A DNA stretch of 64,000 nucleotides from Candidatus Iainarchaeum sp. (GTDB lineage Archaea; Iainarchaeota; Iainarchaeia; Iainarchaeales; JAGVWC01): assembly GCA_018304465.1 (NCBI GenBank), contig JAGVWC010000008.1:96001-160000 (forward strand), written 5' to 3'. Position numbers and translations under genes: made by a program. Under the pieces are notes generated by a model. The model ran no database searches. It had not been told where the DNA came from and saw nothing but the letters and a program-made list of their open reading frames with translations. Within the stretch, counting starts at the first letter, position 1, and every line of letters starts with the position of its first letter. Positions 1 through 64,000 of the stretch are shown in pieces.

Positions 1-2
1 GC

Positions 3-164
3 GTGGACGCCGTCGTCGGCGCCACCACCAAAACCACAACGGTTTTCATCAACGCCCACCAAAAACCCCAAACCACCGTTCCCGAAATCCCCAACGGATT
101 CGTACTCGGACTAGGCGGATTAATCGTCGCGATTATTTTTTTAATCAGGAAAAACGAGGAATAG
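3..164 (+). CDS. 3' end of a surface protein with a PEF/PEP-CTERM-like tail (partial)
   Basis: Hand translation ...QTTVPEIPNGFVLGLGGLIVAIIFLIRKNEE*: VPE motif, hydrophobic helix, basic residues. Confidence 0.65.
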   Translation: MDAVVGATTKTTTVFINAHQKPQTTVPEIPNGFVLGLGGLIVAIIFLIRKNEE

Positions 165-170
165 ATACCC

Positions 171-827
171 ATGACCAGTGACAACAACATCATTGACATC
201 ATCCGAAAAATGATCAAATCCGGATACACGCAAGAACAAATCGAACAAAACCTCTCCGAACTCGGCGTGACTGCGGAAAAAGCGCAGCGCCTGATCATGA
301 TCAGCCAAAGCGATGTCCAAGACGCGATTCAAACCGAAATCAATCAAATCGTCCATGACCAAATGGAAAAAGAACGCCAACGATTACTGGTCGAACTCAA
401 AGAAGAAATCAGTCGCCAGGAAACCGAAGCCGAAAACCGCCTGGAACAAAAAATGCGACAAGAACAAGCGGAATACGCCAAAAACCAGGAAACCAAAATG
501 GCCAACGACGAAATCCAATTATCCCAAGGCGTTAACAAAGCCCTTGAAATCAGCCAACTGGCACGCGAAAAAGCCATACTGCAAGAACAACGCATCAACG
601 CGATTCAAGCCCAAGGACCCCGCTACAGCGACGTTCCCCGAGAACACCACCGCGGAACCCGCGTGCTCCAAATCCTCTTTTTTCTCGCCGGCGTAGGCGT
701 TGCCGCGTTCACCCTGTATTACATTTTCGCAAACCAAGACGCCACGTTCACCGGAGACAACGTGTACATTGTCGTCGGCATGGCGATTTTTGCCGTGGTC
801 ATCATGTACCTAAGCACGCTTGCCTGA
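171..827 (+). CDS. hypothetical coiled-coil protein with two C-terminal TM helices
   Basis: 218-aa ORF, E/Q-rich helical body, two hydrophobic segments, GAGGA upstream. Confidence 0.8.
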   Translation: MTSDNNIIDIIRKMIKSGYTQEQIEQNLSELGVTAEKAQRLIMISQSDVQDAIQTEINQIVHDQMEKERQRLLVELKEEISRQETEAENRLEQKMRQEQAEYAKNQETKMANDEIQLSQGVNKALEISQLAREKAILQEQRINAIQAQGPRYSDVPREHHRGTRVLQILFFLAGVGVAAFTLYYIFANQDATFTGDNVYIVVGMAIFAVVIMYLSTLA

Positions 828-834
828 AGGAAAG

Positions 835-1191
835 ATGGATATGAATCGCGCGCGAATTTCCCTTCGAAATCTCATCAGATTGAAAAAGCCGCATCCGGTC
901 CCGCGCCCCGTCAGTGGTTTTTCAAACCCCGAACGCATGCAAGAACGACTGGTTCATCAAATCACGCGCCTGCCCGGACGATTCCACCCGAATTACAAAA
1001 ACGGGATCGAAGGATTGACCGCCACGGTTTCGCAACAAATACGCCTGGCCATCACCGCGCCCCGCATCGGTTTTCGAATCGGACTGCTTGAAACCGCAAC
1101 GGGTCTACGCGAAGTTCGGTTAGAATTAGAACGCGGAAAACCCTGCCGACTAACAATCCAACATGTGCAAGAACAACGAAAAGTCGGATAA
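835..1191 (+). CDS. basic (Arg-rich) orphan protein
   Basis: ATG at 835 just after the previous stop; MDMNRARISLRNLIRLKKPHPVPRP... Confidence 0.55.
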   Translation: MDMNRARISLRNLIRLKKPHPVPRPVSGFSNPERMQERLVHQITRLPGRFHPNYKNGIEGLTATVSQQIRLAITAPRIGFRIGLLETATGLREVRLELERGKPCRLTIQHVQEQRKVG

Positions 1192-1207
1192 ACAACCGGG
1201 AAAAAAA

Positions 1208-1348
1208 CTAGTTTTCTCGGGTCAACCGATCGAACTCTTTGAGATTGGTCATCGCGCTTTCAAGCAAAATCCGACGTCGAAGGCTTTTTTCCTTTTCCAG
1301 CCGACGCGACAAATCCAACAAAATTTGGTCCAATTCAATATAGGTCAT
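1208..1348 (-). CDS. small helical protein (46 aa), missed by the ORF track
   Basis: GGTGA-AAAAGT-ATG start; MTYIELDQILLDLSRRLEKEKSLRRRILLESAMTNLKEFDRLTREN*. Confidence 0.6.
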   Translation of the reverse strand: MTYIELDQILLDLSRRLEKEKSLRRRILLESAMTNLKEFDRLTREN

Positions 1349-1397
1349 ACTTTTTCACCAATCATCCAAGTACAAGGAAATACCACAATTCGATTTT

Positions 1398-1808
1398 TTA
1401 AGGTTTGTTTAAGACGGTTTGCGCTCCGATCAAAACATTAAAATCGATTTTTTTGGCGATCGCGTCCTTGTACGAAATCGCGAATCCCCGGCCGGTTTCA
1501 TGAAACGCCTCTGGCAAGAGAAAAAACCATCCTTGCCGCGGATACTTCCAGGCAAACAACGCGGTACAACCCGCTTTTTTGGCCCACAACAACAAATCGT
1601 CAAACTGAATCCGGTCAATGGACAAATTGTTCTTGGCCCATGCCTTGGCTTCGACCGCAAACGCTTTTCCGTTGCGCAACACCACCAAATCCGGAGAAGT
1701 TAACGCGTTCGTTCCGCTTCCTGCGGCTCGCACCACCGCAAAACCTTGGTCATAAAACAGGCCGATTAGCTCGCGCTCGGCAGCCGAGCCTTTATTATAA
1801 TGCGACAA
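1398..1808 (-). CDS. hjc: archaeal Holliday junction resolvase
   Basis: KGSAAEREL...GFAVVRAAGSG...PDLV...VEAK PD-(D/E)xK pattern typical of Hjc. Confidence 0.92.
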   Translation of the reverse strand: MSHYNKGSAAERELIGLFYDQGFAVVRAAGSGTNALTSPDLVVLRNGKAFAVEAKAWAKNNLSIDRIQFDDLLLWAKKAGCTALFAWKYPRQGWFFLLPEAFHETGRGFAISYKDAIAKKIDFNVLIGAQTVLNKP

Positions 1809-2060
1809 GAAAACACCAATTGGGCGTTATATACTAACGAAGACCGAGTACTTAAGGATGACGATCGGTCTTTTTGAAAAAGGCCGGCGAAAAGAAAAAA
1901 TCAAAAAAAGGGTTTTAAGCCTAAATCAACCATAAAAACGGCGATTATGACAAACCAAGGCAAAACCGGCCAGTTAATATTCCTTGCTGTTTTACATTAT
2001 ATAGGAAAATCAGAGTTTAAACAGGCGAATGCCTCTTGAAAAAACCCTACGAGGTTTTTT

Positions 2061-2282
2061 GTGAAAGAAATTGTGCTTAATGCCAAGGTCATTCCGAATG
2101 CAAAACAATTTTGCATCATGGAAGACCCCCTCACACACGAAATCAAAATCAAAACAAAAAATCCGGCCCAAAAAGACAAGGCCAATCAAGAAATTGTCCA
2201 AGAATTGAAAAAAAAATACAAAACCAACGTAACAATTCTGACCGGACACAAAAGCAACCGAAAAAAAATAAAAATCGGTTGA
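2061..2282 (+). CDS. DUF167/UPF0235 family protein
   Basis: KVIPNAK...PAQKDKANQEI...ILTGHKSNRKKIKI. Confidence 0.8.
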   Translation: MKEIVLNAKVIPNAKQFCIMEDPLTHEIKIKTKNPAQKDKANQEIVQELKKKYKTNVTILTGHKSNRKKIKIG

Positions 2283-2358
2283 AAAAACGTGTGAACCAAC
2301 TCTGATTCTCCACTGACAGGGAAACCCCTGAATCAACAACAAATGGAGTGAAAACAAA

Positions 2359-3825
2359 ATGGCCAAGACCTACTTAAGTTCAGCCAAATATCGCATTGTC
2401 GCAAAATTCGAAATATCCGGCATCGTGGACAAACACGACGTCGTCGGAGCCGTCTTCGGACAATCCGAAGGATTACTCGGCGCCAGTATGGATCTCAAAG
2501 AATTACAGCAATCCGGAAAAATCGGCCGCATTGAAATCGAACCGGTGATCATCAACGGAAAAACCACCGGAGCGCTCATTGTTCCATCCAGCATCGATTC
2601 GGTTCAAACCTCGATGCTTGCCGCCGCCATTGAAAGCGTCGACAAAGTCGGCCCATACGACGCCAAGTTCGAAACCGAACGCATCGAAGACACACGCGCC
2701 GAAAAACGCGAAAAAATCACGGATCGCGCCAAAGAACTGCTCGCCAAATTCATGCAGGAACAAACCCCTGACATCGCGGAATTACGCGAAGACATCAGCG
2801 CGGGAGTCCGAACCGCCCAGATGATCGAGTACGGAGCGGACAAATTACCCGCCGGACCCGACGTGGACAAAAGCGAAGAAGTCATTTTGGTGGAAGGACG
2901 CGCAGACGTCATCAACCTGCTCAAAAACGGAATCACCAACGTGATCGCCATGGACGGCGCCAAAGTACCCAACACGGTACTCGAACTCGCCAAAATCAAA
3001 AAAATCGTGGCATTCGTTGACGGAGACCGCGGCGGAGAACTCAACGCGCGAAACCTCAAAGAAATCGCGAACATTCACGCGGTCGTACGCGCACCCGACG
3101 GCAAAGAAGTCGAAGAACTCACCAAAAAAGAAATCCTTCAATGCCTCAAAAAAGAAAGCGACGTCGAACGCGCATTCGGAAACCCCCGAACCGGCGAATC
3201 ACGCTACGGCGACCGAGCCCCTCGAGGAGACCGGCTGCCAAAACGCGGACCGCGCACAATGCGCGACGGACCCAGCGGTCCACGCGACCGACGCGGCAGC
3301 GGAAGATTCAACGACCGCGGACCACGCGACGGATTTAGAAACGGAGGATTTCGAAACGACCGGGGAGGACGCTTTGGCGACCGAAACCAATTCAACCGCC
3401 CGCAACGACCCGCCGGATTCAATTCTTTCGAACCCGGATTCGAACAACCCATGCCGATGACCGAATCGCAAACCAACGTACCCCAAACCATGCCGCGATT
3501 CACGTCACTGCAAACGGTTCATACCAGTGCGACCCAAAACACCGCAGAACGCGACAAATTCCGGCCGATTTTATCCGAAATCAAAGGAACGTTGTCCGCC
3601 AAACTGCTTGACGACAACCACCAAGTCGTGGAACAAAGCACGATCAAGGAACTCTTGATAAAACTCAAAAAATCCAAGAACGTTTCCGCCATCGTGTTTG
3701 ATGGAATCATCACCAAACGACTTGTTGAAGCCGCAAGCAAACAAGGCGTCAAAACCGTGGTTGGAATCAAACTCGGAAAAGTCGAAGATGCCAAAGGCAT
3801 GAACCTGATTGAAATCAAAGAATAA
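2359..3825 (+). CDS. dnaG: archaeal DnaG (TOPRIM, exosome-associated) with RG-rich insertion
   Basis: DVVGAVFGQSEGLLG, VEGRADV, DGDRGG, C-terminal FDGIITKRL. Confidence 0.95.
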   Translation: MAKTYLSSAKYRIVAKFEISGIVDKHDVVGAVFGQSEGLLGASMDLKELQQSGKIGRIEIEPVIINGKTTGALIVPSSIDSVQTSMLAAAIESVDKVGPYDAKFETERIEDTRAEKREKITDRAKELLAKFMQEQTPDIAELREDISAGVRTAQMIEYGADKLPAGPDVDKSEEVILVEGRADVINLLKNGITNVIAMDGAKVPNTVLELAKIKKIVAFVDGDRGGELNARNLKEIANIHAVVRAPDGKEVEELTKKEILQCLKKESDVERAFGNPRTGESRYGDRAPRGDRLPKRGPRTMRDGPSGPRDRRGSGRFNDRGPRDGFRNGGFRNDRGGRFGDRNQFNRPQRPAGFNSFEPGFEQPMPMTESQTNVPQTMPRFTSLQTVHTSATQNTAERDKFRPILSEIKGTLSAKLLDDNHQVVEQSTIKELLIKLKKSKNVSAIVFDGIITKRLVEAASKQGVKTVVGIKLGKVEDAKGMNLIEIKE

Positions 3826-3853
3826 AACAGTCTTTTTGCGTTTTGCAAAAAGC

Positions 3854-3875
3854 CCGGGGAAACCGTTTTCCCCGG
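3854..3875. terminator. stem-loop between convergent genes
   Basis: CCGGGGAAA-ccgt-TTTCCCCGG inverted repeat downstream of dnaG. Confidence 0.45.
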
Positions 3876-3946
3876 CAATTCTTCTTCAGAAAAACGAGTC
3901 ATCCGACTCCAGAAAACAAAAAAAAATAAAAAAAAAGAACCGAAAT

Positions 3947-4348
3947 TCAACGGTGTCTTTTTTTGATGTCCGCCAAATCGCGCACTGATTCTTCAATTGG
4001 AAGCACCATGTGACCGGATTTATAGAAGATGATTCCGATCAACAGAACGATCATCCAAAAAAACACGTTGGCAATCGGACCCAGCAACGCCGCCCAAAAT
4101 TGGGTTGCCGTCAACACCGACTGGCCCGCCCAAATCGAAACACCCGTGGCGCGATACAAGGCTTCTCCGCACACAGCGGCATCCGTTGGTGTACATTGCG
4201 TGAAATTCTGGATCGCGTCCCACGAATCCACCATGAGTGCCACGGCTTTGACAAACATCAAGCCGGCAAACACCAGCAAAAAAACGCCAATCAGTTTCGG
4301 CAAGTGCACTTCACGCCCGCCCAAACGCAATAAAATCAACCGTCTCAA
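3947..4348 (-). CDS. hypothetical membrane protein
   Basis: 133 aa, two hydrophobic helices flanking a Cys pair; AGGTGG upstream of TTG. Confidence 0.75.
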   Translation of the reverse strand: MRRLILLRLGGREVHLPKLIGVFLLVFAGLMFVKAVALMVDSWDAIQNFTQCTPTDAAVCGEALYRATGVSIWAGQSVLTATQFWAALLGPIANVFFWMIVLLIGIIFYKSGHMVLPIEESVRDLADIKKRHR

Positions 4349-4434
4349 AAAACCACCTTATGTAGTCATACATACAATATTGGAGTATTTAAAAGTTTCT
4401 TCCAAAGAATTGGTAGTCCACTTTGATTTGCCTT

Positions 4435-4506
4435 GGGCCCGTGGTTTAGTGGTATAACGTCGCATTTACACTGCGAAGGCTGCCGGTTCGATTCCGGCCG
4501 GGCCCA
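4435..4506 (+). tRNA. tRNA-Val(TAC)
   Basis: GGGCCCG/CGGGCCC acceptor, TCGCA-ttTACac-TGCGA anticodon arm, GGTTCGA T-loop. Confidence 0.95.
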
Positions 4507-5169
4507 CTAACTTTGCGGGTGGATTCCCAAATCCCAAAACGCGTTTTTTCCGCGTTTTGGAACAGATCCCGACCAATTCAAATTCGAAACGCGATAGTCC
4601 GAACCCAAAAATCCCTGCAAATTCTGAAACGAAATCCGTTTTAATTTTCGGCCTTCAAACGACGAACCCGTCAATGATTCCAACACGGAATTGATTTCGC
4701 GCTGAATCGCAGCGACTTTCGGATCATGCAACGCCATTCCGCGTACACCCGCGTTGATGGTTGCGTGCGAACCTCGCGCCACCCGAGTCAACGGATTCCA
4801 ACCGCCCGCCAGCTCTTCAATCAACCGATCCCGCTTTCGCGTCAACAATACCAGTGCATCAATCTGTTTTTTAGTTTCCCGATCGCTTGTTTCCCGGCGC
4901 GCCGAACGCCAGTTTCGAATACGCGCACCCACCGAAAACCATTTGGACTTCGACACCACCGGCTTTTCCGAAGAAACCGCTGACGCGGATCGACTACGCG
5001 AAGCCATCGCACGCAACTCTGCATCGGCTTTTTTCGCGGCGCGTCTATGCGCGCGATTCTGACGCGCAAAAGCAATCGAATCCGATACTCGTGACACCAA
5101 TCGCTTGAAACGCCCGGGTACGGCAGGCGTTTTTTGAACCGGTTTTTTCCTTCGAAGCAACAAACCCAT
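4507..5169 (-). CDS. basic (Arg-rich) orphan protein
   Basis: ATG at 5169 downstream of TTAAATA; MGLLLRRKKPVQKTPAVPGRFKRLV...; stop abuts the tRNA-Val 3' end. Confidence 0.7.
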   Translation of the reverse strand: MGLLLRRKKPVQKTPAVPGRFKRLVSRVSDSIAFARQNRAHRRAAKKADAELRAMASRSRSASAVSSEKPVVSKSKWFSVGARIRNWRSARRETSDRETKKQIDALVLLTRKRDRLIEELAGGWNPLTRVARGSHATINAGVRGMALHDPKVAAIQREINSVLESLTGSSFEGRKLKRISFQNLQGFLGSDYRVSNLNWSGSVPKRGKNAFWDLGIHPQS

Positions 5170-5261
5170 GTCGATCGTATTTCTTTGGGCTAACCCCCTA
5201 TTTAAGCGTTGTCCTAAAACCAAAAGTAAGTAATAAAAATCCCAAAAAACAAAAATATGAC

Positions 5262-5669
5262 ATGCCCGCAACAAGGACTGCCTTGAATCGAAACCATGTA
5301 CCGCTTGGCCGAAGAATCAAACACGCGACTCGCGTAACCACGCGTGCGGCCAAAAGTTGGTCGCGCTCCAAAGCCGCCGAATACTGGTCCGCGCAAGCCA
5401 TTCGAAGCCAATTAAAAGAATGGAAAAAAACAGGATTGGAATACTCGTTTCATAACGTACGACTGCGGTTTCGGCCATCCGTTTTAGTAAACCCGAAAAA
5501 AAGAGCGGTATTCAAACGAAGAATAAACGAACTGTTGCGGTTACGCGCCATGATCAACCGGTTTGAAGACGCGCGTGCCGGCAAAAATCCCGATCACTGG
5601 CTTTCGGTAGACCACGCGGGCCATCTGGAACGCTTTCGAACCATCGTTCGCGAACTCAACGAACTTTGA
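5262..5669 (+). CDS. basic (Arg-rich) orphan protein
   Basis: 135 aa, TATAAAA about 30 nt upstream; divergent from the previous orphan. Confidence 0.7.
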   Translation: MPATRTALNRNHVPLGRRIKHATRVTTRAAKSWSRSKAAEYWSAQAIRSQLKEWKKTGLEYSFHNVRLRFRPSVLVNPKKRAVFKRRINELLRLRAMINRFEDARAGKNPDHWLSVDHAGHLERFRTIVRELNEL

Positions 5670-5874
5670 CTAAGCGTTTTTTCCGAACGGGTTTCTTTTT
5701 TTGACTTTTCGCCAGTTTTTTTGCTTTTTGTTTGCGCAGGGACGCGATGTGTTTTTTCAACCGCTTCACGCGGCTCAAAAACCAGGCGTGCAAATGTTTT
5801 TCGGCGACTTTTGAACGCGATTCCAATTGCTTGACTTCGGCGTTTAATTCCGCCAACGAAAAAGGTTTTTTCAT
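5656..5874 (-). CDS. small Lys-rich helical protein
   Basis: GGTGA-AAAAA-ATG start; MKKPFSLAELNAEVKQLE... Confidence 0.6.
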   Translation of the reverse strand: MKKPFSLAELNAEVKQLESRSKVAEKHLHAWFLSRVKRLKKHIASLRKQKAKKLAKSQKKKPVRKKRLVKVR

Positions 5875-6219
5875 TTTTTTCACCAAGAACAATAACTCAA
5901 AACCGGTATTTTAATGCTTCGGACAAACCGGCTTTGCCTGCAAAGTGGTTCTGCCCACAACGCCCAAAACGTGCCCCTACAGGGAGTGGTCAGAGGATAA
6001 ACAAGAAAAACCCGTGGCTTGCAGGAACCCACCGTATTGTTTTTATGGCGGGGGTAATAATCCGCTTTGGCTATTGGGACCAAAAGTTATTGCTCAGTTG
6101 GTGGGCGTTTTACTGATTATTTATTCGCTTGAAGAAAAGAACATTTATTCGAACGCGATTGTTGCTATTTGCGTTCCAGTCCGCGCCAATCGCAATGTCG
6201 ATTGCTTTTGTAGAGTTTA

Positions 6220-9200
6220 TCATCCGCGTCCTGATTTTTTGAACACAAAAAACAACCCGGCTCCCACTACGAAGATGATGAGGATAAAGGGTACGAGGTT
6301 TTCGGGTTTTTTGGCTTCTTCAATTGCGGCTTTGATTTCCGGAGTCACGACTTTTTCCAAGTCAAAAAACTTTGAATTTGAATCAGGCGGATATGTGGGG
6401 TTCGAGTTATTGCTTATCTCGGTCGTGTTCGTAATCAAAGACGGTTTTGGTTGTGGAAAATAACTATTTCCTGAGTCGATGGGTGCGTCGCCTGGATTGA
6501 TTTGGTAGGTGGCCGTGTGAGTGGTTTCGATGTTTCCCGCGGAGTCGGTGCCGTTGTAATCGATTGTCCAGGTTCCGTTTCCGCTGATTGAAACGGCGCT
6601 TGAATAAGTTGTCCATACTCCTGAGTTGATGCGGTACTTGATCGTACTACAGCCTGAAAGCGGGTCGACACAGGTGATTTGAAACTCTGTCGGGTTTTGA
6701 GCGCCATCAACGGGATTGATGGTGGTTGTAGGCGCAGTCTTGTCAATCATCGCGTAATACGCAGTCGGTTCGCCAGTGTTGGAATCATTTCCGGCAACAT
6801 CCGTAGAATAAAATTGGATTGCGGTGTTGGCATCGGTAGAAATCAAGACGTTGGAATCGTACGTTTGCCACGTGCCCCACGTGATGGCCGAACTTGTATC
6901 TGAATCGATGCGATATTTCGTGGTTGAACAGCCTGAGTTTCCGTCTATGCAGGTAAGATGCAGGTTGGCATCGGTGGTTTGCCAGCCTGCGTTTCCATCC
7001 CAAGTTGCTGTTGGTTTATTGGTGTCAAAGGATAGTGTGTTGGTTTGGGTTCCAGCCGCCACATTAATGTCAAGCACAACGGTTTGTGCGGACGAATTAC
7101 ACGAAATTTCGGTGGCGGAATAGTTTCTGTCGATGGATCCGCTTTGATTTTTATAGTTTGCCCAGTTGGCATTCGTGCACGTCAATTCGCCTGTGAAATC
7201 GGTGATTGATTGGAGGTTCACATCAGTCACTAATTCGCTTGCGAATTGCACTGTGACTAAGCCAGTAATGCCCGTATTGGAAGTGGCAGTTACGGGGTTT
7301 GGTGTGTTTGAATCCAATGTCGTTGAAACCGTCAATTTGGCCACGTTGGAATCGCTGTCATGCGTAGCGTATGAAGCATTGTAGTCTGCCCACGCGGTTC
7401 TGGCTTCGGCGAGTGTAACCAATGTTGAATCTGCTCCGATTCTTCCGAAAGGACTGGACGCAGTCGTGTTGTTCACGTCATATGTGTTTTGGTTGACAAG
7501 GTTTCCACCAAGTTCATTTCCATTGTCTGAAAAGCTAAAAATAGATCCAGTTGGACCCACCACTTTTATGCGATTCAGTCGATGAATCGTGTTTTGGTTT
7601 TTCCAGTTTGCTGAATCATCGCTTCCTCCGAGTCCGCTTCCTTTTGCGACCACGTAATTGTTCTGAGCGACACAGGTGGCGCAACCCTTGAACATGATTG
7701 CGGATCCACCCGATGTACGGGTTTCAATTGTGTTTTTTTCAAACAATACATTGAACGAGCCTTTGAAAACGACTCCGTTTTCTTTCGGAGACACGAAATG
7801 ATTGTTTCGGATGATTATTTGGTTTCCGTCGTTTAGGTTGGTTCCGATGACGGCGGCATGTCCAGATGTGGCGGTAGATTCAAAATAAGAGTTTTCAATC
7901 GTTCCCCAAGTCGAGGTTCCTAAAGTGGCTTGAGTTGCTTGGGTCAAGGGAATGTTAAAAGTGTAAACCCCGCCCACAATTCGCACATTTTGTATCAAAA
8001 AATTGGGAGCGCCGTTGAGGTAAATTCCGTATGGTCCCGGTGCCCCTGTTTGGGAAAAATTCGAATCTTTAACGACGAGGTTCCAGAAGTGGTTAGTGGT
8101 TTTGCTTGCAGTAATATTAATTCCGGAAAGCGCAGCCGCTGTGTTGGTGGTTGCATTCAAAAAATTGCATTGTTCGAAATTGATGTCTCGAACATCGTTC
8201 GAACCAGTTGTATTATTCGGGTTGTACCAAAACGGGGCATATCCATACGTATCTCCTTGGTCAAAAGTAACCCGTTTGAACACCAAATTATTAACGTCCA
8301 CATCAACAGCCGAATAGTTTAGTGTGAAAGCCGATCCAGCATTGGTCATGATTCGATCAATAAGAATATCTCCGTTTGACCACGTCGTGGCTGTGGAAGT
8401 GGCTCGTACTCCAACGAAAAAATAATCTATTGCCGTAAGAGTAGGGCTTCCTTTTTGGTTGTTGGTTCTCTGTCCTTTGATATGATTCCATTGATCAGCA
8501 GTTAGATTTGCTTTGTTGATGGGGTGTTCGAAATAATTGTTTTCGTCAGACCCAACTCGAACCACAATTGAATTAGTATCTACGAGTTTGGCGAGTGTGG
8601 CTGCATCTTTGATATAAATGGAAAAACTCATGTTACTGCCAATATTATAATATCTTGAAGTGACTTCTTTGGCTGCGTTCGCGTCTATCGATAAGGTTCC
8701 GGTTTTGGTTAAATTGAGTGATCCAGTCCCCTCGTAAAATGTCGTAGTGTTCACCGTCAAAGTCAAGTCCGCGCTCGAATTGAAATCCGCATTGCTATCC
8801 GCATTGGAAACAACGACTTGTCTTGACGCAAAATTAAGGTCTTCAAAAGTAATATTTCTTGTATGACCTGCTACTCGAATCGGTGTATCGTTAGAACTTG
8901 CACCCCCCACTAATCCCGTAATGAGTCCACTGATACTGGCTTGGTTTTCGTCGTGACGAAAAGTCACCATGTTGGTGTATGATTGAGAAATTTGCAGCAT
9001 TCCAGAATTGTTCTCGATGTACGTTCCGTTTCGCCACCACACAATCACTGTGTCCGTGGCCGCAGGCGTAACCGAACCCGTCAACGCCGCCGAAAAAGTC
9101 GTCCAAGCATCCGTCCAACTCGTTCCGTTTGCAGCACCAGTGGCGGTGGGATCAATGAAACGCTCCGTGACCGCGTTGGCGTTAACAGCCAAGCAAAGCA

Positions 9201-9231
9201 AGAGCAATAGTCCGACTATTTTTTTCTGTAT
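6220..9231 (-). CDS. large secreted, membrane-anchored surface protein (beta-helix-like region, Ig-like repeats, C-terminal TM)
   Basis: Signal peptide, Asn-ladder-like repeats (IENSYF, IRNNHF, EKNTI, QNNYV), D..SG....Y...D.AGN modules, C-terminal TM plus KK; start extended to an in-frame ATA at 9231 (track start 9207). Confidence 0.85.
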   Translation of the reverse strand: MQKKIVGLLLLLCLAVNANAVTERFIDPTATGAANGTSWTDAWTTFSAALTGSVTPAATDTVIVWWRNGTYIENNSGMLQISQSYTNMVTFRHDENQASISGLITGLVGGASSNDTPIRVAGHTRNITFEDLNFASRQVVVSNADSNADFNSSADLTLTVNTTTFYEGTGSLNLTKTGTLSIDANAAKEVTSRYYNIGSNMSFSIYIKDAATLAKLVDTNSIVVRVGSDENNYFEHPINKANLTADQWNHIKGQRTNNQKGSPTLTAIDYFFVGVRATSTATTWSNGDILIDRIMTNAGSAFTLNYSAVDVDVNNLVFKRVTFDQGDTYGYAPFWYNPNNTTGSNDVRDINFEQCNFLNATTNTAAALSGINITASKTTNHFWNLVVKDSNFSQTGAPGPYGIYLNGAPNFLIQNVRIVGGVYTFNIPLTQATQATLGTSTWGTIENSYFESTATSGHAAVIGTNLNDGNQIIIRNNHFVSPKENGVVFKGSFNVLFEKNTIETRTSGGSAIMFKGCATCVAQNNYVVAKGSGLGGSDDSANWKNQNTIHRLNRIKVVGPTGSIFSFSDNGNELGGNLVNQNTYDVNNTTASSPFGRIGADSTLVTLAEARTAWADYNASYATHDSDSNVAKLTVSTTLDSNTPNPVTATSNTGITGLVTVQFASELVTDVNLQSITDFTGELTCTNANWANYKNQSGSIDRNYSATEISCNSSAQTVVLDINVAAGTQTNTLSFDTNKPTATWDGNAGWQTTDANLHLTCIDGNSGCSTTKYRIDSDTSSAITWGTWQTYDSNVLISTDANTAIQFYSTDVAGNDSNTGEPTAYYAMIDKTAPTTTINPVDGAQNPTEFQITCVDPLSGCSTIKYRINSGVWTTYSSAVSISGNGTWTIDYNGTDSAGNIETTHTATYQINPGDAPIDSGNSYFPQPKPSLITNTTEISNNSNPTYPPDSNSKFFDLEKVVTPEIKAAIEEAKKPENLVPFILIIFVVGAGLFFVFKKSGRG

Positions 9232-9458
9232 TTTTTCACCTTTACCGGAACAACAATTTAATCAAACCCCAGAAAAACATAATAATCCCTATCAAGCCGT
9301 ACCATAGGGGAAAAACCGAAAAGCACGAATTGGGCATTACGCCCAGATTCTGCCCGCAACGAAACCAAGTTGCCCGCAAAGTCGAAAATTAATCAGGCGT
9401 TATAGACAAAGCCAAACCGGGCAAAACCATTAAAAATCGCAAAAACCATCAAAGATAC

Positions 9459-11156
9459 ATGCGCGTAACCGCAGTTCTATTGACCGTGCTTTTTTTCACC
9501 GCGACCGCCTGCGCACAACTCGAAATCAACCCCAACACCGTCGGAGAAATGAAAGCGCACGTGCAAATGCATGTTTCCGGCGGGTTTTCCGGAGACCTCA
9601 CCAGCCAAGATACCATGACCATCAAACTGCTCACGTTCCAAAACTATCCGGGACAAACCGTCGAGCAAAACAGCGAAAAACTCGTGATTCAAAACCAAAC
9701 CATCGAACCCCGATACGAAACCATCGAAGGAAACCGATACGCCGTATTCGAACTCAAAAACCTCGTGCAATACCTCCAAGACCCGTCGTTTGACATCTAT
9801 TCAGACGCCATCATCAAAACCCGCGCGCGATTCGCGCTCCACCAGGATTACAACTTGACACGACCCATGACCGAAAACACCGAATTCATTTTGCCCAGCG
9901 ATTACATCGAGTCGGATGATGCCACTTTATCCGCCAAAGTCCAACTCGAATTCCAAAGCGCCTCGGAACTCGAAACCATCCGACACATCACGGAATGGGT
10001 GCACGAAAACATCGCGTACGATTACGGAACCTATTACAACGGCGTGTGGAGCGCGCGACAAACATACGAAAACCGCGCCGGAGTATGCGACGAATTCGCG
10101 AATCTCACCGCCGCTTTTTTACGGATCAAAAAAATCCCCACCCGATACGTCACCGGCATCAGTTTTGACGGACAACGATTCGGGAACCATGGTTGGACCG
10201 AAAGCTACTTGCCCGGAACCGGCTGGATCGGAGTCGACGCCACGTACGGAGAAGCCGGATACCTCGACGCCATGCACGTCGCGCTTGGAAAAACCACCGA
10301 CACGAACCAACTCAAAAACGTGCTGATTTTCACCACGTCGGTGAATGGAATCGACGTCACCGCAAGCCTTCAAGACCCCTACGTGGACCTCAATTCCCTT
10401 GAATTCCAGACGATCAGCAATCTTGTGGTGCTTCGATTCATCCAGCATCCCCGCGCCGGACTCAACCAAAACATCCAGTTCCAAGCCGAACTCACCAACC
10501 TCACCGACAGCACGATTATCATTCCAGCGGAACTCGCGTTACACCCCGATTTTTCCATCAGCCAAGGATCCAAACAAATCCTGTTGCTTCCCAACGAAAA
10601 AAAAACCGTTTCCTGGACCGCCACCACCCCAAAAACCGGAAAACCCGGTTACATCACGACATACGGAGTACGCCTCGCATTACCCGATCAAACCATCGAA
10701 AGCAAAATCGAAATCCGCCCCGACGTAAAAGTCAATGACCCCATTTCCCAAGACGCGATCCAAGTACTGGATGTGAGCCCCATGGTCGAAAACGACGCGT
10801 TTACGATTCAAACCCAAATTCAAAACACCAGCACCAAAACCATTCCCGTAACCATCGAACTGGTCCAAGGAACCCGACGCGTCCAATCCCAAGCACCCAT
10901 CGAACCCCAGCAAACCCTTCGAATGAATGTCCGGTTTCCCGACCCGGTTCCCGGTTCGCTTTTGGTTTCCATTCAAGGCGACAAAAACCACGCGTATTCT
11001 TTTATGATTCCCGAACCCAAACCCGCTTCAAAACCCGATCCGGACACCCCGCCCGATTCCAACATTCAAACACCCGCACCACCGGAAGAAACCAATTCGT
11101 TTTTGGACGCTTTGTGGAACGCGCTGAAAAACTTTTTCAAAGCGATTTTCGGATAA
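9459..11156 (+). CDS. secreted transglutaminase-like domain protein
   Basis: Signal peptide; GVCDEFA, HGWTE, WIGVDAT Cys-His-Asp triad. Confidence 0.9.
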   Translation: MRVTAVLLTVLFFTATACAQLEINPNTVGEMKAHVQMHVSGGFSGDLTSQDTMTIKLLTFQNYPGQTVEQNSEKLVIQNQTIEPRYETIEGNRYAVFELKNLVQYLQDPSFDIYSDAIIKTRARFALHQDYNLTRPMTENTEFILPSDYIESDDATLSAKVQLEFQSASELETIRHITEWVHENIAYDYGTYYNGVWSARQTYENRAGVCDEFANLTAAFLRIKKIPTRYVTGISFDGQRFGNHGWTESYLPGTGWIGVDATYGEAGYLDAMHVALGKTTDTNQLKNVLIFTTSVNGIDVTASLQDPYVDLNSLEFQTISNLVVLRFIQHPRAGLNQNIQFQAELTNLTDSTIIIPAELALHPDFSISQGSKQILLLPNEKKTVSWTATTPKTGKPGYITTYGVRLALPDQTIESKIEIRPDVKVNDPISQDAIQVLDVSPMVENDAFTIQTQIQNTSTKTIPVTIELVQGTRRVQSQAPIEPQQTLRMNVRFPDPVPGSLLVSIQGDKNHAYSFMIPEPKPASKPDPDTPPDSNIQTPAPPEETNSFLDALWNALKNFFKAIFG

Positions 11157-11216
11157 TAGTAAAAGCATTAAAAAGGTTCTTTAGGCAGAAATAGATAGAA
11201 CACGAATTATTGAAAA

Positions 11217-11287
11217 GCGCTCGTTGTTTAATGGTAGAATGCGACGTTGCCAACGTCGTGGCCCGGGTCCGATTCCCGGCGGGCGCA
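11217..11287 (+). tRNA. tRNA-Gly(GCC)
   Basis: GCGCTCG/CGGGCGC acceptor, CGACG-ttGCCaa-CGTCG. Confidence 0.93.
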
Positions 11288-11297
11288 CACATATTTT

Positions 11298-12023
11298 TTA
11301 TCGCGGCTTCATCGCGATCAACCGCACGAAAGGTTTTTCCGAATACATCAAATCCGGATCCGACAACATCCGCTCCACCGCTTTTCGGCCTTCCGGAGTC
11401 TGATTCCCTTTTCGAGCCAAAAGCTTTTGACGCACCGCTTGAATGGAAACCCGTTTGTCATGGTCCAGTGCCGCCTGAAAAGATTTTGCGGTCAACGTCA
11501 GTCTAAGCAAGCGAATGTTTTTTGCCATATCCAGTTTCGCTTGCGCGTTCATTTTGCTGTTTTCGCTTCCGATGCCAAGCAATTCCCTGGGCGTCAACCG
11601 CTTCATCTTGACGACAAAACCCGCGGCCACCAATTCGGACCGAAACTGCGGACCGTAATGCGCCTCGTCCACCGTGGTAAAACGCGCGCCCGGTTGAAGG
11701 GTTCGAAACAATTCCGCGTGCAATTTTTTTCGGACTTCAAAACCGACGTGTTGCAGCAAAAAATGCGCGTACACATGCGAAAAATAATTCGCGGGACGCG
11801 CCAAAAGATACGCCACCGCATCGGTTTTGCTCAAAACCGTCAAATTCGTCGGTTTTTCCTTCGCGCCTCTTTCACGCAACAAACGCCCATAATCCACTTT
11901 CGGCAAAGAATCCACGCCGACGAATTCCGTTTTCGAATGACGGGGATTTAGGGCAAAATCAACGATTTTCGACGGCCAAAGCCCTGTCCCAAGCTCTCCT
12001 ACCCGACGAACCCGACGCACCAT
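11298..12023 (-). CDS. basic orphan with divergent class I SAM-methyltransferase-like fold
   Basis: VGELGTG (motif I), FVGVD (motif II), FSHVYAHFLLQHV, LFRTLQPGARF. Confidence 0.65.
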   Translation of the reverse strand: MVRRVRRVGELGTGLWPSKIVDFALNPRHSKTEFVGVDSLPKVDYGRLLRERGAKEKPTNLTVLSKTDAVAYLLARPANYFSHVYAHFLLQHVGFEVRKKLHAELFRTLQPGARFTTVDEAHYGPQFRSELVAAGFVVKMKRLTPRELLGIGSENSKMNAQAKLDMAKNIRLLRLTLTAKSFQAALDHDKRVSIQAVRQKLLARKGNQTPEGRKAVERMLSDPDLMYSEKPFVRLIAMKPR

Positions 12024-12024
12024 G

Positions 12025-12729
12025 TCATCCATCCGATTTTTTCAAAAACGGTTCCAGTTTTTTCCAGATCTCGACCCCGATTTCTTCTTTCGAACGGATC
12101 ACCCATTCTCCGTCCTCCAAAAAAGCGCAATCGATCCAAATCCAATTCGAATCCTCTTTCGCCAATCGTTTGTAAATCTCGAACGTCCGGTTCAAATACG
12201 CTTCATCGGACTCGTGAACGTCTTTTGTTTTTCCCTTGCGATACTCTTGTTTTCGGTCCGCGCCTTCCAGCATCGAACGGCTGGCCTTGGGCGGAAGATT
12301 CAAAAAAATCGTCTTGAACGGCTTTGGCAAACGCGACTCGACGCCTTTAACCCACTTGATAAAACCGTCTTGATCCGGCTTGGACAAATACTTTCCGCCT
12401 TGATGCGCGAAATTGGAGGCCGAAAAACGATCGCACACGACGTTGATTCCCAGATTCAATCGGCGCTCCAATTCAATCTTGAAATCATACCGATCCAGGG
12501 CATACAATAGCGCCACGAACTCGGGAGACAGCTCCTCTTTTGTCCCAAACTCGCCCGCCAGATACTGCCCCACCAGTCGACCAAAACGCTCGGTGTACCG
12601 CGGAAACCCCGAATGCTCCGCCACAAACCCTTTGCGCTGCAACCGGTCCAACAACAATTTTGATTGCGTGGCTTTTCCAGACCCGTCCGTTCCCTCAAAA
12701 ACAATCAATCGACCCGTCAAATCCATCAC
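12025..12729 (-). CDS. tmk: thymidylate kinase
   Basis: LIVFEGTDGSGKATQ, FPRY, VCDRF. Confidence 0.92.
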   Translation of the reverse strand: MMDLTGRLIVFEGTDGSGKATQSKLLLDRLQRKGFVAEHSGFPRYTERFGRLVGQYLAGEFGTKEELSPEFVALLYALDRYDFKIELERRLNLGINVVCDRFSASNFAHQGGKYLSKPDQDGFIKWVKGVESRLPKPFKTIFLNLPPKASRSMLEGADRKQEYRKGKTKDVHESDEAYLNRTFEIYKRLAKEDSNWIWIDCAFLEDGEWVIRSKEEIGVEIWKKLEPFLKKSDG

Positions 12730-12807
12730 CGACTATAAAACCGAAGATACCATCAATAAAAAGTATTAAAATGATTCCCGAAACCAAGATGTATACCACT
12801 GTTTTTC

Positions 12808-12878
12808 GCGTTCGTGGTCTAGCGGTATGATGAGAGCCTTCCAAGCTCTGGGTCCGGGTTCAACTCCCGGCGGACGCA
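12808..12878 (+). tRNA. tRNA-Gly(TCC)
   Basis: GCGTTCG/CGGACGC acceptor, AGAGC-ctTCCaa-GCTCT. Confidence 0.95.
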
Positions 12879-12995
12879 TTCTTTTACCAAAGAAAAAAAA
12901 TAACCCGATTTTGCTGCATAATATTACGCCACCCCTTTTGATGGTGCTTGTTTAAAAAGTTCTGGAAGTGGGTTTTTGTTTAAAAAAATAGGGCC

Positions 12996-13607
12996 CTAGT
13001 TTTTATCGGTTGCGCGTCGTCCCGGGCTTTTTCGGCGTTCTGCATATTTCAGAGGACCATAGCGCTTGCCGCCCTTATCCCGCTTTCGTCGTTCAGTTAA
13101 ATACATTTTTCCTACCTGTACGCGGGGAACAGTGCGGCCCTTCCCCGAACCGATACCTTCGGGCACGTACAGTTTTCCTTTGTATTCTATCTTATGAAAT
13201 CGTCTTTTATTTTTTAAAGATTGGAAATCCTTTTTGTCCATTACAATAATCCGATTCTGTGAGCCGCGTCGTGTAAAAGATCTCCCTTGTTTTTCGTCTT
13301 GCTGGATTTGTTTCAAGAGTGCTTCCTTTGCCCCGTTTGGAATCTCCGCGTACCACTTAACAATCCCCCGTTGCGATTGTCGGCGTTCGTTTCCAGACCG
13401 CCGCGTAATGGTTTCTTTTCTTCTATCCACTTTTCCGGTTCGTCTTTCTCCTTGCCGTCGGTTGTTCGTCGCGCCTTCCTGTTGCCGCCAATAAATCGGC
13501 ACTATTCCACCTTCATTTGGGCGGGTAACTGTGCCTATGCTATTAATCTTGACTCTGCGTTCGACCATTCTTCTGTCGCCCACTTTTTTGGCAATTGGTT
13601 TTGACAT
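12996..13607 (-). CDS. basic orphan with tandem [D/E/N]RR repeats
   Basis: GDRRMVERR, NNRRQGERRTGKVDRR, TRRSGNERR, AERRKSPGRRATD. Confidence 0.75.
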   Translation of the reverse strand: MSKPIAKKVGDRRMVERRVKINSIGTVTRPNEGGIVPIYWRQQEGATNNRRQGERRTGKVDRRKETITRRSGNERRQSQRGIVKWYAEIPNGAKEALLKQIQQDEKQGRSFTRRGSQNRIIVMDKKDFQSLKNKRRFHKIEYKGKLYVPEGIGSGKGRTVPRVQVGKMYLTERRKRDKGGKRYGPLKYAERRKSPGRRATDKN

Positions 13608-13743
13608 AATGCAAAATAAAGGCACTTGCTATTTTTAACGTTGCTGGCTTTTAAACAACCGCGCCTGGTTTTGCCTTCCAATATTACTCCCCAACCCCTT
13701 TCGACCCATACGTCTAAAAATACCGAAATACACAATACAAAGC

Positions 13744-14532
13744 ATGCCAAAGCCACGAAAAGAAAGACCCGGTGGAAAAGAAAACAGAAAAAAAAAGGCC
13801 ATTCAAGCATTTCGGGACGCACATGACCGATTCGTTAAATCACAACAACAGTACCGAATCGAACAAAAAAAATACCGCTTATTGCTTGAATCCGAAAAGT
13901 GGCTTTCCCCTTTGCGAATGGCCCGACACGGAAACCAACTGGCTTGGCGCGCGATTACTTCGCTTCAACACGAGCAAGAATTCCATAACGCGATGTTTCG
14001 CTTGGCGATCGATTATCCCGATACCATCCGGTTACCGGATTGGATCAATCGCCGCATGATCGAAGCCGCCGCGAACCTGGAAGAAATGGAAACACTTCGC
14101 GACGAAAGCCAGCGAAACTTTAATTCGTTCCGAGAAATCTGGAAAGTCGCAGTCCCGCGTCTCGTCAAAGCCGTCAAAGCCACTCCCAGATACGAACAAC
14201 TGCGAATGCACCTGCGCGAAAAACGCAAGCTGGCGGTTCAAGCGGAAGAAAGCTTCGACCAGTTCGCGCAAAAAATCTGGGCGGACCCCAAAATTTCAGA
14301 TCCGCAAAAAGTCCGGTCGCTTGCGGAAGCCGAAACCTTCGTTTCCAACGCCAAAATGGTCCAAGAAGAAACCGAAATTCATTTTATTCAATTCGCACGC
14401 GCCGTCGCGGTAAAAGTGAACGCCTCCCACGGACCCAAAATCTCGCAAAGCCTCATCGATGAACTCGCACGACAGATATACACCCACCGGCAACTGGCCA
14501 GAATTTACTCTACTCGCGGAAGGACCCGATGA
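13744..14532 (+). CDS. basic helical orphan protein
   Basis: 262 aa, MPKPRKERPGGKENRKKK...; ATGA overlap with rnp4. Confidence 0.75.
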   Translation: MPKPRKERPGGKENRKKKAIQAFRDAHDRFVKSQQQYRIEQKKYRLLLESEKWLSPLRMARHGNQLAWRAITSLQHEQEFHNAMFRLAIDYPDTIRLPDWINRRMIEAAANLEEMETLRDESQRNFNSFREIWKVAVPRLVKAVKATPRYEQLRMHLREKRKLAVQAEESFDQFAQKIWADPKISDPQKVRSLAEAETFVSNAKMVQEETEIHFIQFARAVAVKVNASHGPKISQSLIDELARQIYTHRQLARIYSTRGRTR

Positions 14533-14855
14533 ACAAACCCAAAACCAAAAACTTCGTCGAACAACTCGCCACCGAGCGAATCGAGCGATTGTTCCAGCTT
14601 GCCTCCGAAGAATTTTCCTACAATCCGCACTACAGCCACGAATGGACAAAACTCGCGCTACGCATCGGAACCCGAAACCGCGTGCGGATGCCCGATCAAC
14701 TCAAAACCGCGTACTGCAAAAAATGCCGCTCGTTTTTGGTCGAAGGAAAAAACAAGGCAACAACCGTCCAAAAAAACTGGATTATGATTGAATGCCAAGA
14801 ATGCCACCAGCGGTTCAAGCGGAAAAAACCATTAAATACCACGCGACCGCAATAA
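14529..14855 (+). CDS. rnp4: RNase P protein Rpp21
   Basis: ATERIERLF, RVRMP..LK.AYCKKC...CQEC zinc ribbon. Confidence 0.92.
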   Translation: MNKPKTKNFVEQLATERIERLFQLASEEFSYNPHYSHEWTKLALRIGTRNRVRMPDQLKTAYCKKCRSFLVEGKNKATTVQKNWIMIECQECHQRFKRKKPLNTTRPQ

Positions 14856-14879
14856 CAGCACGAACCCAACGCGATTCTT

Positions 14880-15071
14880 ATGACAGACGAAACCATTCCC
14901 ATTTTCCCGAACAATACGGAACCGGAACCCAAAGAAAAAAAATGTTTAAACGAAAACATGAGCAGAACAGTACAAGAAACGAATCCAAAATATAAAAAAC
15001 TTGGCCAAAAAACGCGTTTTGACCGCGATTTTGGACACCCGAATACGTTTAAAAACCTGTTTGAAGATTAA
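14880..15071 (+). CDS. small hypothetical protein
   Basis: 63-aa ATG ORF after rnp4; no motif. Confidence 0.35.
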   Translation: MTDETIPIFPNNTEPEPKEKKCLNENMSRTVQETNPKYKKLGQKTRFDRDFGHPNTFKNLFED

Positions 15072-15089
15072 GTAGTAATACAAAAAACC

Positions 15090-15146
15090 GCTTTTTTGGT
15101 TTCCTTTTAAAGGTCAAGCCAAAGTGCCGAAAGGCGCAAAAAAAGC
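15090..15146 (+). promoter_or_regulatory. candidate structured 5' leader of the rps19e operon
   Basis: GCTTTTTT/AAAAAAGC closing stem enclosing two hairpins, one GTGCC-GAAA-GGCGC; TTTAAAAA box at about 15048. Confidence 0.45.
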
Positions 15147-15185
15147 ACTTGTAATTCAATCATTTTTCTAGCCGAGGAACCTATC

Positions 15186-15776
15186 ATGAAAAAAGTGACC
15201 GCATTCGACGTGCCCAGCGCACTGCTCATTGAAGACATTGCCGCCCAATTAACCCAAAGCCCGGGATTCAAACAACCCGCATTTATTGAATTCGTTAAAA
15301 GCGGCGCCCACCGAGAACGCGCGCCTAGCCGAGCCGATTGGTACTCGATCCGAATGGCATCTGTTTTGTACCGCGTCTACAAAGACGGTCCCCTTGGAAC
15401 CGAATCCTTACGAACCTATTACGGCGGACGAAAAAACCGCGGTGTTCGACCCCACAAATTTACCAAAGCATCCGGAAAAGTCATCCGATTATGCCTTCAA
15501 ACCCTTGAAAAAGAAGGATTCATCAAAAAAGCCAAAAAAGGACGCGAAGTCACTGGCAAAGGCCAAGCGCTTTTAACCAAAACCGCCAATGACCTTTACC
15601 CGAACATCGAAAACCGGGTCAAGCAAATGGTCGAAAATCGAAAAGCAAGACACGTCGAACGACTCAATCGCGAACGCGAAACCAAAGCCGCCGGAGCCAT
15701 GACGAAGCGACCGGAAGACGACAGAAAAAAAGACGGTAAAAAGTCGGACCGACCCAAAAAAGAAGGCAAAGAATAA
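15186..15776 (+). CDS. rps19e: 30S ribosomal protein S19e
   Basis: FVKSGAHRERAP..DWY.IRMAS...YGGRKNRGVRP...ASGKVIR. Confidence 0.96.
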   Translation: MKKVTAFDVPSALLIEDIAAQLTQSPGFKQPAFIEFVKSGAHRERAPSRADWYSIRMASVLYRVYKDGPLGTESLRTYYGGRKNRGVRPHKFTKASGKVIRLCLQTLEKEGFIKKAKKGREVTGKGQALLTKTANDLYPNIENRVKQMVENRKARHVERLNRERETKAAGAMTKRPEDDRKKDGKKSDRPKKEGKE

Positions 15777-16100
15777 ATGAACGATGAAACCGACGAATCG
15801 TTTTCGAACACCAAAGAGGAGTACAAAAAAAGATTGATGGAAAAACAAGCGCAATCACAAGCCGAACAAGAAACCGCGCAAAAAATCGACGCCTTGTTGC
15901 GATCGATTCTTGAAACCGCGGCCAAAGAACGGTTATCCAACGTGCGCTTGGTCAACCCGGAACTGTATATGAAAGCAACGCAAGCCATATTGTTTCTTGC
16001 GCAAAACAAACAGTTCTCGGGAAAAATCAGCGGAGAACAACTCAAACAAATATTGCAACGATTAAGCCAAAAACGAGAAACCAGCATCAAACGAAAATAA
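15777..16100 (+). CDS. PDCD5-like dsDNA-binding protein
   Basis: LRSILETAAKERLSNVRLVNPE...LKQILQRL; usual position after rps19e. Confidence 0.9.
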   Translation: MNDETDESFSNTKEEYKKRLMEKQAQSQAEQETAQKIDALLRSILETAAKERLSNVRLVNPELYMKATQAILFLAQNKQFSGKISGEQLKQILQRLSQKRETSIKRK

Positions 16101-16115
16101 AAAAAGGGATGAACT

Positions 16116-16394
16116 ATGGGAAGCCGAAAAACACAGGAAGAAAAAGATTTCTTAATTACGATCCGCCGAAAAATCAGCGATCGCTTAAGCCCCGCGCCCG
16201 TCTGGGTCACCGTCAAAAGCGGCAAGCGGCATTACAATCAAAAACAACGCCGACACTGGCGAGAAACCCACCTGATGCTGGAATTCGCGGCGCAAAACAA
16301 GAAAACCGCGGGAATCAAAACCAAAACCCAACAACGCAAAAAAATCCGGTCGCAAATCAAGAAATACAACAAAAAAACCGGAGAACGACGATAA
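16116..16394 (+). CDS. rpl39e: 50S ribosomal protein L39e with C-terminal extension
   Basis: PVWVTVKS...RRHWR core; position before L31e. Confidence 0.82.
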   Translation: MGSRKTQEEKDFLITIRRKISDRLSPAPVWVTVKSGKRHYNQKQRRHWRETHLMLEFAAQNKKTAGIKTKTQQRKKIRSQIKKYNKKTGERR

Positions 16395-16412
16395 ATTTAC
16401 GAGTGATTGAAA

Positions 16413-16886
16413 ATGGCTCCAAAAAAGAAAACAGAAACCCAAACCAGAACCCTGACGATTTCGCTTGCCCAAGCACGACGCGCCTCGGCAAAAAAACGCG
16501 CGAACAAAGCGATCAGCGTGATCCGAAACGACATCAAAAAACACACGCGACAAAAAATCGCCAACATCCGTCTCTCCGATGGAATCAACCGGGAAATCTG
16601 GAGCCAATCCACGTTTAACATTCCCGCGCGCATCACCGTTTCTCTTTTGGTCGAAAAAGAAACCGTCCGCGCGTTCCTTGAAAAAACCAAGGAAATAGAC
16701 GCCTATTTGAAAACCAAAGACGCCAAGGAAAAAGCAAAGAAAAAAGAAGAAGCCAATGCCAAAGAAGAAGAGAAAAAAGAACCCGCCGAAAAAAAAGAAG
16801 AAGCGGCCAAAGAAGAGGAAAAAGAGCAAAAACTGGCGGAAAAAAAGGCCAAGGAAGACAACGCCAGGGCCGCAGAACTGAAGTAA
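16413..16886 (+). CDS. rpl31e: 50S ribosomal protein L31e with K/E-rich tail
   Basis: TISL...KRANKAI..IR...INREIWS...P.RI.V. Confidence 0.88.
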   Translation: MAPKKKTETQTRTLTISLAQARRASAKKRANKAISVIRNDIKKHTRQKIANIRLSDGINREIWSQSTFNIPARITVSLLVEKETVRAFLEKTKEIDAYLKTKDAKEKAKKKEEANAKEEEKKEPAEKKEEAAKEEEKEQKLAEKKAKEDNARAAELK

Positions 16887-16894
16887 GGAACCCC

Positions 16895-17551
16895 ATGCGC
16901 GTCCAAAAACTATCCATTCGAGGCAGCCCCTTTGTCGGAGTGTTTCTCAAAGCAACAGACAAATTCTGCCTGGTTCCCGACGGATTGATTCCCAAAGACA
17001 AAAAAACGATTCAAAACATCCTCGGCGTCGAACCGATCGAAACCCGCATCGCGAACGCGTCCATCATCGGCGTGCTCTGCATCGCCAACCAAAACCGCGT
17101 CTGCTTACCCAGCATGGTGGAACAAAAAGAAATCGACGCGTTGGAAAAAACCGGAATCAAAACCAGCGTGATTCCAACGGTCGAAGCCATCGGAAACATG
17201 GTGTCGATCAACGACCATATCGGGCTCTGCGGAAACGCGTTGCGCGAAGAAACCCGCAAAACCCTTGAACGCGAACTCAACATCCCCATTGAACGCGTGA
17301 CGATCGCCGGATCCGATCTCGCCGGAAGCGCAAGCATTCTGACCAACAAAGGATTCGTTTGCCACCCCAAAACACGACCCGACGAATACAAAATCCTCGA
17401 AGAAAAAACCGGTCTCAAAGGAAACCCGTCAAGCGCCAATTACGGCGACTTGTTCGTCGGAAACAGCGTGACCGCCAACAGTTTCGGCGCGTTGGTCGGA
17501 GAACACACGACCGGATACGAAATGATTGCGATTGACGAAGCACTGTCATAA
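16895..17551 (+). CDS. eif6: translation initiation factor aIF6
   Basis: GSPFVGVF, TIAGSDLAGS, NKGFVCHP, ANSFGALVG..TTGYE. Confidence 0.95.
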   Translation: MRVQKLSIRGSPFVGVFLKATDKFCLVPDGLIPKDKKTIQNILGVEPIETRIANASIIGVLCIANQNRVCLPSMVEQKEIDALEKTGIKTSVIPTVEAIGNMVSINDHIGLCGNALREETRKTLERELNIPIERVTIAGSDLAGSASILTNKGFVCHPKTRPDEYKILEEKTGLKGNPSSANYGDLFVGNSVTANSFGALVGEHTTGYEMIAIDEALS

Positions 17552-17566
17552 AAGAAAGGTGATTCC

Positions 17567-17764
17567 ATGAAAAAACAAACAACCAAAACATTCGAAATCA
17601 AAGGAACCGTACAATTCGGCGAAAAAAACGTGCCGTTTGTCAAAAAAGTCTCAGCCAACAACGCAAACCACGCAAGCGAAAAAGTCTTAACCCTTTTCGG
17701 TTCCAAGAATAAAGTCAAACGGCGATCCATCAACATCACCGAAAGCAAAGAGACCAAGGAATGA
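17567..17764 (+). CDS. rpl18a: 50S ribosomal protein LX/L18Ae (eL20)
   Basis: F.K.VSA.N..HA.EKV...FGSKNKVKRRSI.I. Confidence 0.9.
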   Translation: MKKQTTKTFEIKGTVQFGEKNVPFVKKVSANNANHASEKVLTLFGSKNKVKRRSINITESKETKE

Positions 17765-18201
17765 ACACGATGAGCGAACCAAGACCCATTCAAATGAATT
17801 TTCAGCAAGCCATCCAAATGCTTCAGCAAGAACGCGCTTCGTTTGAAGCATTGCAAGAACGCATGGAAAAATACCGGTTAAACTTAGAAGAAACCCTGAT
17901 CGTTCAAGAAGCATTAAACACCGTTCAAAAGCTCAAAGAAGACAAAAGCGTCAAAATATCGCTTGGAGCAGGAGTCTATATGGACGCCAACCTCGTGACC
18001 ACCGACAAAGTACTCATTACATTGGGCGGCGCCATCCTAAAACCCGCCAGCATTCCCGAAGCCCTCAAAGGCCTTGAAAACCGACAAAAAGAAGCCGAAA
18101 TGGAAATCGCCAAAATATCCGAAGAACAACGCAAACACATGGCCAACATCAACAGTTTAACGCAAGTCGCACGGAGCCTGGGAGACAAAAACCGGCAATG
18201 A
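17761..18201 (+). CDS. pfdA: prefoldin alpha subunit
   Basis: Coiled coils flanking SLGAGVY...KVLITLGG hairpins; operon context. Confidence 0.9.
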   Translation: MNTMSEPRPIQMNFQQAIQMLQQERASFEALQERMEKYRLNLEETLIVQEALNTVQKLKEDKSVKISLGAGVYMDANLVTTDKVLITLGGAILKPASIPEALKGLENRQKEAEMEIAKISEEQRKHMANINSLTQVARSLGDKNRQ

Positions 18202-18210
18202 CGGATTCCC

Positions 18211-19368
18211 ATGTTCGACTTACTCAAAAAAAAACTCAGCGAATTCTCAAACCAACTTAAACAAACCATTCAACAAAAAACCGGCGAAGAAAACGCCAAA
18301 CCAGCCGATTCTTCCAAAGCAACGCTTTCGAACACACCAATCGAACCTATTTTCGAAGACAAACCGGTTCCAATCACACCCACAGAAAAACCCGTTTTGA
18401 AAACCCCCATGATTGGAAAAAAACCACCCAAAGAAAAACCATCCGTATCAAAGCCGATTGCAAAAGACAAACGCGAACTCAAAACCAAAATCGGAATCCT
18501 CGAAAAAACAAAAGCGATTTTTTCCGGAGAAATCGAACTAGGCGAAAAAGAAATCGCGAATCTGTTGGACGAACTCGAATTCGCGTTGCTTGAAGCCGAC
18601 GTCGAACAAGAAACCGCCATCAAAATCGTTGACGCCATGCGTCAACGCCTGGTCGGAAAAAAGATTTCCAGCCGACAAAACATCGACGAATTCATCAAAA
18701 CCGAAATCAAACACGCGCTCGTCACAAGCCTTGAAATTCCCGATTACCAACCGTTTCTTTTCCGCATTCAAACCAAAAAACCATTTGTGATTCTCTTGCT
18801 TGGACCCAACGGCGCGGGAAAAACCACGACACTCGCCAAAATCGTGCGGCTCCTGCAAAAAAACAACAAAACCGCAATCCTTGCCGCCGCGGACACGTTT
18901 CGCGCGGCCAGCATCGAACAACTCGAACAACACGCCAAACGCTTAAACGTCCGCCTCGTCAAACACACGTATGGCGCGGACCCGGCTGCCGTCGGATTCG
19001 ACACGATTGCCGCGGCCAAAAGCCACGATATCGACGTAGTTCTCATTGATTCCGCGGGACGCCAAGAAACCAACCAAAACCTCATGAAAGAACTGGAAAA
19101 AATCATCCGCGTCTGCAAACCCGACTTGAAACTATTCATTCTGGAAGGATACGCCGGACAAGCGTCGCTTGCCCAAGTCAAAGAATTCGACAAACATCTT
19201 TCCATTGACGGCGTGGTACTCACCAAAATGGACACCGACCCCAAAGGGGGCAGCGCGCTCTCCGTGCTCCACGAACTCAAAAAACCCATTTTTTTCATCG
19301 GAACCGGACAAGGCTACGACGACCTGGAAGAATTCGAACTCGAAAACGTACTCGACAAAATCGTTTGA
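18211..19368 (+). CDS. ftsY: SRP receptor FtsY
   Basis: GPNGAGKTTT, DTFRAAS, DSAGR, TKMD..KGG, GTGQ. Confidence 0.96.
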   Translation: MFDLLKKKLSEFSNQLKQTIQQKTGEENAKPADSSKATLSNTPIEPIFEDKPVPITPTEKPVLKTPMIGKKPPKEKPSVSKPIAKDKRELKTKIGILEKTKAIFSGEIELGEKEIANLLDELEFALLEADVEQETAIKIVDAMRQRLVGKKISSRQNIDEFIKTEIKHALVTSLEIPDYQPFLFRIQTKKPFVILLLGPNGAGKTTTLAKIVRLLQKNNKTAILAAADTFRAASIEQLEQHAKRLNVRLVKHTYGADPAAVGFDTIAAAKSHDIDVVLIDSAGRQETNQNLMKELEKIIRVCKPDLKLFILEGYAGQASLAQVKEFDKHLSIDGVVLTKMDTDPKGGSALSVLHELKKPIFFIGTGQGYDDLEEFELENVLDKIV

Positions 19369-19385
19369 CTGTTTATCAACCAAGT

Positions 19386-20543
19386 TTAATTCAAAAAAAC
19401 GAACGCGTATTCTTGACTCTTTAAACCACTCGAAGAAACAATCGAAATTTCTTCCGTCGAATTCGAAGCAACATCATACAACTGCGCGCTTTTGAGCAAA
19501 TAATCGCTTCCGTATGAGACAATCAAAAGCTTTCCACTATCTTCGTCGATCGAAAGGCCTTTTTCATCCGAATCAAGCGCCACCTCAATAAGACTCTTGG
19601 CAGTGCCGTCAAGACCAAAGCGCTTGACCGTATACACGCTTCCATTTTTTACATATCCATACAACGCGTCACTACCGGAAAAAAACGTTCCGGACGAAAC
19701 ATTTGAAAACAATTCTTCCGACACCTTGCCCGTGAACAGATCGTGCCTTCGAATTGACGCGGTTTCGGAATCATAATCCGTCACCACCGAAAGCAACGCG
19801 TTTTGAGCCGTAAAAAAATCACCTTCATTATCTGCATCCCCATACGAAAGCAAGTCCGAGCCGCTCGCCGTCCCCAATGACTGAACCATCAAAGCGCCGC
19901 CGCCCGACCGACGGCCATAAAAATCATTCACGATTCGATCACGATAATACACCTTATCCCCCACCACCGTCAGATTCGTCGCGTCAAAAGTAGTCGAGGA
20001 AATCGCGGACGCGTTTTTTGGATCCACTTCGTTTAGCACTGTACTCGTGCTTCGCCGCGTCACCGTAAACAAACGTCCATTTTGCGTCATTGGATAAATC
20101 GTACTTTCCGAATACGAAGTCGAAACCGTGGACGCCATCACGTCAAAACGATCAACCACCGGAATAAACCGCACCACGCCTTTATGACTCGTTTCCCAGC
20201 GAATGTTGGTTACATACCCGCTTCCATCGGCGGTGTTTTGCACCGAAACCGGCAAACGACTGGCCACATCCCCCAAATAAGCGCGATAAAACAATGCGAT
20301 GCTTCCGGACGGAACCGACGGCTGTGAAGGGGTATCATCCGGCCGCACCGGAATGCGATCATTGTTTGTATCGGAAAATTTTTTCAACGCATTATCCTGA
20401 TTGCGCACGGGTAGGCCACGGTTATCGTTTGAATTTCCCGAAAAATCCGAAAGCACATACACGACCACCGAAAGCAAGGCGATGGCCAAAATCACCACTA
20501 AAAACCAAGGAAGCTTCGTCGAAGAATTATCCGTTGACGCCAT
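19386..20543 (-). CDS. membrane-anchored beta-rich (propeller-like) extracellular protein
   Basis: N-terminal TM helix, S/T/D-rich beta repeats. Confidence 0.75.
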   Translation of the reverse strand: MASTDNSSTKLPWFLVVILAIALLSVVVYVLSDFSGNSNDNRGLPVRNQDNALKKFSDTNNDRIPVRPDDTPSQPSVPSGSIALFYRAYLGDVASRLPVSVQNTADGSGYVTNIRWETSHKGVVRFIPVVDRFDVMASTVSTSYSESTIYPMTQNGRLFTVTRRSTSTVLNEVDPKNASAISSTTFDATNLTVVGDKVYYRDRIVNDFYGRRSGGGALMVQSLGTASGSDLLSYGDADNEGDFFTAQNALLSVVTDYDSETASIRRHDLFTGKVSEELFSNVSSGTFFSGSDALYGYVKNGSVYTVKRFGLDGTAKSLIEVALDSDEKGLSIDEDSGKLLIVSYGSDYLLKSAQLYDVASNSTEEISIVSSSGLKSQEYAFVFLN

Positions 20544-20596
20544 GTCAACATAAGGAATTCGATACATTTAAAAGTAACGGTTTTGATATCAGTAAA

Positions 20597-21679
20597 ATGA
20601 GAAAACTTGCCATCGTGTTGTTACTCCTCCTGCTCGCAGCCTCGACGATCGCATTCACAATCCGAGCCCCGGGATTAACCCAGCGACGACTCACCAGTCC
20701 CAACAGCACGCCTCAATGCGTCACAAGCGCGGATTGTCCCAACGGAGAAAAATGCGTTGGACGCAGATGCGTGGAGGACACACAAGATAGAACGCCGCTT
20801 GGACCCAAACCGTATGAACCCGAACCAATTGAACAACCAAGCCAACCGTTCTCCGCAGCCCTTAACCGTACCTGCACCGAAGACACCGACTGCCCCACCG
20901 GACAATTATGCGATGACGGTCTCTGCTCTTCCGAACGCCAAAACGTGGTCAGGCTCATCCTCAAATACATTGCCAAAATCCAGAGCCCTCCGGCTCCGGA
21001 CGACGGTTCCTGCACCACCAATGCGGACTGTCCCATCGGCCAGTTCTGTCGCTCGAATATTTGCAAGACAATGGCCGAAATCATTGATGAAGGCGGAGAC
21101 GGCTCGCCGGACCCCGAACCAGACGAACCGGAACCCGACACTCCCGGCGCTGCCCTGTGCCAAATCTTTGAAGGTGAATTATACCCGATCAAAACCGACA
21201 TTGCGTGTACTCCAACGCCTGCCAGCGGCCGAATCCTTGAAATCATAAACGATTTGGAAGTGTATTGGGACGCGTTGGATAACCGGCATGAAAACCGGGT
21301 TGTTCGCATCCTTTACCAGAACGGCCCTCTGGGTGCGGTCCAACCGCTCATTGGATTTCTTGACGGGCGGTATTGTGGCGCAGGATTGCCCCCCGGCATA
21401 CTGCCCGAAGGCGATTTCCAAGTATTTACGCGTTCCCCAGACGAAACTACGTTTGACGACCAATATGATATCCGGCCGGAAATTGGTTGGTGGGACGAAC
21501 CCAGCTACGAATTTCCCTGTTACCATCATCACTTCGACCAAATGATTCTCTGTGACGGCCGCCTCACCGAAAAAAGCCGCTCGATTCGAATCAACCACCC
21601 GGACAACACCAAAATCACGGTCCGCATGAGCGGATTCTATCCCGACTTCGCCTACATCACTGAAGGATACTGCGAATAA
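20597..21679 (+). CDS. secreted protein with three Cys-rich repeats
   Basis: MRKLAIVLLLLLLAAS signal; three Cx4DCPxGx2Cx4C repeats. Confidence 0.8.
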   Translation: MRKLAIVLLLLLLAASTIAFTIRAPGLTQRRLTSPNSTPQCVTSADCPNGEKCVGRRCVEDTQDRTPLGPKPYEPEPIEQPSQPFSAALNRTCTEDTDCPTGQLCDDGLCSSERQNVVRLILKYIAKIQSPPAPDDGSCTTNADCPIGQFCRSNICKTMAEIIDEGGDGSPDPEPDEPEPDTPGAALCQIFEGELYPIKTDIACTPTPASGRILEIINDLEVYWDALDNRHENRVVRILYQNGPLGAVQPLIGFLDGRYCGAGLPPGILPEGDFQVFTRSPDETTFDDQYDIRPEIGWWDEPSYEFPCYHHHFDQMILCDGRLTEKSRSIRINHPDNTKITVRMSGFYPDFAYITEGYCE

Positions 21680-21755
21680 CAATCCAGACAATCGTTCAAA
21701 TCCTTTTCCCGTCATAGAAAACCATTAATAAATCCAAATTGTTAAAGTACTTCAT

Positions 21756-23474
21756 ATGCGGGGAAAAATCCTATTGATTTTACTTTGCCTGTTGCTTCTA
21801 GCGTCTCCCCTGCTGGCCAAATCGTATTCCATCACCAACGCCAGCATCAAAATGCAAATCCACGACGACGCCAGCATCGACGCGGATGAAACACTCACGT
21901 TTCTTTTTTCCGGGCAATACACGTTTGCATACCGCGATATTCCCAATGGCTCCTGGCACATATCCGAGATTTCCGTGACCGAAAACGAAACACCCGTTCC
22001 ATTCACCGTCACCCCAATCAACAACCAAACCCGCATTCGCTGGACCTACACCGCAAACTCGGAAATCCGCACGTTCACGATCCATTACCGATTGGAAAAC
22101 GCGATCAAAGCGTATTCCGACGTCGCCGAACTCAACTGGAAAGTATGGGGCGACAACTGGGAAGTTCCCGTCACCAACCTGTACGGAGAAATCATTCTTC
22201 CAAAACCCGTTTCGGACGCCAAACAAGTGTACTCCTGGGGGCACCCCAAAATCGAAGGAAAAATGGGGCTTGAAAACAACCAAAAACTCATCTTCCAAAC
22301 ACTGTACGCTCCCGCCAACCAATGGGTCGAAATCCGAATGGCGTTTCCACGCGAACTCTTGACCACCGTCACCTACGCGCAAACCGAAAATTCGCCCGGA
22401 CTCCAAAAAATCGAAAGCGAGGAAAAACAATTCGCGCTTTACGACAGCTTATCCATTTTTCTCATTCCGCTCTTGATTCTTGCATTCATCGGGTTCCTCA
22501 TCTGGACGTATTTATCGTTCGGAAAAGATCCCGAAGTTTCGTATCACGCGATTTATGAACGCGAACCACCGTACGAATACGGTCCCGCCATCGTGCAAGC
22601 GCTCAGCCGCGATTTTAGTCACACGCCGGATTCCAAAAGCTTTGTCGCCGAAATGTTTTACCTCGCGTGGCTTGGATACCTGCAATTCGAAAAAATACCC
22701 AAAGAAAAAATCCTCGGCGTGTTCGGACGCGACTACGATTACAACGTCCGATACGCGAATCCCAAAAAACCCGTTTCCCTATCCGACAGCCAAAATCACT
22801 TGCTGTCACTCCTCAAAAAATACACCGACAACCAAAACCCCTTCGCGTTCTCCAAATTCGAAGAAAAAACACGCCAACAAACAGGGGAATTCCAAAAAGA
22901 CTTCAAAGCCTGGCAAAAACTCGTTGAAACCGAAGCCAAAAAAATGGATTTTTTCGAAAAAAAATCCGGACTCAAACGACTCATCGTCGGAACCCTGGCG
23001 TTCATTATTGCGCTGGCAATACTCGTCCCCGCCGGAGCCATTTTCTTAATCTGGATTTCGTTTCTGGCGTTCCCGGTATTTGCGCACATCATTTCCAAAC
23101 GCACGGAAAAAGGAACGCTTCATCACAAACAATGGGAAAACTTCAAAAAATTCCTAAACGATTTTTCGCAAATCAAACAATACCCCCCTGAATCCCTCGT
23201 GCTGTGGGAAAAATACCTCGTGTACGCCATCGGGTTCGGAATCGCGGACAAAGTCGCCCAATACATGAAACTGTTGGTGTCTGAACGCGAACTCACCAAC
23301 AGCGCCATTTTCGTCGGCGGATACCACGGCGGATGGAACGACGTCAACGCCTTTGCCCAAAGCGCGGTCGCCTACGCTCCGTCCTTTGCAACGGCCAGCG
23401 GAACCAGCGGCAGCGGCGGATTCGGCGGAGGAGGCGGCGGAGGAGGCGGCGGGGGCGGCGGAGGCGCCGGATAA
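21756..23474 (+). CDS. DUF2207 family membrane protein
   Basis: ELNWKVWG..W, W..FKKFL.DFS, LWEKYLVYA, poly-Gly C-terminus. Confidence 0.92.
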   Translation: MRGKILLILLCLLLLASPLLAKSYSITNASIKMQIHDDASIDADETLTFLFSGQYTFAYRDIPNGSWHISEISVTENETPVPFTVTPINNQTRIRWTYTANSEIRTFTIHYRLENAIKAYSDVAELNWKVWGDNWEVPVTNLYGEIILPKPVSDAKQVYSWGHPKIEGKMGLENNQKLIFQTLYAPANQWVEIRMAFPRELLTTVTYAQTENSPGLQKIESEEKQFALYDSLSIFLIPLLILAFIGFLIWTYLSFGKDPEVSYHAIYEREPPYEYGPAIVQALSRDFSHTPDSKSFVAEMFYLAWLGYLQFEKIPKEKILGVFGRDYDYNVRYANPKKPVSLSDSQNHLLSLLKKYTDNQNPFAFSKFEEKTRQQTGEFQKDFKAWQKLVETEAKKMDFFEKKSGLKRLIVGTLAFIIALAILVPAGAIFLIWISFLAFPVFAHIISKRTEKGTLHHKQWENFKKFLNDFSQIKQYPPESLVLWEKYLVYAIGFGIADKVAQYMKLLVSERELTNSAIFVGGYHGGWNDVNAFAQSAVAYAPSFATASGTSGSGGFGGGGGGGGGGGGGGAG

Positions 23475-23513
23475 AACCAAACCCTAAAAAACACACAGCA
23501 CCTAAAAGAATAC

Positions 23514-24377
23514 ATGCCCGGCAAGCCTCGAAAAACAATCCCTGGTTTTCTCTCGCTACACGAGCTTGCGATCCGCGCCAAACAAAAAGGAAACCCGATC
23601 AGTGTCACGGGATTCAAACGCGCGCTCCGCGAAGGAAAACTGGTGGCCGACGCCTACGAAAACCGACGCTACAAGCCAGGCCCCTTGTTTTTTACCCGAC
23701 GCGAAAACGAATGGATTTTAAAAGCCCCCAAACCCAATCAAGAAATTTCTAACGGGTATACCACGACCCACCACTTGCTGGCGGAAGCAAACAAAATCCG
23801 CGGAAACATTTACCTTCCCCACATCCAACAATTTCTAAAAGAACTGCAATCAACACAACCCGAACTCGCTGCCCAAATGCGGGTTGAAACCAACGGAAAA
23901 CGAAAACGCCTTATCATCCCCCAAGCCATTGCCGACCAGTTCCTCGAACGCGTCAGAACCAACCAGTTATCCGGACTCTTCCGACAATACGGAAGCCTCC
24001 ATCGCGGACAACGCAACCCGAAAAAACCGCCTTCCCCTGACGCCCCAACGCCAAAACCCGCACCCAGTCCAACACCCGTTCCACCGACACCCGAACCCAA
24101 TACTCCGATTCCCCATCCGTCGGCTCCAACACCCAAAATTCACGGCCCACTTACCACCGCGGAATTTCTACAACTCGAATCGCGTTTCAATCGCCCCGTG
24201 GTACAAATGCGCATCGCGCAGGATGTGCAGCAACTCGGATCCTCACGCACCATTGAGGAAACCGCGCGACTATTAGGCACGACGGTCGGAACCGTTCACC
24301 AATTGGTGGAAACCGGAAAACTCGAAAAAAAACCAAACAGCAAAATACCGATTCAAAGCATCCAGCGACTGCTTTAA
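23514..24377 (+). CDS. basic orphan with Pro-rich linker and C-terminal excisionase-like HTH
   Basis: MPGKPRK..., TIEETARLLGTTVGTVHQLVETGKL. Confidence 0.72.
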   Translation: MPGKPRKTIPGFLSLHELAIRAKQKGNPISVTGFKRALREGKLVADAYENRRYKPGPLFFTRRENEWILKAPKPNQEISNGYTTTHHLLAEANKIRGNIYLPHIQQFLKELQSTQPELAAQMRVETNGKRKRLIIPQAIADQFLERVRTNQLSGLFRQYGSLHRGQRNPKKPPSPDAPTPKPAPSPTPVPPTPEPNTPIPHPSAPTPKIHGPLTTAEFLQLESRFNRPVVQMRIAQDVQQLGSSRTIEETARLLGTTVGTVHQLVETGKLEKKPNSKIPIQSIQRLL

Positions 24378-24441
24378 GCGACCGACCAAGACCCTTTTTT
24401 TAATGCCTTCGGAGGCCAAAATCAGTACAAAAAGGATCTTT

Positions 24442-27400
24442 ATGGGCTTAGGCGACCAATTACGCGACGCAATGGAAAAACTGCGAAAAAGCACGTTTTC
24501 CGACCGCGACGAAATCAAAAGCATCGTCAAATCCATGCAACGCGCACTGATTTCAGCCGACGTACCCGTCAAACTCGTGCTCGAAGTATCCAAAAAAATC
24601 GAAGACGCCGCGTTCTCCGAACTTGCACCCGGACTCAACCGCCGCGAACACGTATTGAAAAACGCGTACGACAACCTCGCCGAAATACTCGGAGGACAAA
24701 CCAAACCCCCCCAAAACCCCAAACGCATTCTCATGGTCGGATTGTTCGGCTCCGGAAAATGCGTTCATCCTTTGACGATTGTGCCGACTGCGAACGGGTG
24801 CGTTGAAACAATCCAAAAAATATACGAGAAAAACCCGGAAACGGAATTGACGCTCGAAGACGGATTTGTGAAAGAGTTGTCGAATCCGATCGAAGTTTTC
24901 TCGCTTAATCCACTCAACTTGAAAATGACAAGGGGAACAGTTTCACACATCTGGAAATTAAAAAAAGACAAATCCCTATACAAAGTCGCACTAGACAACG
25001 GAAACAATCACGCAGTAATTGTCACACCGGAGCACCCGTTTTTTGTACTTGAAAACGCCCATATTAAAAAAACCAAAGCCGAGGAACTCACCGCGGGCGC
25101 ATTTGTTGCGACACCAAGACAACTTCCTCTGCCAGAAAAACAAATCCCAATTAAGTACCTAGAGCAAAATCTTCCGCAGTCCTTTCAAGTGGTCTGCCCG
25201 GAACTGATAAATGAAGCCAAACAGTTTATGATCGCAAAATTTCATTCACTCACGAACGCATTTAACATTCTCGGAGAAGACTATGCGTATTGTACATTCA
25301 CTGCAAACCTGAAGCGCGGGATATTGCGATTCTCAACTTTAAAAAAACTGAGGAATCAAGGGTTTGAGCCAAATGGAACACAGGAGATAAAGTTGAAAGA
25401 ATTTGGCACGGGAGCGCGAACAATCCAGGTACCTAACCAACTAACGACCGAAATGGCGGAATTCATGGGGTATTTTTTTGCAGACGGCCATATGAGAAAG
25501 GAATATGTTGAAATTACCAACGAATCGAATGAAATACTCGATCGGATAGAAAAAATTGGAATGCGACTATTCCAGAAAAAACCGTGTCGAAAACAAGACA
25601 AGAGAAACGCTAACGTAAAACAAATCCTGTTCTGCTCAGGAGTCTTGACCAAGGCGCTTAACACGGTTTTTGGATTTCCATATTTTAAAAAAAGTGACAT
25701 CATTCGCATACCCCCCATGATTTTGCAGGCGACAAAGGAAAATAAGTATGCCTTTTTGCAGGCATACTTTGACTGCGACGGCTACGTGTCAAAAAACACT
25801 CGTCAGATAGAATTTTGCACTGCGAGTCCCCTCTTTGCTGAAGACCTGCGAATACTGCTCACAAGCCTTGAGATGCAGCCAAATTATAGCAAAAAGAAAA
25901 TCAAGGACAAATATTACTACCGCGTCTGTATCAAATGCAAGGACGTGGAAACCTTCTTTCAGCGAGTAGGATCCCGAATTCCTTTCAAGCAAAAACGCCT
26001 TGCGGGAATGTCTGAAATCGGAGTCGGCCAAACACTTGGAAAAAATGAATTGCTCCATGTCGGCCAATCCATCCGAGACGTTCGAAACCAACAGGGTGCA
26101 ACCATTGGAGACATACAGCACCATGTTGGTTCCTACGGAATATACGAACAAGAAGGATTGATATCCCGCAATTCTCTTAAAAAATTCATTGAAGCGATCA
26201 CGACTAAAACAAAAAACAAGAACAATCAGATACTCCAAAACACAATTCAACCGAAAAAACTGAATGAGTTAAGCACTGCGTTTCAAGAACCGCTTGGCTG
26301 GGTCAACGCCAATGTTTTTCGCCTGAAAGAACTTGGATTTGTCACATATTCCAACGGGGAAGTACAAACAACCGAACTCGGAAAGCAACTGCTTGAAAAA
26401 AACCAAAAAGACGAAGGGCTAGAACTTAAAAAACTAGAGTTGCTTGCCCATTCAGACATCACATGGATGAAAGTCAAGAAGATCGAGCTCGTTGACAACA
26501 CGGAATACGTGTACGACCTCACAGTTGATGAATACCATAACTTTGTTGCTAACCAGTTTATTGTACACAATACCACCACTTCCGGAAAACTCTGTCACTA
26601 TTACCAAAAACGCGGAAAAAAAGTCGGACTGATCGCCGCGGACACGTTTCGACCCGCGGCCATGGAACAACTTGAACAAATCGCCAAAAAAATCAACGCC
26701 ACCGTCATCCTTGACAAAAACGAAACCAAACCCGAAAAAATAATCCAACAAGGATTACAACGCGAAAAAGAATTCGATTTGCTTATCTGCGATTCCGCCG
26801 GACGCAACGCGCTTGATTCCGAATTAGAACAAGAAATCAAAACCATCAACCAAACCTTCAAGCCCGACCAAGCCTGGCTCGTGCTCGGCGCGGACCTCGG
26901 ACAAATCGCCGGAACCCAAGCCAAAGCGTTTCACGACGCGGTCGGCGTCAACGGCGTGATCGTCACGCGCATGGACGGAAGCGCCAAAGGCGGCGGAACA
27001 CTCGCGGCCTGCCGCCAAACCAACAGCCCCGTGTACTTTATCGGAACCGGCGAAAAAACATCCGACCTCGAAGAATTCGACGCGGTGCGATTCCTGTCCC
27101 GCATCATGGGATACGGAGACCTCCAATCGCTTTTGGAAAAAGCCCAAGAAGCCGCACAAGACACCGACATGGGACTCGAAGAACTGCTCGAACACGACTA
27201 CACCCTGGAAACGTTTTACAAACAACTCGAAGCCACCAACAAAATCGGCACCATGGACAAAATCATGGAAATGGTCGGAATGAAACAACAACTCCCAAAA
27301 GAAGCGGCGGAACAAGGACAAAAAAAACTCGAACAATTCCGGTTCATGATGCAAAGCATGACCAAAAAAGAAAAACAAAACCCCGATCTGATCAATTCCA

Positions 27401-27600
27401 GCCGAATTCGCCGCATCGCCCGCGGAAGCGGCAACACCCAGGAAAACGTGCGCGAATTGCTCAAACAATACAAGCGAATGAAAAACGCGTTCAAACAACT
27501 CAAAGGACTCGACGAAAAAAAACTACAACAAGGAATGGACATGAAAAAACTGCAGGAAATGTTTTCCCCGAAAAAAAAGAAAAAACTCCGTTTCCGCTAA
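24442..27600 (+). CDS. srp54: SRP54 (Ffh) interrupted by an intein
   Basis: RALISADV, GLFGSGK/TTT, DTFRPAA, DSAGR, M-domain SMT.KE...SRIRRIARGSG. Confidence 0.96.
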   Translation: MGLGDQLRDAMEKLRKSTFSDRDEIKSIVKSMQRALISADVPVKLVLEVSKKIEDAAFSELAPGLNRREHVLKNAYDNLAEILGGQTKPPQNPKRILMVGLFGSGKCVHPLTIVPTANGCVETIQKIYEKNPETELTLEDGFVKELSNPIEVFSLNPLNLKMTRGTVSHIWKLKKDKSLYKVALDNGNNHAVIVTPEHPFFVLENAHIKKTKAEELTAGAFVATPRQLPLPEKQIPIKYLEQNLPQSFQVVCPELINEAKQFMIAKFHSLTNAFNILGEDYAYCTFTANLKRGILRFSTLKKLRNQGFEPNGTQEIKLKEFGTGARTIQVPNQLTTEMAEFMGYFFADGHMRKEYVEITNESNEILDRIEKIGMRLFQKKPCRKQDKRNANVKQILFCSGVLTKALNTVFGFPYFKKSDIIRIPPMILQATKENKYAFLQAYFDCDGYVSKNTRQIEFCTASPLFAEDLRILLTSLEMQPNYSKKKIKDKYYYRVCIKCKDVETFFQRVGSRIPFKQKRLAGMSEIGVGQTLGKNELLHVGQSIRDVRNQQGATIGDIQHHVGSYGIYEQEGLISRNSLKKFIEAITTKTKNKNNQILQNTIQPKKLNELSTAFQEPLGWVNANVFRLKELGFVTYSNGEVQTTELGKQLLEKNQKDEGLELKKLELLAHSDITWMKVKKIELVDNTEYVYDLTVDEYHNFVANQFIVHNTTTSGKLCHYYQKRGKKVGLIAADTFRPAAMEQLEQIAKKINATVILDKNETKPEKIIQQGLQREKEFDLLICDSAGRNALDSELEQEIKTINQTFKPDQAWLVLGADLGQIAGTQAKAFHDAVGVNGVIVTRMDGSAKGGGTLAACRQTNSPVYFIGTGEKTSDLEEFDAVRFLSRIMGYGDLQSLLEKAQEAAQDTDMGLEELLEHDYTLETFYKQLEATNKIGTMDKIMEMVGMKQQLPKEAAEQGQKKLEQFRFMMQSMTKKEKQNPDLINSSRIRRIARGSGNTQENVRELLKQYKRMKNAFKQLKGLDEKKLQQGMDMKKLQEMFSPKKKKKLRFR
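24760..26571 (+). mobile_element. intein (604 aa) with LAGLIDADG endonuclease in the SRP54 P-loop
   Basis: Starts CVHP, TPEHPF block B, GYFFADG and AYFDCDG, ends YDLTV...VHN/T. Confidence 0.95.
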
Positions 27601-28076
27601 GTCTTAATCAGACGCGCCACGACATACGTCCAAACCAAAAAAATGGCCAGGGACTCGACCGCCCATTCCAAAATCAACAACAACGGCAGATTGATTAACA
27701 GCAACAACGACGCCGTATACGGAACAATGCTTAGTCCGAACACCAGCGACGAAAAACTAATCGTGGCTCGCGACGGATTCTTGGTGTCGATCACCGGCCG
27801 CACCCAGGAAAACAACGCGAAAAACATGGCGCCCAACCCAAAATTAACCACAAAACTCAGCACAAAAAACGATACCGGTGGCGCCGCGTTAGAGGGCATC
27901 ATCAGCGGACTCCACACCCCAAAAAAAGCAGGATCCAAATAATACGACATGGTCAACAACGCGCCGATCATGCGCACGACCTGGCCGATGACGGCAAACG
28001 CGATTCCCGCCCAAAACGCGGAACTCCAGTTAAACCCTTTGAAAGCGATTTTGATTTCACCGGTTTTTGGCGCCAT
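27597..28076 (-). CDS. hypothetical membrane protein
   Basis: 159 aa, four hydrophobic helices. Confidence 0.75.
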   Translation of the reverse strand: MAPKTGEIKIAFKGFNWSSAFWAGIAFAVIGQVVRMIGALLTMSYYLDPAFFGVWSPLMMPSNAAPPVSFFVLSFVVNFGLGAMFFALFSWVRPVIDTKNPSRATISFSSLVFGLSIVPYTASLLLLINLPLLLILEWAVESLAIFLVWTYVVARLIKT

Positions 28077-28195
28077 ATTTTCCAGTACTAAAATCCAAAA
28101 TATAAAGGTATCGAAACCATCGCTTCAAGGTTTTCAACAGCCAGCCAGTACGCTAAAATAAAAGCCTTTTTGCCTTCAATCCCAGCGAACCCCAC

Positions 28196-29020
28196 ATGGA
28201 TTTGCTCATCATCGAAAAAGCGATCGTTGGAATCGCCACCGCCATCGCCGCATACACCGATTACAAAACCGGCTACATTTACGACTGGATCACGATTCCA
28301 CTCGTCGTCATCGGCGCGATTCTACGCATCTGGCAACAAGACTGGATCGGACTCGGCCTTGGCATCGGCGTGTTCGTTTTCCTGTACGCCTTGTACTACA
28401 CCGGAAAACTCGGCGGCGGCGACGTCAAACTATTCTCCGGAATCACGCTCGTCATCCCGACACTCGAAGGACAATTCTTTTTGTTTAACGTATTGTTTTT
28501 TGCGGCCGCAAGCGCGCTTGGATTCTATTCTCTGTATTACTTGTTTCGCATCTGGAAAGAAAAAATAAAAATCGACTGGAAAGAAAACCACGACCAGGTC
28601 CGCATGGCGTTTCTGTTGGGCGTATTCTCGGTTACGTTTCTTGGACTCATGATTTTCACCCACGCCTTGTCGCTTTACGTCGGAATCGCGATACTCGCAT
28701 TGTTTTTACTCGCATGTATCTACATCGGCGTCGAACACACCGTCAAGAAAAACTTTTTTCTCGAACACGTCGGCCTGGAAAAACTCGAAGAAGACGAAAT
28801 CATCGCAACAGAGTTTTTAACCAAAGAACAACTTGAAAAAAGCGGACTCAACCTCAAAAAAATCGTTGGAGAAACCGAAAAACAAAAACTCGAAAAACTC
28901 GGAATCACGAAAGTGCCGGTGTACCGAAACGCGCCCCGCTTTGGACCGTTCATTTTCGTCGGAACCCTGATCGCGCTCGCGGTACCAGAGTTTTTCTCGA
29001 TCCTGTTTTTTTCATTCTGA
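28196..29020 (+). CDS. A24 prepilin/preflagellin peptidase (FlaK/PibD-like)
   Basis: TDYKTGYIYDWIT and GGGDVKL catalytic Asp motifs; P.F.PFI tail. Confidence 0.88.
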   Translation: MDLLIIEKAIVGIATAIAAYTDYKTGYIYDWITIPLVVIGAILRIWQQDWIGLGLGIGVFVFLYALYYTGKLGGGDVKLFSGITLVIPTLEGQFFLFNVLFFAAASALGFYSLYYLFRIWKEKIKIDWKENHDQVRMAFLLGVFSVTFLGLMIFTHALSLYVGIAILALFLLACIYIGVEHTVKKNFFLEHVGLEKLEEDEIIATEFLTKEQLEKSGLNLKKIVGETEKQKLEKLGITKVPVYRNAPRFGPFIFVGTLIALAVPEFFSILFFSF

Positions 29021-29021
29021 A

Positions 29022-30077
29022 TCAAAAAATGGTTTCTTCCGGAACAAACGTCGCGCCTTGACAAAAAATCTCGCCGGGTTCGTTGACTTTTCCCGTGACC
29101 TCAAAACGGCAATCCAACAGTTTTTCGCAAACATCAATGTTGGAAAACACGTGCTCGTCCAGTTGGGTAACTGACAATTTCGATTTTCCCTTGGCCAATG
29201 CCATGAAAGGAACCAACTGATCCGCCAAAAACATATCCACGGGCCGATGAAGATCCAATTGGTTTAATAATTTTTTAGCCGCTTCCAGCCCCACGGCCTC
29301 CGCGGTTTTTCCTGTCAAACCCAACGCACTTGCGGACAACACCGCACCCGAAGAAAAACGCGCAAACAACGACAAACCCGACCCTTTCGAATACCCGTTT
29401 TCTTTTGCCGAAACTTCTTCCACAAAATCCACGTTCAAAGCAGAAAGCGCTTTTTTGGCCGAAAGCACTTGACGATTCGCCACCGTCGATGGAAGAGAAG
29501 AACAATGCGAAACCAAGGAAACCGACTGCAACGAACCCGCTTCTTGCAAGGAAACGGGCTTTAAGGGAAACACGGCGGGTCGCGTTGAAAAAATCACCGC
29601 GCCGCGTCCTTTGGGATAATACCCTCTGGCCGACAACTCCGCTTCACATTTGACGCCCATTCGTTTTAGCACCGGAAACAACACCCACTCCAAAAACTCG
29701 ATCGGAGGCGACCACGGAACGTTTGTTCCACCGGTTAATCGCAATTTATTCTTCACCAAAAGAGAAGGAATCAGGACCGATTCCAGCAACAGCGAAACGC
29801 TTCCCGCGGTTCCGGTATTGGCCACGAGTTGTGACGCCACCAGCTTTTGGGGTTCAAACAAAACCGTCTGCGAATTCAACACCGCGCCCTGCACTTTGCC
29901 GGCACACAATTGAGAAAGCAACTGCACCGCCGTCAAATGCTGCGGCTGCAACCCCGGTTTTTCGCGAAGCAAACGAATTTTTTCAATTTTAACCGGCTTT
30001 TGAGTCAAGGCACTTAACCCGATGGCGGAGCGAAGCACTTGGCCGCCTTTCGAGCCATCGATCAAAATTGGTTCCAT
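29022..30077 (-). CDS. rtcA: RNA 3'-terminal phosphate cyclase
   Basis: GGQVLRS, PGLQPQHL, GGTNV, RGYYPKG, ADQL. Confidence 0.93.
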   Translation of the reverse strand: MEPILIDGSKGGQVLRSAIGLSALTQKPVKIEKIRLLREKPGLQPQHLTAVQLLSQLCAGKVQGAVLNSQTVLFEPQKLVASQLVANTGTAGSVSLLLESVLIPSLLVKNKLRLTGGTNVPWSPPIEFLEWVLFPVLKRMGVKCEAELSARGYYPKGRGAVIFSTRPAVFPLKPVSLQEAGSLQSVSLVSHCSSLPSTVANRQVLSAKKALSALNVDFVEEVSAKENGYSKGSGLSLFARFSSGAVLSASALGLTGKTAEAVGLEAAKKLLNQLDLHRPVDMFLADQLVPFMALAKGKSKLSVTQLDEHVFSNIDVCEKLLDCRFEVTGKVNEPGEIFCQGATFVPEETIF

Positions 30078-30150
30078 CGTTCTTCCCCGTTCCAACCAGT
30101 ACTATTTTAGGCACTGAAAAGTAATATATGCACTACCGGTGCCAACGAAC

Positions 30151-30279
30151 ATGCAACGCGAACAACAACGCAGTGGATGGGTTATTCTCGTGGTAATCCT
30201 CGCGATTGCCGGACAAACCCTGATCACCGACCTTGACGAATGGACCCCCAAAGCGAGTCATCTCAAGAAAAACCCTTAA
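30151..30279 (+). CDS. possible small single-TM peptide (42 aa)
   Basis: MQREQQRSGWVILVVILAIAGQTLITDLDEW... Confidence 0.3.
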   Translation: MQREQQRSGWVILVVILAIAGQTLITDLDEWTPKASHLKKNP

Positions 30280-30338
30280 AACACCAAAACAACCATTAAA
30301 TACTTAATTTCCCAAATCCAATTAAAACAGGTGAAAAA

Positions 30339-31256
30339 TTGAAAATACTCGTAACCGGAAGCAACGGACTCGTCGGAAGCGAAGTCGCCAAACTATTACG
30401 ACAAAAAAACATCGAAGTCATCGAATACGCAATTCAAAACAAAGACGACATTTCCGACGAAGAAAAACTCAAGAAAAAAACAAGCCGCTGCGACGCCGTG
30501 ATTCACCTCGCCGCGATTCTGGACGAAAACGCATCGCACGAAACCCTTTGGAAAACCAACGTCGACGGAACCAAAAACGTTCTTGAAGCCTGCGCCGCCA
30601 ACCGCGTGCCGCGATTACTGTTCGCAAGCACAGTGGGCGTCTACGGATCCCAAAGCGGATCCAAAACCGAAGAAACGCCCGTCCAACCCGAAACCGAATA
30701 CGAAAAAAGCAAAACCGAAGCCGAAAAACTCGTGGTCTCCTACCAAGAACTGGTTCCGTACACGATTCTTCGCAGCGCCCTTGTGATCGGCCCCAACACG
30801 TACTGGCAACAAATCGTTTCCATCGTGAAAAAAAACATTCCATTAATTGGGACCGGCGCCAACACCTGGCAAACGATTTACTACAAAGACCTTGCCAACG
30901 CGATTGTGTTCTTTTTATTTTTGGACACGGCCGAAAACGAAACCATTCTTGTTGCCAGCGAAGAAAAACCCCGCTTGATTGAAATCGTCGAAACCCTGCG
31001 AAGCCAACTCGGACTCCAAAACCCCGCCCCCACCGTCTCCGAATTCGTCGGAAAAATCATGGCCACGTTGCTTGGAATCTGGTTCGCGATTCAGGGCAAA
31101 CCCAACATTCTATCCGAAAGCCACATCAAACGACTGCTGCGCGAACGAAATTACGATTTAACCAAAGCCCACGCATACGGATGGAAAGCCAAATATACCT
31201 ACCAAAAAGCCCTCAAAGAAAGCATTCAAGCCATACAAACCGATGCCAAAGAATAA
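30339..31256 (+). CDS. NAD-dependent epimerase/dehydratase (extended SDR)
   Basis: TGSNGLVG, HLAA, YEKSK. Confidence 0.92.
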   Translation: MKILVTGSNGLVGSEVAKLLRQKNIEVIEYAIQNKDDISDEEKLKKKTSRCDAVIHLAAILDENASHETLWKTNVDGTKNVLEACAANRVPRLLFASTVGVYGSQSGSKTEETPVQPETEYEKSKTEAEKLVVSYQELVPYTILRSALVIGPNTYWQQIVSIVKKNIPLIGTGANTWQTIYYKDLANAIVFFLFLDTAENETILVASEEKPRLIEIVETLRSQLGLQNPAPTVSEFVGKIMATLLGIWFAIQGKPNILSESHIKRLLRERNYDLTKAHAYGWKAKYTYQKALKESIQAIQTDAKE

Positions 31257-31297
31257 AGAATTAAAACAATCCCCGCATAAAAGGATAGAAAAAAACT

Positions 31298-32335
31298 ATG
31301 CCCGCACGCAAAATCCCCCAGCAAAAAGCCAATGCCCGGCTACGCAAAAAAATCCCAAAAAACTGGGACAGCCTGGATCCAAAGCATATTCCGGACAAAC
31401 GGCAAAGAGACAAACTCAAACGAATACTGCCCATTCCCGGCAAACTAAAGAAATTTCTGGCCAAGCGAAAAATACGGCCCTTTGCCCCCAAAGAACGCGG
31501 ATTCCGCTTACCCAACCAGGAAATCGGCCCCATCAAACGCGCGACCAACCGAATGCGTTTCATTTACGACCACTACTGGTCCACTTCAGCCGCCGAAATC
31601 GCACAACGCCAACGACTTCAAAAACAGATCCACCAAGGACACAGCCAATTCACGAACCTGACACGATGGGAAAAAAGACGCTTGAACGAATTACTCCAAC
31701 AACAAATCGCGGCAATCGGAAGAGAACGCGGACGCTTTCAAAACAAATACAAAGTCGTTGACGATCGGATCGATGACGAAGCCCTGCGACGACTGGACAT
31801 CCACCCGGATTATCCCGCGGTTCACTCCCGACGCGCGTACATGGAAAACCTTCGAGACGCGCTTCGAAAACCAGGACAACACGCCGTCGGACTCGTGGAC
31901 GTCGACAACTTGTCCCGTGTAAGCACTGAAATCGATCACGCCAAAGCCGGAAAAATCGTCGATATTTTGGCCGAAAGCCTCTCCGAAGTCCTAAAACCGC
32001 GCCGCGGATTTGCATGCGTGTACGGCGGGGACGAACTCTATATTTATCTTCCGCGAAACCTCCGAGAATCCGAACTGATCATGGACGTACGGTTTCGCGA
32101 AGCATTTGAGCGGAGAATAGAAAAATTCCCCGAACTAAAACGACTCGTCAAAAGAAACAACATTGATTTCACCGGCGTCGTCCAAGACTTTTCATCGGAC
32201 ACACCGCGCATCGGATTCCAACCGGACAGCGTTGTGGAAGGACTCAGCCGGCAAGTCAATCGCATCAAGAAAAAGAAAAAACGCAAAGGAATCGTCGTAA
32301 GCCTCAGCAGAAGCGGCCGCGAAGTCAATGTTTAA
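31298..32335 (+). CDS. basic N-terminal region fused to a divergent GGDEF-like domain
   Basis: SRRAYMENL...GLVDVDNL...H...ILAESL...YGGDELYIYLP. Confidence 0.75.
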   Translation: MPARKIPQQKANARLRKKIPKNWDSLDPKHIPDKRQRDKLKRILPIPGKLKKFLAKRKIRPFAPKERGFRLPNQEIGPIKRATNRMRFIYDHYWSTSAAEIAQRQRLQKQIHQGHSQFTNLTRWEKRRLNELLQQQIAAIGRERGRFQNKYKVVDDRIDDEALRRLDIHPDYPAVHSRRAYMENLRDALRKPGQHAVGLVDVDNLSRVSTEIDHAKAGKIVDILAESLSEVLKPRRGFACVYGGDELYIYLPRNLRESELIMDVRFREAFERRIEKFPELKRLVKRNNIDFTGVVQDFSSDTPRIGFQPDSVVEGLSRQVNRIKKKKKRKGIVVSLSRSGREVNV

Positions 32336-33123
32336 GACCGGCTTTTTTCTTTTGCACCTTGCTTCACGCCGCGCATGATCGATTGCATCATTTCTTTGGC
32401 TTTTGCCAAATCCCCATTCGCTTTTTCGACCATCGAACCGACATGCACGATATCCGCACCCGCTGTGATGGTTTCAAACGCGAATTGCTCCGAGCGAACG
32501 CCGCCCGCAACCAACAGCGGAATGTCGATCATTTTTTTCACGTACGAAATCATTTCAGGCGGAGCCGGACTCGGTGCGCCGCCGCCAGATTCCAAAATCA
32601 CGAGTTGACTTCCCATCATCTGGCCCGCTAACGCCGTTGCCGCCGCCAAATAAGGCAATTCCCGCGGAATCAAACGCGCTCTTCCGACCCAACCCACCGC
32701 GCGACCGGGTTCGACGATCACGTAACTCGTCGGAATCGTTTCAAGCCCCATGCGCTTGATCGGCATGGACGCCACGGTCTGGGCGCCGGACAAATAATAC
32801 GGATCATCCGAATTCAACAAGCTCATAAAATACATCGCGTCGGCTTTCGGAGACAACGAAGCGATGTTACCCGGAAACAGCACGACTGGCAACGAAGAAA
32901 CCTCTTTGATCGACGAAATCGTCTGATCCAAAATCTCGCCTTGCGCGCCAACGCTTCCGCCAACCGCGATCGCCGAAAAACCGGTTTCTTCCGCAAGACG
33001 CGCGATTTTTCCCGCTTTTTCCGGAGACTGGTTCGGCGGATCGATCACCAAAAACGCCAAGCCGCGCTTTGAATCAAGCTCGGACAAAATCTTGGACCAG
33101 GTTTTTTTTGAAACAGGTTTCAA
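32332..33123 (-). CDS. geranylgeranylglyceryl phosphate synthase
   Basis: IDP, VGGS, LFPGN, FMSLLNS, LESGGGA, AGGVR. Confidence 0.92.
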   Translation of the reverse strand: MKPVSKKTWSKILSELDSKRGLAFLVIDPPNQSPEKAGKIARLAEETGFSAIAVGGSVGAQGEILDQTISSIKEVSSLPVVLFPGNIASLSPKADAMYFMSLLNSDDPYYLSGAQTVASMPIKRMGLETIPTSYVIVEPGRAVGWVGRARLIPRELPYLAAATALAGQMMGSQLVILESGGGAPSPAPPEMISYVKKMIDIPLLVAGGVRSEQFAFETITAGADIVHVGSMVEKANGDLAKAKEMMQSIMRGVKQGAKEKSRS

Positions 33124-33149
33124 TCCATCACCGAATAGATACGGCCACG

Positions 33150-33566
33150 CTACTTCTTTTTCGAGGCCGCTTGTTTTTTTTTAAGAATCTCAATTACTTT
33201 TTCGATCGCTACCTGACCGGCATGAATGTATAACGCGGGAGCATTTTCGTCCGCTTGAGGATTGCTGTGTCTTGCTTCGATTAACGCATCTTCATATGCC
33301 GATTCAAACAACACCCGCGCACGCGGAGCCTTCAAAGCGCGCGCCACGACCAGTCGCGGGTCCGCCTTACACGAAACGCAATAAGACAAAAGCACGGGAC
33401 TTCTTAACGCGCCGCGCATAAACATTCCGTTAATCTTAGCGGCAGTGGGTTCAACAGGGCCCCTCGGAACGGGTGTTGGCGCTTTCACTTCGGGTGCTAC
33501 CGCCTTTTTTTTTGGTGAAATCAGGCTTTTGAGGCGGTTCCAACCCGTTCGAATTCTTCCAGCCAT
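33150..33566 (-). CDS. basic orphan protein
   Basis: MAGRIRTGWNRLKSLISPKKK...; TATAAA about 25 nt upstream. Confidence 0.65.
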   Translation of the reverse strand: MAGRIRTGWNRLKSLISPKKKAVAPEVKAPTPVPRGPVEPTAAKINGMFMRGALRSPVLLSYCVSCKADPRLVVARALKAPRARVLFESAYEDALIEARHSNPQADENAPALYIHAGQVAIEKVIEILKKKQAASKKK

Positions 33567-33655
33567 GCACAAATCAAGCAGAGCAGAGTTTATATTCTTT
33601 CTGTTCGTTGCCACGAGATTAAAAACAAAACACACGAACAAACATACGGAGCCCC

Positions 33656-34516
33656 ATGAACCCGATTCCGTCCGGATTACTGAACCAATACCTGGAAAAA
33701 ACAGGCAAATCTCCCGAAGAAGCCGAAAAATTAATCAGGGAAAAAACCGCCAAATTCGCGGGACTATTAACGGAAGAAGCCGCGTTGTTTTTACTTGCCA
33801 AAGAAGCGGGAATCAATCCGGACCTTGCCACCAAAACCATCCAACCCGTTCCGATCCAGCAACTCGAACCCGGACAAACCAACATCGACGTTTTGTGCGT
33901 GGCCAAACACGTGTATCCCATCAAGGAATTTCCCAACAAAAACAAACCCGGCACGGGAAAACGCGGGTCTTTGCTGGTATGCGACGAAACCGGCGAAATT
34001 TATCTCACCTTATGGCACCAGCACACGGATTTGATCAAAACCGTTTCCATCGGAACGCCGATTCTTCTTTCGAACGTATCCGTTACCGAATACAACGGAC
34101 AAAAACAACTCAACTTCGGATTCAAAAGCGGATTCGACGCCAATCCCACCGCGGTTTCCACCCACACCTTGCCGAATTTTAAAACCGAAACCATGGCCAT
34201 CGAAAAAATCGAAGGCGGACAATACAACCTCAACGTATCCGGAACCATCACCAAATTGTTTCCCGTCAAAAGCTTTGAAAACGACCGCGACAGCGGCGAG
34301 TACCGCGCGTTTGAAATCAAAGACGATTCCGCGATCATCCGATGCGTCGCCTGGAACGACGCCGCAACCCAAACCGAAAAGCTAAAAGAAGGCGACGCCG
34401 TACTTATTGAAAACGCGTACTCGAAAACCAACCGAAACGACGAAACCGAACTGCACTTAGGAGACAAAAGCCGCGTCGTCAGTCAATCCCAAACCAGAGG
34501 AGAGTCCACGTCGTGA
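33656..34516 (+). CDS. rpa: replication protein A / OB-fold ssDNA-binding protein
   Basis: AGLLTEEAAL N-domain; two OB folds (DETGEIYLTLW, DDSAIIRCVAW). Confidence 0.88.
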   Translation: MNPIPSGLLNQYLEKTGKSPEEAEKLIREKTAKFAGLLTEEAALFLLAKEAGINPDLATKTIQPVPIQQLEPGQTNIDVLCVAKHVYPIKEFPNKNKPGTGKRGSLLVCDETGEIYLTLWHQHTDLIKTVSIGTPILLSNVSVTEYNGQKQLNFGFKSGFDANPTAVSTHTLPNFKTETMAIEKIEGGQYNLNVSGTITKLFPVKSFENDRDSGEYRAFEIKDDSAIIRCVAWNDAATQTEKLKEGDAVLIENAYSKTNRNDETELHLGDKSRVVSQSQTRGESTS

Positions 34517-35232
34517 AACCCGCCCGAATCCCAAAATCGCGTCCCAAAGGATTTCAAACGCGATGGGAAAAAAAACGAATTTTGCGAGACAAAAAACGAA
34601 TCAATCAAGGAAAAAAAACGCTTGCCGAACCATTGGTACTGGCAAGCCCGAGCGAAAGACGCGCGGCACTTGCGAAAGGACAAATGCTTTCTTACAACGG
34701 TCCGCAAAAAATCGAACTTCCTCTTGTCATCACTTTGAACCACGAAAGCCTAGTTCTCCAAGGTGCCTACCGAACCCCCGACAGTCGAATACTCACCCTG
34801 CGCTTTTCGCCCAGCCATGACCTGCTGTCCTTATACGAATTCGAAATGGGACCGGAACCAACGGAACGCGCAATACAACCCGCATGGATCACCGCCGAAC
34901 CTAGTTTGGGACACATGGAAATTTCGCGAAATCTGCGGGGCCGGGGCATCGGATTAAAAGCCGCTTCAAAAGCCGAACGCACCAACCGAGCCATTCAACA
35001 AGGCCACCATCAATTCCGAGCATTGAACCGGTTTACGCCTGTTTTTTCAAAGTTACACTATGCTTTGATTGAAGAAGGCGAATTTGCGTCTGTTTTTTTT
35101 TTTAAAAAAGGAAAACATCAGCCCCGTGATAACCTATCGGCTTTCCATCGAATCGAAGCTATTGATCCAAAAACAGGCAAAGCCAGAATTTTTACTTTTC
35201 CAATTTCAATAAAAGAGGAATCAAAAGTATGA
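34513..35232 (+). CDS. basic orphan with GNAT-like motif A (paralog 1)
   Basis: HMEISRNLRGRGIGLKAASKAER. Confidence 0.7.
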   Translation: MKPARIPKSRPKGFQTRWEKKRILRDKKRINQGKKTLAEPLVLASPSERRAALAKGQMLSYNGPQKIELPLVITLNHESLVLQGAYRTPDSRILTLRFSPSHDLLSLYEFEMGPEPTERAIQPAWITAEPSLGHMEISRNLRGRGIGLKAASKAERTNRAIQQGHHQFRALNRFTPVFSKLHYALIEEGEFASVFFFKKGKHQPRDNLSAFHRIEAIDPKTGKARIFTFPISIKEESKV

Positions 35233-36011
35233 AACCGCGCCACAGCGTCCGAACCCGTACTCTCGGACAAAAAACAAAATGGGAACGCAAACGCGAAAGA
35301 CGAACCGAAAAACGGATAACCGCCAAAAAAAAACCATTCGTCCAACCGCTCGCGCTGGCATCCACCAAAGAATTTCAAGAAGGACTTCAACACGGGCAAC
35401 TCGTCGTCTACGACGGTGCGGAAAGAATTCCGTTGGATCTCGTGGGTTCCCCGGTTCATCTGCAGGGAGGCGTTTTAAAGGAATACCTGCAAGGCGTCTA
35501 CAAATTATTCGACGGCACGCGCATCACGGTCCGATTTGCCCCCATGCACCAACGAGGCCAGGGAATGCTGGTGGTGCGCCAGTTAAAAAAAATCCGAAAC
35601 GAGTACGTGGAAATACCCGTTCGAAACGCGTTTTATGAAAGCGCGTTCGCATTCGCTTTCGACGACCTGAGCCACATGTATCTTCCGCCCCAGTGGCGAG
35701 GCGAAAAACTCGGAACAAAACTCGCGTCAAAAGCCGAACGACACATGCGAAGCATCGGAAACGGAACCCATTCGTTTATTCCTAGCCCCGGATTTCGAAG
35801 ACTCTTCCTGCAGGAAAGACCAGTTCCCGGACAAAAAAAACCCAAAAAAATTCTCGGATACACGACCAGCCCCAACGGAGGCGCGGACATCACAAAAACC
35901 GGAAAATCGTATCCAAGCGAAAATCTTGGGCAATATCACAACATCGAAGTGATCGATCCTGGCACCGGCCGAAAAGTCAACCTCGTGATTCCGGTTCAAA
36001 ACAATCCCTGA
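35229..36011 (+). CDS. basic orphan with GNAT-like motif A (paralog 2)
   Basis: HMYLPPQWRGEKLGTKLASKAER; collinear with the upstream ORF. Confidence 0.7.
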   Translation: MKPRHSVRTRTLGQKTKWERKRERRTEKRITAKKKPFVQPLALASTKEFQEGLQHGQLVVYDGAERIPLDLVGSPVHLQGGVLKEYLQGVYKLFDGTRITVRFAPMHQRGQGMLVVRQLKKIRNEYVEIPVRNAFYESAFAFAFDDLSHMYLPPQWRGEKLGTKLASKAERHMRSIGNGTHSFIPSPGFRRLFLQERPVPGQKKPKKILGYTTSPNGGADITKTGKSYPSENLGQYHNIEVIDPGTGRKVNLVIPVQNNP

Positions 36012-36054
36012 TCCGCCCCACCGAAATCAACAAAAACCCCAAACAGGATGTTAG

Positions 36055-36933
36055 ATGTACATGGTTCTTGAAACCGCGAGCCTCATCGCGCTTGCTGCCG
36101 TCATCTGCTGGGGATTCGGAGACTACTTCATCCAGCAAACCGTCCGAAAAATCGGAAGCGTCCAATCGCTTTTCTTCATCGGACTCATCGGAAGCATCCT
36201 GATGCTGCCGCTCGTGTGGACGGAGCTACCGCTTGCGTTCCAACCCGAAAACGCGTTGTTTCTCATCGGAATCGGAGTCTTAACGTTCATTGTCGCGCTC
36301 ATCTTGTTCGAATCCTTAAAAGAAGGAAAACTATCCGTCGTCGACGTGATATTCGAATTCGAATTGCCCATCACGGTTTTGCTGGCATTGTTTTTTTTCG
36401 GAGAACAACTGACCCTGATCCAAGGGTTTCTCATCGGACTCATTTTCGTCGGAATCCTCCTCATCGCGCTCGAACACCTCCACATCAAAAAAATCGTTCA
36501 CTCGCTCGAAAAAGGCGTACTACTCGCGTTGATCGGATCCGTCGGAATGGGATTCCTTAATTTTTACACCGCGAGCGCCTCGCGCACCATCACCCCGGGA
36601 CTTGCGATTTTCGTTCCGTGGGTCATCTACGGAACCCTTTCTTTGGCCGTGATCATGATGCGAAAAGAAACCCACTCCCTTTGGTCAAATTTTCGAAAAT
36701 ACCCGCACATTATTTTGGGTCAATCGATTCTGGACAGCCTCGCATGGATGTTTTTCGCGGTGGCGCTTTCCCAACACAGCGCCGCCATCGTCACCGCGAT
36801 CACGGAAAGCTACCCGGCCTTGGCCTTGTTTTTGGGCGTGTGGTTCAACAAAGAAAAAATCGCGTCCCACCAAATGATTGGCGCTGCGGTCGCGCTAGGT
36901 GCCTGCGTGATCCTCGCATTCTACGCGGGATAA
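36055..36933 (+). CDS. EamA/DMT family transporter
   Basis: About 10 TM helices in two repeats; F.GEQL and F.KEKI motifs. Confidence 0.9.
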   Translation: MYMVLETASLIALAAVICWGFGDYFIQQTVRKIGSVQSLFFIGLIGSILMLPLVWTELPLAFQPENALFLIGIGVLTFIVALILFESLKEGKLSVVDVIFEFELPITVLLALFFFGEQLTLIQGFLIGLIFVGILLIALEHLHIKKIVHSLEKGVLLALIGSVGMGFLNFYTASASRTITPGLAIFVPWVIYGTLSLAVIMMRKETHSLWSNFRKYPHIILGQSILDSLAWMFFAVALSQHSAAIVTAITESYPALALFLGVWFNKEKIASHQMIGAAVALGACVILAFYAG

Positions 36934-37254
36934 CACTCACCAACGCATTTTACGGCGGCTGAAGGTTCGTCAAAAATCAGAATTGCTGTCGCGGTCTTGG
37001 CCGGTGAAGCATGGCCACATTTGCGCTTGGAATCGTTGTTTCTCCGGTTCAGGCTTTTCAAAAAAGTCGGTGCCCATAAAACTCTCGGTCCAACTGTTCC
37101 ATCAACCAGGTTAATTTTCTTCCCGCCACCGACTCCCATTTCTTGTATACGGCAAGAACGGGATTTTTTTGGGTTTGCCGTCGACGCTTTTATGGAACCG
37201 GTCCACCACTGCGGTATCGGGCCGAAAATCCTTTCGGCGTGCATCGTCCCGACA

Positions 37255-37626
37255 TTACTTGTGTGAGACAGTTTTTTTCCGGCGCGACACACGCAACCGC
37301 GCCGCCACGTTTCGAATGCCGCTACGAATTGCACGACCCGTAGCCCGAACGGGCGCCTTCTGAAAACGATGCACCCACTGTTCCTTTCGGCGAAGCGACA
37401 CCAGTTTCGCCCGCAACGCAAGAATATTCTTGTCTGCAAGCGCTATTCTCGTACGATGTGCACGCCCCAAACCCGCCGGACCCAATAAACGCGCAAATTC
37501 TGCAAGATCCCCACTGAGCGTTCTTTTCAAGCTTCGTTCCGCGGTTAGGCGTCGCCGTGCTTTGATGCGCCCAGCCGCCAGCCTGCGCCGCGTACGTTCC
37601 AACAACCGTTGAGCGATTCGACCCAT
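37255..37626 (-). CDS. extremely Arg-rich orphan protein
   Basis: MGRIAQRLLERTRRRLAAGRIKARRR...; TTTAAA upstream. Confidence 0.6.
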   Translation of the reverse strand: MGRIAQRLLERTRRRLAAGRIKARRRLTAERSLKRTLSGDLAEFARLLGPAGLGRAHRTRIALADKNILALRAKLVSLRRKEQWVHRFQKAPVRATGRAIRSGIRNVAARLRVSRRKKTVSHK

Positions 37627-37802
37627 ACTAATCGATCGAACAACTACCAAAAGGTTTAAAACCGTCACAGAAACGCCGTTCACCGGCAAACCACCCTCCC
37701 GATGTTTAAAAGCACCCAAACCGAAATAGAATATATTGGCGGACAAGACCGATTCCCTGCTCGGGGAAATTGGCCGTACAGCCGCCCACAGGAGGAAACA
37801 AC

Positions 37803-38873
37803 ATGAGCGAACGAACCGTCACGGTAAAACCGTCCAAACCAACCAAAGAAAAGGAAGAAAAAACCATTGAAGAACAAACTCTTTCTATGGACGAAACCAA
37901 AACCGCCACTTCCGGAAAAAAAGAAGAAAGTGGAAAAGTCAAATCGATTACGGAACTACCCGGAATCGGACCCCAAACCGCTGAAAAACTCTTGCAAGCC
38001 GGATACAAAACCCTTGAATCCATCGCCGTCGCGTCCCCGATGGAATTAATGGAAGCCGCCGGCATCGGCGAAATCACCGCGGGAAAAGCCATTGGCGCCG
38101 CCCGCGAAAGCCTCGAAATGGGATACGAAACCGCCGACAAAATCCTTGCGCGACGCGAAACCCTTGAACGCATCTCCACCGGAAGCAAAGAACTCGACAG
38201 TTTAATCGGAGGCGGCGTCGAAACCCAAAGCATCACCGAAGTCTACGGACAATACGCCAGCGGAAAAACCCAGTGGGCATTCCAGCTATGCGTCATGACG
38301 CAGCTTCCCACCGAACAAGGCGGACTATCCGGAAACATCCTTTACATCGACTCCGAAAACTCGTTTCGACCCGAACGCGTGGTTTCGATTGCCAAAGCCA
38401 AAGGACTTGATCCCGAAAAAACCCTCAAAAACATTTTCGTGGCCCGCGCCTATAACGCCGACCACCAGATGTTACTCGCCGAAAAAGCGGTCGAAATGAT
38501 CGCACCCAAAAACATCAAACTCATCATCGTGGACTCGCTCACCAGCCTGTTTAGAAGCGAATTCATCGGACGCGGACAACTCTCCGACCGGCAGCAACGC
38601 CTCAACCGCCACATGCACACCTTGCAAAAAGTCGCGGAAATGCACAACGTCGCCGTGCTGGTCACCAACCAAGTCATGAGCCGACCCGACGTTTTGTTCG
38701 GAGACCCAACCAGTCCGATCGGCGGACACATCGTAGGACACAACTCGAAAACGCGAATCTATCTGCGAAAAGCAAAAGAAAACAAACGCGTCGCCAAGTT
38801 AGTGGACTCGCCATCCCTTCCAGACGGAGAAGCCATTTACTCGCTTACCGACGCCGGAATCGAAGACGCCTAA
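37803..38873 (+). CDS. radA: DNA repair/recombination protein RadA
   Basis: HhH LPGIGP, GQYASGKTQ, FRPER, VDSL, TNQV; GGAGG RBS. Confidence 0.97.
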   Translation: MSERTVTVKPSKPTKEKEEKTIEEQTLSMDETKTATSGKKEESGKVKSITELPGIGPQTAEKLLQAGYKTLESIAVASPMELMEAAGIGEITAGKAIGAARESLEMGYETADKILARRETLERISTGSKELDSLIGGGVETQSITEVYGQYASGKTQWAFQLCVMTQLPTEQGGLSGNILYIDSENSFRPERVVSIAKAKGLDPEKTLKNIFVARAYNADHQMLLAEKAVEMIAPKNIKLIIVDSLTSLFRSEFIGRGQLSDRQQRLNRHMHTLQKVAEMHNVAVLVTNQVMSRPDVLFGDPTSPIGGHIVGHNSKTRIYLRKAKENKRVAKLVDSPSLPDGEAIYSLTDAGIEDA

Positions 38874-38984
38874 CGGCCTTTTACAAAGCCCGGGAAAACA
38901 AAGGGGTTTCGAAACGAAACCCCGTAATCTTTTTTTCGCCAGGTTAAAAAAACAATCCACACTCACACCATCTACCGCCGTACA

Positions 38985-39401
38985 ATGACGAGAGTATCCC
39001 CTATGAGCAAGCCCAGCCAACCCAAATCCGCACATGGCGCGTTTCTTCGCCGAGGACACGTTCACTCTCGACGCCTGCGAGGCGTTTCCCCCACACGCAA
39101 ATCCGATTACGTGATTCCCATTCCATTCAACGGAAGAAAAAACAACCGCAAAAAAAAAGTAATTCCGCCTGAAATCCGCCAGCGCATCATCGAACTCGCA
39201 CGCGAAAAAACAAACCCCAAAAGCACGCTCACGGGGCTTGTGCGGCAAATTTTGTGGGACCTGCAAAGCCAAATAATAAAACCCCGACTCGGACCGGACA
39301 GCGTGCGAAGAGTCCTTGAAGAACACGCCCAAACAACCGACTACAAGCTTCCTGCAAAAACAGCGTTCGGAGGAAAAAGAACGTTCAACGGAAAATCATG
39401 A
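38985..39401 (+). CDS. basic orphan with C-terminal HTH-like segment
   Basis: Arg/Lys-rich N-half; PPEIRQRIIELARE...GPDSVRRVLEEH. Confidence 0.6.
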   Translation: MTRVSPMSKPSQPKSAHGAFLRRGHVHSRRLRGVSPTRKSDYVIPIPFNGRKNNRKKKVIPPEIRQRIIELAREKTNPKSTLTGLVRQILWDLQSQIIKPRLGPDSVRRVLEEHAQTTDYKLPAKTAFGGKRTFNGKS

Positions 39402-40388
39402 CACCGTCAACCGCTTTGACGCCGCTTTTTTCAAACGATTCATCACGGAAAACCCAATCCCTCGTTCCGGCACGCCTTGCACGACCGCACGCTTGATCTT
39501 GGCGTCGTCTAATGCGTGAAAAAACGCGAACAACCGCTTGCCCAGATCCGACGCGGAAGAAAACGAAAACACGACCCGGCCCGAAACGTTTTTCGCGACA
39601 TTGCTCGAACAAATCACCGGAACGGACCGCGGAAGACCGTTAAAAAAAGAAGCCAATTTTTTTCCGAAACCAGTCACCACCGTAATCTTGCACGCAGGAG
39701 AATAATGTTTGTAACGCATTCCCGGGGACGCCACTTTTTTCGGACGCGCATCCGATACCAACGACGCATGAAAACGCACATCGGGCAACCAAGGCTTCAA
39801 TTCCGAAATCCCGACCGGACCCGGACGCAAAACTACCTGATTTTCAAGGTCCAGCACCGTGGATTCGATGCCAAATACCGACGGACCGCCGTCCAGAATC
39901 GCGGAAACCCCCTTCATTTTTTTCACATGCCTTGACAACGTCGGGGACGGCTTGCTGGACGGATTCGCGCTTGGCGCCGCCACGGGAACATTCGCCATCG
40001 AGATCAGTTGTCGCGCAATCCGATTCGACGGCCACCGCACCGCGACCGTCGGCAAACCCGCGGTTACGATATCCGGAATCCGCGGCGAACGCAAAAACAA
40101 AACCGTCAACGGACCCGGCCAAAACCGCGACAAAAAACGCTTTTCTTTTTTGGACACCGACCGACCGATCACCAACGAAAGCATTTTCCAAGACGACACG
40201 TGCACAATCGTCGGATTTTTCTTCGGACGACGCTTTGCAACAAAAATTTTTTCAACTGAATCCGGCAAAAACGCGTTAGCGCCAAGACCATACACGGTCT
40301 CCGTTGGAAACACCACCAGCTTTCCCGAACGAATCAAATCCGCGCACAAACTGATGTTCTTTTTGGACGGAGAAAGCACGGATACCAT
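39396..40388 (-). CDS. sua5: threonylcarbamoyl-AMP synthase Sua5/TsaC
   Basis: FPTETVYGLGA, K.RP..NP, FWPGPLT, APSANPS, SPGM.YKHYSP. Confidence 0.96.
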   Translation of the reverse strand: MVSVLSPSKKNISLCADLIRSGKLVVFPTETVYGLGANAFLPDSVEKIFVAKRRPKKNPTIVHVSSWKMLSLVIGRSVSKKEKRFLSRFWPGPLTVLFLRSPRIPDIVTAGLPTVAVRWPSNRIARQLISMANVPVAAPSANPSSKPSPTLSRHVKKMKGVSAILDGGPSVFGIESTVLDLENQVVLRPGPVGISELKPWLPDVRFHASLVSDARPKKVASPGMRYKHYSPACKITVVTGFGKKLASFFNGLPRSVPVICSSNVAKNVSGRVVFSFSSASDLGKRLFAFFHALDDAKIKRAVVQGVPERGIGFSVMNRLKKAASKRLTVS

Positions 40389-40488
40389 ATATACACCCAA
40401 AGACGATAGAATAAAAAAAACCCCATAAAAACGAAAATAGGACAAATTATACCGAATAAAAACAGTTTGTTCCAAAAATATCCCTATT

Positions 40489-41487
40489 ATGAGGACAAAA
40501 ATTCAAATCGGGATCGCGTTATCCCGACGCGAAAGCGCGAAATCCGCATTCAAGGAAAGCCAAAAAATTTTCAAAAATCCGCGCTTTGAACTCGTCGTCG
40601 AAAAAAACCTCGAACTGAATCACCTCCAACACCGAAAAGAATTCCTAAAAAGCGACGTCTTTTTCGTTTTCGGCGGCGACGGAAGTTTTCTCAAGGTATG
40701 CCAGGCCATTTCAAGCAAAACCCCCGTGTATGGCATCGGTTGCGGCGAACGAAACTACCTTTCCCAAATCCCATGCCACCAAGCCGCCAAAGGAATCCAG
40801 GAAATACTCGGCCAACCCCTGCAAAGCGAATCAAAAACCCGCCTCGAAATCGAAGGAATTCCAATTCCCATCCTAAACGAACTCGTCATCTGCCCCGAAC
40901 ACTCCGCCACGGTGATGCACTACGAAATCTTCGTCAACCAAAAACGACTCTGGCACGACTATTCGGATGGCGTACTCATTTCAACGCCCACGGGATCAAG
41001 CGCGTACAACGCCGCCGCCGGCGGACCCTATCTTTTGGACCACACCAAAGCAGTGGTGATTACGTCGCTTCATTCCATTGAAAAACGCCGGCCCGTGGTC
41101 GTGAGCGAAGACGCCGTGATTCACATCAAAAAAATCCATTGTTTAGACCAGCACATTCAATTGGTGCTCGACGGACAACAACGCACACCCCTTACAACCA
41201 GCGAAATTATCCTCACAAAAAGCAACTCCCCCGTTTTTTTGGGAACCGCAAAACCCCCTCACACAAGCCCCGATTCCCAAACCATGGACCAATGGAGTCC
41301 CAGCAGCCGCTTTGTTTTTGCCCTTATTCGCCAACACGGCGCCATGACCCAGGGCGAACTTCAAAAAGCCACCGGATTAAACCTGCGCACCATCCGCAGA
41401 GCGGTTAAACAGCTCTTAAACGCCCAAGCCGTCACCAAGCGGCCGTTTGGACGCGACCAACGGCAAGATTTGTACCACCTGCTTTAG
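40489..41487 (+). CDS. NAD kinase with C-terminal winged-HTH fusion
   Basis: GGDGSFL, LNE, DGVLISTPTGSSAY..AAGG; C-terminal MTQGELQKATGLNLRTIRRAVKQL. Confidence 0.88.
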   Translation: MRTKIQIGIALSRRESAKSAFKESQKIFKNPRFELVVEKNLELNHLQHRKEFLKSDVFFVFGGDGSFLKVCQAISSKTPVYGIGCGERNYLSQIPCHQAAKGIQEILGQPLQSESKTRLEIEGIPIPILNELVICPEHSATVMHYEIFVNQKRLWHDYSDGVLISTPTGSSAYNAAAGGPYLLDHTKAVVITSLHSIEKRRPVVVSEDAVIHIKKIHCLDQHIQLVLDGQQRTPLTTSEIILTKSNSPVFLGTAKPPHTSPDSQTMDQWSPSSRFVFALIRQHGAMTQGELQKATGLNLRTIRRAVKQLLNAQAVTKRPFGRDQRQDLYHLL

Positions 41488-41641
41488 ACACGAAAAGCGG
41501 CAACCAACAAAAAAAAATCAATCTATCGTCGAGTGAACTCGTGAGCGTAAAAAAGTATAAATACCCAATGTCACTTTATACTTCCACCGCGAAAAAAAAG
41601 CAAAAAAATATTTTTTACGGTTAAAACAGGGGGAATGTGGG

Positions 41642-44600
41642 ATGACAATTAAGTTCGTGAAAAAGCGAGACGGCCGCGTAGTCGCCTTTAATCAAGACAC
41701 CATTACCAACGCGGTCTGGAAAGCCGCCAAAGCGGTTGGCGGAAAAGACAAATCACTGGCGGTCGAATTATCCAGAAAAGTCGTTCACGAACTCGAAAAA
41801 AAATTCCCCGAAAAACACGTTCCCACCGTGGAAGAAGTCCAGGACGCCGTTGAAAAAGTACTGATTGAACAAGGCCACGCGCGAACCGCGAAAGCCTACA
41901 TCATTTACCGCCAGCAACACGCCGAAATCCGGCGCGAAAAAGCCCTGGTGCTTGACAAACAAGAAACCGACGAAGTCGACAAACGATTCGACTTAAACGC
42001 GTTACGCGTCTTAAAAGCGCGTTACCTGCGCAAAGACGCCGCGGGAAAAACCATCGAAACCCCAAAAGAACTCTTCACCCGCGTCGCGGTACACGTACTG
42101 ATCCCCGAATTGCTCTACGATCCCCGCGTCTTTGACAAAGAAGCGACCCAAAAAACCCACCCCGTGGAGCCGTTTGACAACGTCGAAAACGAATACAAAT
42201 TATCCATTGGAAAATACCAACTCAACCAATACCATCTTGAAGCCCTAAAACGCGTGTACGATAAGTTTTCCCGCCAAGGCAAAATGAAAATGCCGTGGGG
42301 ACGATTCTTAGAAATGCTCAAAAACGGAGAATTCGACCAACACGAAACCAGCGGAGACGAATTCTACAGCCTCATGGTGTACAAAAAATTCATGCCCAAT
42401 ACCCCTGCGATCGCCAATTTCGGAGCGGTCCTTGGAATGGGCAGCGCCTGTTTTGTTATGGATGTCCGCGACAATATCGAAGGCATCATGGACACCCTCA
42501 AAAACGCCACCATCGTATTCAAATCCGGCGGCGGCGTCGGATACAATTTCTCGAAACTCCGACCCGAAGGCGATTTCGTTTCCACCACCACCGGCGCGGC
42601 CAGCGGCCCCATCTCGTTTATGGGACTGTTCGACAAAATGACCGAAGTCATCAAACAAGGCGGAATCCGCCGCGGCGCCAACATGGGAATTCTCAACTGC
42701 CTTGCAGGAGATACCGAGATTTCAACCATTGAAGGACGCAAAAAAATCAAAGAACTGGTTGGAACACAACCCCACCTGTACTGCCTAAATGATACCAATG
42801 AAGTGCGGATCCGGCAAGCGAACCGTGTCATCCACTCCGGCCAAAAAAAACTGGTTCGAATCACCTTCGACGACGATACCCGCATTGATTGCACGCCCGA
42901 TCATCGCATCATGCGCTCGAACGGCCAGTATACACACGCCCAAGACCTCCAGCCCCTTGACAGCGTCATGGCGTTCCATAAGAAAATACTCAACGACCGC
43001 TACTTTATCGGTTCCACTATGAGCCCACTTTCCCCCGAGCACGTCATCGCCACCGAAACCAACAGCAAAGTACTGATCGAGCAGACCGGCCAAACACGAT
43101 TGTCCAACGACCTGTGCGTCCACCACAAGGACAACAACCCCCTCAATAACCACCCGAATAACCTGCAAGTGCTTACCATTTCAGAACATGCCAAAATACA
43201 CTCCGATGTCCTGATCGAAAACCAAAAAAGAATCGCGATTTCACGGAAAGGAAAAACGATCGAACAGGTTTATGGCAGCGAAAAAGCGGATGCATGGAAA
43301 CAAAAAATGAGCCAAGCACGACGAAACAAAAAACCTTGGAACGCCGGCTCCGACACAGAAGTCTACAAAGCCCATTACAAAAACGGATTCAAGAACCAAT
43401 ACGAATACGCCAACGCCAACCACAAAGTGGTCAAAGTCGAACCACTGGAGGGCATTCACGACATCTACGACATTATCATGGACGATTACCACAACTTCGT
43501 CGCGAACGGCGTCTTTGTCCACAACTCAAACCACCCGGACATCGAAAAATTCATCACCGCCAAAGAAGGCAACAAACAACTCACCAACTTCAATATCTCC
43601 GTGCTCATGATGCCGGACTTCTGGGAATACTACAACAAAAACGAACCCTACCCCCTGATCAATCCCCGCGACGGAGAAGTCGTCCGAACCGTGAACCCCC
43701 GCATGCTCTTTGACATGATTGTCTACCAAGCATGGGAAAGCGCGGAACCCGGCGTGATCTTCTACGACAAAGTCAACGAATACAACCCGTTCTACGAACA
43801 CCTCGGACCCATTGTGACCACGAATCCCTGCGTGACTGGAGACACGCGCGTATCCACCGCAAAAGGATTGGAACGCATCGACCAACTTGCACCCGGCCTA
43901 ATTACTGTGGATTCGCGTGTAAACGCGCTTTCAAACAAAAGCGGCTCGAAATCGCTCCAACTTGGAACCCAGCAAGGAACCGCAATTCAGGTCATTAAAA
44001 CTGGAACCAAACCCGTGTTCCGAGTGGAAACCACCAGTGGATTTGAAATCAAAGCAACAGCAGATCACAAGATACTGACCCCCCACGGATGGAAAGCAGT
44101 TGAGCAACTGACCGCTGGAAACGAAATACTGATCCAAAGCGGGGCAGGAAAATTCAATTCAGATTCCGCATTACCTTTTATTGTGGAAAATACCCCCGTC
44201 GGAAAAAACGGAAAAAAGTACCGGAATAACCTTCCCGCAAAATGGAGCTACGATCTCGGCCTCGTTATGGGCTGGATGCTCGGCGACGGATGGCTCAATG
44301 ATCAAGCGAACCAAGTGGGGCTCGTATTTTCAAAACCGGACTATGAAGCAAAAGAACAGCTCAAACCTATTTTTGAGCATTATTGTAACCGATCCATAAA
44401 GCTCACCAACAGAGATCAAAGTGCAGTTCAGATCCGAAGCAACAGCAAGTATGTTACAGAGTACTTCTTCAAACTCGGACTCACTTCCGTCGATAAGGAA
44501 AAAGAAGTTCCAAGCACGATTTACACCGCAACCGAAGAGGCAGTCAGAGGATTCCTCAAAGGATTATTTTCTTCGGATGGAACTATTGCGCACCAAAAAG

Positions 44601-46243
44601 AGAGCAGAAACTATGTACGACTAAATTCCAGTTCACTTACATTACTCAAAGGAGCGCAACGATTGCTTCTCAATCTTGGAATCAAAAGTACGATTTATGA
44701 TCGCTCAACCGAACCAAAAACATTCAAATACATCACGGCAAAAAACCAAACTAAGCAATATCAAACCAGTGGCGAAAATTATGAGCTAAATATCAGCAAA
44801 GAAAATTTGCCACGCTTTTTAGACAAAATCGGTTTCATTCAAAGCCGACACACCCAGACGGCAGCAAAAATACAACAACACGAATTTTACACTGAATATT
44901 TTGTTGAAAAAATAAAAACCATCGAGGCTGCCGGCATCGAAGATGTCTACGATCTTACGGAACCGACCACCCATTCATTTATCGGAAACGGAATACTGCT
45001 ACATAATTGCGGCGAAGTATTGTTGTATCCGAACGAAAGCTGTAACCTTGGAAGCGTCAATGTCTGGACGTTTTTCAAAGAAGACGAAGACGGAACCCAA
45101 TACTTTGACTGGGATGACCTCAAAAAAACCGTGCAAACCGCAAGCAAGTTTCTCGACAACGTCATTGACGTGAACAAGTTTCCATTAAAAGCCATCGAAG
45201 ACATGACCGACGCCACGCGCAAAATCGGACTCGGAGTCATGGGCGTCGCCGACTTGTTTTACGAACTCAAACTCCCCTACAATTCCCCCGAAGCGCGCGA
45301 TGCCGCCGAAAAACTCATGGAATTCATCAACTACCACAGCAAAGCCGTTTCCATTGACCTGGCCAAAACCCGCGGACCCATGCCCTACAACGACAAAAGC
45401 TTTTACCTCGAAGGCCGGCTCGCGATTTCAGGACCCGAAACCAAAGAAAAACTCCACTTCAACTGGGACGACATCCGCGAAGGATACAAAAAATTCGGTT
45501 CCCGCAACGGCTACAACACCGTCATCGCGCCCACCGGAAGCATCTCCATGATCGCGGGCTGCAGCTCCGGAATCGAACCCGTGTACTCACTCGTATTCGA
45601 AAAAAACGTCAAAGTCGGAAGCTTCTACTACGTCGACCCCGTCTTTGAACGCATCATGAAACAAGAAGGACTCCACGACAGCAAACTCATGGAAGACGTA
45701 TCCGAAAACGGCGGAAGCATCCAACACATCCCGTATTTGACCAACGAACAAAAACACGTTTTCGTCACTGCCATGGACATCACCCCTGAAGACCACATCC
45801 GAATGCTCGCCGCGTTCCAACGCTGGTGCGACTCCAGCATTTCGAAAACCAACAACTTTCCGGCCGACGCGACCGTCGAAGACATGCGCGCCAGTTACCT
45901 GCTCGCATACCAATTGGGATGCAAAGACGTTACGGTTTTCCGCGACAGCTCCATCAAAGCCCAAGTGCTGAACGCACCCAAGAAAAAAACCGTGGACACG
46001 AGCTCGCTCAAACTCGAGGCCAGCAAAGCCCAAACCATGCAAGCGATTTCGCCTTCACCTGCCCCCATAACCCAAACCGCCAAACCCGCGGAAACAAAAC
46101 AAGTCACGGGCCGAAGCACTTCGACAGTCCAGCAACCCAAAAGCAAATACGAAATCACGAACTGCCCCAACTGCAACTCCGTGACCCAAATCAAAGAAGG
46201 CTGCGTCAACTGCCCCGAATGCGGCTGGGGAATGTGCAACTAA
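41642..46243 (+). CDS. nrdJ: class II (B12) ribonucleotide reductase with ATP cone and two inteins
   Basis: VKKRDG ATP cone, PNTP...SACF, RRGANM, NP/CGE, APTGSIS, C-terminal CxxC pairs. Confidence 0.96.
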   Translation: MTIKFVKKRDGRVVAFNQDTITNAVWKAAKAVGGKDKSLAVELSRKVVHELEKKFPEKHVPTVEEVQDAVEKVLIEQGHARTAKAYIIYRQQHAEIRREKALVLDKQETDEVDKRFDLNALRVLKARYLRKDAAGKTIETPKELFTRVAVHVLIPELLYDPRVFDKEATQKTHPVEPFDNVENEYKLSIGKYQLNQYHLEALKRVYDKFSRQGKMKMPWGRFLEMLKNGEFDQHETSGDEFYSLMVYKKFMPNTPAIANFGAVLGMGSACFVMDVRDNIEGIMDTLKNATIVFKSGGGVGYNFSKLRPEGDFVSTTTGAASGPISFMGLFDKMTEVIKQGGIRRGANMGILNCLAGDTEISTIEGRKKIKELVGTQPHLYCLNDTNEVRIRQANRVIHSGQKKLVRITFDDDTRIDCTPDHRIMRSNGQYTHAQDLQPLDSVMAFHKKILNDRYFIGSTMSPLSPEHVIATETNSKVLIEQTGQTRLSNDLCVHHKDNNPLNNHPNNLQVLTISEHAKIHSDVLIENQKRIAISRKGKTIEQVYGSEKADAWKQKMSQARRNKKPWNAGSDTEVYKAHYKNGFKNQYEYANANHKVVKVEPLEGIHDIYDIIMDDYHNFVANGVFVHNSNHPDIEKFITAKEGNKQLTNFNISVLMMPDFWEYYNKNEPYPLINPRDGEVVRTVNPRMLFDMIVYQAWESAEPGVIFYDKVNEYNPFYEHLGPIVTTNPCVTGDTRVSTAKGLERIDQLAPGLITVDSRVNALSNKSGSKSLQLGTQQGTAIQVIKTGTKPVFRVETTSGFEIKATADHKILTPHGWKAVEQLTAGNEILIQSGAGKFNSDSALPFIVENTPVGKNGKKYRNNLPAKWSYDLGLVMGWMLGDGWLNDQANQVGLVFSKPDYEAKEQLKPIFEHYCNRSIKLTNRDQSAVQIRSNSKYVTEYFFKLGLTSVDKEKEVPSTIYTATEEAVRGFLKGLFSSDGTIAHQKESRNYVRLNSSSLTLLKGAQRLLLNLGIKSTIYDRSTEPKTFKYITAKNQTKQYQTSGENYELNISKENLPRFLDKIGFIQSRHTQTAAKIQQHEFYTEYFVEKIKTIEAAGIEDVYDLTEPTTHSFIGNGILLHNCGEVLLYPNESCNLGSVNVWTFFKEDEDGTQYFDWDDLKKTVQTASKFLDNVIDVNKFPLKAIEDMTDATRKIGLGVMGVADLFYELKLPYNSPEARDAAEKLMEFINYHSKAVSIDLAKTRGPMPYNDKSFYLEGRLAISGPETKEKLHFNWDDIREGYKKFGSRNGYNTVIAPTGSISMIAGCSSGIEPVYSLVFEKNVKVGSFYYVDPVFERIMKQEGLHDSKLMEDVSENGGSIQHIPYLTNEQKHVFVTAMDITPEDHIRMLAAFQRWCDSSISKTNNFPADATVEDMRASYLLAYQLGCKDVTVFRDSSIKAQVLNAPKKKTVDTSSLKLEASKAQTMQAISPSPAPITQTAKPAETKQVTGRSTSTVQQPKSKYEITNCPNCNSVTQIKEGCVNCPECGWGMCN
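42698..43525 (+). mobile_element. intein (276 aa) with HNH endonuclease
   Basis: CLAGDT...TPDH...VHHKDNNPLNNHPNNL..L..SEH...VHN/S. Confidence 0.93.
43829..45007 (+). mobile_element. intein (393 aa) with LAGLIDADG endonuclease next to the RNR radical Cys
   Basis: NP/CVTGDT...TADH...GWMLGDG...GLFSSDG...LHN/CGE. Confidence 0.95.
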
Positions 46244-46284
46244 GCCTTTTATCTGCGGATAAAAGCCTTGGGAAAAACCGCTCA

Positions 46285-46887
46285 TTAGCCCAAATGCTTC
46301 GTGCAATTGAGCACCGAAAAATGCGGTTTTTTTCCCTCTTCGATTTCGAGCACTGAAACGGCGGTGTTCTTCGGGTGGATTTTATGAAATTCCTCTAATG
46401 TGGGTTCAAGCTCGAAAAAAAACGCAATTAATGTGGACATCCAGACACCGTGACCAACCAAAAGAACAGTTTGATTTGAATGCTTTTTTTTAAGTTCTTC
46501 AATTAAGTCTAATGCTCTTTTCTGGGCATCCAGAAAAGATTCGCCGTTTTTGGTACGATGCTTCGCATATGGAACACCGGATTCCTGACGCTCTTTTCGG
46601 ATAACGCTTAATGGAAGACCCACAGCGTCTCCAAGAGAACGCTCGCGCAGCAGGGGCGAGTAAACCGGTTTGAGCTCGAAATGAAATTTCAAGATTTCCT
46701 TTGCGGTTTCGACCGCGCGTGGATAATCGCTCACGTACACCGCATCGATTTTCTCGTCCTTGAGACGCAACGCGAGTTTTTTTGCTTGGTTAATTCCAAG
46801 AATAGTCAAGGGATCATCGGCGTCTTTTCCAATGTCCTTGACATTACACTCGGTTTCGCCGTGCCGGACCAAAATGAGTCGCAACAT
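46285..46887 (-). CDS. histidine phosphatase (phosphoglycerate mutase) family protein
   Basis: LVRHGET, SDY.RA.ETA, LRE, GES, VGHG. Confidence 0.92.
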   Translation of the reverse strand: MLRLILVRHGETECNVKDIGKDADDPLTILGINQAKKLALRLKDEKIDAVYVSDYPRAVETAKEILKFHFELKPVYSPLLRERSLGDAVGLPLSVIRKERQESGVPYAKHRTKNGESFLDAQKRALDLIEELKKKHSNQTVLLVGHGVWMSTLIAFFFELEPTLEEFHKIHPKNTAVSVLEIEEGKKPHFSVLNCTKHLG

Positions 46888-46937
46888 GAAGAAATCTGAA
46901 TCCCATTCTTTTTAAGAATTCCCCCGCAAAATTATTT

Positions 46938-47206
46938 GGGCCAGGTGAGGGGGCTAGCGGTCCCCTGTACCCGAAATCCGCTTCATGCGGGAACCCACGC
47001 TGTCAAAACGTGAATTGGGCTTGTACCAAAGCCATTGTTTGGACGACGACCCTTTGTCCTAAAAGGTCGATGGCAATTGCCAACCCGCCAGGTTCGGAAG
47101 AAAGCAACGGTACCAATCGTCTTCGATGCTTTTAGACCGCAGAGGCGAGGAAAAACAATGGACTAAACTTTGGGACAAAACCAGTGCGCTATTTGGCAGC
47201 GGCCCA
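46938..47206 (+). ncRNA. ffs: archaeal SRP RNA (7S)
   Basis: Terminal GGGCC/GGCCC helix, Alu-like UGUAC, helix 8 CCGCCAGG-TTC-GGAA-GAA-AGCAACGG. Confidence 0.88.
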
Positions 47207-47214
47207 CTTGAAAA

Positions 47215-47958
47215 TTAATCCGAAGACAACGAAAACGCGGAATCAAACGCGTCCAGCAGCACCCGATTTTTCCGCAACACGTTCCGCGTGGCCGTCAAAA
47301 GCAATCGAAGCTCCCGCGAAGACGTAGCCAAGCGCCGCACGTTTCGAACCAATAGCGACGCGCGTTCTTTTGGAGACACGGGAATAATCGTTCCATCCGA
47401 AGTCAAATTCACGATTTCGTCCAAATTCAACGGAATCACTCGGCTTTTTTCGCGGACAAAACGCGAGATAAAACTCGGACTTGGAATAAAACCCGCGGCC
47501 GCCACTTTTGCCAATTCAACTGCCGCGTCTTTTCGCGCAGCCGCAGACGGAAGGTCCTCAAGCCGAGTCTGAATCACTTTGGTTCTTTTTTCGGTGGAAC
47601 CAAACAACTGCGAAACCAACACCCATTGATCTTTTTTGGAACCCGCGGAAAGCCGTGTCATCCCCATTTTTGGAATCCGGACCTTTGCATCCATTAAACG
47701 GTTGATCACGTTTTGATACGAACGCGCATGAGCATGTGAAAGCGGAGTCGAAAACACCTGGATCGCGACCCGTTTCATCACACGTTTTCGATCAGGATGT
47801 TTTGGCGTAGCGGCAGGCGAATGCGGCGCTCCCTCGAACATGGCACGCCCCGCATACACGCGTCCGCGAAGCCCGGATCCGAGCAAAGCCGGCGAACCCG
47901 AAGAAGCGGAGGTAATCCACACCCGGTTGGCATGCTTAAAAAAAAACTTTCGAGGCAT
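47215..47958 (-). CDS. basic orphan with protein-kinase-like fold (probable pseudokinase)
   Basis: LGSGLRGRVY Gly-loop, KRVAIQVF, WVLVSQLF, PLNLD. Confidence 0.65.
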   Translation of the reverse strand: MPRKFFFKHANRVWITSASSGSPALLGSGLRGRVYAGRAMFEGAPHSPAATPKHPDRKRVMKRVAIQVFSTPLSHAHARSYQNVINRLMDAKVRIPKMGMTRLSAGSKKDQWVLVSQLFGSTEKRTKVIQTRLEDLPSAAARKDAAVELAKVAAAGFIPSPSFISRFVREKSRVIPLNLDEIVNLTSDGTIIPVSPKERASLLVRNVRRLATSSRELRLLLTATRNVLRKNRVLLDAFDSAFSLSSD

Positions 47959-48015
47959 ACGACCGTAGGTTTTCAAGACAGTACAAATTTAAATAAACGT
48001 GCGTTATCTTGTTGC

Positions 48016-48435
48016 ATGCCACGACCCGGAAGCCTTCGAAAACCCATCGAGCTCCTCAAAAAACAAGCCAAGAAAAAAGAAGCCGAGTGGAACAAAGCCA
48101 AAACCGATCGGACAAACGCCCAGCAACAGGTGCGAAAAACCGAATCGCATATTCGCTACGCATTCAACTACGAACCTGTTCCGATCCTGAATCCCGACCG
48201 ACGCGACGAAAGCGTGCTCGACTTTCAAGCCGCGCGAAAAAAAGAACAAAAAACAATCCGCGCGGAACAATCCACCGAAACCAAAGCGCGTCACGCCGAA
48301 TATATGGTGTTAGACGCCCAAAAACTTCGAAGCAGCGTCGTCGGAAAAGCTGTCCGGATCATCACCGGCGGAGAAAAACTCTGGAGCCGAACGCGAAAAA
48401 TTAAAACGAAAAGGAAAAAAAACACCCGTTCGTAA
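48016..48435 (+). CDS. basic orphan protein
   Basis: MPRPGSLRKPIELLKKQAKKK...; TTTAAATA about 25 nt upstream. Confidence 0.65.
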   Translation: MPRPGSLRKPIELLKKQAKKKEAEWNKAKTDRTNAQQQVRKTESHIRYAFNYEPVPILNPDRRDESVLDFQAARKKEQKTIRAEQSTETKARHAEYMVLDAQKLRSSVVGKAVRIITGGEKLWSRTRKIKTKRKKNTRS

Positions 48436-48436
48436 C

Positions 48437-49126
48437 TTAGCGTTTTGTACCCACCGTAAAACCATTGGCCAATTCTAACATTACCGTTTTAGGATCTGCC
48501 ACGGGCACAACAGCAGCTGCCAAAAAAACCCCTTTTGTTCCGAGTGCAAGCGATGCACGGGTATCTTCCGAAGAAGCAACTCCCGCACCCATAATCGGGA
48601 TCACCGAGTCATTCACAGAAAAAATCGCTTTAACGGACCTAGCCACTAAATCCGGATCCACACGCGAAATCGATTTTAATGTTCCGATCAGTTCCGGAAG
48701 TTCAATTGCTAAAAAATCAGGCGAAAATTCCGCAATTGAACGCGCACGCGAATCGTTTTCTGCGCACGCCAAAACCTCAAGACCGATGCCGTGCGATCGT
48801 TCAATCACCGCACGAACCACTTCATCTGAAACCGGATCCTCCGCGTGATTAACCACCACTCCCGCAGCACCGGCTTCTTTTAGCGCTTCAGGCAAAATTT
48901 TTCCGTTTCCTTTTCCAAATGAAACCGGATCCACGTGCTGAGAAAAAACCGGGACCGAAACCGAAGACGCCACCAACCGCACGTCCACCGGAGAAACCAC
49001 CGGAACAATTGACACCCCGGTCTTTTTGGCCACTTCCTGGCACAATTTCGCCAATGTTAGCGCATTTTTTCCAAACCCTTGCTGATAAACCTTAAAATTC
49101 ACAAACAAAACCGGCAATTCCACCAC
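48437..49126 (-). CDS. tpiA: triosephosphate isomerase (archaeal type)
   Basis: VNFK, QHVD, NHAE, IELPELIG, GAGV; GGTGA-GATC-GTG start. Confidence 0.93.
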   Translation of the reverse strand: MVELPVLFVNFKVYQQGFGKNALTLAKLCQEVAKKTGVSIVPVVSPVDVRLVASSVSVPVFSQHVDPVSFGKGNGKILPEALKEAGAAGVVVNHAEDPVSDEVVRAVIERSHGIGLEVLACAENDSRARSIAEFSPDFLAIELPELIGTLKSISRVDPDLVARSVKAIFSVNDSVIPIMGAGVASSEDTRASLALGTKGVFLAAAVVPVADPKTVMLELANGFTVGTKR

Positions 49127-49191
49127 GATCTCACCCCAAAAAATAGGGAAAAACACTATTTAAGGGTTTTTGGAACCACTACATTAATACC

Positions 49192-51039
49192 ATGCAATAC
49201 GCCCACCAAACCGGGGAAGACCTCTTAGAAAAAGTCCGCAACAGCCATTTTTCGTCGGAAATACCGCTGATTCGAAAAGCGCTTGAAAAAAACAAACCTC
49301 TTCCCGAACACACCCGAACGCTTGCCATCGACACGGCAAGCACGTTGACCCAATTTGGATTCGGAAAAACGGCCGTCTGCGCGGCACTGCTTCAATTCCA
49401 CGATCTTGAAACCCTCAAAGGCGAATTCGAATCCGAAATACTGGAACTGGCCCACGGACTGCAAAAAATCGAGCGCGTGAAAGCCAAGAACCGGGGAAAA
49501 CTATCCCCGGAATCACTGCAAAAAATCATTCTGGCCTTGTCACCGGATCCCCAAATCATCATCATCTGGATCTGCAAAAAACTCGTGGAACTGAGGTTTT
49601 TGTCCGAACAACCCAAAGACGAACAACTTCCGCTGGCCGAAGACGTGCTCAATCAATGGGTCCCCGTTATTCACAAACTCGGGCTGCACAAAATCCGGTG
49701 GGAAATCGAAGATCTGGCCATGAAAAAAATCCTGCCCAAAGAATACAAAGCCATCAAAGAATACCTCAACGACAAGCGAAACACGCGACAAGAAAAAATG
49801 CGCGAACTCGTCGAAAAACTCCGATCCGCGCTACAAAAAGCCCAACTTGAAGCTGTGGTATTCGGACGCGTCAAAAACTTTTACCGCATTTACAAAAAAA
49901 TGAACGAACAAAAACGAAACCTGAAAGACATCCACGATTTGATCGGCGCGCGCGTCATCTGCAACAGCGTAAACGAGTGCTACGAAACACTTGCCGTGAT
50001 CCAGAACTCCTTCAAACTCGAAACCCAAGGATTCGATGATTACATCCAAAAACCCAAAAAAACAAAGTACCAATCCATTCACGTCGACCTGGACTGGAAA
50101 GGAATACCATCCGAAATACAGATTCGAACCTGGGAGATGCACAAAGAAGCCGAAGAAGGCGTCGCCGCGCACTGGGAATACAAACAATACAAAAAAGACC
50201 CGACGTTTGACCGGCACTTAACGATTGCCAAACAACTGGCGGAATGGTTCGACCAAGTACACCACAAAAGCATCATGGACTCGCTGAACCTAAAATTCGA
50301 AAAAAACAAAATCTTCGTTTTAACCCCAAAAAGCGAACTCGTGGAGCTGCCCGAAAAAGCCACCCCCGTCGATTTTGCGTTTGCCGTGCACACAGAACTC
50401 GGATACAAATGCGAAAAAGCCCGCGTGAACGGAAAAATCGTCCCGCTCGATTACCAACTCCAAAACGCGGACAGCGTCGAAATCATCACCAGCGAAAAGC
50501 AAATTCCAAAACAACACTGGTTAACGTTTGTTCAAACCGAAAAAGCGAAACAAAAAATCCGAACCAAACTGAACATCGTTCCGACAAAACCCGAAAAAGA
50601 AAAAAAAACCGGAATCGTAAAAGCGACGTTCCGGAAAAACGCGCAGTTCCTTCCCGCCAAATGCTGCTCGCCGATTCCGGGCGATGAAATCGTCGGGCAC
50701 AAAACCACGAAACGAAAAATAAAAATCCACCGGATCGACTGCCCCAATGCCCAGCGGATACCCGAAGACGAGCGACTGACACTATCCAACGCATCGTTCA
50801 CTCAAAAAGAATTCGAAACCACGCTGCGAATCAACGTGCACAACCAGCCGGGAGTACTCTCCGAAATACTGGACGCCATCGGCAAACACGATACCAAAAT
50901 CATTTCCACCGAAGCCGTTACGCACGCGCACTCAATCACATGCCGATTCCGCATCAAAACAAAAAACAGGAAAACCTTCGAGCAAACCGCCGAACGCGTA
51001 CAGAAAATCAAAGGGATTATCGACGTACAACGCGGATGA
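49192..51039 (+). CDS. long RelA/SpoT homologue (degenerate HD, SYNTH, TGS, ZFD, ACT)
   Basis: GRVK..Y.IYKKM, DLIGAR, FDDYI..PK...YQSIH, EIQIRT, AAHWEYK, TPVDFAFAVHT, CCSPIPGD, HRIDC. Confidence 0.92.
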   Translation: MQYAHQTGEDLLEKVRNSHFSSEIPLIRKALEKNKPLPEHTRTLAIDTASTLTQFGFGKTAVCAALLQFHDLETLKGEFESEILELAHGLQKIERVKAKNRGKLSPESLQKIILALSPDPQIIIIWICKKLVELRFLSEQPKDEQLPLAEDVLNQWVPVIHKLGLHKIRWEIEDLAMKKILPKEYKAIKEYLNDKRNTRQEKMRELVEKLRSALQKAQLEAVVFGRVKNFYRIYKKMNEQKRNLKDIHDLIGARVICNSVNECYETLAVIQNSFKLETQGFDDYIQKPKKTKYQSIHVDLDWKGIPSEIQIRTWEMHKEAEEGVAAHWEYKQYKKDPTFDRHLTIAKQLAEWFDQVHHKSIMDSLNLKFEKNKIFVLTPKSELVELPEKATPVDFAFAVHTELGYKCEKARVNGKIVPLDYQLQNADSVEIITSEKQIPKQHWLTFVQTEKAKQKIRTKLNIVPTKPEKEKKTGIVKATFRKNAQFLPAKCCSPIPGDEIVGHKTTKRKIKIHRIDCPNAQRIPEDERLTLSNASFTQKEFETTLRINVHNQPGVLSEILDAIGKHDTKIISTEAVTHAHSITCRFRIKTKNRKTFEQTAERVQKIKGIIDVQRG

Positions 51040-51598
51040 CTCGCGGCGACGAAACCAATCGAAGAACCTCGTTGACGCTTTGTTCCACCGTCTGGTTCGA
51101 AGTGTCGATTTCGACGTCGCACAATTCCCGAAAATCCGAAACCATCGAATCGAAAAAACGCCGGTTCACGAGCAAACGTTTTTCGTCCCGAGTCAAATGA
51201 GAACGCATCTTGAGGCGTTTTTTAACGGTTTTGTAATCCGCATACAAATGAATCGAAAGCGTCGGTTTTTCGAGGGAAATGTTCTCCAGAATCCGCAAAA
51301 CACCCGGCATTTTCCGCTCGTACGCATCCACGACCAAAGTCGGGAAAAACCGGTCGCAAATAATGTTTTTCTTTCCGCGTTTTTTCACGCGGGCGGACGT
51401 ATCCACCACCGCTTCCAGATAAAAAACCAGGTTCAAAAACCCGTTGTCATCCCGAAGCGACATCGAACGACGCTGCTTCAATTCCGCGGACGGAGTAGAC
51501 ACATAAGACCAGCCTTTGAGCGCGGAAATCTTTCGCGCAACGGTTGTTTTTCCGACGCCATCGACGCCTTCCAAAACAAAAAAAGAGCTTTTGCGCAT
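51017..51598 (-). CDS. second dTMP-kinase-like NMP kinase
   Basis: LEGVDGVGKTT, ICDRF, IDTS. Confidence 0.75.
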   Translation of the reverse strand: MRKSSFFVLEGVDGVGKTTVARKISALKGWSYVSTPSAELKQRRSMSLRDDNGFLNLVFYLEAVVDTSARVKKRGKKNIICDRFFPTLVVDAYERKMPGVLRILENISLEKPTLSIHLYADYKTVKKRLKMRSHLTRDEKRLLVNRRFFDSMVSDFRELCDVEIDTSNQTVEQSVNEVLRLVSSPRVIRVVRR

Positions 51599-51681
51599 AT
51601 ACAAGTACAATCATATTCCAATAAAATCATTTCTGTTGGCCAATGGAAAAGGTTAATAAAACAATAAACAATAAACCTACG

Positions 51682-52437
51682 ATGATTCCGCTTGAAATAA
51701 AACGCATCAAAACAGGCATCACCGGTCTTGACGACTTGATGGAAGGCGGATTTCCGCAAGGACGCAGCGTACTCGTATCCGGCGCATGCGGAACCGGAAA
51801 AACCATTTTTTGCCTGCAGTTCCTATACAGCGGCGCCAGAAAATTCAACGAACCAGGAATTTACGTTACGCTGGATGAACGACCCGATCTGATCCGCGAA
51901 GACATGCTGCGCTTCGGATGGGATCTCCACGAACTCGAAGAAAAAAACCTTTTACAGATCATCGACGGAAGCATCGCCAAAATCGGAATTCCTTCCGAAG
52001 AAATCTTTTCCCTGCCCGTCACCGGATTTGATTTGGACAAACTCCTGCTTGAAATCATGCGGGTATCCAAGCGCATCAACGCCAAACGCGTCGTTATCGA
52101 CTCCATTCCGGCACTTGGATTCAACTATGAAAATGAAAACGAAATCCGAAAAGCGATTCTCAAACTATCCTACATGCTCACCCGCGCCGGCGTCACAAGC
52201 CTCATGACCAGCGAAATCGACGAAGCAAGCAACCGGTTCGGGAAATACGGCGTCGAAGAATACGTCGTTGACGGCGTACTGGTGCTTCATTACATGGGCG
52301 TCGGAACACAAGCCAACCGAACGCTTCACATCCGAAAAATGCGCGCGACCGCGCACAGCGAAGATCTTCACCCCATGGTTATCAGCAAAGAAGGCGTATC
52401 CGTTCACTCGATCGACGACGAATACAAACAAACCTGA
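51682..52437 (+). CDS. single-domain KaiC/RAD55-like ATPase
   Basis: TGITGLD...GGFP, GACGTGKT, VIDSI, EEYVVDG, IRKMR. Confidence 0.92.
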   Translation: MIPLEIKRIKTGITGLDDLMEGGFPQGRSVLVSGACGTGKTIFCLQFLYSGARKFNEPGIYVTLDERPDLIREDMLRFGWDLHELEEKNLLQIIDGSIAKIGIPSEEIFSLPVTGFDLDKLLLEIMRVSKRINAKRVVIDSIPALGFNYENENEIRKAILKLSYMLTRAGVTSLMTSEIDEASNRFGKYGVEEYVVDGVLVLHYMGVGTQANRTLHIRKMRATAHSEDLHPMVISKEGVSVHSIDDEYKQT

Positions 52438-52447
52438 TTTTCGATTA

Positions 52448-52600
52448 ATGAAAAAAAACCAACTGCCGCGCACCCAAAAATTCGACGTCATCGTACGCGG
52501 CGAAGACCTGATTACACGCCTTAATCGCGGAGGATACTCGGTAAAAACCCAGTCTTACGGAGACTACCGAATGCTACCGACCGCCAAAAACAACGCATAA
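52448..52600 (+). CDS. possible small protein (50 aa)
   Basis: ATG ORF filling the gap; no motif. Confidence 0.3.
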   Translation: MKKNQLPRTQKFDVIVRGEDLITRLNRGGYSVKTQSYGDYRMLPTAKNNA

Positions 52601-52659
52601 ACCCTTAGTTGAGAGGCTGGGATTTAAAATCGTTCTTGCGCCCAATTTTAACGGTAAAA

Positions 52660-54153
52660 ATGCCCGAAAAAAACGATTTGGTTGAAAGCAAACTAGGTCA
52701 TTTGAAAACGCTGCGGGAAAACGGAATCAACCCCTATCCGTATCACTTCGAAGCTAACGCCACGTCTCAACAGCTTCACCAGAAATACGAATCCTTGGCC
52801 GCAGCCGAAGAAACCCAAGAAACCACTTGCATCAGCGGCAGAATCAAAATCATCCGAAGCTTCGGAAAACTCGTTTTTCTTGACGTATGGGACCACACCG
52901 GAAAAATACAAGTACAAGCCAAAGAAGACGAAACCGACAAAGAAAGCCTTTTTATCGTTGAAAACCTTGATCCCGGCGACTGGATCGGAATCGAAGGACG
53001 CATCATCAAAACCAAACGCGGAGAACTCACGGTGCTCGCCAAAAAATTCACGGTCTTATCCAAAAGCATCCAGCCGCTTCCCGAAAAATGGCACGGCCTC
53101 ACCGACACCGAAACGCGCTATCGACAACGACACCTCGACCTGATCATGAACCCCGAAGTCAAACGCGTATTCGAAAAACGCAGCCAAATCATCAAAACCG
53201 TCCGCGAATACCTGGACCAACATGGATTCGTCGAAGTCGAAATCCCGTCGCTCCAACCGGTTTACGGAGGCGCGAACGCCAAACCATTCAAAACGCTTTC
53301 CAACGCCCTCAAACAAGAGTTATACCTCTCGATCTCGCCGGAACTCTACCTCAAACGCCTCATCGTCGGGGGATTCGACAAAGTGTATTTTTTGGGCAAG
53401 AGTTTTCGCAACGAAGACATCGACAAAACCCATAACCCCGAATTCACGATCATGGAATGTTACGCGGCCAATTGGGATTACAACGACATGATGAAATTGT
53501 TCGAGGACATGTACAATTACGTGGCCAAAAAAGTGACGGGAACCACCCAAATCGAATACGACGGAACCATCGTCGATCTCAAAGCACCTTGGCGACGACT
53601 TCCCGTGAAACAAGGCCTCAAAGAATACGCCAACATCGACGTTGACAAACTCAAAGACGCGGAACTGATCAAACTCGTCAAACACCATGCACCCGATTAC
53701 GACGGTCCCCAAATCAGAGGACTACTCATCGCCGAATTATTCGAAGCCCTCGTCGAAGAAAAACTTGGAAAACAACCCGTGTTCATCACGGACTACCCTG
53801 CCGAAACTACGCCGCTATGCAAAGCCCATCGCGACAATCCCGAACTGATCGAACGATTCGAACCGCTTGTCAACGGATGGGAAGCGGGCAACGCATACAG
53901 CGAACTCAACGACCCCGTGCTCCAGCGAAAACTGCTTGAACAACAAGCCTCGGAAGGACGCGCCGGCGGAACCGCCGAACCCGTCGACGAAGACTTCATC
54001 AACGCCATCGAATACGGAATGCCCCCAACCGGCGGACTCGGCGTCGGAATCGACCGCATGGTCATGCTGTTGACCGGACAATCCACCATCAAAGACGTCG
54101 TGCTCTGGCCGCTGATGAAAAACAAGGAAGAAAAAAAGCCAGAAACGAAATAA
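52660..54153 (+). CDS. lysS: lysyl-tRNA synthetase, class II
   Basis: OB fold, LPEKWHGL..RYRQR, FRNE...HNPEF, NAYSELNDP, GMPPTGG.G.GIDR. Confidence 0.97.
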   Translation: MPEKNDLVESKLGHLKTLRENGINPYPYHFEANATSQQLHQKYESLAAAEETQETTCISGRIKIIRSFGKLVFLDVWDHTGKIQVQAKEDETDKESLFIVENLDPGDWIGIEGRIIKTKRGELTVLAKKFTVLSKSIQPLPEKWHGLTDTETRYRQRHLDLIMNPEVKRVFEKRSQIIKTVREYLDQHGFVEVEIPSLQPVYGGANAKPFKTLSNALKQELYLSISPELYLKRLIVGGFDKVYFLGKSFRNEDIDKTHNPEFTIMECYAANWDYNDMMKLFEDMYNYVAKKVTGTTQIEYDGTIVDLKAPWRRLPVKQGLKEYANIDVDKLKDAELIKLVKHHAPDYDGPQIRGLLIAELFEALVEEKLGKQPVFITDYPAETTPLCKAHRDNPELIERFEPLVNGWEAGNAYSELNDPVLQRKLLEQQASEGRAGGTAEPVDEDFINAIEYGMPPTGGLGVGIDRMVMLLTGQSTIKDVVLWPLMKNKEEKKPETK

Positions 54154-54168
54154 CGGACAAAACGACCG

Positions 54169-54909
54169 CTAGTTCTTTGCAATCGTCCACAAAAAATGAA
54201 AATACTGCGTAAACGAATCCGCCACCGCCTGGCTTTCGATCAAAATCGCGAACGGGTCCTCGTTCAACAGCAAAATCACGGTGACGTTACCCGAAACATC
54301 CACCATCATCGGATTGCGGTACGCATCCGGCAAAAACCGAATCTCGCAGTTTTTCTTAAACCCGATGTCTTTTCTTCCCCGCGCAAACTCGTAATAAATC
54401 ATTTTTACGGGAATGTCATGCGATTCAACATGCTGTCGGATCCATTTGAAATCAGACCCCATGACTTCCCGCGTGCGACCCGAACTGCCCAACCCGAAAA
54501 CCGGCAGGTTTAACGAAAACAATTTGTCCATCGCGGCTTTCACCCCGCGGCGACCCTTGAAAAAAAACACGCCTTGGTTTTGTTTCAGGTTCGAAAACAA
54601 TTCGCTCAATTCCGGATACGCCTGCTGCAAGCGACGCTTTGAAAGCAGCAAGTCGGATTCGCGCCGGTCCATAATGTCGATTAATTCTTTTGGAGACGCC
54701 GCTTCGAACACTTTCGTTTTCGCGCGTACTACGGAGCCCACTAAGCCTTTTTCCGAAAGACGGCCCAGCACGTCGTACACCAACACACGATGCAAACCCG
54801 AATCCGACACGATCCGGCTTGCCTCCGAGGGCCCAAGCTTAAGCAGGGAAAAATATACCTTGGCCTCGTTTCGGGTCAAACCACAGGATTCCAAAACCGC
54901 CAAATCCAT
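54169..54909 (-). CDS. TrmB family transcriptional regulator
   Basis: GLT.NEAKVY..LL, VYDVL.RL..KGLV, F..YF.FLW. Confidence 0.9.
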   Translation of the reverse strand: MDLAVLESCGLTRNEAKVYFSLLKLGPSEASRIVSDSGLHRVLVYDVLGRLSEKGLVGSVVRAKTKVFEAASPKELIDIMDRRESDLLLSKRRLQQAYPELSELFSNLKQNQGVFFFKGRRGVKAAMDKLFSLNLPVFGLGSSGRTREVMGSDFKWIRQHVESHDIPVKMIYYEFARGRKDIGFKKNCEIRFLPDAYRNPMMVDVSGNVTVILLLNEDPFAILIESQAVADSFTQYFHFLWTIAKN

Positions 54910-54981
54910 ATCAATCCGTAGTTAGGTAGGTTACTACAATAATATAAATATTGCATTTGAGAAGAATCTGTATAGACCCAT

Positions 54982-56550
54982 ATGAAATACACGAAAAACC
55001 TGTTTGAACAACACCCATCCCAATTGCTCAAAGAACCTTGGTATCACCAGCGATTCGACGGATGCCCGCTGCTCATCAGCTATATCGGAGAAGCCCAAGC
55101 CAGAAAAGAAACGCGTAAACGGGATAACCATTTCACGCTCCAGTTATCGTTTTTCGAAAACGAACGAACCGACTGGTACATGTACCAACCCGACATCGAT
55201 CGCGTCACAGGAAACTTTATCCGCTTAACCACCGAAAAACCGGATGACTGCACTCGCATCCTTTCCGACTGGCAAGAAGACGAAATTCGGTTCTACGACA
55301 AATGCATCGAACTCAAAAAAACCGATTTGACCCAACGAACGGATCAGCAACTCAAACACTTTTTTCTGGACCTAAACGAAATTTACCTGAACCGGCTCAC
55401 CTCCAGTTCCCTCATCGACGGATTCGCCTTGGGAAGCGACAGAATCGTCGCCGAAATGATCCAAAAAAAAGTCGGAGAACAAAAACTCGGCGGATCATTC
55501 ACCGAATACTTCTCCGCGCTCACGGCCCCCGTTCACTTGTCATTTATCAACGATGTCGAAATCGAAATACTGCAAGTCGCCCAAAAAGTCCAGAAAAAAC
55601 CCGGTTTGAAAAGAGCTTTCCTGCGAGAAGACCCCGACGAAATCTCCCGTGAACTCAAAAAAAACCCTTCCATTCAACACGCGATTCAAAGCCTGCAGGA
55701 CAAATTTTTCTGGAGCAAAAACAATTACGTCCACGACAACCGCCTCGATACCGCCCATTTTATCCGAGAAATCCAGGAAATCCTACGCCAACACACCGAC
55801 ATTTTGGGTCACATCGAAAAAATCAAAAATACGCCGATTCAAAACCGAAAAGAAAAAGAAAAACTATTCAAAAAACTCGAAATTGACGGAACCCTCAAAG
55901 CCCTCATCAGACTAAACGAAGATTTCACGTACTGGCAAGACGAACGAAAAAAAGCAACGTACTGGGGCACGCACTACCTCGGCGTTCTGCTCGAAGAAAT
56001 CGGAAAACGCACGGGCTACACCGTGGACGAAATCAAATATTTCACGCCAAGCGAAGTTCATCACGTATTCGAAAAAAAAGACTGGCACGCCGAACTTGCC
56101 GCCCGAAAAAAAGGCTGTGTCATCCACTGGGACGAAACCCGATTCGAAGTACTGAGCGGGGCAAAATACCAGAAATTCAAAAAAGATTTCCGGGGACATA
56201 CAGATTACGCCCACCTGACCGAACTCAAAGGACTCACCGCCTGCCTTGGAAAAGTCCAAGGAACCGTCAAACGCGTGCTCAGCGCAACCGAAGTTGGAAA
56301 AGTCGAAAAAGGAGACATTCTTGTCGCCGTCATGACAAGACCGGACTACATTGTGGCCATGAAAAAAGCCGCCGCCATTGTCACCAACGAAGGCGGCATC
56401 ACCAGCCACGCCGCGATCGTCAGCCGGGAACTCAAAATCCCCTGCGTCATCGGCACCAAAATCGCGACGAACGCCCTACACGACGGAGACCTCATCGAAG
56501 TAGATGCCGACAACGGGATTATTCGAATACTCAAACGCGCGTCACAATGA
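54982..56550 (+). CDS. PEP-utilising enzyme mobile (phospho-His) domain protein
   Basis: GDILVAVMTRPDY...GGITSHAAIVSREL.IPCVIGT...DGD.IEVDA..G. Confidence 0.88.
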   Translation: MKYTKNLFEQHPSQLLKEPWYHQRFDGCPLLISYIGEAQARKETRKRDNHFTLQLSFFENERTDWYMYQPDIDRVTGNFIRLTTEKPDDCTRILSDWQEDEIRFYDKCIELKKTDLTQRTDQQLKHFFLDLNEIYLNRLTSSSLIDGFALGSDRIVAEMIQKKVGEQKLGGSFTEYFSALTAPVHLSFINDVEIEILQVAQKVQKKPGLKRAFLREDPDEISRELKKNPSIQHAIQSLQDKFFWSKNNYVHDNRLDTAHFIREIQEILRQHTDILGHIEKIKNTPIQNRKEKEKLFKKLEIDGTLKALIRLNEDFTYWQDERKKATYWGTHYLGVLLEEIGKRTGYTVDEIKYFTPSEVHHVFEKKDWHAELAARKKGCVIHWDETRFEVLSGAKYQKFKKDFRGHTDYAHLTELKGLTACLGKVQGTVKRVLSATEVGKVEKGDILVAVMTRPDYIVAMKKAAAIVTNEGGITSHAAIVSRELKIPCVIGTKIATNALHDGDLIEVDADNGIIRILKRASQ

Positions 56551-57015
56551 AAACGACCCCAGACGCGGCTTTACCAACTCCACTAAATCCCCACTTTTCA
56601 TTTCCACGGAACGCGTATGCAACCCAACGGAAAAATCCACCCGGTTGTTTTCAAGGATTTTTCGGTCAAAAAACGTCGGCAGATTCGAAAACAAACCCGA
56701 AAACGGGGAAACCGACCCCACTTCACAACCCGTGATCCGGAGCACGTCTTCTTTGGATGCCAAAAACAACCGATCCGCGTTCGCCAAATCCGCGGCTTTC
56801 TTCAAATCAACTTTCCGGTCCGCTGGCAGACAAAACAAAAAAAAATTACCCGCGTTTGAACGCGTCACGATCGCCTTGACGCCGCGGTGAAGCCCCACTT
56901 TTCGCAAACCCGCGGCTTCTTGTGACGTAAACACGGGCGCGTGTTCCATCAACTCAAACGGCTTTCCGGAGTCCAACAGCAACAATCGGATTTCTTCAAA
57001 TTGTTTTTCGCCCAA
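56542..57015 (-). CDS. YbaK/ProXp aminoacyl-tRNA deacylase family
   Basis: H.PVFTS.EAA, VKAI, TGCEVGSVSPF. Confidence 0.9.
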   Translation of the reverse strand: MGEKQFEEIRLLLLDSGKPFELMEHAPVFTSQEAAGLRKVGLHRGVKAIVTRSNAGNFFLFCLPADRKVDLKKAADLANADRLFLASKEDVLRITGCEVGSVSPFSGLFSNLPTFFDRKILENNRVDFSVGLHTRSVEMKSGDLVELVKPRLGSFSL

Positions 57016-57027
57016 ACGCGATCACCA

Positions 57028-57804
57028 TTACGGAGCGGAAGAACCGATCACCGCCAAATACGCCGACGGATTCACGACCGTGGTATACGTGACAATAACG
57101 GCCAAAAAAAACCGAACGCCCCAAAACAACAACAATAGCGCCGGGTTTCCCACCAAAAACGCAAGCCCAAAATTAAGCAACGAAACCAAAAACGACAACA
57201 ACGCCGCGGGCGAAAACGACACCCAATTCTTTCTCGACAACGCAAATGAACGCGAAAGCGACTGCCAATACGAACCTTTCTCCAACACCGACACGCTCAA
57301 CAACGGATACGTAAACACGTAAATCACCAACAACGCGATCAAGGAACCCACCAGCGTCACGCCAAACAACGCGGGAGACACCAACAACACCAACGTCGAA
57401 ATAATCGCCAAAATAATGGAAACCACCAAATCAAACCCCGCAAGCAACGGCACCGACACCCAAAACCGCTTGGCCGAAGCCTGAATCGCTAACCGAAACG
57501 ACACGCGCTTGGACAAATGAAACTGCGACACCAACGCCGGATACCAACTCGAAATCCACACATCCAATAACAACACGAAAATCGAACCCAACGACAACAA
57601 CAAAACCGGGCCCAGCAAGGCCAACGCTTCCGCTTGCGACAACGGATCCACCCCAAACGCGGACGGCGCCAACGCCACCGACAAACGCGCGGACTCCAGC
57701 ATGACAAAACCATACAACAACGCGACCAAAAGCTTCGGAACCAACAGCTTCGGATGGCGCACCACCAGAGAAAACGCGTCGGAAAAAAACGACCAGGACA
57801 CCAT
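57028..57804 (-). CDS. multi-pass membrane protein
   Basis: About 6 hydrophobic helices; coupled to the upstream stop. Confidence 0.75.
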   Translation of the reverse strand: MVSWSFFSDAFSLVVRHPKLLVPKLLVALLYGFVMLESARLSVALAPSAFGVDPLSQAEALALLGPVLLLSLGSIFVLLLDVWISSWYPALVSQFHLSKRVSFRLAIQASAKRFWVSVPLLAGFDLVVSIILAIISTLVLLVSPALFGVTLVGSLIALLVIYVFTYPLLSVSVLEKGSYWQSLSRSFALSRKNWVSFSPAALLSFLVSLLNFGLAFLVGNPALLLLFWGVRFFLAVIVTYTTVVNPSAYLAVIGSSAP

Positions 57805-58082
57805 CAACGATTCCCCGGTTTGTACAGCTTCGAATCCCAAAGCGCCTTAAAGAAAGGCAACGTCAACGTGGACAACATAAATCCAACCGCTGGAACAATC
57901 GCGTTTAACCACGGATTCGGAACCGAAATCACGGACAAATAAATACCGATCGCAAGATACGTAAACAACATCAACAACAATCGACGCAACCAACTCGTTT
58001 CCCAGGCTTTGTCCAACTCCACCCGGGCATTACGCGCCTTGATTTCTTCCACGTCCCGAAAAAGAGAATCAATATCCGCCAT
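57804..58082 (-). CDS. small membrane protein
   Basis: RN.RVE.DKAWETS..RR followed by two TM helices. Confidence 0.75.
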   Translation of the reverse strand: MADIDSLFRDVEEIKARNARVELDKAWETSWLRRLLLMLFTYLAIGIYLSVISVPNPWLNAIVPAVGFMLSTLTLPFFKALWDSKLYKPGNR

Positions 58083-58177
58083 ATATCAAAGCACAACCAC
58101 CAAAAACGATTTAAAGGAAAATAATCCAAAACAGACGCTAAGCCGGCCGACAACCCACACAAGTATAAAAAAAAGAA

Positions 58178-58295
58178 TGAGGCTGGGGAGATTTGAACTC
58201 CCGACACATCGGTCTTCAGCCGATTGCTCTCCTGAGTCTGCAACGAAAAACTGTATAACAGATTTCTCAATTACAACGGACTGAGCTACAGCCTC
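58178..58295 (-). tRNA. tRNA-Phe(GAA) with a 44-nt D-loop intron (58233-58276)
   Basis: GAGGCTG/CAGCCTC acceptor, ATCGG-ctGAAga-CCGAT; removing the BHB intron leaves a 74-nt tRNA. Confidence 0.92.
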
Positions 58296-58327
58296 TCAAT
58301 AAGTAAAGAAATTGCGTTAAAAAGGTT

Positions 58328-59110
58328 TTAAAAGCGTTGAGTCCTAAGACTCAGTTTTTCCGCAGTTTTGGCTAAACGCCACTGTTTGACAGGGTGCAAA
58401 AATAAGTGATTTTCCGCCAAAAAAACAATATCAGAAAAACGTTCCACTTGAATATACGCCGAAACGTTATTTGGATCCAAATAAGGACCGTTCATTTTCA
58501 GTCCGAAAGCCGATTCGAAAAGACTTTTCACTTCACGAATAAACGGGATACATTTCATTCGAATTTTGACGCGAGGGGCAGATTTAAATCCACCTTCTAC
58601 GGCACGTGTGTCTCCCTCCGCGTCAAATAAACCCCGCAAAAACCACCGTTGTAATTCCACTGGAGCGTTCCAGACCACAGCAGGGGCATGTAATGAATTC
58701 GTCTTTGAACCGCACGGAAGTTCAAAAAGAACAGTCAAAAATAAATACACCCGCTTACTTGTCGGGTTGATGTACAGCGTTCGTTCCCCTTTACTTAAAC
58801 GCTCATAGCGAATAGGGGGACAATCGCCAAACAAATCAGAATACAACGATTGAATAAACATCATCTGAGACTCAAATTCGTCCGCGATGATCATCTTGTA
58901 CTCCCGACGGCGGGAAACCAAATATGAACGCTCGACATTCTTTAATCCACCGTCACCGAAGAAATAACCAGCAAAATACGCGAGTTTTGGCGAAAGCTCC
59001 GTTGGGCAGTTTGCAAATTCATGACTTGGTAAAGAATCAATCGGACTTGCGGGACAGAAAGGATCAACCAATTCGGATTCCGAAATAAAGCCATAAGCTG
59101 TTCGAAGCAT
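58328..59110 (-). mobile_element. free-standing LAGLIDADG homing-endonuclease-like gene
   Basis: AYFAGYFFGDGG and FLRGLFDAEGD motifs; no intein splicing blocks. Confidence 0.85.
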
Positions 59111-59177
59111 TTAGAAAAAAGCGAGAACAAAAAGAATAACCTTTCGAGGCGCCTGATTGCCGGTGAAAAAAAGAATG

Positions 59178-59263
59178 CGGGCTCAGTGGGGATCGAACCC
59201 ACGATCACTCGGTTGCTCCAAGAACCTAAGAGCCGAGTGCTTTACCGGCTAAGCTATGAGCCC
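59178..59263 (-). tRNA. tRNA-Lys(CTT) with a 13-nt intron at 37/38 (59214-59226)
   Basis: GGGCTCA/TGAGCCC acceptor; CTCGG-ctCTTa[GGTTCTTGGAGCA]a-CCGAG. Confidence 0.9.
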
Positions 59264-59268
59264 AAATG

Positions 59269-59340
59269 CGAGACCGGTGGGACTCGAACCCACAGCCCAC
59301 GGGTTAAAAGCCCGTTGCGCTACCATTGCGCCACGATCCC
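59269..59340 (-). tRNA. tRNA-Lys(TTT)
   Basis: GGGATCG/CGGTCTC acceptor; ACGGG-ctTTTaa-CCCGT. Confidence 0.94.
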
Positions 59341-59431
59341 ATAGTGCAGAAAAAACTGGCAAAAAAAACAGCCAATCTAACCTATTTCTCGTAAAAAAGG
59401 AATATAAAGATTCCTCTAAATAATCCAAAAT

Positions 59432-60075
59432 ATGCCTGTTTTTGGAAAAGGACGGTTAGGCCGGCAACCCCGCAAGTACCTCAATCAAAGCATCGAACGC
59501 ATTCCAATAACTTTTGGAAAACGAAAATATCGCCCCGGAGCCAATAAAGTCTGGCCCAAAAAACTCAATTCCAGAAGCCTGGATCGCATCGAACAAAAAA
59601 TGGGCCTTGATATCACCGGTTTTTTGACCAAAAAAGCAAAAGAACAAGACGAACCGCTTGCGGTTCTGGACTGGGGCTGCGGCGCCGGAACCGCAATCGA
59701 ACAATTGGGAAAAAAACTCGGCGAACGGGTCCACGCGTTCGGTTGCTCCAAAGACAGTTTTCCGTTTGGCGCAGAAAAAAACATTGCACGCTTTTCCTTG
59801 TCACCACAGAAGATTCCCTTCGGGCCGCGCGAAACGACTCATTCGATTTGATTTACAGCTATTTCGGGTTCTACTATCACCGCGACACCGTGTGTCTTGC
59901 CGCATGGATTTCGAAACTAAAAACCGGCGGAAAACTCGTGTTTAATCCCGGGATTGGGCCCTTGGCGTGGGCAACGGAAGAAGTAAAAAAAAGACACCCC
60001 AGTATTCGAATTGAACGCATCGCTAGCCCAAGCGGAGAAAAAACACTTGCGGTAGTAATCACCCGCACCCGATAA
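59432..60075 (+). pseudogene. frameshifted class I SAM-methyltransferase with basic N-terminus
   Basis: VLDWGCGAG in the first ORF; DSFDLIYS and LKTGGKL in the -1 frame (59743-60075). Confidence 0.75.
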
Positions 60076-60077
60076 CT

Positions 60078-61433
60078 TCAGCGTTTGTGAATCGATTTTT
60101 TTCCCGCGAAAGGCTTGGAAGCGCGAGAAACGGGTTTGACCGCTTTTGCCTTGGGGAGCGAGATTTCCTTTTTGTTGTTCATATATTTCCAAAGTACTTT
60201 CGGAACCCGAATGGTTCCGTCTTTGGTCTGGCAGTTTTCAATCAAACAACGCAAAAACCGGGTGGTTGCGATCATCGTGTTATTGAGCGTATGAACGAAT
60301 TCTTTCTCGTTGGTTTTTGCGTTCAAAAACTTGGCGTTCAACCGATGCGCCTGATAGTCGCCGCAATTCGAACACGACATCAATTCGAAATATTTTCCTT
60401 CGCGCGGAGACCAGCCTTCAATATCAAATTTCTTTGACGCGATGACCCCCATGTCCCCCGTGCAAATTAAAACGGTCCGGTACGGGATTTCCAAGGCTTC
60501 CAGCAGTTCTTCGGAATTCTTTCGGATCGCTTCAAAAAAAACAGGCGAATCCGCGGGCTTGCAGAACACGAACTGTTCCACTTTGTTGAACTGGTGCACG
60601 CGAAAAAAACCGCGCTCGTCAAGCCCGTGTTTTCCGATTTCTTTTCGAAAACACGCCGAAACCCCCGCGAACTTTTGCGGCAAATCGTCTTCGGAAAACG
60701 TGTGATTCAAAAACCGCGCACCCAACGGATGCTCGGCGGTCGCGATCAAATACTGATCCGAACCCTCGATTTTGTACATGACTTCCTCGAAATCCGACAA
60801 AGACACCATAGTTTCATACGCTTCGCGTTTAAGCAAGTACGGGGGCTGGACCAAAACAAACCCTTTTTTGATTAACATGTCGATGGCCAGACGCTGCAGA
60901 GCCATATCCAATAACGCCAAGTCCCCGAGCAAGTAAAAAAAACCGCTTCCGGCAACCGACACCGCGTTTTCGAAATCCGCAACCCCAAGACGCTTGGCGA
61001 GCTCGCCGTGATGAATGACTTCAAAAGACGGCTTGGGCGGCTTGCCCCAGGTTTTAGCCGGGACGTTTTCGGAAGAATCTTTTCCATACGGAACAGCCGG
61101 GTCCAGCAAGTTCGGGATCCGAAGCAACAACCAGCGGTTACGCGTTTCCAGTTCCGCGATCCGAACATCGTTTTGTTTGATTTTTTCCGGAAGCGCTTTT
61201 GCTTCCTTAAGCAGATCATCGACCGGTTTTCCCTCTTTTTTTACCTGGTTGATCTGTTGTGAAATTGTATTACGCTTGCTTCGAAGAAAATCGTTTTCAG
61301 ATTTAAGCTGGCGCCATTCCACGTCTTTTTGAATAAGCTCGTCAAACCATTCAAGAATCTGGTCGTCTTGCCGGCGCGACAGATTCGAGCGCACAACGTC
61401 CGGTTTTTCCCGAATAAGATGGATATCCAGCAT
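60078..61433 (-). CDS. serS: seryl-tRNA synthetase
   Basis: MLDI..IR, TAEHP, FRKE.G...RG.FRVHQF.KVEQF, SCSNC.DYQ, HTLN. Confidence 0.97.
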   Translation of the reverse strand: MLDIHLIREKPDVVRSNLSRRQDDQILEWFDELIQKDVEWRQLKSENDFLRSKRNTISQQINQVKKEGKPVDDLLKEAKALPEKIKQNDVRIAELETRNRWLLLRIPNLLDPAVPYGKDSSENVPAKTWGKPPKPSFEVIHHGELAKRLGVADFENAVSVAGSGFFYLLGDLALLDMALQRLAIDMLIKKGFVLVQPPYLLKREAYETMVSLSDFEEVMYKIEGSDQYLIATAEHPLGARFLNHTFSEDDLPQKFAGVSACFRKEIGKHGLDERGFFRVHQFNKVEQFVFCKPADSPVFFEAIRKNSEELLEALEIPYRTVLICTGDMGVIASKKFDIEGWSPREGKYFELMSCSNCGDYQAHRLNAKFLNAKTNEKEFVHTLNNTMIATTRFLRCLIENCQTKDGTIRVPKVLWKYMNNKKEISLPKAKAVKPVSRASKPFAGKKSIHKR

Positions 61434-61478
61434 GTCAAACAGTATGGTAATAAAATACGGGAGAATTAAAAAAACAGT

Positions 61479-62006
61479 ATGAAGCTAGCCGTAATACGAC
61501 TTGGGCACCGGACCGAACGAGACAAACGCATCACCACGCATTGCGCCCTTGTCGCCCGGGCGCTCGGAGCGGAACAAATCGTCCTATGCGGGGAAAAAGA
61601 CGACAAGATCGTCGAAGGCGTTGAAAAAGTCGCCCGCCAATGGGGCGGTAAATTCTACATAACTTATTCCCCGTCGTACCGGACCACGCTGCGCAAATTC
61701 AAAAAACAAAAATACCGACTCGTCCACGCCACGATGTACGGAGAACCGATTCAGCAAGTCGCGAAGAAAATCCGAAAAGAAAAGAAAATCGCGATCGTGG
61801 TCGGAGCCGAAAAAGTTCCGCGGGAAGTCTACGACGAAAGCGATTACAACGTGAGTGTCACGAGTCAGCCGCACAGCGAAGTCGCGGCGCTTGCAATCAT
61901 TCTTCACGAACTGCAAGACGGACGCGAGCTTGACAAAAAATTTCCGAAGGCGAAAATCAAGATCACGCCGCAGACACGCGGAAAAAAAGTTTCGAAGCGG
62001 AACTAA
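61479..62006 (+). CDS. trm56: tRNA (cytidine56-2'-O)-methyltransferase
   Basis: RLGHR.ERDKRITTH, H.TMYG, GAEKVP, QPHSEVAALA. Confidence 0.96.
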   Translation: MKLAVIRLGHRTERDKRITTHCALVARALGAEQIVLCGEKDDKIVEGVEKVARQWGGKFYITYSPSYRTTLRKFKKQKYRLVHATMYGEPIQQVAKKIRKEKKIAIVVGAEKVPREVYDESDYNVSVTSQPHSEVAALAIILHELQDGRELDKKFPKAKIKITPQTRGKKVSKRN

Positions 62007-62047
62007 CACGCAAGTGATTTTTAAATCAATAGCTCCCAAGTATAAAT

Positions 62048-62584
62048 ATGCCCCGCAAGAAAGGATTTCTTCACCTCCCGATCACAGAAGATTTCCTGAA
62101 AACTATTGGCGGAGATTACGCACTCGAACTTGTGCAGATTTGGGAAAAGAAAAAAGGCAATGTTACCGACGAAGAGCTGGCCAAACAACTCAACGTAAAA
62201 ATCACAGAAATTCGGACAGCGCTCAATCGCCTCCACTACCGCGGGATTGCGTGCTACCAAAAAACACGCAACACGAAAACCGGGTGGTACTCCTACACCT
62301 GGTCCATTAAGACGAACCGCATCGCCGAACTCGTCATGGAAAGACAGGCGGAAGAAATCCAAAAAATCAAAAAACGAATGGATTTTGAAAAAAATTATAT
62401 TTACTTTAATTGCAAAAGCGGCTGCACGACCGTCCCATTTGAAGTCGCCACCGAATACCAATTCAAGTGTCCGGAATGCGGCAAGAACCTAGACGAAGAA
62501 AACAGCGTCAAAAAACTAAAAGTGCTCAATCAGCGAATCGATGACATTCGAATTGAGCTTGAAACCATGGAAAAAATGAACTAA
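62048..62584 (+). CDS. tfe: transcription factor E (TFIIE alpha)
   Basis: TDEELA..L..K..EIR..L..L, GWY.Y.W, F.CPECG. Confidence 0.94.
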   Translation: MPRKKGFLHLPITEDFLKTIGGDYALELVQIWEKKKGNVTDEELAKQLNVKITEIRTALNRLHYRGIACYQKTRNTKTGWYSYTWSIKTNRIAELVMERQAEEIQKIKKRMDFEKNYIYFNCKSGCTTVPFEVATEYQFKCPECGKNLDEENSVKKLKVLNQRIDDIRIELETMEKMN

Positions 62585-62700
62585 AAACACAAATACTTGG
62601 ACGCAGAGAGAAAACGAAAGCCTTTTGAAAACAACGCCCAATAGGCTATTTAATGCGTTTTACATCATGAAACGCATTCGAATTGAATCAATATAACAAT

Positions 62701-62775
62701 AGCGGGGTAGGGCAGTCTGGAGTGCCCGTCGGGCTCATAACCCGAAGGTCGGAGGTTCAAATCCTTCCCCCGCTA
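62701..62775 (+). tRNA. initiator tRNA-Met(CAT)
   Basis: A1-U72 pair, three G-C pairs in the anticodon stem (GGG-ctCATaa-CCC). Confidence 0.95.
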
Positions 62776-63241
62776 TTAAGGCAAAAATGCAGTATAATCT
62801 TGTTCTTTTGAGCCCGCCTCACTACCCGATACTTGAGTTCAATCGAATCAAAAAGGGCAGAAAACGCCGTTTTAAGTGAAATCACTTTCTCGTTTTGTGT
62901 GCTAACTGATGGAGCCTGAGATGGCACCCCCAAAAAATCGACCTCACAAACCCTATACGGCAATCCCCACACCCCGGGGCGAACAAGAGCCTAAAGTAAG
63001 CGGCCTCACAAACGTAAACAGTTGACCACCCAATTAAAACCGATATTAAATAGCGTAAACGGCATTTTAACACCCCCTCACTTCCCCTAATCGCCCATCT
63101 CACGCCAATAAACTACCGAAAATCAAAAATACCCTGCCTCACAAATCAAAAAAGCCCTTTCGACGACAAAAAGTAGGTCGAAGTTGAAACAAAAAGCATA
63201 TCACCACCTATGGAAAAGTCCAAAAAAGCCATTTTTTAGTA

Positions 63242-63335
63242 ATTACAGGTAATGATTATGATGATATATCATTACAGTAATTAAAATACGTAATTACAGT
63301 AAAGATTATTATTACCTATCATCATTATAGTAATG
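63242..63335. promoter_or_regulatory. cluster of four ATTAC-N-GTAAT palindrome variants
   Basis: Copies at 63242, 63271, 63293 and 63324 in an AT-rich tract upstream of a wHTH-like gene. Confidence 0.55.
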
Positions 63336-63345
63336 AGGGAAAACA

Positions 63346-63786
63346 GTGTTTGAAAAGATTAAAATCGCAATAATTAGGCTTCTTGGCGGAAAGTATATCC
63401 CGCCAAAGCCAAAAGCACCCCAAACCCAAGAATCTATTGGTCCGCAAGAAATCCACACTCTATGGGATTACCTTACGTTCAGGGAAAATACCCAAGCCCA
63501 CCATTTAAGCACCGTTATTGGATTTGAAGAACTGGTGGATATGGACGAAATCAGACGGCGTATTCAAGAAATATTCCATGTCGAATACAAAAACGAACGC
63601 AGTTTGTACCCATACCTAAAAACTTTAGTGGACATTGGACTGTTTGAAACAATGGACGTAGGCGGAAAACGAAAATGGCGAAAAAAACCGGTCTTGCTTC
63701 GAAAACGCCCCGTCACGGAAGAAGAGGACGCGATGGCGGCGGTTACAGCGCAACAAAGCCCAAATCGCACCCCTTTAGACCGTTAA
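63346..63786 (+). CDS. winged-helix-like DNA-binding protein
   Basis: SLYPYLKTLVDIGLFE...GGKRKWR wing-like segment; GAGG RBS. Confidence 0.65.
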   Translation: MFEKIKIAIIRLLGGKYIPPKPKAPQTQESIGPQEIHTLWDYLTFRENTQAHHLSTVIGFEELVDMDEIRRRIQEIFHVEYKNERSLYPYLKTLVDIGLFETMDVGGKRKWRKKPVLLRKRPVTEEEDAMAAVTAQQSPNRTPLDR

Positions 63787-63795
63787 GGATCCCCC

Positions 63796-64000
63796 ATGCC
63801 CCGCGTATCTATTGTCTGTTATTTAGACCCCAAGACTGAACGCCGAGTGCGTTCAATACAACAGAAAATCGCGTTGTCAACTGGAAGTCGTGCAAGCCTA
63901 ACCGAATGGAAACCTCACCTTACAGTAGGCGATGGAATTATCATCCCCAAACAACAGCAAAAACAATTCTTTCTGAAGGTTAAGGCCGCGCTTGGGAACA
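63796..64000 (+). CDS. 2H phosphoesterase / 2'-5' RNA ligase family protein (partial)
   Basis: Hand translation MPRVSIVCYLD...WKPHLTVG (HxT motif). Confidence 0.65.
   Translation, partial: MPRVSIVCYLDPKTERRVRSIQQKIALSTGSRASLTEWKPHLTVGDGIIIPKQQQKQFFLKVKAALGN

Follow-up and report, generated by a model that had tools for sequence, protein, structure and literature searches.

We asked what a GGDEF-type protein does in a DPANN archaeon when the residues that normally read guanine are gone. The question is raised by one gene, P0001, in the window, the stretch of 64,000 nucleotides of Candidatus Iainarchaeum sp. that was analysed. The gene and the parts of its product are laid out as follows:

31298..32335, plus strand: whole coding sequence of P0001, 345 amino acids plus stop (open reading frame list and translation)
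31298..31528, plus strand: N-terminal tail, residues 1-77, basic, rich in Pro, Lys and Arg and predicted to be mostly disordered
31529..31798, plus strand: residues 78-167, with a long helix at 78-112 and another at 123-167 that connect to the GGDEF domain (AlphaFold2 secondary structure)
31793..32317, plus strand: complete GGDEF (palm-like) domain, about residues 166-340 (Pfam PF00990, VIA-align and Foldseek)

The frame and start region of P0001 are backed by a full-length orthologue, P0002, that is 61% identical. Because this orthologue has no frame breaks and the composition of the gene resembles its surroundings (GC 0.51 versus 0.485 for the window; GC3 0.549, inside the range of the neighbours), P0001 looks native and intact. 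Its tail has a pI of 11.69, with Lys or Arg at 25 of 77 positions, and the mean pLDDT of its ten-residue blocks ranged from 45 to 75 in the AlphaFold2 model. The Pfam scan gave no family match for residues 1-77, and region 1-168 had no usable feature match in the ESM Atlas, where the structure rows were generic helical proteins, all with TM below 0.5 by query. The next segment, residues 78-167, has a pI of 10.6, and its helices, modelled at a pLDDT of roughly 85-95, are predicted to form a stalk-like element that, by analogy with SiaD, DgcB and WspR, might serve dimerization. Hydrophobic residues filled a fraction of 0.54-0.60 of the heptad a and d positions in the two helices, versus 0.36-0.40 overall, a signal too weak to call a coiled coil. 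A homodimer prediction for residues 78-345, run without controls, scored 0.00 against a mark of 0.42 and bears neither way on dimerization.

Family membership was evident from sequence profiles. The Pfam profile PF00990 (GGDEF), over positions 11-110 of its 161, matched residues 177-273 with 27.4 bits (E 3.2e-6), above the gathering score of 23.8, and P0001 scored 28.4 bits when the whole genome was scanned. The NCBIfam profile TIGR00254 (GGDEF, diguanylate cyclase domain) gave 25.3 bits, under its cut-off of 37.4, and the NCBIfam SiaD profile matched weakly over residues 102-270. When PDB sequences were searched with phmmer at E<=10, 11 of the 12 found were GGDEF proteins, the best being 4wxo (E 0.0018). 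By contrast, neither GGDEF_GdpP nor Cas10-Cmr2_palm2 of Pfam matched P0001 at E<=1, and a Cas10/mCpol reading was set aside for want of such a Pfam match.

The structure model agreed with these matches. An AlphaFold2 run on a 2-row alignment was unusable (pLDDT 50.5), and we used a run on an 87-row alignment instead, which reached a mean pLDDT of 85.7 and a pTM of 0.71. With VIA-align, the model superposed on SadC (4wxw) at Z 19.0 and an rmsd of 2.3 A over 159 of 165 SadC residues (model 166-344), and on PleD (2wb4_B) at Z 18.2 and 2.6 A over 161 residues (model 166-339, chain 289-454). All 50 entries listed by VIA-align were GGDEF-domain structures (Z 16.2-19.0, model ranges about 166-340), and Foldseek placed the diguanylate cyclase SiaD (7e6g) at the top with probability 1.00 and E 5.7e-8; since the rows behind the model come from GGDEF relatives, the match in fold leans in part on the match in sequence. 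The preliminary description had proposed a PF00990 search and a structure model as checks on its GGDEF assignment, and both returned the family; an absence of any GGDEF or palm match is clearly not the case. We conclude that P0001 is a genuine GGDEF-fold protein and that the match is not due to chance. Its contig also holds genes for RadA, GGGP synthase, RPA, SRP54 and an RNR with inteins, in keeping with the initial claim that such a protein is encoded in an archaeal genome.

We read the active site from alignment A4, which has 87 rows and follows the column numbering of P0001. It places four elements:

31898..31906, plus strand: D201-V-D203, the metal-binding Asp (equivalent to PleD D327) and a second Asp
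31922..31954, plus strand: S209 to G218-K219 (STEIDHAKAGK, residues 209-219), the former guanine-binding segment
32018..32038, plus strand: V241-Y-G243-G-D245-E246-L247, the signature hairpin
32267..32281, plus strand: K324 to K328, matching K442 and R446 of PleD, the Lys and Arg that bind phosphate on the last helix, within a KKKKKRK run

The DVD and GGDEL motifs first noticed in the sequence are present, at 201-203 and 243-247. Asp occupies column 201 in all 87 rows and column 203 in 86; G243 and E246 are found in 87/87 rows and G244 in 86/87, with Asp (34 rows) or Glu (53 rows) at column 245. On the last helix, Lys stands at column 324 in 86/87 rows and Arg or Lys at column 328 in 82/87. 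The residues around the base are different: the guanine-reading Asn is Ser209, the Asp is Gly218, and the P-loop Lys just upstream is Ser206. Within the hairpin, which retains GGDE, the Arg two before GG (which we take to be R366 in PleD) is Val241 and the last Phe is Leu247. Across A4, Asn is found at column 209 in 83/87 rows, the only four rows without it being members of the offshoot described below, and the usual residues also prevail at column 218 (Asp, 66/87), column 206 (Lys, 74/87), column 241 (Arg in 72/87, Val in 4) and column 247 (Phe in 64, Leu in 11). Translation and alignment thus bear out the earlier observation that the base-binding segment is altered and Arg replaced by Val while the acidic residues are kept.

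In the available text of PMC7288161, D327, N335 and D344 of PleD are reported as essential for GGDEF activity, with N335 and D344 binding guanine and D327 binding metal, and K442 and R446 of the last helix have phosphate-binding roles. Read against these assignments, P0001 keeps the residues for chemistry and for the triphosphate, the Lys/Arg pair of the last helix among them, and has neither of the guanine readers, the Asn and the Asp; the Arg before GG that is usual in a diguanylate cyclase is missing too. The RxxD I-site, which the same text defines as lying five residues upstream of GG[DE]EF, is absent as well; residues 234-237 read PRRG (column 237 is Gly in 56/87 rows and Asp in 27/87), and P0001 thus lacks the mark of an I-site-type c-di-GMP receptor.

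Might P0001 have remained a diguanylate cyclase, with GTP bound through non-canonical contacts? Its Pfam score exceeds the gathering score, its fold is closest to those of active cyclases and its catalytic residues are kept, but both guanine readers have been replaced by residues unable to form the same hydrogen bonds, at positions reported as essential (N335 and D344; PMC7288161, text available), and neither the P-loop Lys nor the Arg ahead of GG has survived. A canonical cyclase is, moreover, already encoded in the genome, and we consider this reading improbable. The canonical paralogue (G000:C5:621-1511) has K/N/D/R and GGEEF intact, and G117, the other genome with the offshoot, likewise has a canonical copy. 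Among the six open reading frames adjoining the paralogue, we found one beta-helix match only; further along, contig C5 carries mevalonate-pathway genes, SHMT and ThyX, a content that is compatible with an archaeon and is no independent proof of correct binning.

GGDEF proteins are common in the order of P0001. Of the 196 genomes from this DPANN order (Iainarchaeota/Diapherotrites-type), 69 have a PF00990 match and 161 have RelA/SpoT. The premise that c-di-GMP signalling is essentially bacterial is therefore outdated, the more so since archaeal cyclases are described in the accessible part of PMC13725321. Of 25 relatives scanned, 24 matched PF00990 at E<=0.001 and none had a sensor domain; the only other families matched were the related palm families GGDEF_GdpP (one protein) and Cas10-Cmr2_palm2 (5/25, weakly at 20.9-35.3 bits, with two above the cut-off of 27), the latter as expected for homologous palm folds. 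P0001 belongs to a lineage-specific archaeal family that joins a basic tail and long helices to a GGDEF domain and does without a sensor domain. The N-terminal region has a pI above 9.5 in 33 of the 38 rows from the order, with a median of 11.35. The run of about 160 basic residues ahead of the motifs, to which the preliminary description drew attention, is real (pI 11.7 for residues 1-77 and 10.6 for 78-167), yet the whole archaeal family shares it, canonical members included, and it is not peculiar to P0001.

This family-wide trait bears on the suggestion that P0001 is an effector, secreted or injected against a host or a bacterial partner. Dependence on a partner is generally assumed for DPANN archaea, and very basic tails could, speculatively, aid uptake or targeting. 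On inspection of the sequence, however, the N-terminus of P0001 is highly charged and has no hydrophobic stretch; the same basic N-terminus is found in canonical cyclases of the family, no secretion genes adjoin the locus, and PADLOC returned no defence or conflict-system match for P0001 or for ORF 34513-35229. An effector role is hardly credible on these grounds and the suggestion is left without support; a defence-system reading of the locus was likewise dropped for lack of a PADLOC match. A similarity between the N-terminus of P0001 and ORF 34513-35232 (9/23 identities, E 0.006 in a single pairwise BLASTP comparison) was judged to be chance; the motif is not conserved in P0002.

Within the family, P0001 falls in an offshoot of five known sequences, found in 2 of 215 genomes of the phylum. 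In a quick-method, unrooted tree, P0001, P0002, P0003 and P0005 formed one clade (SH-aLRT 98, stem 0.71), nested in a group of 55 rows in which P0001's order predominates, and their similarity reaches into the N-terminal helices. Of 8000 candidates scored in a word-indexed search with profile A3, P0001, P0002 and P0005 alone reached E<=1e-10. For orthologue DNA, scans of metagenome contigs (with profile A3, then P0002) gave no relative, and a search of genome contigs found only the contig that also holds P0003. Because none of the three same-family genomes searched (82-85% complete) carries the offshoot, its role is dispensable or very local. The offshoot is a rare, fast-evolving branch of the order's family.

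Such a pattern could also arise if P0001 were a relic, a copy of the family's cyclase gene that is decaying or has no function. The branches are long (besides the stem, the end branch of P0005 is 1.18 versus a median of 0.52), the spread is very patchy, and profile scores are low: P0005 reaches 23.0 bits, under the Pfam cut-off for PF00990. Against decay, the frames are open over their full length in P0001, P0002 and P0005 and up to the contig end in P0003, 51 columns are invariant across these four sequences and concentrate on the catalytic strands and the hairpin, the composition is native, and the domain was modelled with high confidence. We therefore regard a relic as very unlikely.

With only 29-62% overall identity among the members of the offshoot, D201, D203, G243, G244, D245 and E246 are invariant. 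At the other positions the four members read S, S, L and V for the Asn, G, A, G and G for the Asp, V, V, L and V for the Arg, and S, N, N and A for the P-loop Lys, and P0005 has neither Lys nor Arg in the P-loop turn. Because the residue varies at the Asn position, no new hydrogen-bonding reader is conserved there. The offshoot also has invariant residues of its own: P170-D-Y-P173, S177, H195, C240, G293, D297 and S299.

These residues could build a new base pocket, in which case P0001 would be an active GGDEF-fold nucleotidyltransferase or cyclase that takes non-guanine NTPs, or does not discriminate between bases, and whose product, instead of c-di-GMP, is a mixed dinucleotide, some other cyclic dinucleotide, linear pppNpN or an oligonucleotide. 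Asp201, GGDE with E246, K324 and K328 are all kept, the chemistry residues (Asp201 and GGDE) unchanged across the divergent subfamily; the Hypr GGDEF enzymes set a precedent for a change of product (PMC6456294 and PMC7288161, available text), and the accessible text of PMC13725321 holds that deviating archaeal GGDEF domains still need their function defined. The variation at the Asn and P-loop positions and the bare turn of P0005 speak against a rebuilt pocket, however, as does the portion of PMC6456294 at hand, in which Hypr enzymes retain the Asn and use Ser rather than Gly (both readers are missing from P0001), and in which canonical active sites tolerate such changes poorly. The genomic setting counts against it too: the neighbours of P0001 are an epimerase and GGGP synthase, no effector, receptor or degrading-enzyme gene was linked to it, and the open reading frames around its relative on contig C47 of G117, read by eye, differ (the gene there runs off the contig end). 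A rebuilt pocket in P0001 is the main rival to the account that we favor, though on balance unlikely. It is doubtful that the offshoot as a whole consists of such active enzymes, making a nucleotide messenger other than c-di-GMP, be it linear, oligomeric or a cyclic dinucleotide that is mixed or has no guanine.

We tentatively favor a different account, to which we give somewhat less than an even chance: P0001 may be a Mg-NTP-binding module with a regulatory role or slow turnover that is no longer a diguanylate cyclase. Production of c-di-GMP would have been lost, Mg-NTP would still be bound through the retained metal and triphosphate site, and the protein would act as a regulatory, sensor or slow NTP-turnover module, comparable to CC3396 (a GTP sensor) or YybT (an ATPase), alongside the canonical GGEEF paralogue that lies elsewhere in the genome. 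Loss of cyclase activity, retained NTP binding and a regulatory role are what we infer, whereas the fold, the family membership, the residue pattern and the presence of a canonical paralogue are what the data show.

Several observations were counted against the module. Kept chemistry together with changed specificity residues is also a classic sign of a changed substrate, and an NTP sensor that is blind to the base has no obvious biological logic. We found no EAL, PilZ or HD-GYP (HD_5) genes in the P0001 genome, which is 1.25 Mb and 92% complete; apart from the paralogue, no pathway that the protein might regulate is visible. The lack of the offshoot in the same-family genomes was counted in the same sense.

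The occurrence of GGDEF proteins in archaea, DPANN included, is already in print (PMC13725321), and the mere presence of P0001 is not new. What is particular to it is a rare offshoot in which the GGDEF chemistry is kept while all guanine readers are gone, a natural case of a small clade set beside a canonical paralogue in the same small genome. An active P0001 would widen the range of products made by GGDEF enzymes past the Hypr case (cGAMP) and point to a second messenger in archaea; were the messenger reading true, a DPANN archaeon would have two GGDEF-made signals, that of the paralogue and that of P0001, beside a (p)ppGpp enzyme. An inactive P0001 would be the first degenerate regulatory GGDEF to be described from an archaeon. 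Either outcome bears on a question posed in the available text of PMC13725321, the role of archaeal GGDEF domains with deviating signature residues. The order-wide counts of GGDEF and RelA/SpoT, together with the lack of EAL, PilZ and HD-GYP in the P0001 genome, give context for nucleotide signalling in reduced genomes.

Among known systems, the nearest in kind are the archaeal proteins of Sidorov, Romling et al. (2026, PMC13725321), which include DPANN members and, in the text available, have diguanylate cyclase activity in bacterial hosts. Like P0001, these are GGDEF proteins on verified archaeal contigs, many of them short and with no recognized sensor domain. The majority of the 20 MAG proteins treated there kept GG(D/E)EF and the other catalytic signature residues, unlike P0001, which is without the Asn and without the Asp of xxGD, and none of the 20 is given there as having Ser for that Asp. 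The accessions of P0001's named relatives had 0 matches in the text of the supplement. The same source states that the function of archaeal GGDEF domains deviating in signature residues needs defining.

In architecture, P0001 resembles SiaD (7e6g), DgcB (6ttr), GCN4-WspR (3i5c) and SadC (4wxo/4wxw), the top Foldseek and VIA-align matches (Z 17.8 for DgcB 6ttr_B), in which a long helix runs straight into the GGDEF domain. These are guanine-specific cyclases with Asn, Asp and Arg intact; P0001 is 14-20% identical to them, and its 77-residue basic tail has no counterpart there. With the class I enzymes PleD and WspR (PF00990) it shares the fold, the metal-binding Asp, the GG[DE]E hairpin and the last-helix Lys/Arg, whereas Asn335, Asp344, the Arg before GG and Lys332 of PleD correspond to Ser, Gly, Val and Ser, and the RxxD I-site and receiver domain of PleD are missing.

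The Hypr GGDEFs GacA and Bd0367 make 3',3'-cGAMP, their product having been shifted by a substitution at the Asp344 position in a context that needs GGDEF (Asp) and not GGEEF (PMC6456294, available text). According to the accessible portions of PMC6456294 and PMC7288161, a single exchange at that position changes the product of these enzymes, which also take other purine NTPs; they have Ser or Thr there and keep Asn339, whereas P0001 has Gly218 and Ser209 and is no Hypr member by that definition. Swaps of Asp to Ser in canonical enzymes were inactive in four cases, and the active site is described as a 'Goldilocks' one (PMC6456294, same portion).

The remaining comparison is with degenerate GGDEF domains. 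CC3396/PdeA and YybT/GdpP adjoin EAL or DHH/DHHA1 output domains and have an altered GG[DE]EF, whereas P0001 stands alone and keeps GGDE. As a rule, known GGDEF domains that have degenerated into receptors or scaffolds no longer have the GG[DE]EF motif itself, a point against the role that we propose. In that role, P0001 would nonetheless resemble CC3396/PdeA, a GTP sensor, and YybT/GdpP, an ATPase, in which the GGDEF fold does not make c-di-GMP and is kept to bind or hydrolyse nucleotides (PMC7288161, text available).

The gene under study (P0001), at window 31298..32335 (+), has an open frame 345 codons long, and its translation carries the DVD, GGDEL and STEIDHAKAGK motifs and the Val before the hairpin exactly as the preliminary description gave them:

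Residues 201-203 (+): metal-binding motif D201-V-D203
Residues 209-219 (+): segment STEIDHAKAGK
Residue 241 (+): Val241, two residues before GG
Residues 243-247 (+): hairpin G243-G-D-E-L247

The GGDEF assignment held in a profile search, with residues 177-273 matching Pfam PF00990 (E 3.2e-6; 27.4 bits, which exceeds the 23.8 set as gathering score); the stricter NCBIfam model TIGR00254 gave 25.3 bits, under its cut-off of 37.4, and the NCBIfam SiaD equivalog matched weakly over residues 102-270. A phmmer search of PDB sequences returned 12 at E<=10, 11 of them GGDEF proteins, the best being 4wxo (E 0.0018). Structure prediction from a two-sequence input reached a pLDDT of only 50.5; the model built on A4, an 87-row alignment, had a mean pLDDT of 85.7 and a pTM of 0.71, averages over blocks of ten residues lay at 93-98 from residue 161 to residue 320, and because the A4 rows are GGDEF relatives this fold evidence depends in part on the sequence evidence. 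Its best Foldseek matches were all diguanylate-cyclase structures (SiaD, PleD, DgcR, WspR and SadC; probability 1.00), and VIA-align likewise returned the GGDEF fold, superposing the model on SadC (Z 19.0, rmsd 2.3 A, 159 residues) and PleD (Z 18.2, rmsd 2.6 A, 161 residues; model 166-339 on chain 289-454). From the Pfam, Foldseek and VIA-align matches, about residues 166-340 are predicted to form a complete GGDEF domain.

Counts over the columns of A4 (87 rows) bear out the earlier reading that the acidic residues are kept and that the base-binding segment and the Arg are altered, here compared across the four full subfamily members (P0001, P0002, P0003 and P0005).

Residues kept in the target, with A4 rows bearing the same residue
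Asp201: 87/87
Asp203: 86/87
Gly243: 87/87
Gly244: 86/87
Glu246: 87/87
Lys324: 86/87
Lys328: Arg or Lys in 82/87

Family residues replaced in the target, with the four subfamily members
P-loop Lys (74/87): Ser206; S, N, N, A
Asn (83/87): Ser209; S, S, L, V
Asp (66/87): Gly218; G, A, G, G
Arg two before GG (72/87): Val241; V, V, L, V

The Asn is missing in exactly four of the 87 rows, which are the four subfamily members. In spacing, D201/S206/S209/G218 and K324/K328 equal D327/K332/N335/D344 and K442/R446 of PleD, and we mapped residues by this spacing and the A4 consensus; the Arg position two before GG we take to be PleD R366. The I-site RxxD is absent from the target, where residues 234-237 read PRRG. 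A review describes PleD D327 and E370 as holding Mg ions, N335 and D344 as binding guanine, and K442, R446 and the backbone of F330, F331 and K332 as binding phosphate, with D327, N335 and D344 reported essential (PMC7288161). In the subfamily the residues for metal, catalysis and triphosphate are retained, and all those that read guanine are gone. We infer that the target has ceased to be a diguanylate cyclase specific for guanine; that it is a diguanylate cyclase of a non-canonical kind seems improbable.

Five sequences of the subfamily are known. Searching 5.8 billion clustered proteins with the target (E<=0.001) recovered only itself and P0002 (346 aa, 61% identical), and a profile run against 1.84 billion representatives gave 88 matches at E<=0.001, only four of them at E<=1e-10:

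The query itself
P0003: E 7.8e-39
P0004: E 1.2e-26, a 140-aa N-terminal fragment
P0005: E 4.3e-25

Similarity of the last three to the target runs deep into the helices of the N-terminal part. The subfamily profile A3 scored strongly in only 2/196 genomes of the order and 2/215 of the phylum (486.5 bits in the target's own genome, 409.7 in G117, another genome of the order, and 88.7 for the next best), and was not found in three same-family genomes that are 82-85% complete. Identity among the four members is 29-62%, and in a quick maximum-likelihood domain tree (87 rows, 165 columns, unrooted) they formed one clade (SH-aLRT 98, stem 0.71) nested in a group of 55 rows that come mainly from the target's order, though its placement is unsure because the variants next to it in the tree are on long branches too. 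A subfamily like this one, stripped of base-pocket residues with its chemistry residues intact, is rare.

Other divergent members occur in the order. One clade (SH-aLRT 100, stem 1.0), comprising L005 1330-2121 (-), L058 1375-2166 (-) and L050 1276-2103 (+) with P0007, P0011 and P0026, keeps the Asn, but its guanine-binding Asp is replaced by Leu, Phe or His and its Arg ahead of GGDEF by His, in an alignment that is uncertain near a one-residue insert; the clade could be a second altered-specificity lineage. A 331-aa family member in genome G131 (contig C124, L062 2476-3468, +) carries the motif GSDEF, not GGDEF, with Thr replacing the Asp, and G131 also carries a canonical copy.

What the preliminary description observed is confirmed, and its interpretation is partly supported; that archaea can carry the GGDEF fold was already known. 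PF00990 exceeded its cut-off in 69/196 order genomes (22/55 high-quality genomes, 31/73 genera). Archaeal GGDEF proteins that show diguanylate cyclase activity when assayed in Salmonella and E. coli, most of them from DPANN and 'class II' clades, are described by Sidorov et al. (Mol Microbiol 2026, PMC13725321), who state that the function of archaeal GGDEF domains with deviating signature residues 'needs to be defined'; the accessions of the target's named relatives are absent from that paper's supplement text. Among 25 scanned relatives, 24 matched PF00990 at E<=0.001 (the exception being the fragment P0004), with P0005 slightly below the cut-off (23.0 bits against 23.8); none had a recognised sensor domain, and beyond PF00990 they matched just two families, both of related palm type: Cas10-Cmr2_palm2 in 5 proteins and GGDEF_GdpP in 1. 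The roughly 160 basic residues noted ahead of the domain are present, but they are a family trait rather than peculiar to the target, since the N-terminal region is strongly basic in 33/38 order rows (median pI 11.35), with a median of 154.5 residues ahead of the metal-binding Asp.

The gene is native to its host, which is an archaeon. The genome (1.25 Mb, 15 contigs, completeness 91.9%, contamination 0.41%) bears several archaeal-type genes on the target's contig:

24403-27597 (+): SRP54 split by an intein with a LAGLIDADG domain
32335-33123 (-): GGGP synthase (PcrB family), converging on the target, with a 4-nt overlap at the target's stop
33656-34513: RPA-like protein with OB folds
37770-38870: RadA (Rad51 and HHH_5 domain matches)
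41642-46240 (+): ribonucleotide reductase, 1533 aa, with inteins (intein-splicing and LAGLIDADG signals)
Elsewhere on the contig: RNA 3'-phosphate cyclase

GC is 0.51 in the gene and 0.485 in the window, and its GC3 of 0.549 lies inside the neighbours' range of 0.547-0.606. NCBI names of its relatives ('GGDEF domain-containing protein [Candidatus ainarchaeum sp.]'; hypothetical protein, 'Candidatus Diapherotrites archaeon') and the encoding of P0003 in same-order G117 place the lineage in DPANN, Iainarchaeota/Diapherotrites. The target is thus a native, intact and conserved GGDEF-fold gene of a DPANN archaeon, and we give little credence to its being a relic. It starts 41 nt downstream of an NAD-dependent epimerase on the same strand; nothing near it suggests an effector or defence system and PADLOC gave no match, and an exported effector seems very improbable indeed. 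A basic 239-aa ORF at 34513-35232 (+) had no match in Pfam, NCBIfam or PADLOC; it shares a short motif with target residues 102-124 (9/23 identities, E 0.006), probably by chance, the motif being absent from the target's orthologue. The window also holds a full-length RelA/SpoT homologue (49192-51036, +; 615 aa; HD_4, RelA_SpoT, TGS and ACT), and PF04607 occurs in 161/196 order genomes, which makes an enzyme of the (p)ppGpp type close to universal in the order.

The target shares its genome with a canonical paralogue (contig C5, 621-1511, +; 296 aa, 76.8 bits in Pfam), which has the canonical Lys, Asn, Asp and Arg positions and GGEEF intact, and a basic N-terminus like the target's (pI 11.9); its contig also bears mevalonate-pathway genes. 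G117 has a canonical copy too. EAL (PF00563), PilZ (PF07238) and HD_5/HD-GYP (PF13487) had no match at E<=0.01 in the target's 92%-complete genome, which has two GGDEF genes all the same.

Two readings of the target lie close to each other. It may, though this is rather unlikely, be an active enzyme making a different product: with the chemistry residues all conserved and the specificity residues all lost, the pattern has the look of a substrate change, and the clade's own invariant residues might form a new pocket. D201, D203, H214, G243, G244, D245 and E246 are invariant in the four members, and P170-D-Y-P173, S177, H195, C240, G293, D297 and S299 are both invariant and subfamily-specific. 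We tentatively prefer a Mg-NTP-binding regulatory or slow-turnover module, because the former Asn position is unconserved within the clade, the P-loop Lys is lost, and canonical GGDEF active sites are described as tolerating such residue changes poorly (PMC6456294). A regulatory or slow-turnover role would have its analogues in CC3396 and YybT, whose degenerate GGDEF domains the review describes (PMC7288161).

Follow-up and report, generated by a model that had tools for sequence, protein, structure and literature searches.

Predicted synthetase-only and hydrolase-only long RelA/SpoT homologues in one DPANN archaeal genome

Two long RelA/SpoT homologues (RSHs) encoded in one archaeal genome, RSH-A and RSH-B, probably form a two-gene system in which RSH-A makes the alarmone and RSH-B degrades it, with the enzyme activities, the product, the downstream targets and any dependence on ribosome and tRNA inferred here from sequence. 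RSH-A is native to this small-genome DPANN archaeon, and what is new is RSH-B, its predicted hydrolase-only counterpart in the same genome. The (p)ppGpp stringent response in Archaea is a long-standing question, and a 2011 RSH survey reported no long RSHs in archaea (PMC3153485). The presence of RelA/SpoT in DPANN archaea is already known from Li et al. 2021, who predicted that it was acquired from Bacteria and found it in 69.0% of Diapherotrites, 41.7% of Woesearchaeota, 21.3% of Pacearchaeota and 19.0% of Nanoarchaeota (PMC8407392); as far as its accessible text goes, that study records presence only, with no domain or active-site analysis and no two specialised paralogues. We found no report in print of the [hS]/[Hs] pair, as it is written in the notation of Atkinson.

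The gene for RSH-A lies in a 64-kb stretch of DNA that was analysed as a whole (the window), and its open reading frame is intact, with boundaries that match 49192..51039 (+) exactly. The gene, its domains and a candidate promoter element are as follows:

49157..49164, + strand, candidate TATA-box-like element TATTTAAG, ~30 nt 5′ of the ATG, weak and read by eye
49192..51039, + strand, RSH-A, long RelA/SpoT homologue of 615 aa with an ATG start, predicted synthetase-only [hS]
49306..49686, + strand, degenerate HD (pseudo-hydrolase) domain, residues 39-165, weak HD_4 match of 47.1 bits (cut-off 27.2)
49864..50193, + strand, SYNTH domain, residues 225-334, RelA_SpoT match of 124.5 bits (cut-off 27)
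50311..50490, + strand, TGS domain with His400, residues 374-433, TGS match of 67.8 bits, above cut-off
50491..50643, + strand, AH remnant and flexible linker, residues 434-484, PF19296 match of 18.3 bits (cut-off 23.8)
50644..50754, + strand, zinc-finger or ribosome-intersubunit (RIS) domain, residues 485-521, CCxP...H...C, with C491/C492/H513/C517
50803..51033, + strand, C-terminal ACT/RRM domain, residues 538-614, ACT_4 match of 50.5 bits, above cut-off

The N-terminal order is that of a long RSH, with an HD-type domain ahead of a RelA_SpoT synthetase (both above Pfam cut-offs), and the PDB sequences that it matches best are Rel/RelA chains, with E values from 6.7e-93 to 1.8e-82. On the NCBIfam model TIGR00691 (spoT_relA), RSH-A scores 442.7 bits, under the cut-off of 499.2, a shortfall that fits the degenerate HD and the absent AH. 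The initial annotation went too far in calling the protein full-length, since its AH domain lacks ~80-90 residues relative to the bacterial forms; the TGS, Cys-containing zinc-finger and ACT domains that it had named were recovered through Pfam matches and the four zinc-finger residues. An archaeal transcript with a short leader, or with none, would be consistent with the TATA-like element. The organism is present in groundwater and soil communities. The stretch is contained in 11 sequencing runs, all of DNA, with no RNA run listed, and a short joint and loose ends in the read layout are ~20-letter matches to other contigs.

All 10 synthetase sites checked in RSH-A are identical to those of the bacterial Rel reference (R226, K228, K236, D249, R254, Y293, H297, E308, Q310 and R312, invariant in the 73-row alignment), and the acidic GFDD motif occupies residues 280-283, so the synthetase motifs with xFDD are intact, as had been claimed. 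By the EXDD/RXKD rule cited in PMC3153485, the acidic motif predicts that GDP is preferred. Two of the sites correspond to D264 and E324 of B. subtilis Rel, and substitution D264G makes B. subtilis Rel synthesis-dead (PMC7797070). Among the 31 A-type rows, eight of the sites are kept in 31/31 and the other two in 30/31. The hydrolase site is in the opposite state, since only the His-Asp pair of the 'HD' motif (H70, D71) aligns out of eight HD sites checked, whose roles we take to be those seen in the RelSeq structure; the Glu-Asp dyad falls in an alignment gap, and DRLHN has K, V and E in place of its D, H and N. The eroded stretches that had been pointed out lie at residues 64-71 (AALLQFHD) and 126-135 (WICKKLVELR, replacing KLADRLHNMR). 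The decay is shared by the A-type proteins, in which each dyad residue is kept in 3/31 rows, the DRLHN Asp in 7/31 and the His in 1/31. As judged from its aligned residues, RSH-A has what a synthetase-competent RSH requires and does not have what a hydrolase-competent RSH requires.

The initial annotation had also argued that a separate hydrolase would be needed, and a candidate was found elsewhere in the genome:

G000:C7:6907-8598, contig C7 of the same genome, RSH-B, 563 aa, predicted hydrolase-only [Hs]

RSH-B is the mirror image of RSH-A: its HD domain is intact and its synthetase is degenerate. It retains all 8 HD residues, which are kept in 16/16 B-type rows (one site in 15/16), while in its synthetase the catalytic Glu is replaced by Lys, the Gln by Tyr, the GRxK Arg by Phe and the xVRI Arg by Cys; the same four residues are kept in 0/16, 0/16, 1/16 and 0/16 B-type rows. 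RSH-B has neither the TGS His nor a zinc finger, and its AH domain is absent entirely. Mean identity among A-type proteins is 0.27 in the HD, 0.49 in the SYNTH domain, 0.56 in the TGS domain and 0.57 in the zinc finger, making the HD the least conserved catalytic domain and the TGS domain and zinc finger the best conserved parts, and among B-type proteins it is 0.46 in the HD and 0.39 in the SYNTH domain, a domain-wise pattern in both types that is in line with weaker constraint on the decayed halves. The genome (1.25 Mb, 91.9% complete) has just two genes that match the RelA_SpoT and HD_4 families, RSH-A and RSH-B, and no small alarmone hydrolase or synthetase was found with PF13328 or PF04607. 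The search for a small alarmone hydrolase that had been proposed thus came back empty for small proteins and returned the long RSH-B instead.

RSH-A is native to its host, as the archaeal neighbours, the typical composition, the unbroken separate contigs and the conserved neighbourhood show. Its surroundings in the window include RadA, a PcrB-family GGGP synthase, aTrm56, TFE-alpha and RPA-type OB proteins, which bears out the claim of an archaeal host, and its two neighbours are as follows:

48437..49156, − strand, triosephosphate isomerase (Pfam TIM), divergent from RSH-A
51643..52437, + strand, KaiC-like ATPase downstream of RSH-A (Pfam PF06745, 258 bits)

Among the 33 A-type loci of relatives that were compared, with flanks of just ~0.6-1.5 kb, a KaiC-like homologue (31-81% identical) adjoins the A-type gene in 21 and a TIM homologue in 13, and the B-type gene has an ArgRS upstream in 14/17 loci. 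The composition is core-like, as the initial annotation had it, with a GC content of 0.478 against 0.495 ± 0.024 for the genes of the window and a codon-usage distance of 0.201 within the range of 0.133-0.256 of other long genes. A separately assembled contig of 24,274 bases covers 47000-54200 with zero differences; this contig and one of 9,303 bases, from two runs that may be the source samples, both include RSH-A and its two neighbours with zero differences and even depth. Assembly chimerism, which had been named as a way in which the reading could fail, was not seen, and the flanks are conserved in relatives.

An A-type gene is present in 34/41 genomes of the order and a B-type gene in 19/41, all 19 of which also have the A-type. 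The remaining 15 of the 34 holders have the A-type without the B-type, including a one-contig genome that is 99% complete and a two-contig genome that is 97% complete, and no other hydrolase was found in the A-only genomes with an HD_4 family search, so the A/B pair is not obligatory and alarmone must be removed by some other route there. Across the phylum, 162/215 genomes have a synthetase-domain match, and the statement that such enzymes are not a standard archaeal feature therefore needs qualifying: they are rare in Archaea overall but standard in this phylum.

In a quick PMSF tree, the A-type rows form their own clade, separate from all 33 bacterial-type rows. The AU tests used 40 rows by 632 columns under LG+G4, and their p-values come from short searches with a simple model; with these tests, a clade of the A-type with E. 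coli RelA was rejected (delta lnL 51, p-AU 0.010), suggesting that the synthetase/hydrolase split is convergent. An exclusive A+B clade was also rejected (AU p = 0.022), and a recent duplication of A and B within the phylum is not supported; the B-type may have arisen separately or earlier. A tree that groups the B-type and E. coli SpoT is worse by 31 lnL units but was not rejected at 5% (p-AU 0.064). Outside the archaeal clades, the closest relatives of RSH-A are bacterial Rel proteins at 33-40% identity, and a contig search with RSH-A gave one bacterial match among the matches listed, from Desulfovibrionaceae, at 36% identity. No bacterial donor could be named, as the closest named representatives of 700+ aa (Fimadaptatus, Chitinispirillaceae/Fibrobacterota and Cetobacterium) come from unrelated bacteria. 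The closest named homologue of RSH-A is labelled Candidatus Diapherotrites.

The sensor region divides the two types in the same way as the active sites. His400 of RSH-A corresponds to H432 of E. coli RelA, and the TGS His is kept in 31/31 A-type rows against 0/16 B-type rows; in bacterial proteins this His stacks against the CCA end of a deacylated tRNA (PMC7797070). The zinc-finger motif, with C491, C492, H513 and C517 invariant in the 73-row alignment, is likewise found in 31/31 A-type and 0/16 B-type rows, and at the position of the (R/K)GRG of bacterial-type rows, most A-type rows have TTKRK or a close variant. The TGS motif and the zinc finger are 83 residues apart in RSH-A and a median of 172 apart in bacterial-type rows. 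In bacterial RelA, the AH domain runs along the A/R-tRNA. In RSH-A it is cut to one helix and a disordered linker, which could prevent the bacterial docking mode.

The AF2 model of RSH-A (mean pLDDT 85.7, pTM 0.79) predicts that the degenerate HD is folded, with block pLDDT of 83-97, and gives the ACT domain a beta-alpha-beta-beta-alpha-beta fold. Its AH remnant is a short helix at residues 450-460, followed by residues 468-482 that are disordered (pLDDT <50). The best fold matches of the model are ribosome-bound RelA (5iqr, top), B. subtilis Rel (6yxa) and full-length SpoT (7qpr).

RSH-A resembles E. coli RelA, the [hS] stringent factor of gamma/beta-proteobacteria, in having a predicted folded, dead HD next to a presumably active synthetase with an acidic xFDD/EXDD-type motif, and in its equivalent of TGS His432, its CC...H...C zinc finger and its ACT/RRM domain; the HD domain of E. 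coli RelA is inactive (PMC3153485). However, RSH-A is no orthologue of E. coli RelA (NF008124 300.1 bits against a cut-off of 728), being 615 aa long rather than 744 aa, with most of the AH domain gone and an archaeal host. Similarly, RSH-B can be likened to E. coli SpoT and to the SpoT of PDB 7qpr, the latter a hydrolase-only protein, as an HD-active long RSH that would partner a synthetase-only paralogue. The E. coli protein, however, keeps all checked synthetase residues, whereas RSH-B has Lys for the synthetase Glu and, at 563 aa, has neither zinc finger nor AH domain nor TGS His. The bifunctional Rel proteins that most bacteria have ([HS], such as B. subtilis Rel, 6yxa) share the identical domain order and 33-40% identity, but they have both active sites in one protein, whereas here there are two genes, each with one site eroded. 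A further set of shorter, bifunctional long RSHs from other DPANN lineages adjoins the A-type clade in all trees and also has a short AH (median 92, compared with 83 for the A-type and 172 for the bacterial-type), but both of its active sites are intact in 9/9 rows, with one HD site in 7/9; organism names are given on only some of these rows, one of which is named Candidatus Woesearchaeota archaeon.

Taken together, we tentatively propose, at a little under even confidence, a ribosome-triggered stringent response across this DPANN phylum, in which a remodelled RelA-like maker of (p)ppGpp would work on the archaeal ribosome and a sensor-less long-RSH hydrolase would reset the system. The two-gene reading that this proposal extends is itself probable: the HD of RSH-A would be a folded, catalytically dead module, and its synthetase would move pyrophosphate from ATP to GDP/GTP. 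The TGS, zinc-finger and ACT domains would most likely dock the protein on the ribosome, where it most likely senses the uncharged CCA end of the tRNA in the A site, like bacterial RelA/Rel, and amino-acid starvation would switch synthesis on. RSH-B, with its intact Mn-type HD site, would degrade (p)ppGpp. In the phylum-wide proposal, the remodelling of a factor of bacterial ancestry would consist of the shortened helical domain and the more basic TTKRK zinc-finger loop. RSH-A may be adapted to the archaeal ribosome, as the initial annotation suggested, which fits the retained TGS His, zinc finger and ACT domain.

The sensor region also bears on a different reading, in which RSH-A is active but off the ribosome, controlled by an ACT ligand, autoinhibition or expression level, and RSH-B sets the alarmone level. 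The AH spacing of 83 against a median of 172 residues, the predicted disorder of residues 468-482 and the PF19296 score below cut-off all speak for it, as does the archaeal ribosome of the host, since RelA-type factors are not known to function on such ribosomes; a 2023 review states that no (p)ppGpp has been described in archaea (PMC10249747). We nevertheless regard this reading as unlikely, because the tRNA-CCA-sensing His and the zinc finger are retained in every A-type row and in no B-type row, a pattern that ribosome/tRNA control predicts, and the TGS domain and zinc finger are the best-conserved A-type parts.

It is improbable to a greater degree that RSH-A is bifunctional through a non-canonical hydrolase site, a pseudoenzyme, or the maker of another product such as (p)ppApp. 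The H70-D71 pair remains in a confidently folded HD, and product specificity is unreadable from sequence data, but deletion of the Glu-Asp dyad and replacement of the DRLHN Asp/His/Asn argue against hydrolysis, with erosion of the same kind seen for E. coli RelA in the same alignment, and a pseudoenzyme would not be expected to keep all checked synthetase residues, including the equivalent of the Tyr that we take to stack on guanine. Contamination of the archaeal bin by a bacterial RSH-A gene, or a chimeric assembly, might be suspected from the overwhelmingly bacterial distribution of the RSH family and from bacterial Rel proteins at 33-40% identity. This was rejected on neighbours, synteny, spanning contigs and composition, and its probability is negligible: the gene is mid-contig and flanked on either side by archaeal genes across 64 kb, single contigs of two runs (possibly the source samples) span it without differences, its composition is typical, many of the orthologues in 34/41 genomes have the same neighbours, and the A-type clade stands apart from all 33 bacterial-type rows.

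In conclusion, the two-gene reading of RSH-A and RSH-B places a predicted make-and-break pair of long RSHs natively in an archaeal genome, in a phylum where synthetase-domain matches are widespread, and suggests that an archaeal group has a starvation alarm of a kind regarded as essentially bacterial. The two are concrete proteins for probing whether a bacterial-type stringent factor functions on an archaeal ribosome, and they offer a natural experiment in the splitting of Rel into specialised halves and in how much loss of the helical domain is tolerable. Plant Rel has also split into specialised paralogues. If the proposal is true, Rel would have split independently into synthetase-only and hydrolase-only paralogues for a third time, after proteobacteria and plants, and this would be the first alarmone-based stringent control in Archaea.

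RSH-A, the predicted synthetase-only long RSH of the window, has the following features, with domain scores from Pfam.

49192..51039, + strand: RSH-A, uninterrupted 615-aa ORF with an ATG start
Residues 39-165: HD_4 (hydrolase) domain, weak, 47.1 bits
Residues 225-334: RelA_SpoT (synthetase) domain, 124.5 bits
Residues 374-433: TGS domain, 67.8 bits
Residues 538-614: ACT_4 domain, 50.5 bits

The strings quoted in the initial annotation were confirmed (AALLQFHD at residues 64-71, WICKKLVELR at 126-135, GFDD at 280-283 and the zinc-finger cysteines), and both its observation and its main interpretation, a RelA-like (p)ppGpp synthetase with an apparently dead hydrolase, are upheld, function being read from residues and domains. 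The NCBIfam model spoT_relA (TIGR00691) gave 442.7 bits, below its cut-off of 499.2, and the solved structures nearest in sequence are Rel/RelA chains (8fr8, E 6.7e-93; E. coli RelA 5iqr, E 1.8e-82). We scored 18 active-site positions against a bacterial Rel reference in 77 aligned long RSHs: 31 A-type rows (RSH-A and its counterparts in relatives), 16 B-type (the RSH-B type described below), 2 C-type, 9 D-type (shorter bifunctional proteins of other DPANN lineages), 17 bacterial-type, and E. coli RelA and SpoT. All 10 synthetase residues are kept in RSH-A, including the equivalents of Asp D264 and Glu E324 of B. subtilis Rel (numbering from the 6yxa alignment), where D264G is described as synthesis-inactive (PMC7797070). 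In its HD domain just one His-Asp pair aligns; a deletion takes in the Glu-Asp dyad, and DRLHN has Lys, Val and Glu in place of its Asp, His and Asn. The metal-binding and catalytic roles of the scored HD residues are presumably those assigned from the RelSeq structure. E. coli RelA shows erosion of a like kind in the same alignment and is described as retaining an HD domain in inactive form (PMC3153485). An AlphaFold2 model of RSH-A, built from an alignment of 73 rows, had a mean pLDDT of 85.7 and a pTM of 0.79, and its top Foldseek matches were ribosome-bound RelA, B. subtilis Rel and full-length SpoT. Because the HD residues are eroded while the region is confidently helical in a model with these fold matches, the HD domain of RSH-A is a predicted folded pseudo-hydrolase.

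A separate hydrolase had been anticipated, possibly a small alarmone hydrolase. In a genome-wide scan, PF04607 and PF13328 both matched the same two genes only, RSH-A and a second long RSH, RSH-B (563 aa; contig C7, G000:C7:6907-8598, equal to L002:778-2469 in the fetched locus). RSH-B has strong hydrolase matches (HD_4 137.9 bits, HD 36.7) and a TGS domain (49.1 bits), with RelA_SpoT at just 48.6 bits and ACT at ~18 bits, below the cut-off. All 8 HD residues are kept, and in the synthetase the GRxK Arg is Phe, the xVRI-motif Arg is Cys, and Glu-x-Gln-x-Arg has become Lys-x-Tyr-x-Gly; the zinc finger is absent and an Arg stands at the TGS histidine position. Since the HD set is complete and the synthetase degenerate, the hydrolase sought is present, not as a small alarmone hydrolase but as a predicted hydrolase-only long RSH. 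An arginyl-tRNA synthetase gene lies directly upstream on the same strand after a 78-nt gap, and 14 of 17 relatives' loci have a homologue of it upstream of their B-type gene; HisG lies downstream in the window's genome.

The motif pattern is uniform across A-type and B-type rows. Each synthetase site is kept in 30-31 of the 31 complete A-type rows, the HD dyad in 3/31 and the DRLHN His in 1/31; of the 16 B-type rows, 15-16 retain each HD site and none retains the synthetase Glu or Gln (partial rows L035, L037, L038, L049, L051 and L058 were excluded). Within-group identity, computed by domain, was 0.27 for HD, 0.49 for SYNTH (the synthetase domain), 0.56 for TGS and 0.57 for the zinc finger (ZFD) in A-type, and 0.46, 0.39 and 0.40, with ZFD absent, in B-type, values that fit relaxed constraint on the dead half of each protein.

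With RSH-A as query, 38 of the 41 genomes of the order matched, the window's own included, two of them through weak TGS hits to other proteins only.

Long RSHs in the 41 genomes, ORFs at fetched loci typed by phmmer and motifs
A-type: 34 genomes, three partial
B-type: 19 genomes, one partial, at a contig end
C-type: 2 genomes, ~460 aa, HD eroded, synthetase intact, TGS, without zinc finger or ACT
No long RSH found: 5 genomes, completeness 76-94%

All 19 holders of B also have A, and 15 genomes carry A without B (for example, one 99% complete in 1 contig and one 97% complete in 2 contigs), and an HD_4 family search of these gave no match besides A's own pseudo-HD; the A-only genomes thus count against obligatory pairing. 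They comprise G017 and G018 (loci L021 and L025) and 13 others, which presumably remove the alarmone by another route. The C-type loci (L056 in G036 and L057 in G005, family f3) retain the TGS His and form a very long branch within the A-type clade, and an HD_4 search of the two genomes gave no match. Of the phylum's 215 genomes, 162 match RelA_SpoT and, by hand count, 91 do so at least twice, the second match not always being B-type. The nearest named homologue is 56% identical and labelled Candidatus Diapherotrites archaeon, and further ones bear the label Micrarchaeota archaeon or Woesearchaeota archaeon; assignment to a phylum is therefore a lead taken from labels that others gave.

That the host is an archaeon is borne out by genes across the 64-kb window (RadA, PcrB-family GGGP synthase, aTrm56, TFE-alpha, RPA-type OB proteins, TrmB, and intein-bearing SRP54 and ribonucleotide reductase), in a genome of 1.246 Mb in 15 contigs with 91.9% completeness and 0.41% contamination. 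The core-like composition noted initially also held: RSH-A has a GC of 0.478 and a GC3 of 0.576, compared with 0.495 +/- 0.024 and 0.564 +/- 0.060 for 39 window genes, and its codon-usage distance of 0.201 falls within the 0.133-0.256 spanned by other genes above 1.2 kb. Logan assemblies of public runs gave a 24,274-base contig over 47000-54200 and a 9,303-base contig over 47082-54200, both with zero differences to the window and an even depth of ~10; because the runs may be the source samples, these check the assembly and are not independent biology. Of 33 loci in relatives, covered with flanks of only ~0.6-1.5 kb, 21 have a KaiC-like ATPase beside the A-type gene and 13 have triosephosphate isomerase there. 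An assembly chimera at this locus is not supported, given the spanning contigs, typical composition and kept neighbours.

The KaiC-like ATPase (51643-52437, +) is much better conserved than RSH-A, being up to 81% identical in relatives in which RSH-A reaches at most 45%, and its position may reflect either a functional link or mere synteny. A divergent thymidylate-kinase-like P-loop gene (51017-51610, -; PF02223, 34.6 bits) runs convergently into the 3′ end of RSH-A, with a 23-nt overlap; no homologue was detected in relatives' loci at E <= 1e-5, and a better second thymidylate kinase lies at 12025-12729. Inteins interrupt core genes at 24403-27600 (+) and 41642-46243 (+): SRP54 is split by one with a LAGLIDADG endonuclease domain, and ribonucleotide reductase has two Intein_splicing stretches and a LAGLIDADG domain. 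Close to tRNA-Lys, at 58328-59110, lies a free-standing LAGLIDADG-like ORF. A 345-aa protein at 31298-32335 (+) has a weak GGDEF diguanylate-cyclase match (PF00990, E 3.2e-6, 27.4 bits) and is a possible second nucleotide-messenger enzyme of bacterial type here; archaeal GGDEF proteins are reportedly the topic of a 2026 paper (PMC13725321).

The TGS His aligned with E. coli RelA H432 is present in 31/31 A-type, 2/2 C-type, 9/9 D-type and 19/19 bacterial rows, and in 0/16 B-type rows. H432 is described as stacking on the 3′ CCA when the A-site tRNA is uncharged, with H432E abolishing activation by deacylated tRNA (PMC7797070). The zinc-finger motif CCxP...H...C occurs in every A, D and bacterial row and in no B or C row. 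Its loop (RSH-A residues 505-509) reads TTKRK or a near variant in most A-type rows, (R/K)GRG in bacterial-type and K(D/E)G-type in D-type rows, and the more basic A-type loop may be an adaptation for rRNA contact. The spacing from TGS motif to zinc finger has a median of 83 residues in A-type (range 76-94), 92 in D-type and 172 in bacterial-type rows (range 124-213). The AH/RIS model PF19296, for the intervening helical domain (AH), matched RSH-A partially (18.3 bits against a cut-off of 23.8), and its structural model has only a helix at 450-460 and a low-confidence linker there. Because this domain is truncated, putative activation by ribosome and tRNA is the most uncertain step of the functional reading.

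A lack of long RSHs in archaea has been noted (PMC3153485), no (p)ppGpp is reported for Haloferax and Sulfolobus models, and the alarmone is regarded as unimportant in archaea (PMC8646023, PMC10249747). The presence of the family in DPANN is already known, because RelA/SpoT is reported, with a predicted bacterial origin, in 69.0% of Diapherotrites as well as in further DPANN phyla (PMC8407392). Searches of article full text turned up no archaeal pair of synthetase-only and hydrolase-only proteins and no description of archaeal RSH active-site states or shortened architecture. Fig. S34 and the supplementary files of PMC8407392, like the supplementary tables of the 2019 RSH survey preprint (10.1101/575399), may be relevant to this result.

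Three quick maximum-likelihood trees (77 rows under LG+G4, 77 under LG+C20 PMSF and 91 under LG+G4), with branch lengths distorted by eroded domains, agree that B-type is a clade (SH-aLRT 100), as is D-type (99-100), and that A and C stand apart from all else (99). All bacterial-type rows lie on the same side of one branch (85-97), B joins beside the stem of the bacterial rows (79-92), and D sits between the B and A groups. Organism names are attached to only part of the "bacterial" and "D" rows, the others being classed by architecture. No donor can be named, because the closest named representatives of 700 aa or more belong to unrelated bacterial groups.

AU tests (40 rows, short searches, simple model)
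Archaeal-type rows A+B+D as one clade: delta lnL 3.7, p-AU 0.486, not rejected
Exclusive A+B clade: delta lnL 38, p-AU 0.022, rejected
A-type with E. coli RelA: delta lnL 51, p-AU 0.010, rejected
B-type with E. coli SpoT: delta lnL 31, p-AU 0.064, not rejected at 5%

One archaeal origin for all A, B and D genes is compatible with the data, and in our reading the RelA-like state of A-type proteins probably arose independently of proteobacterial RelA.
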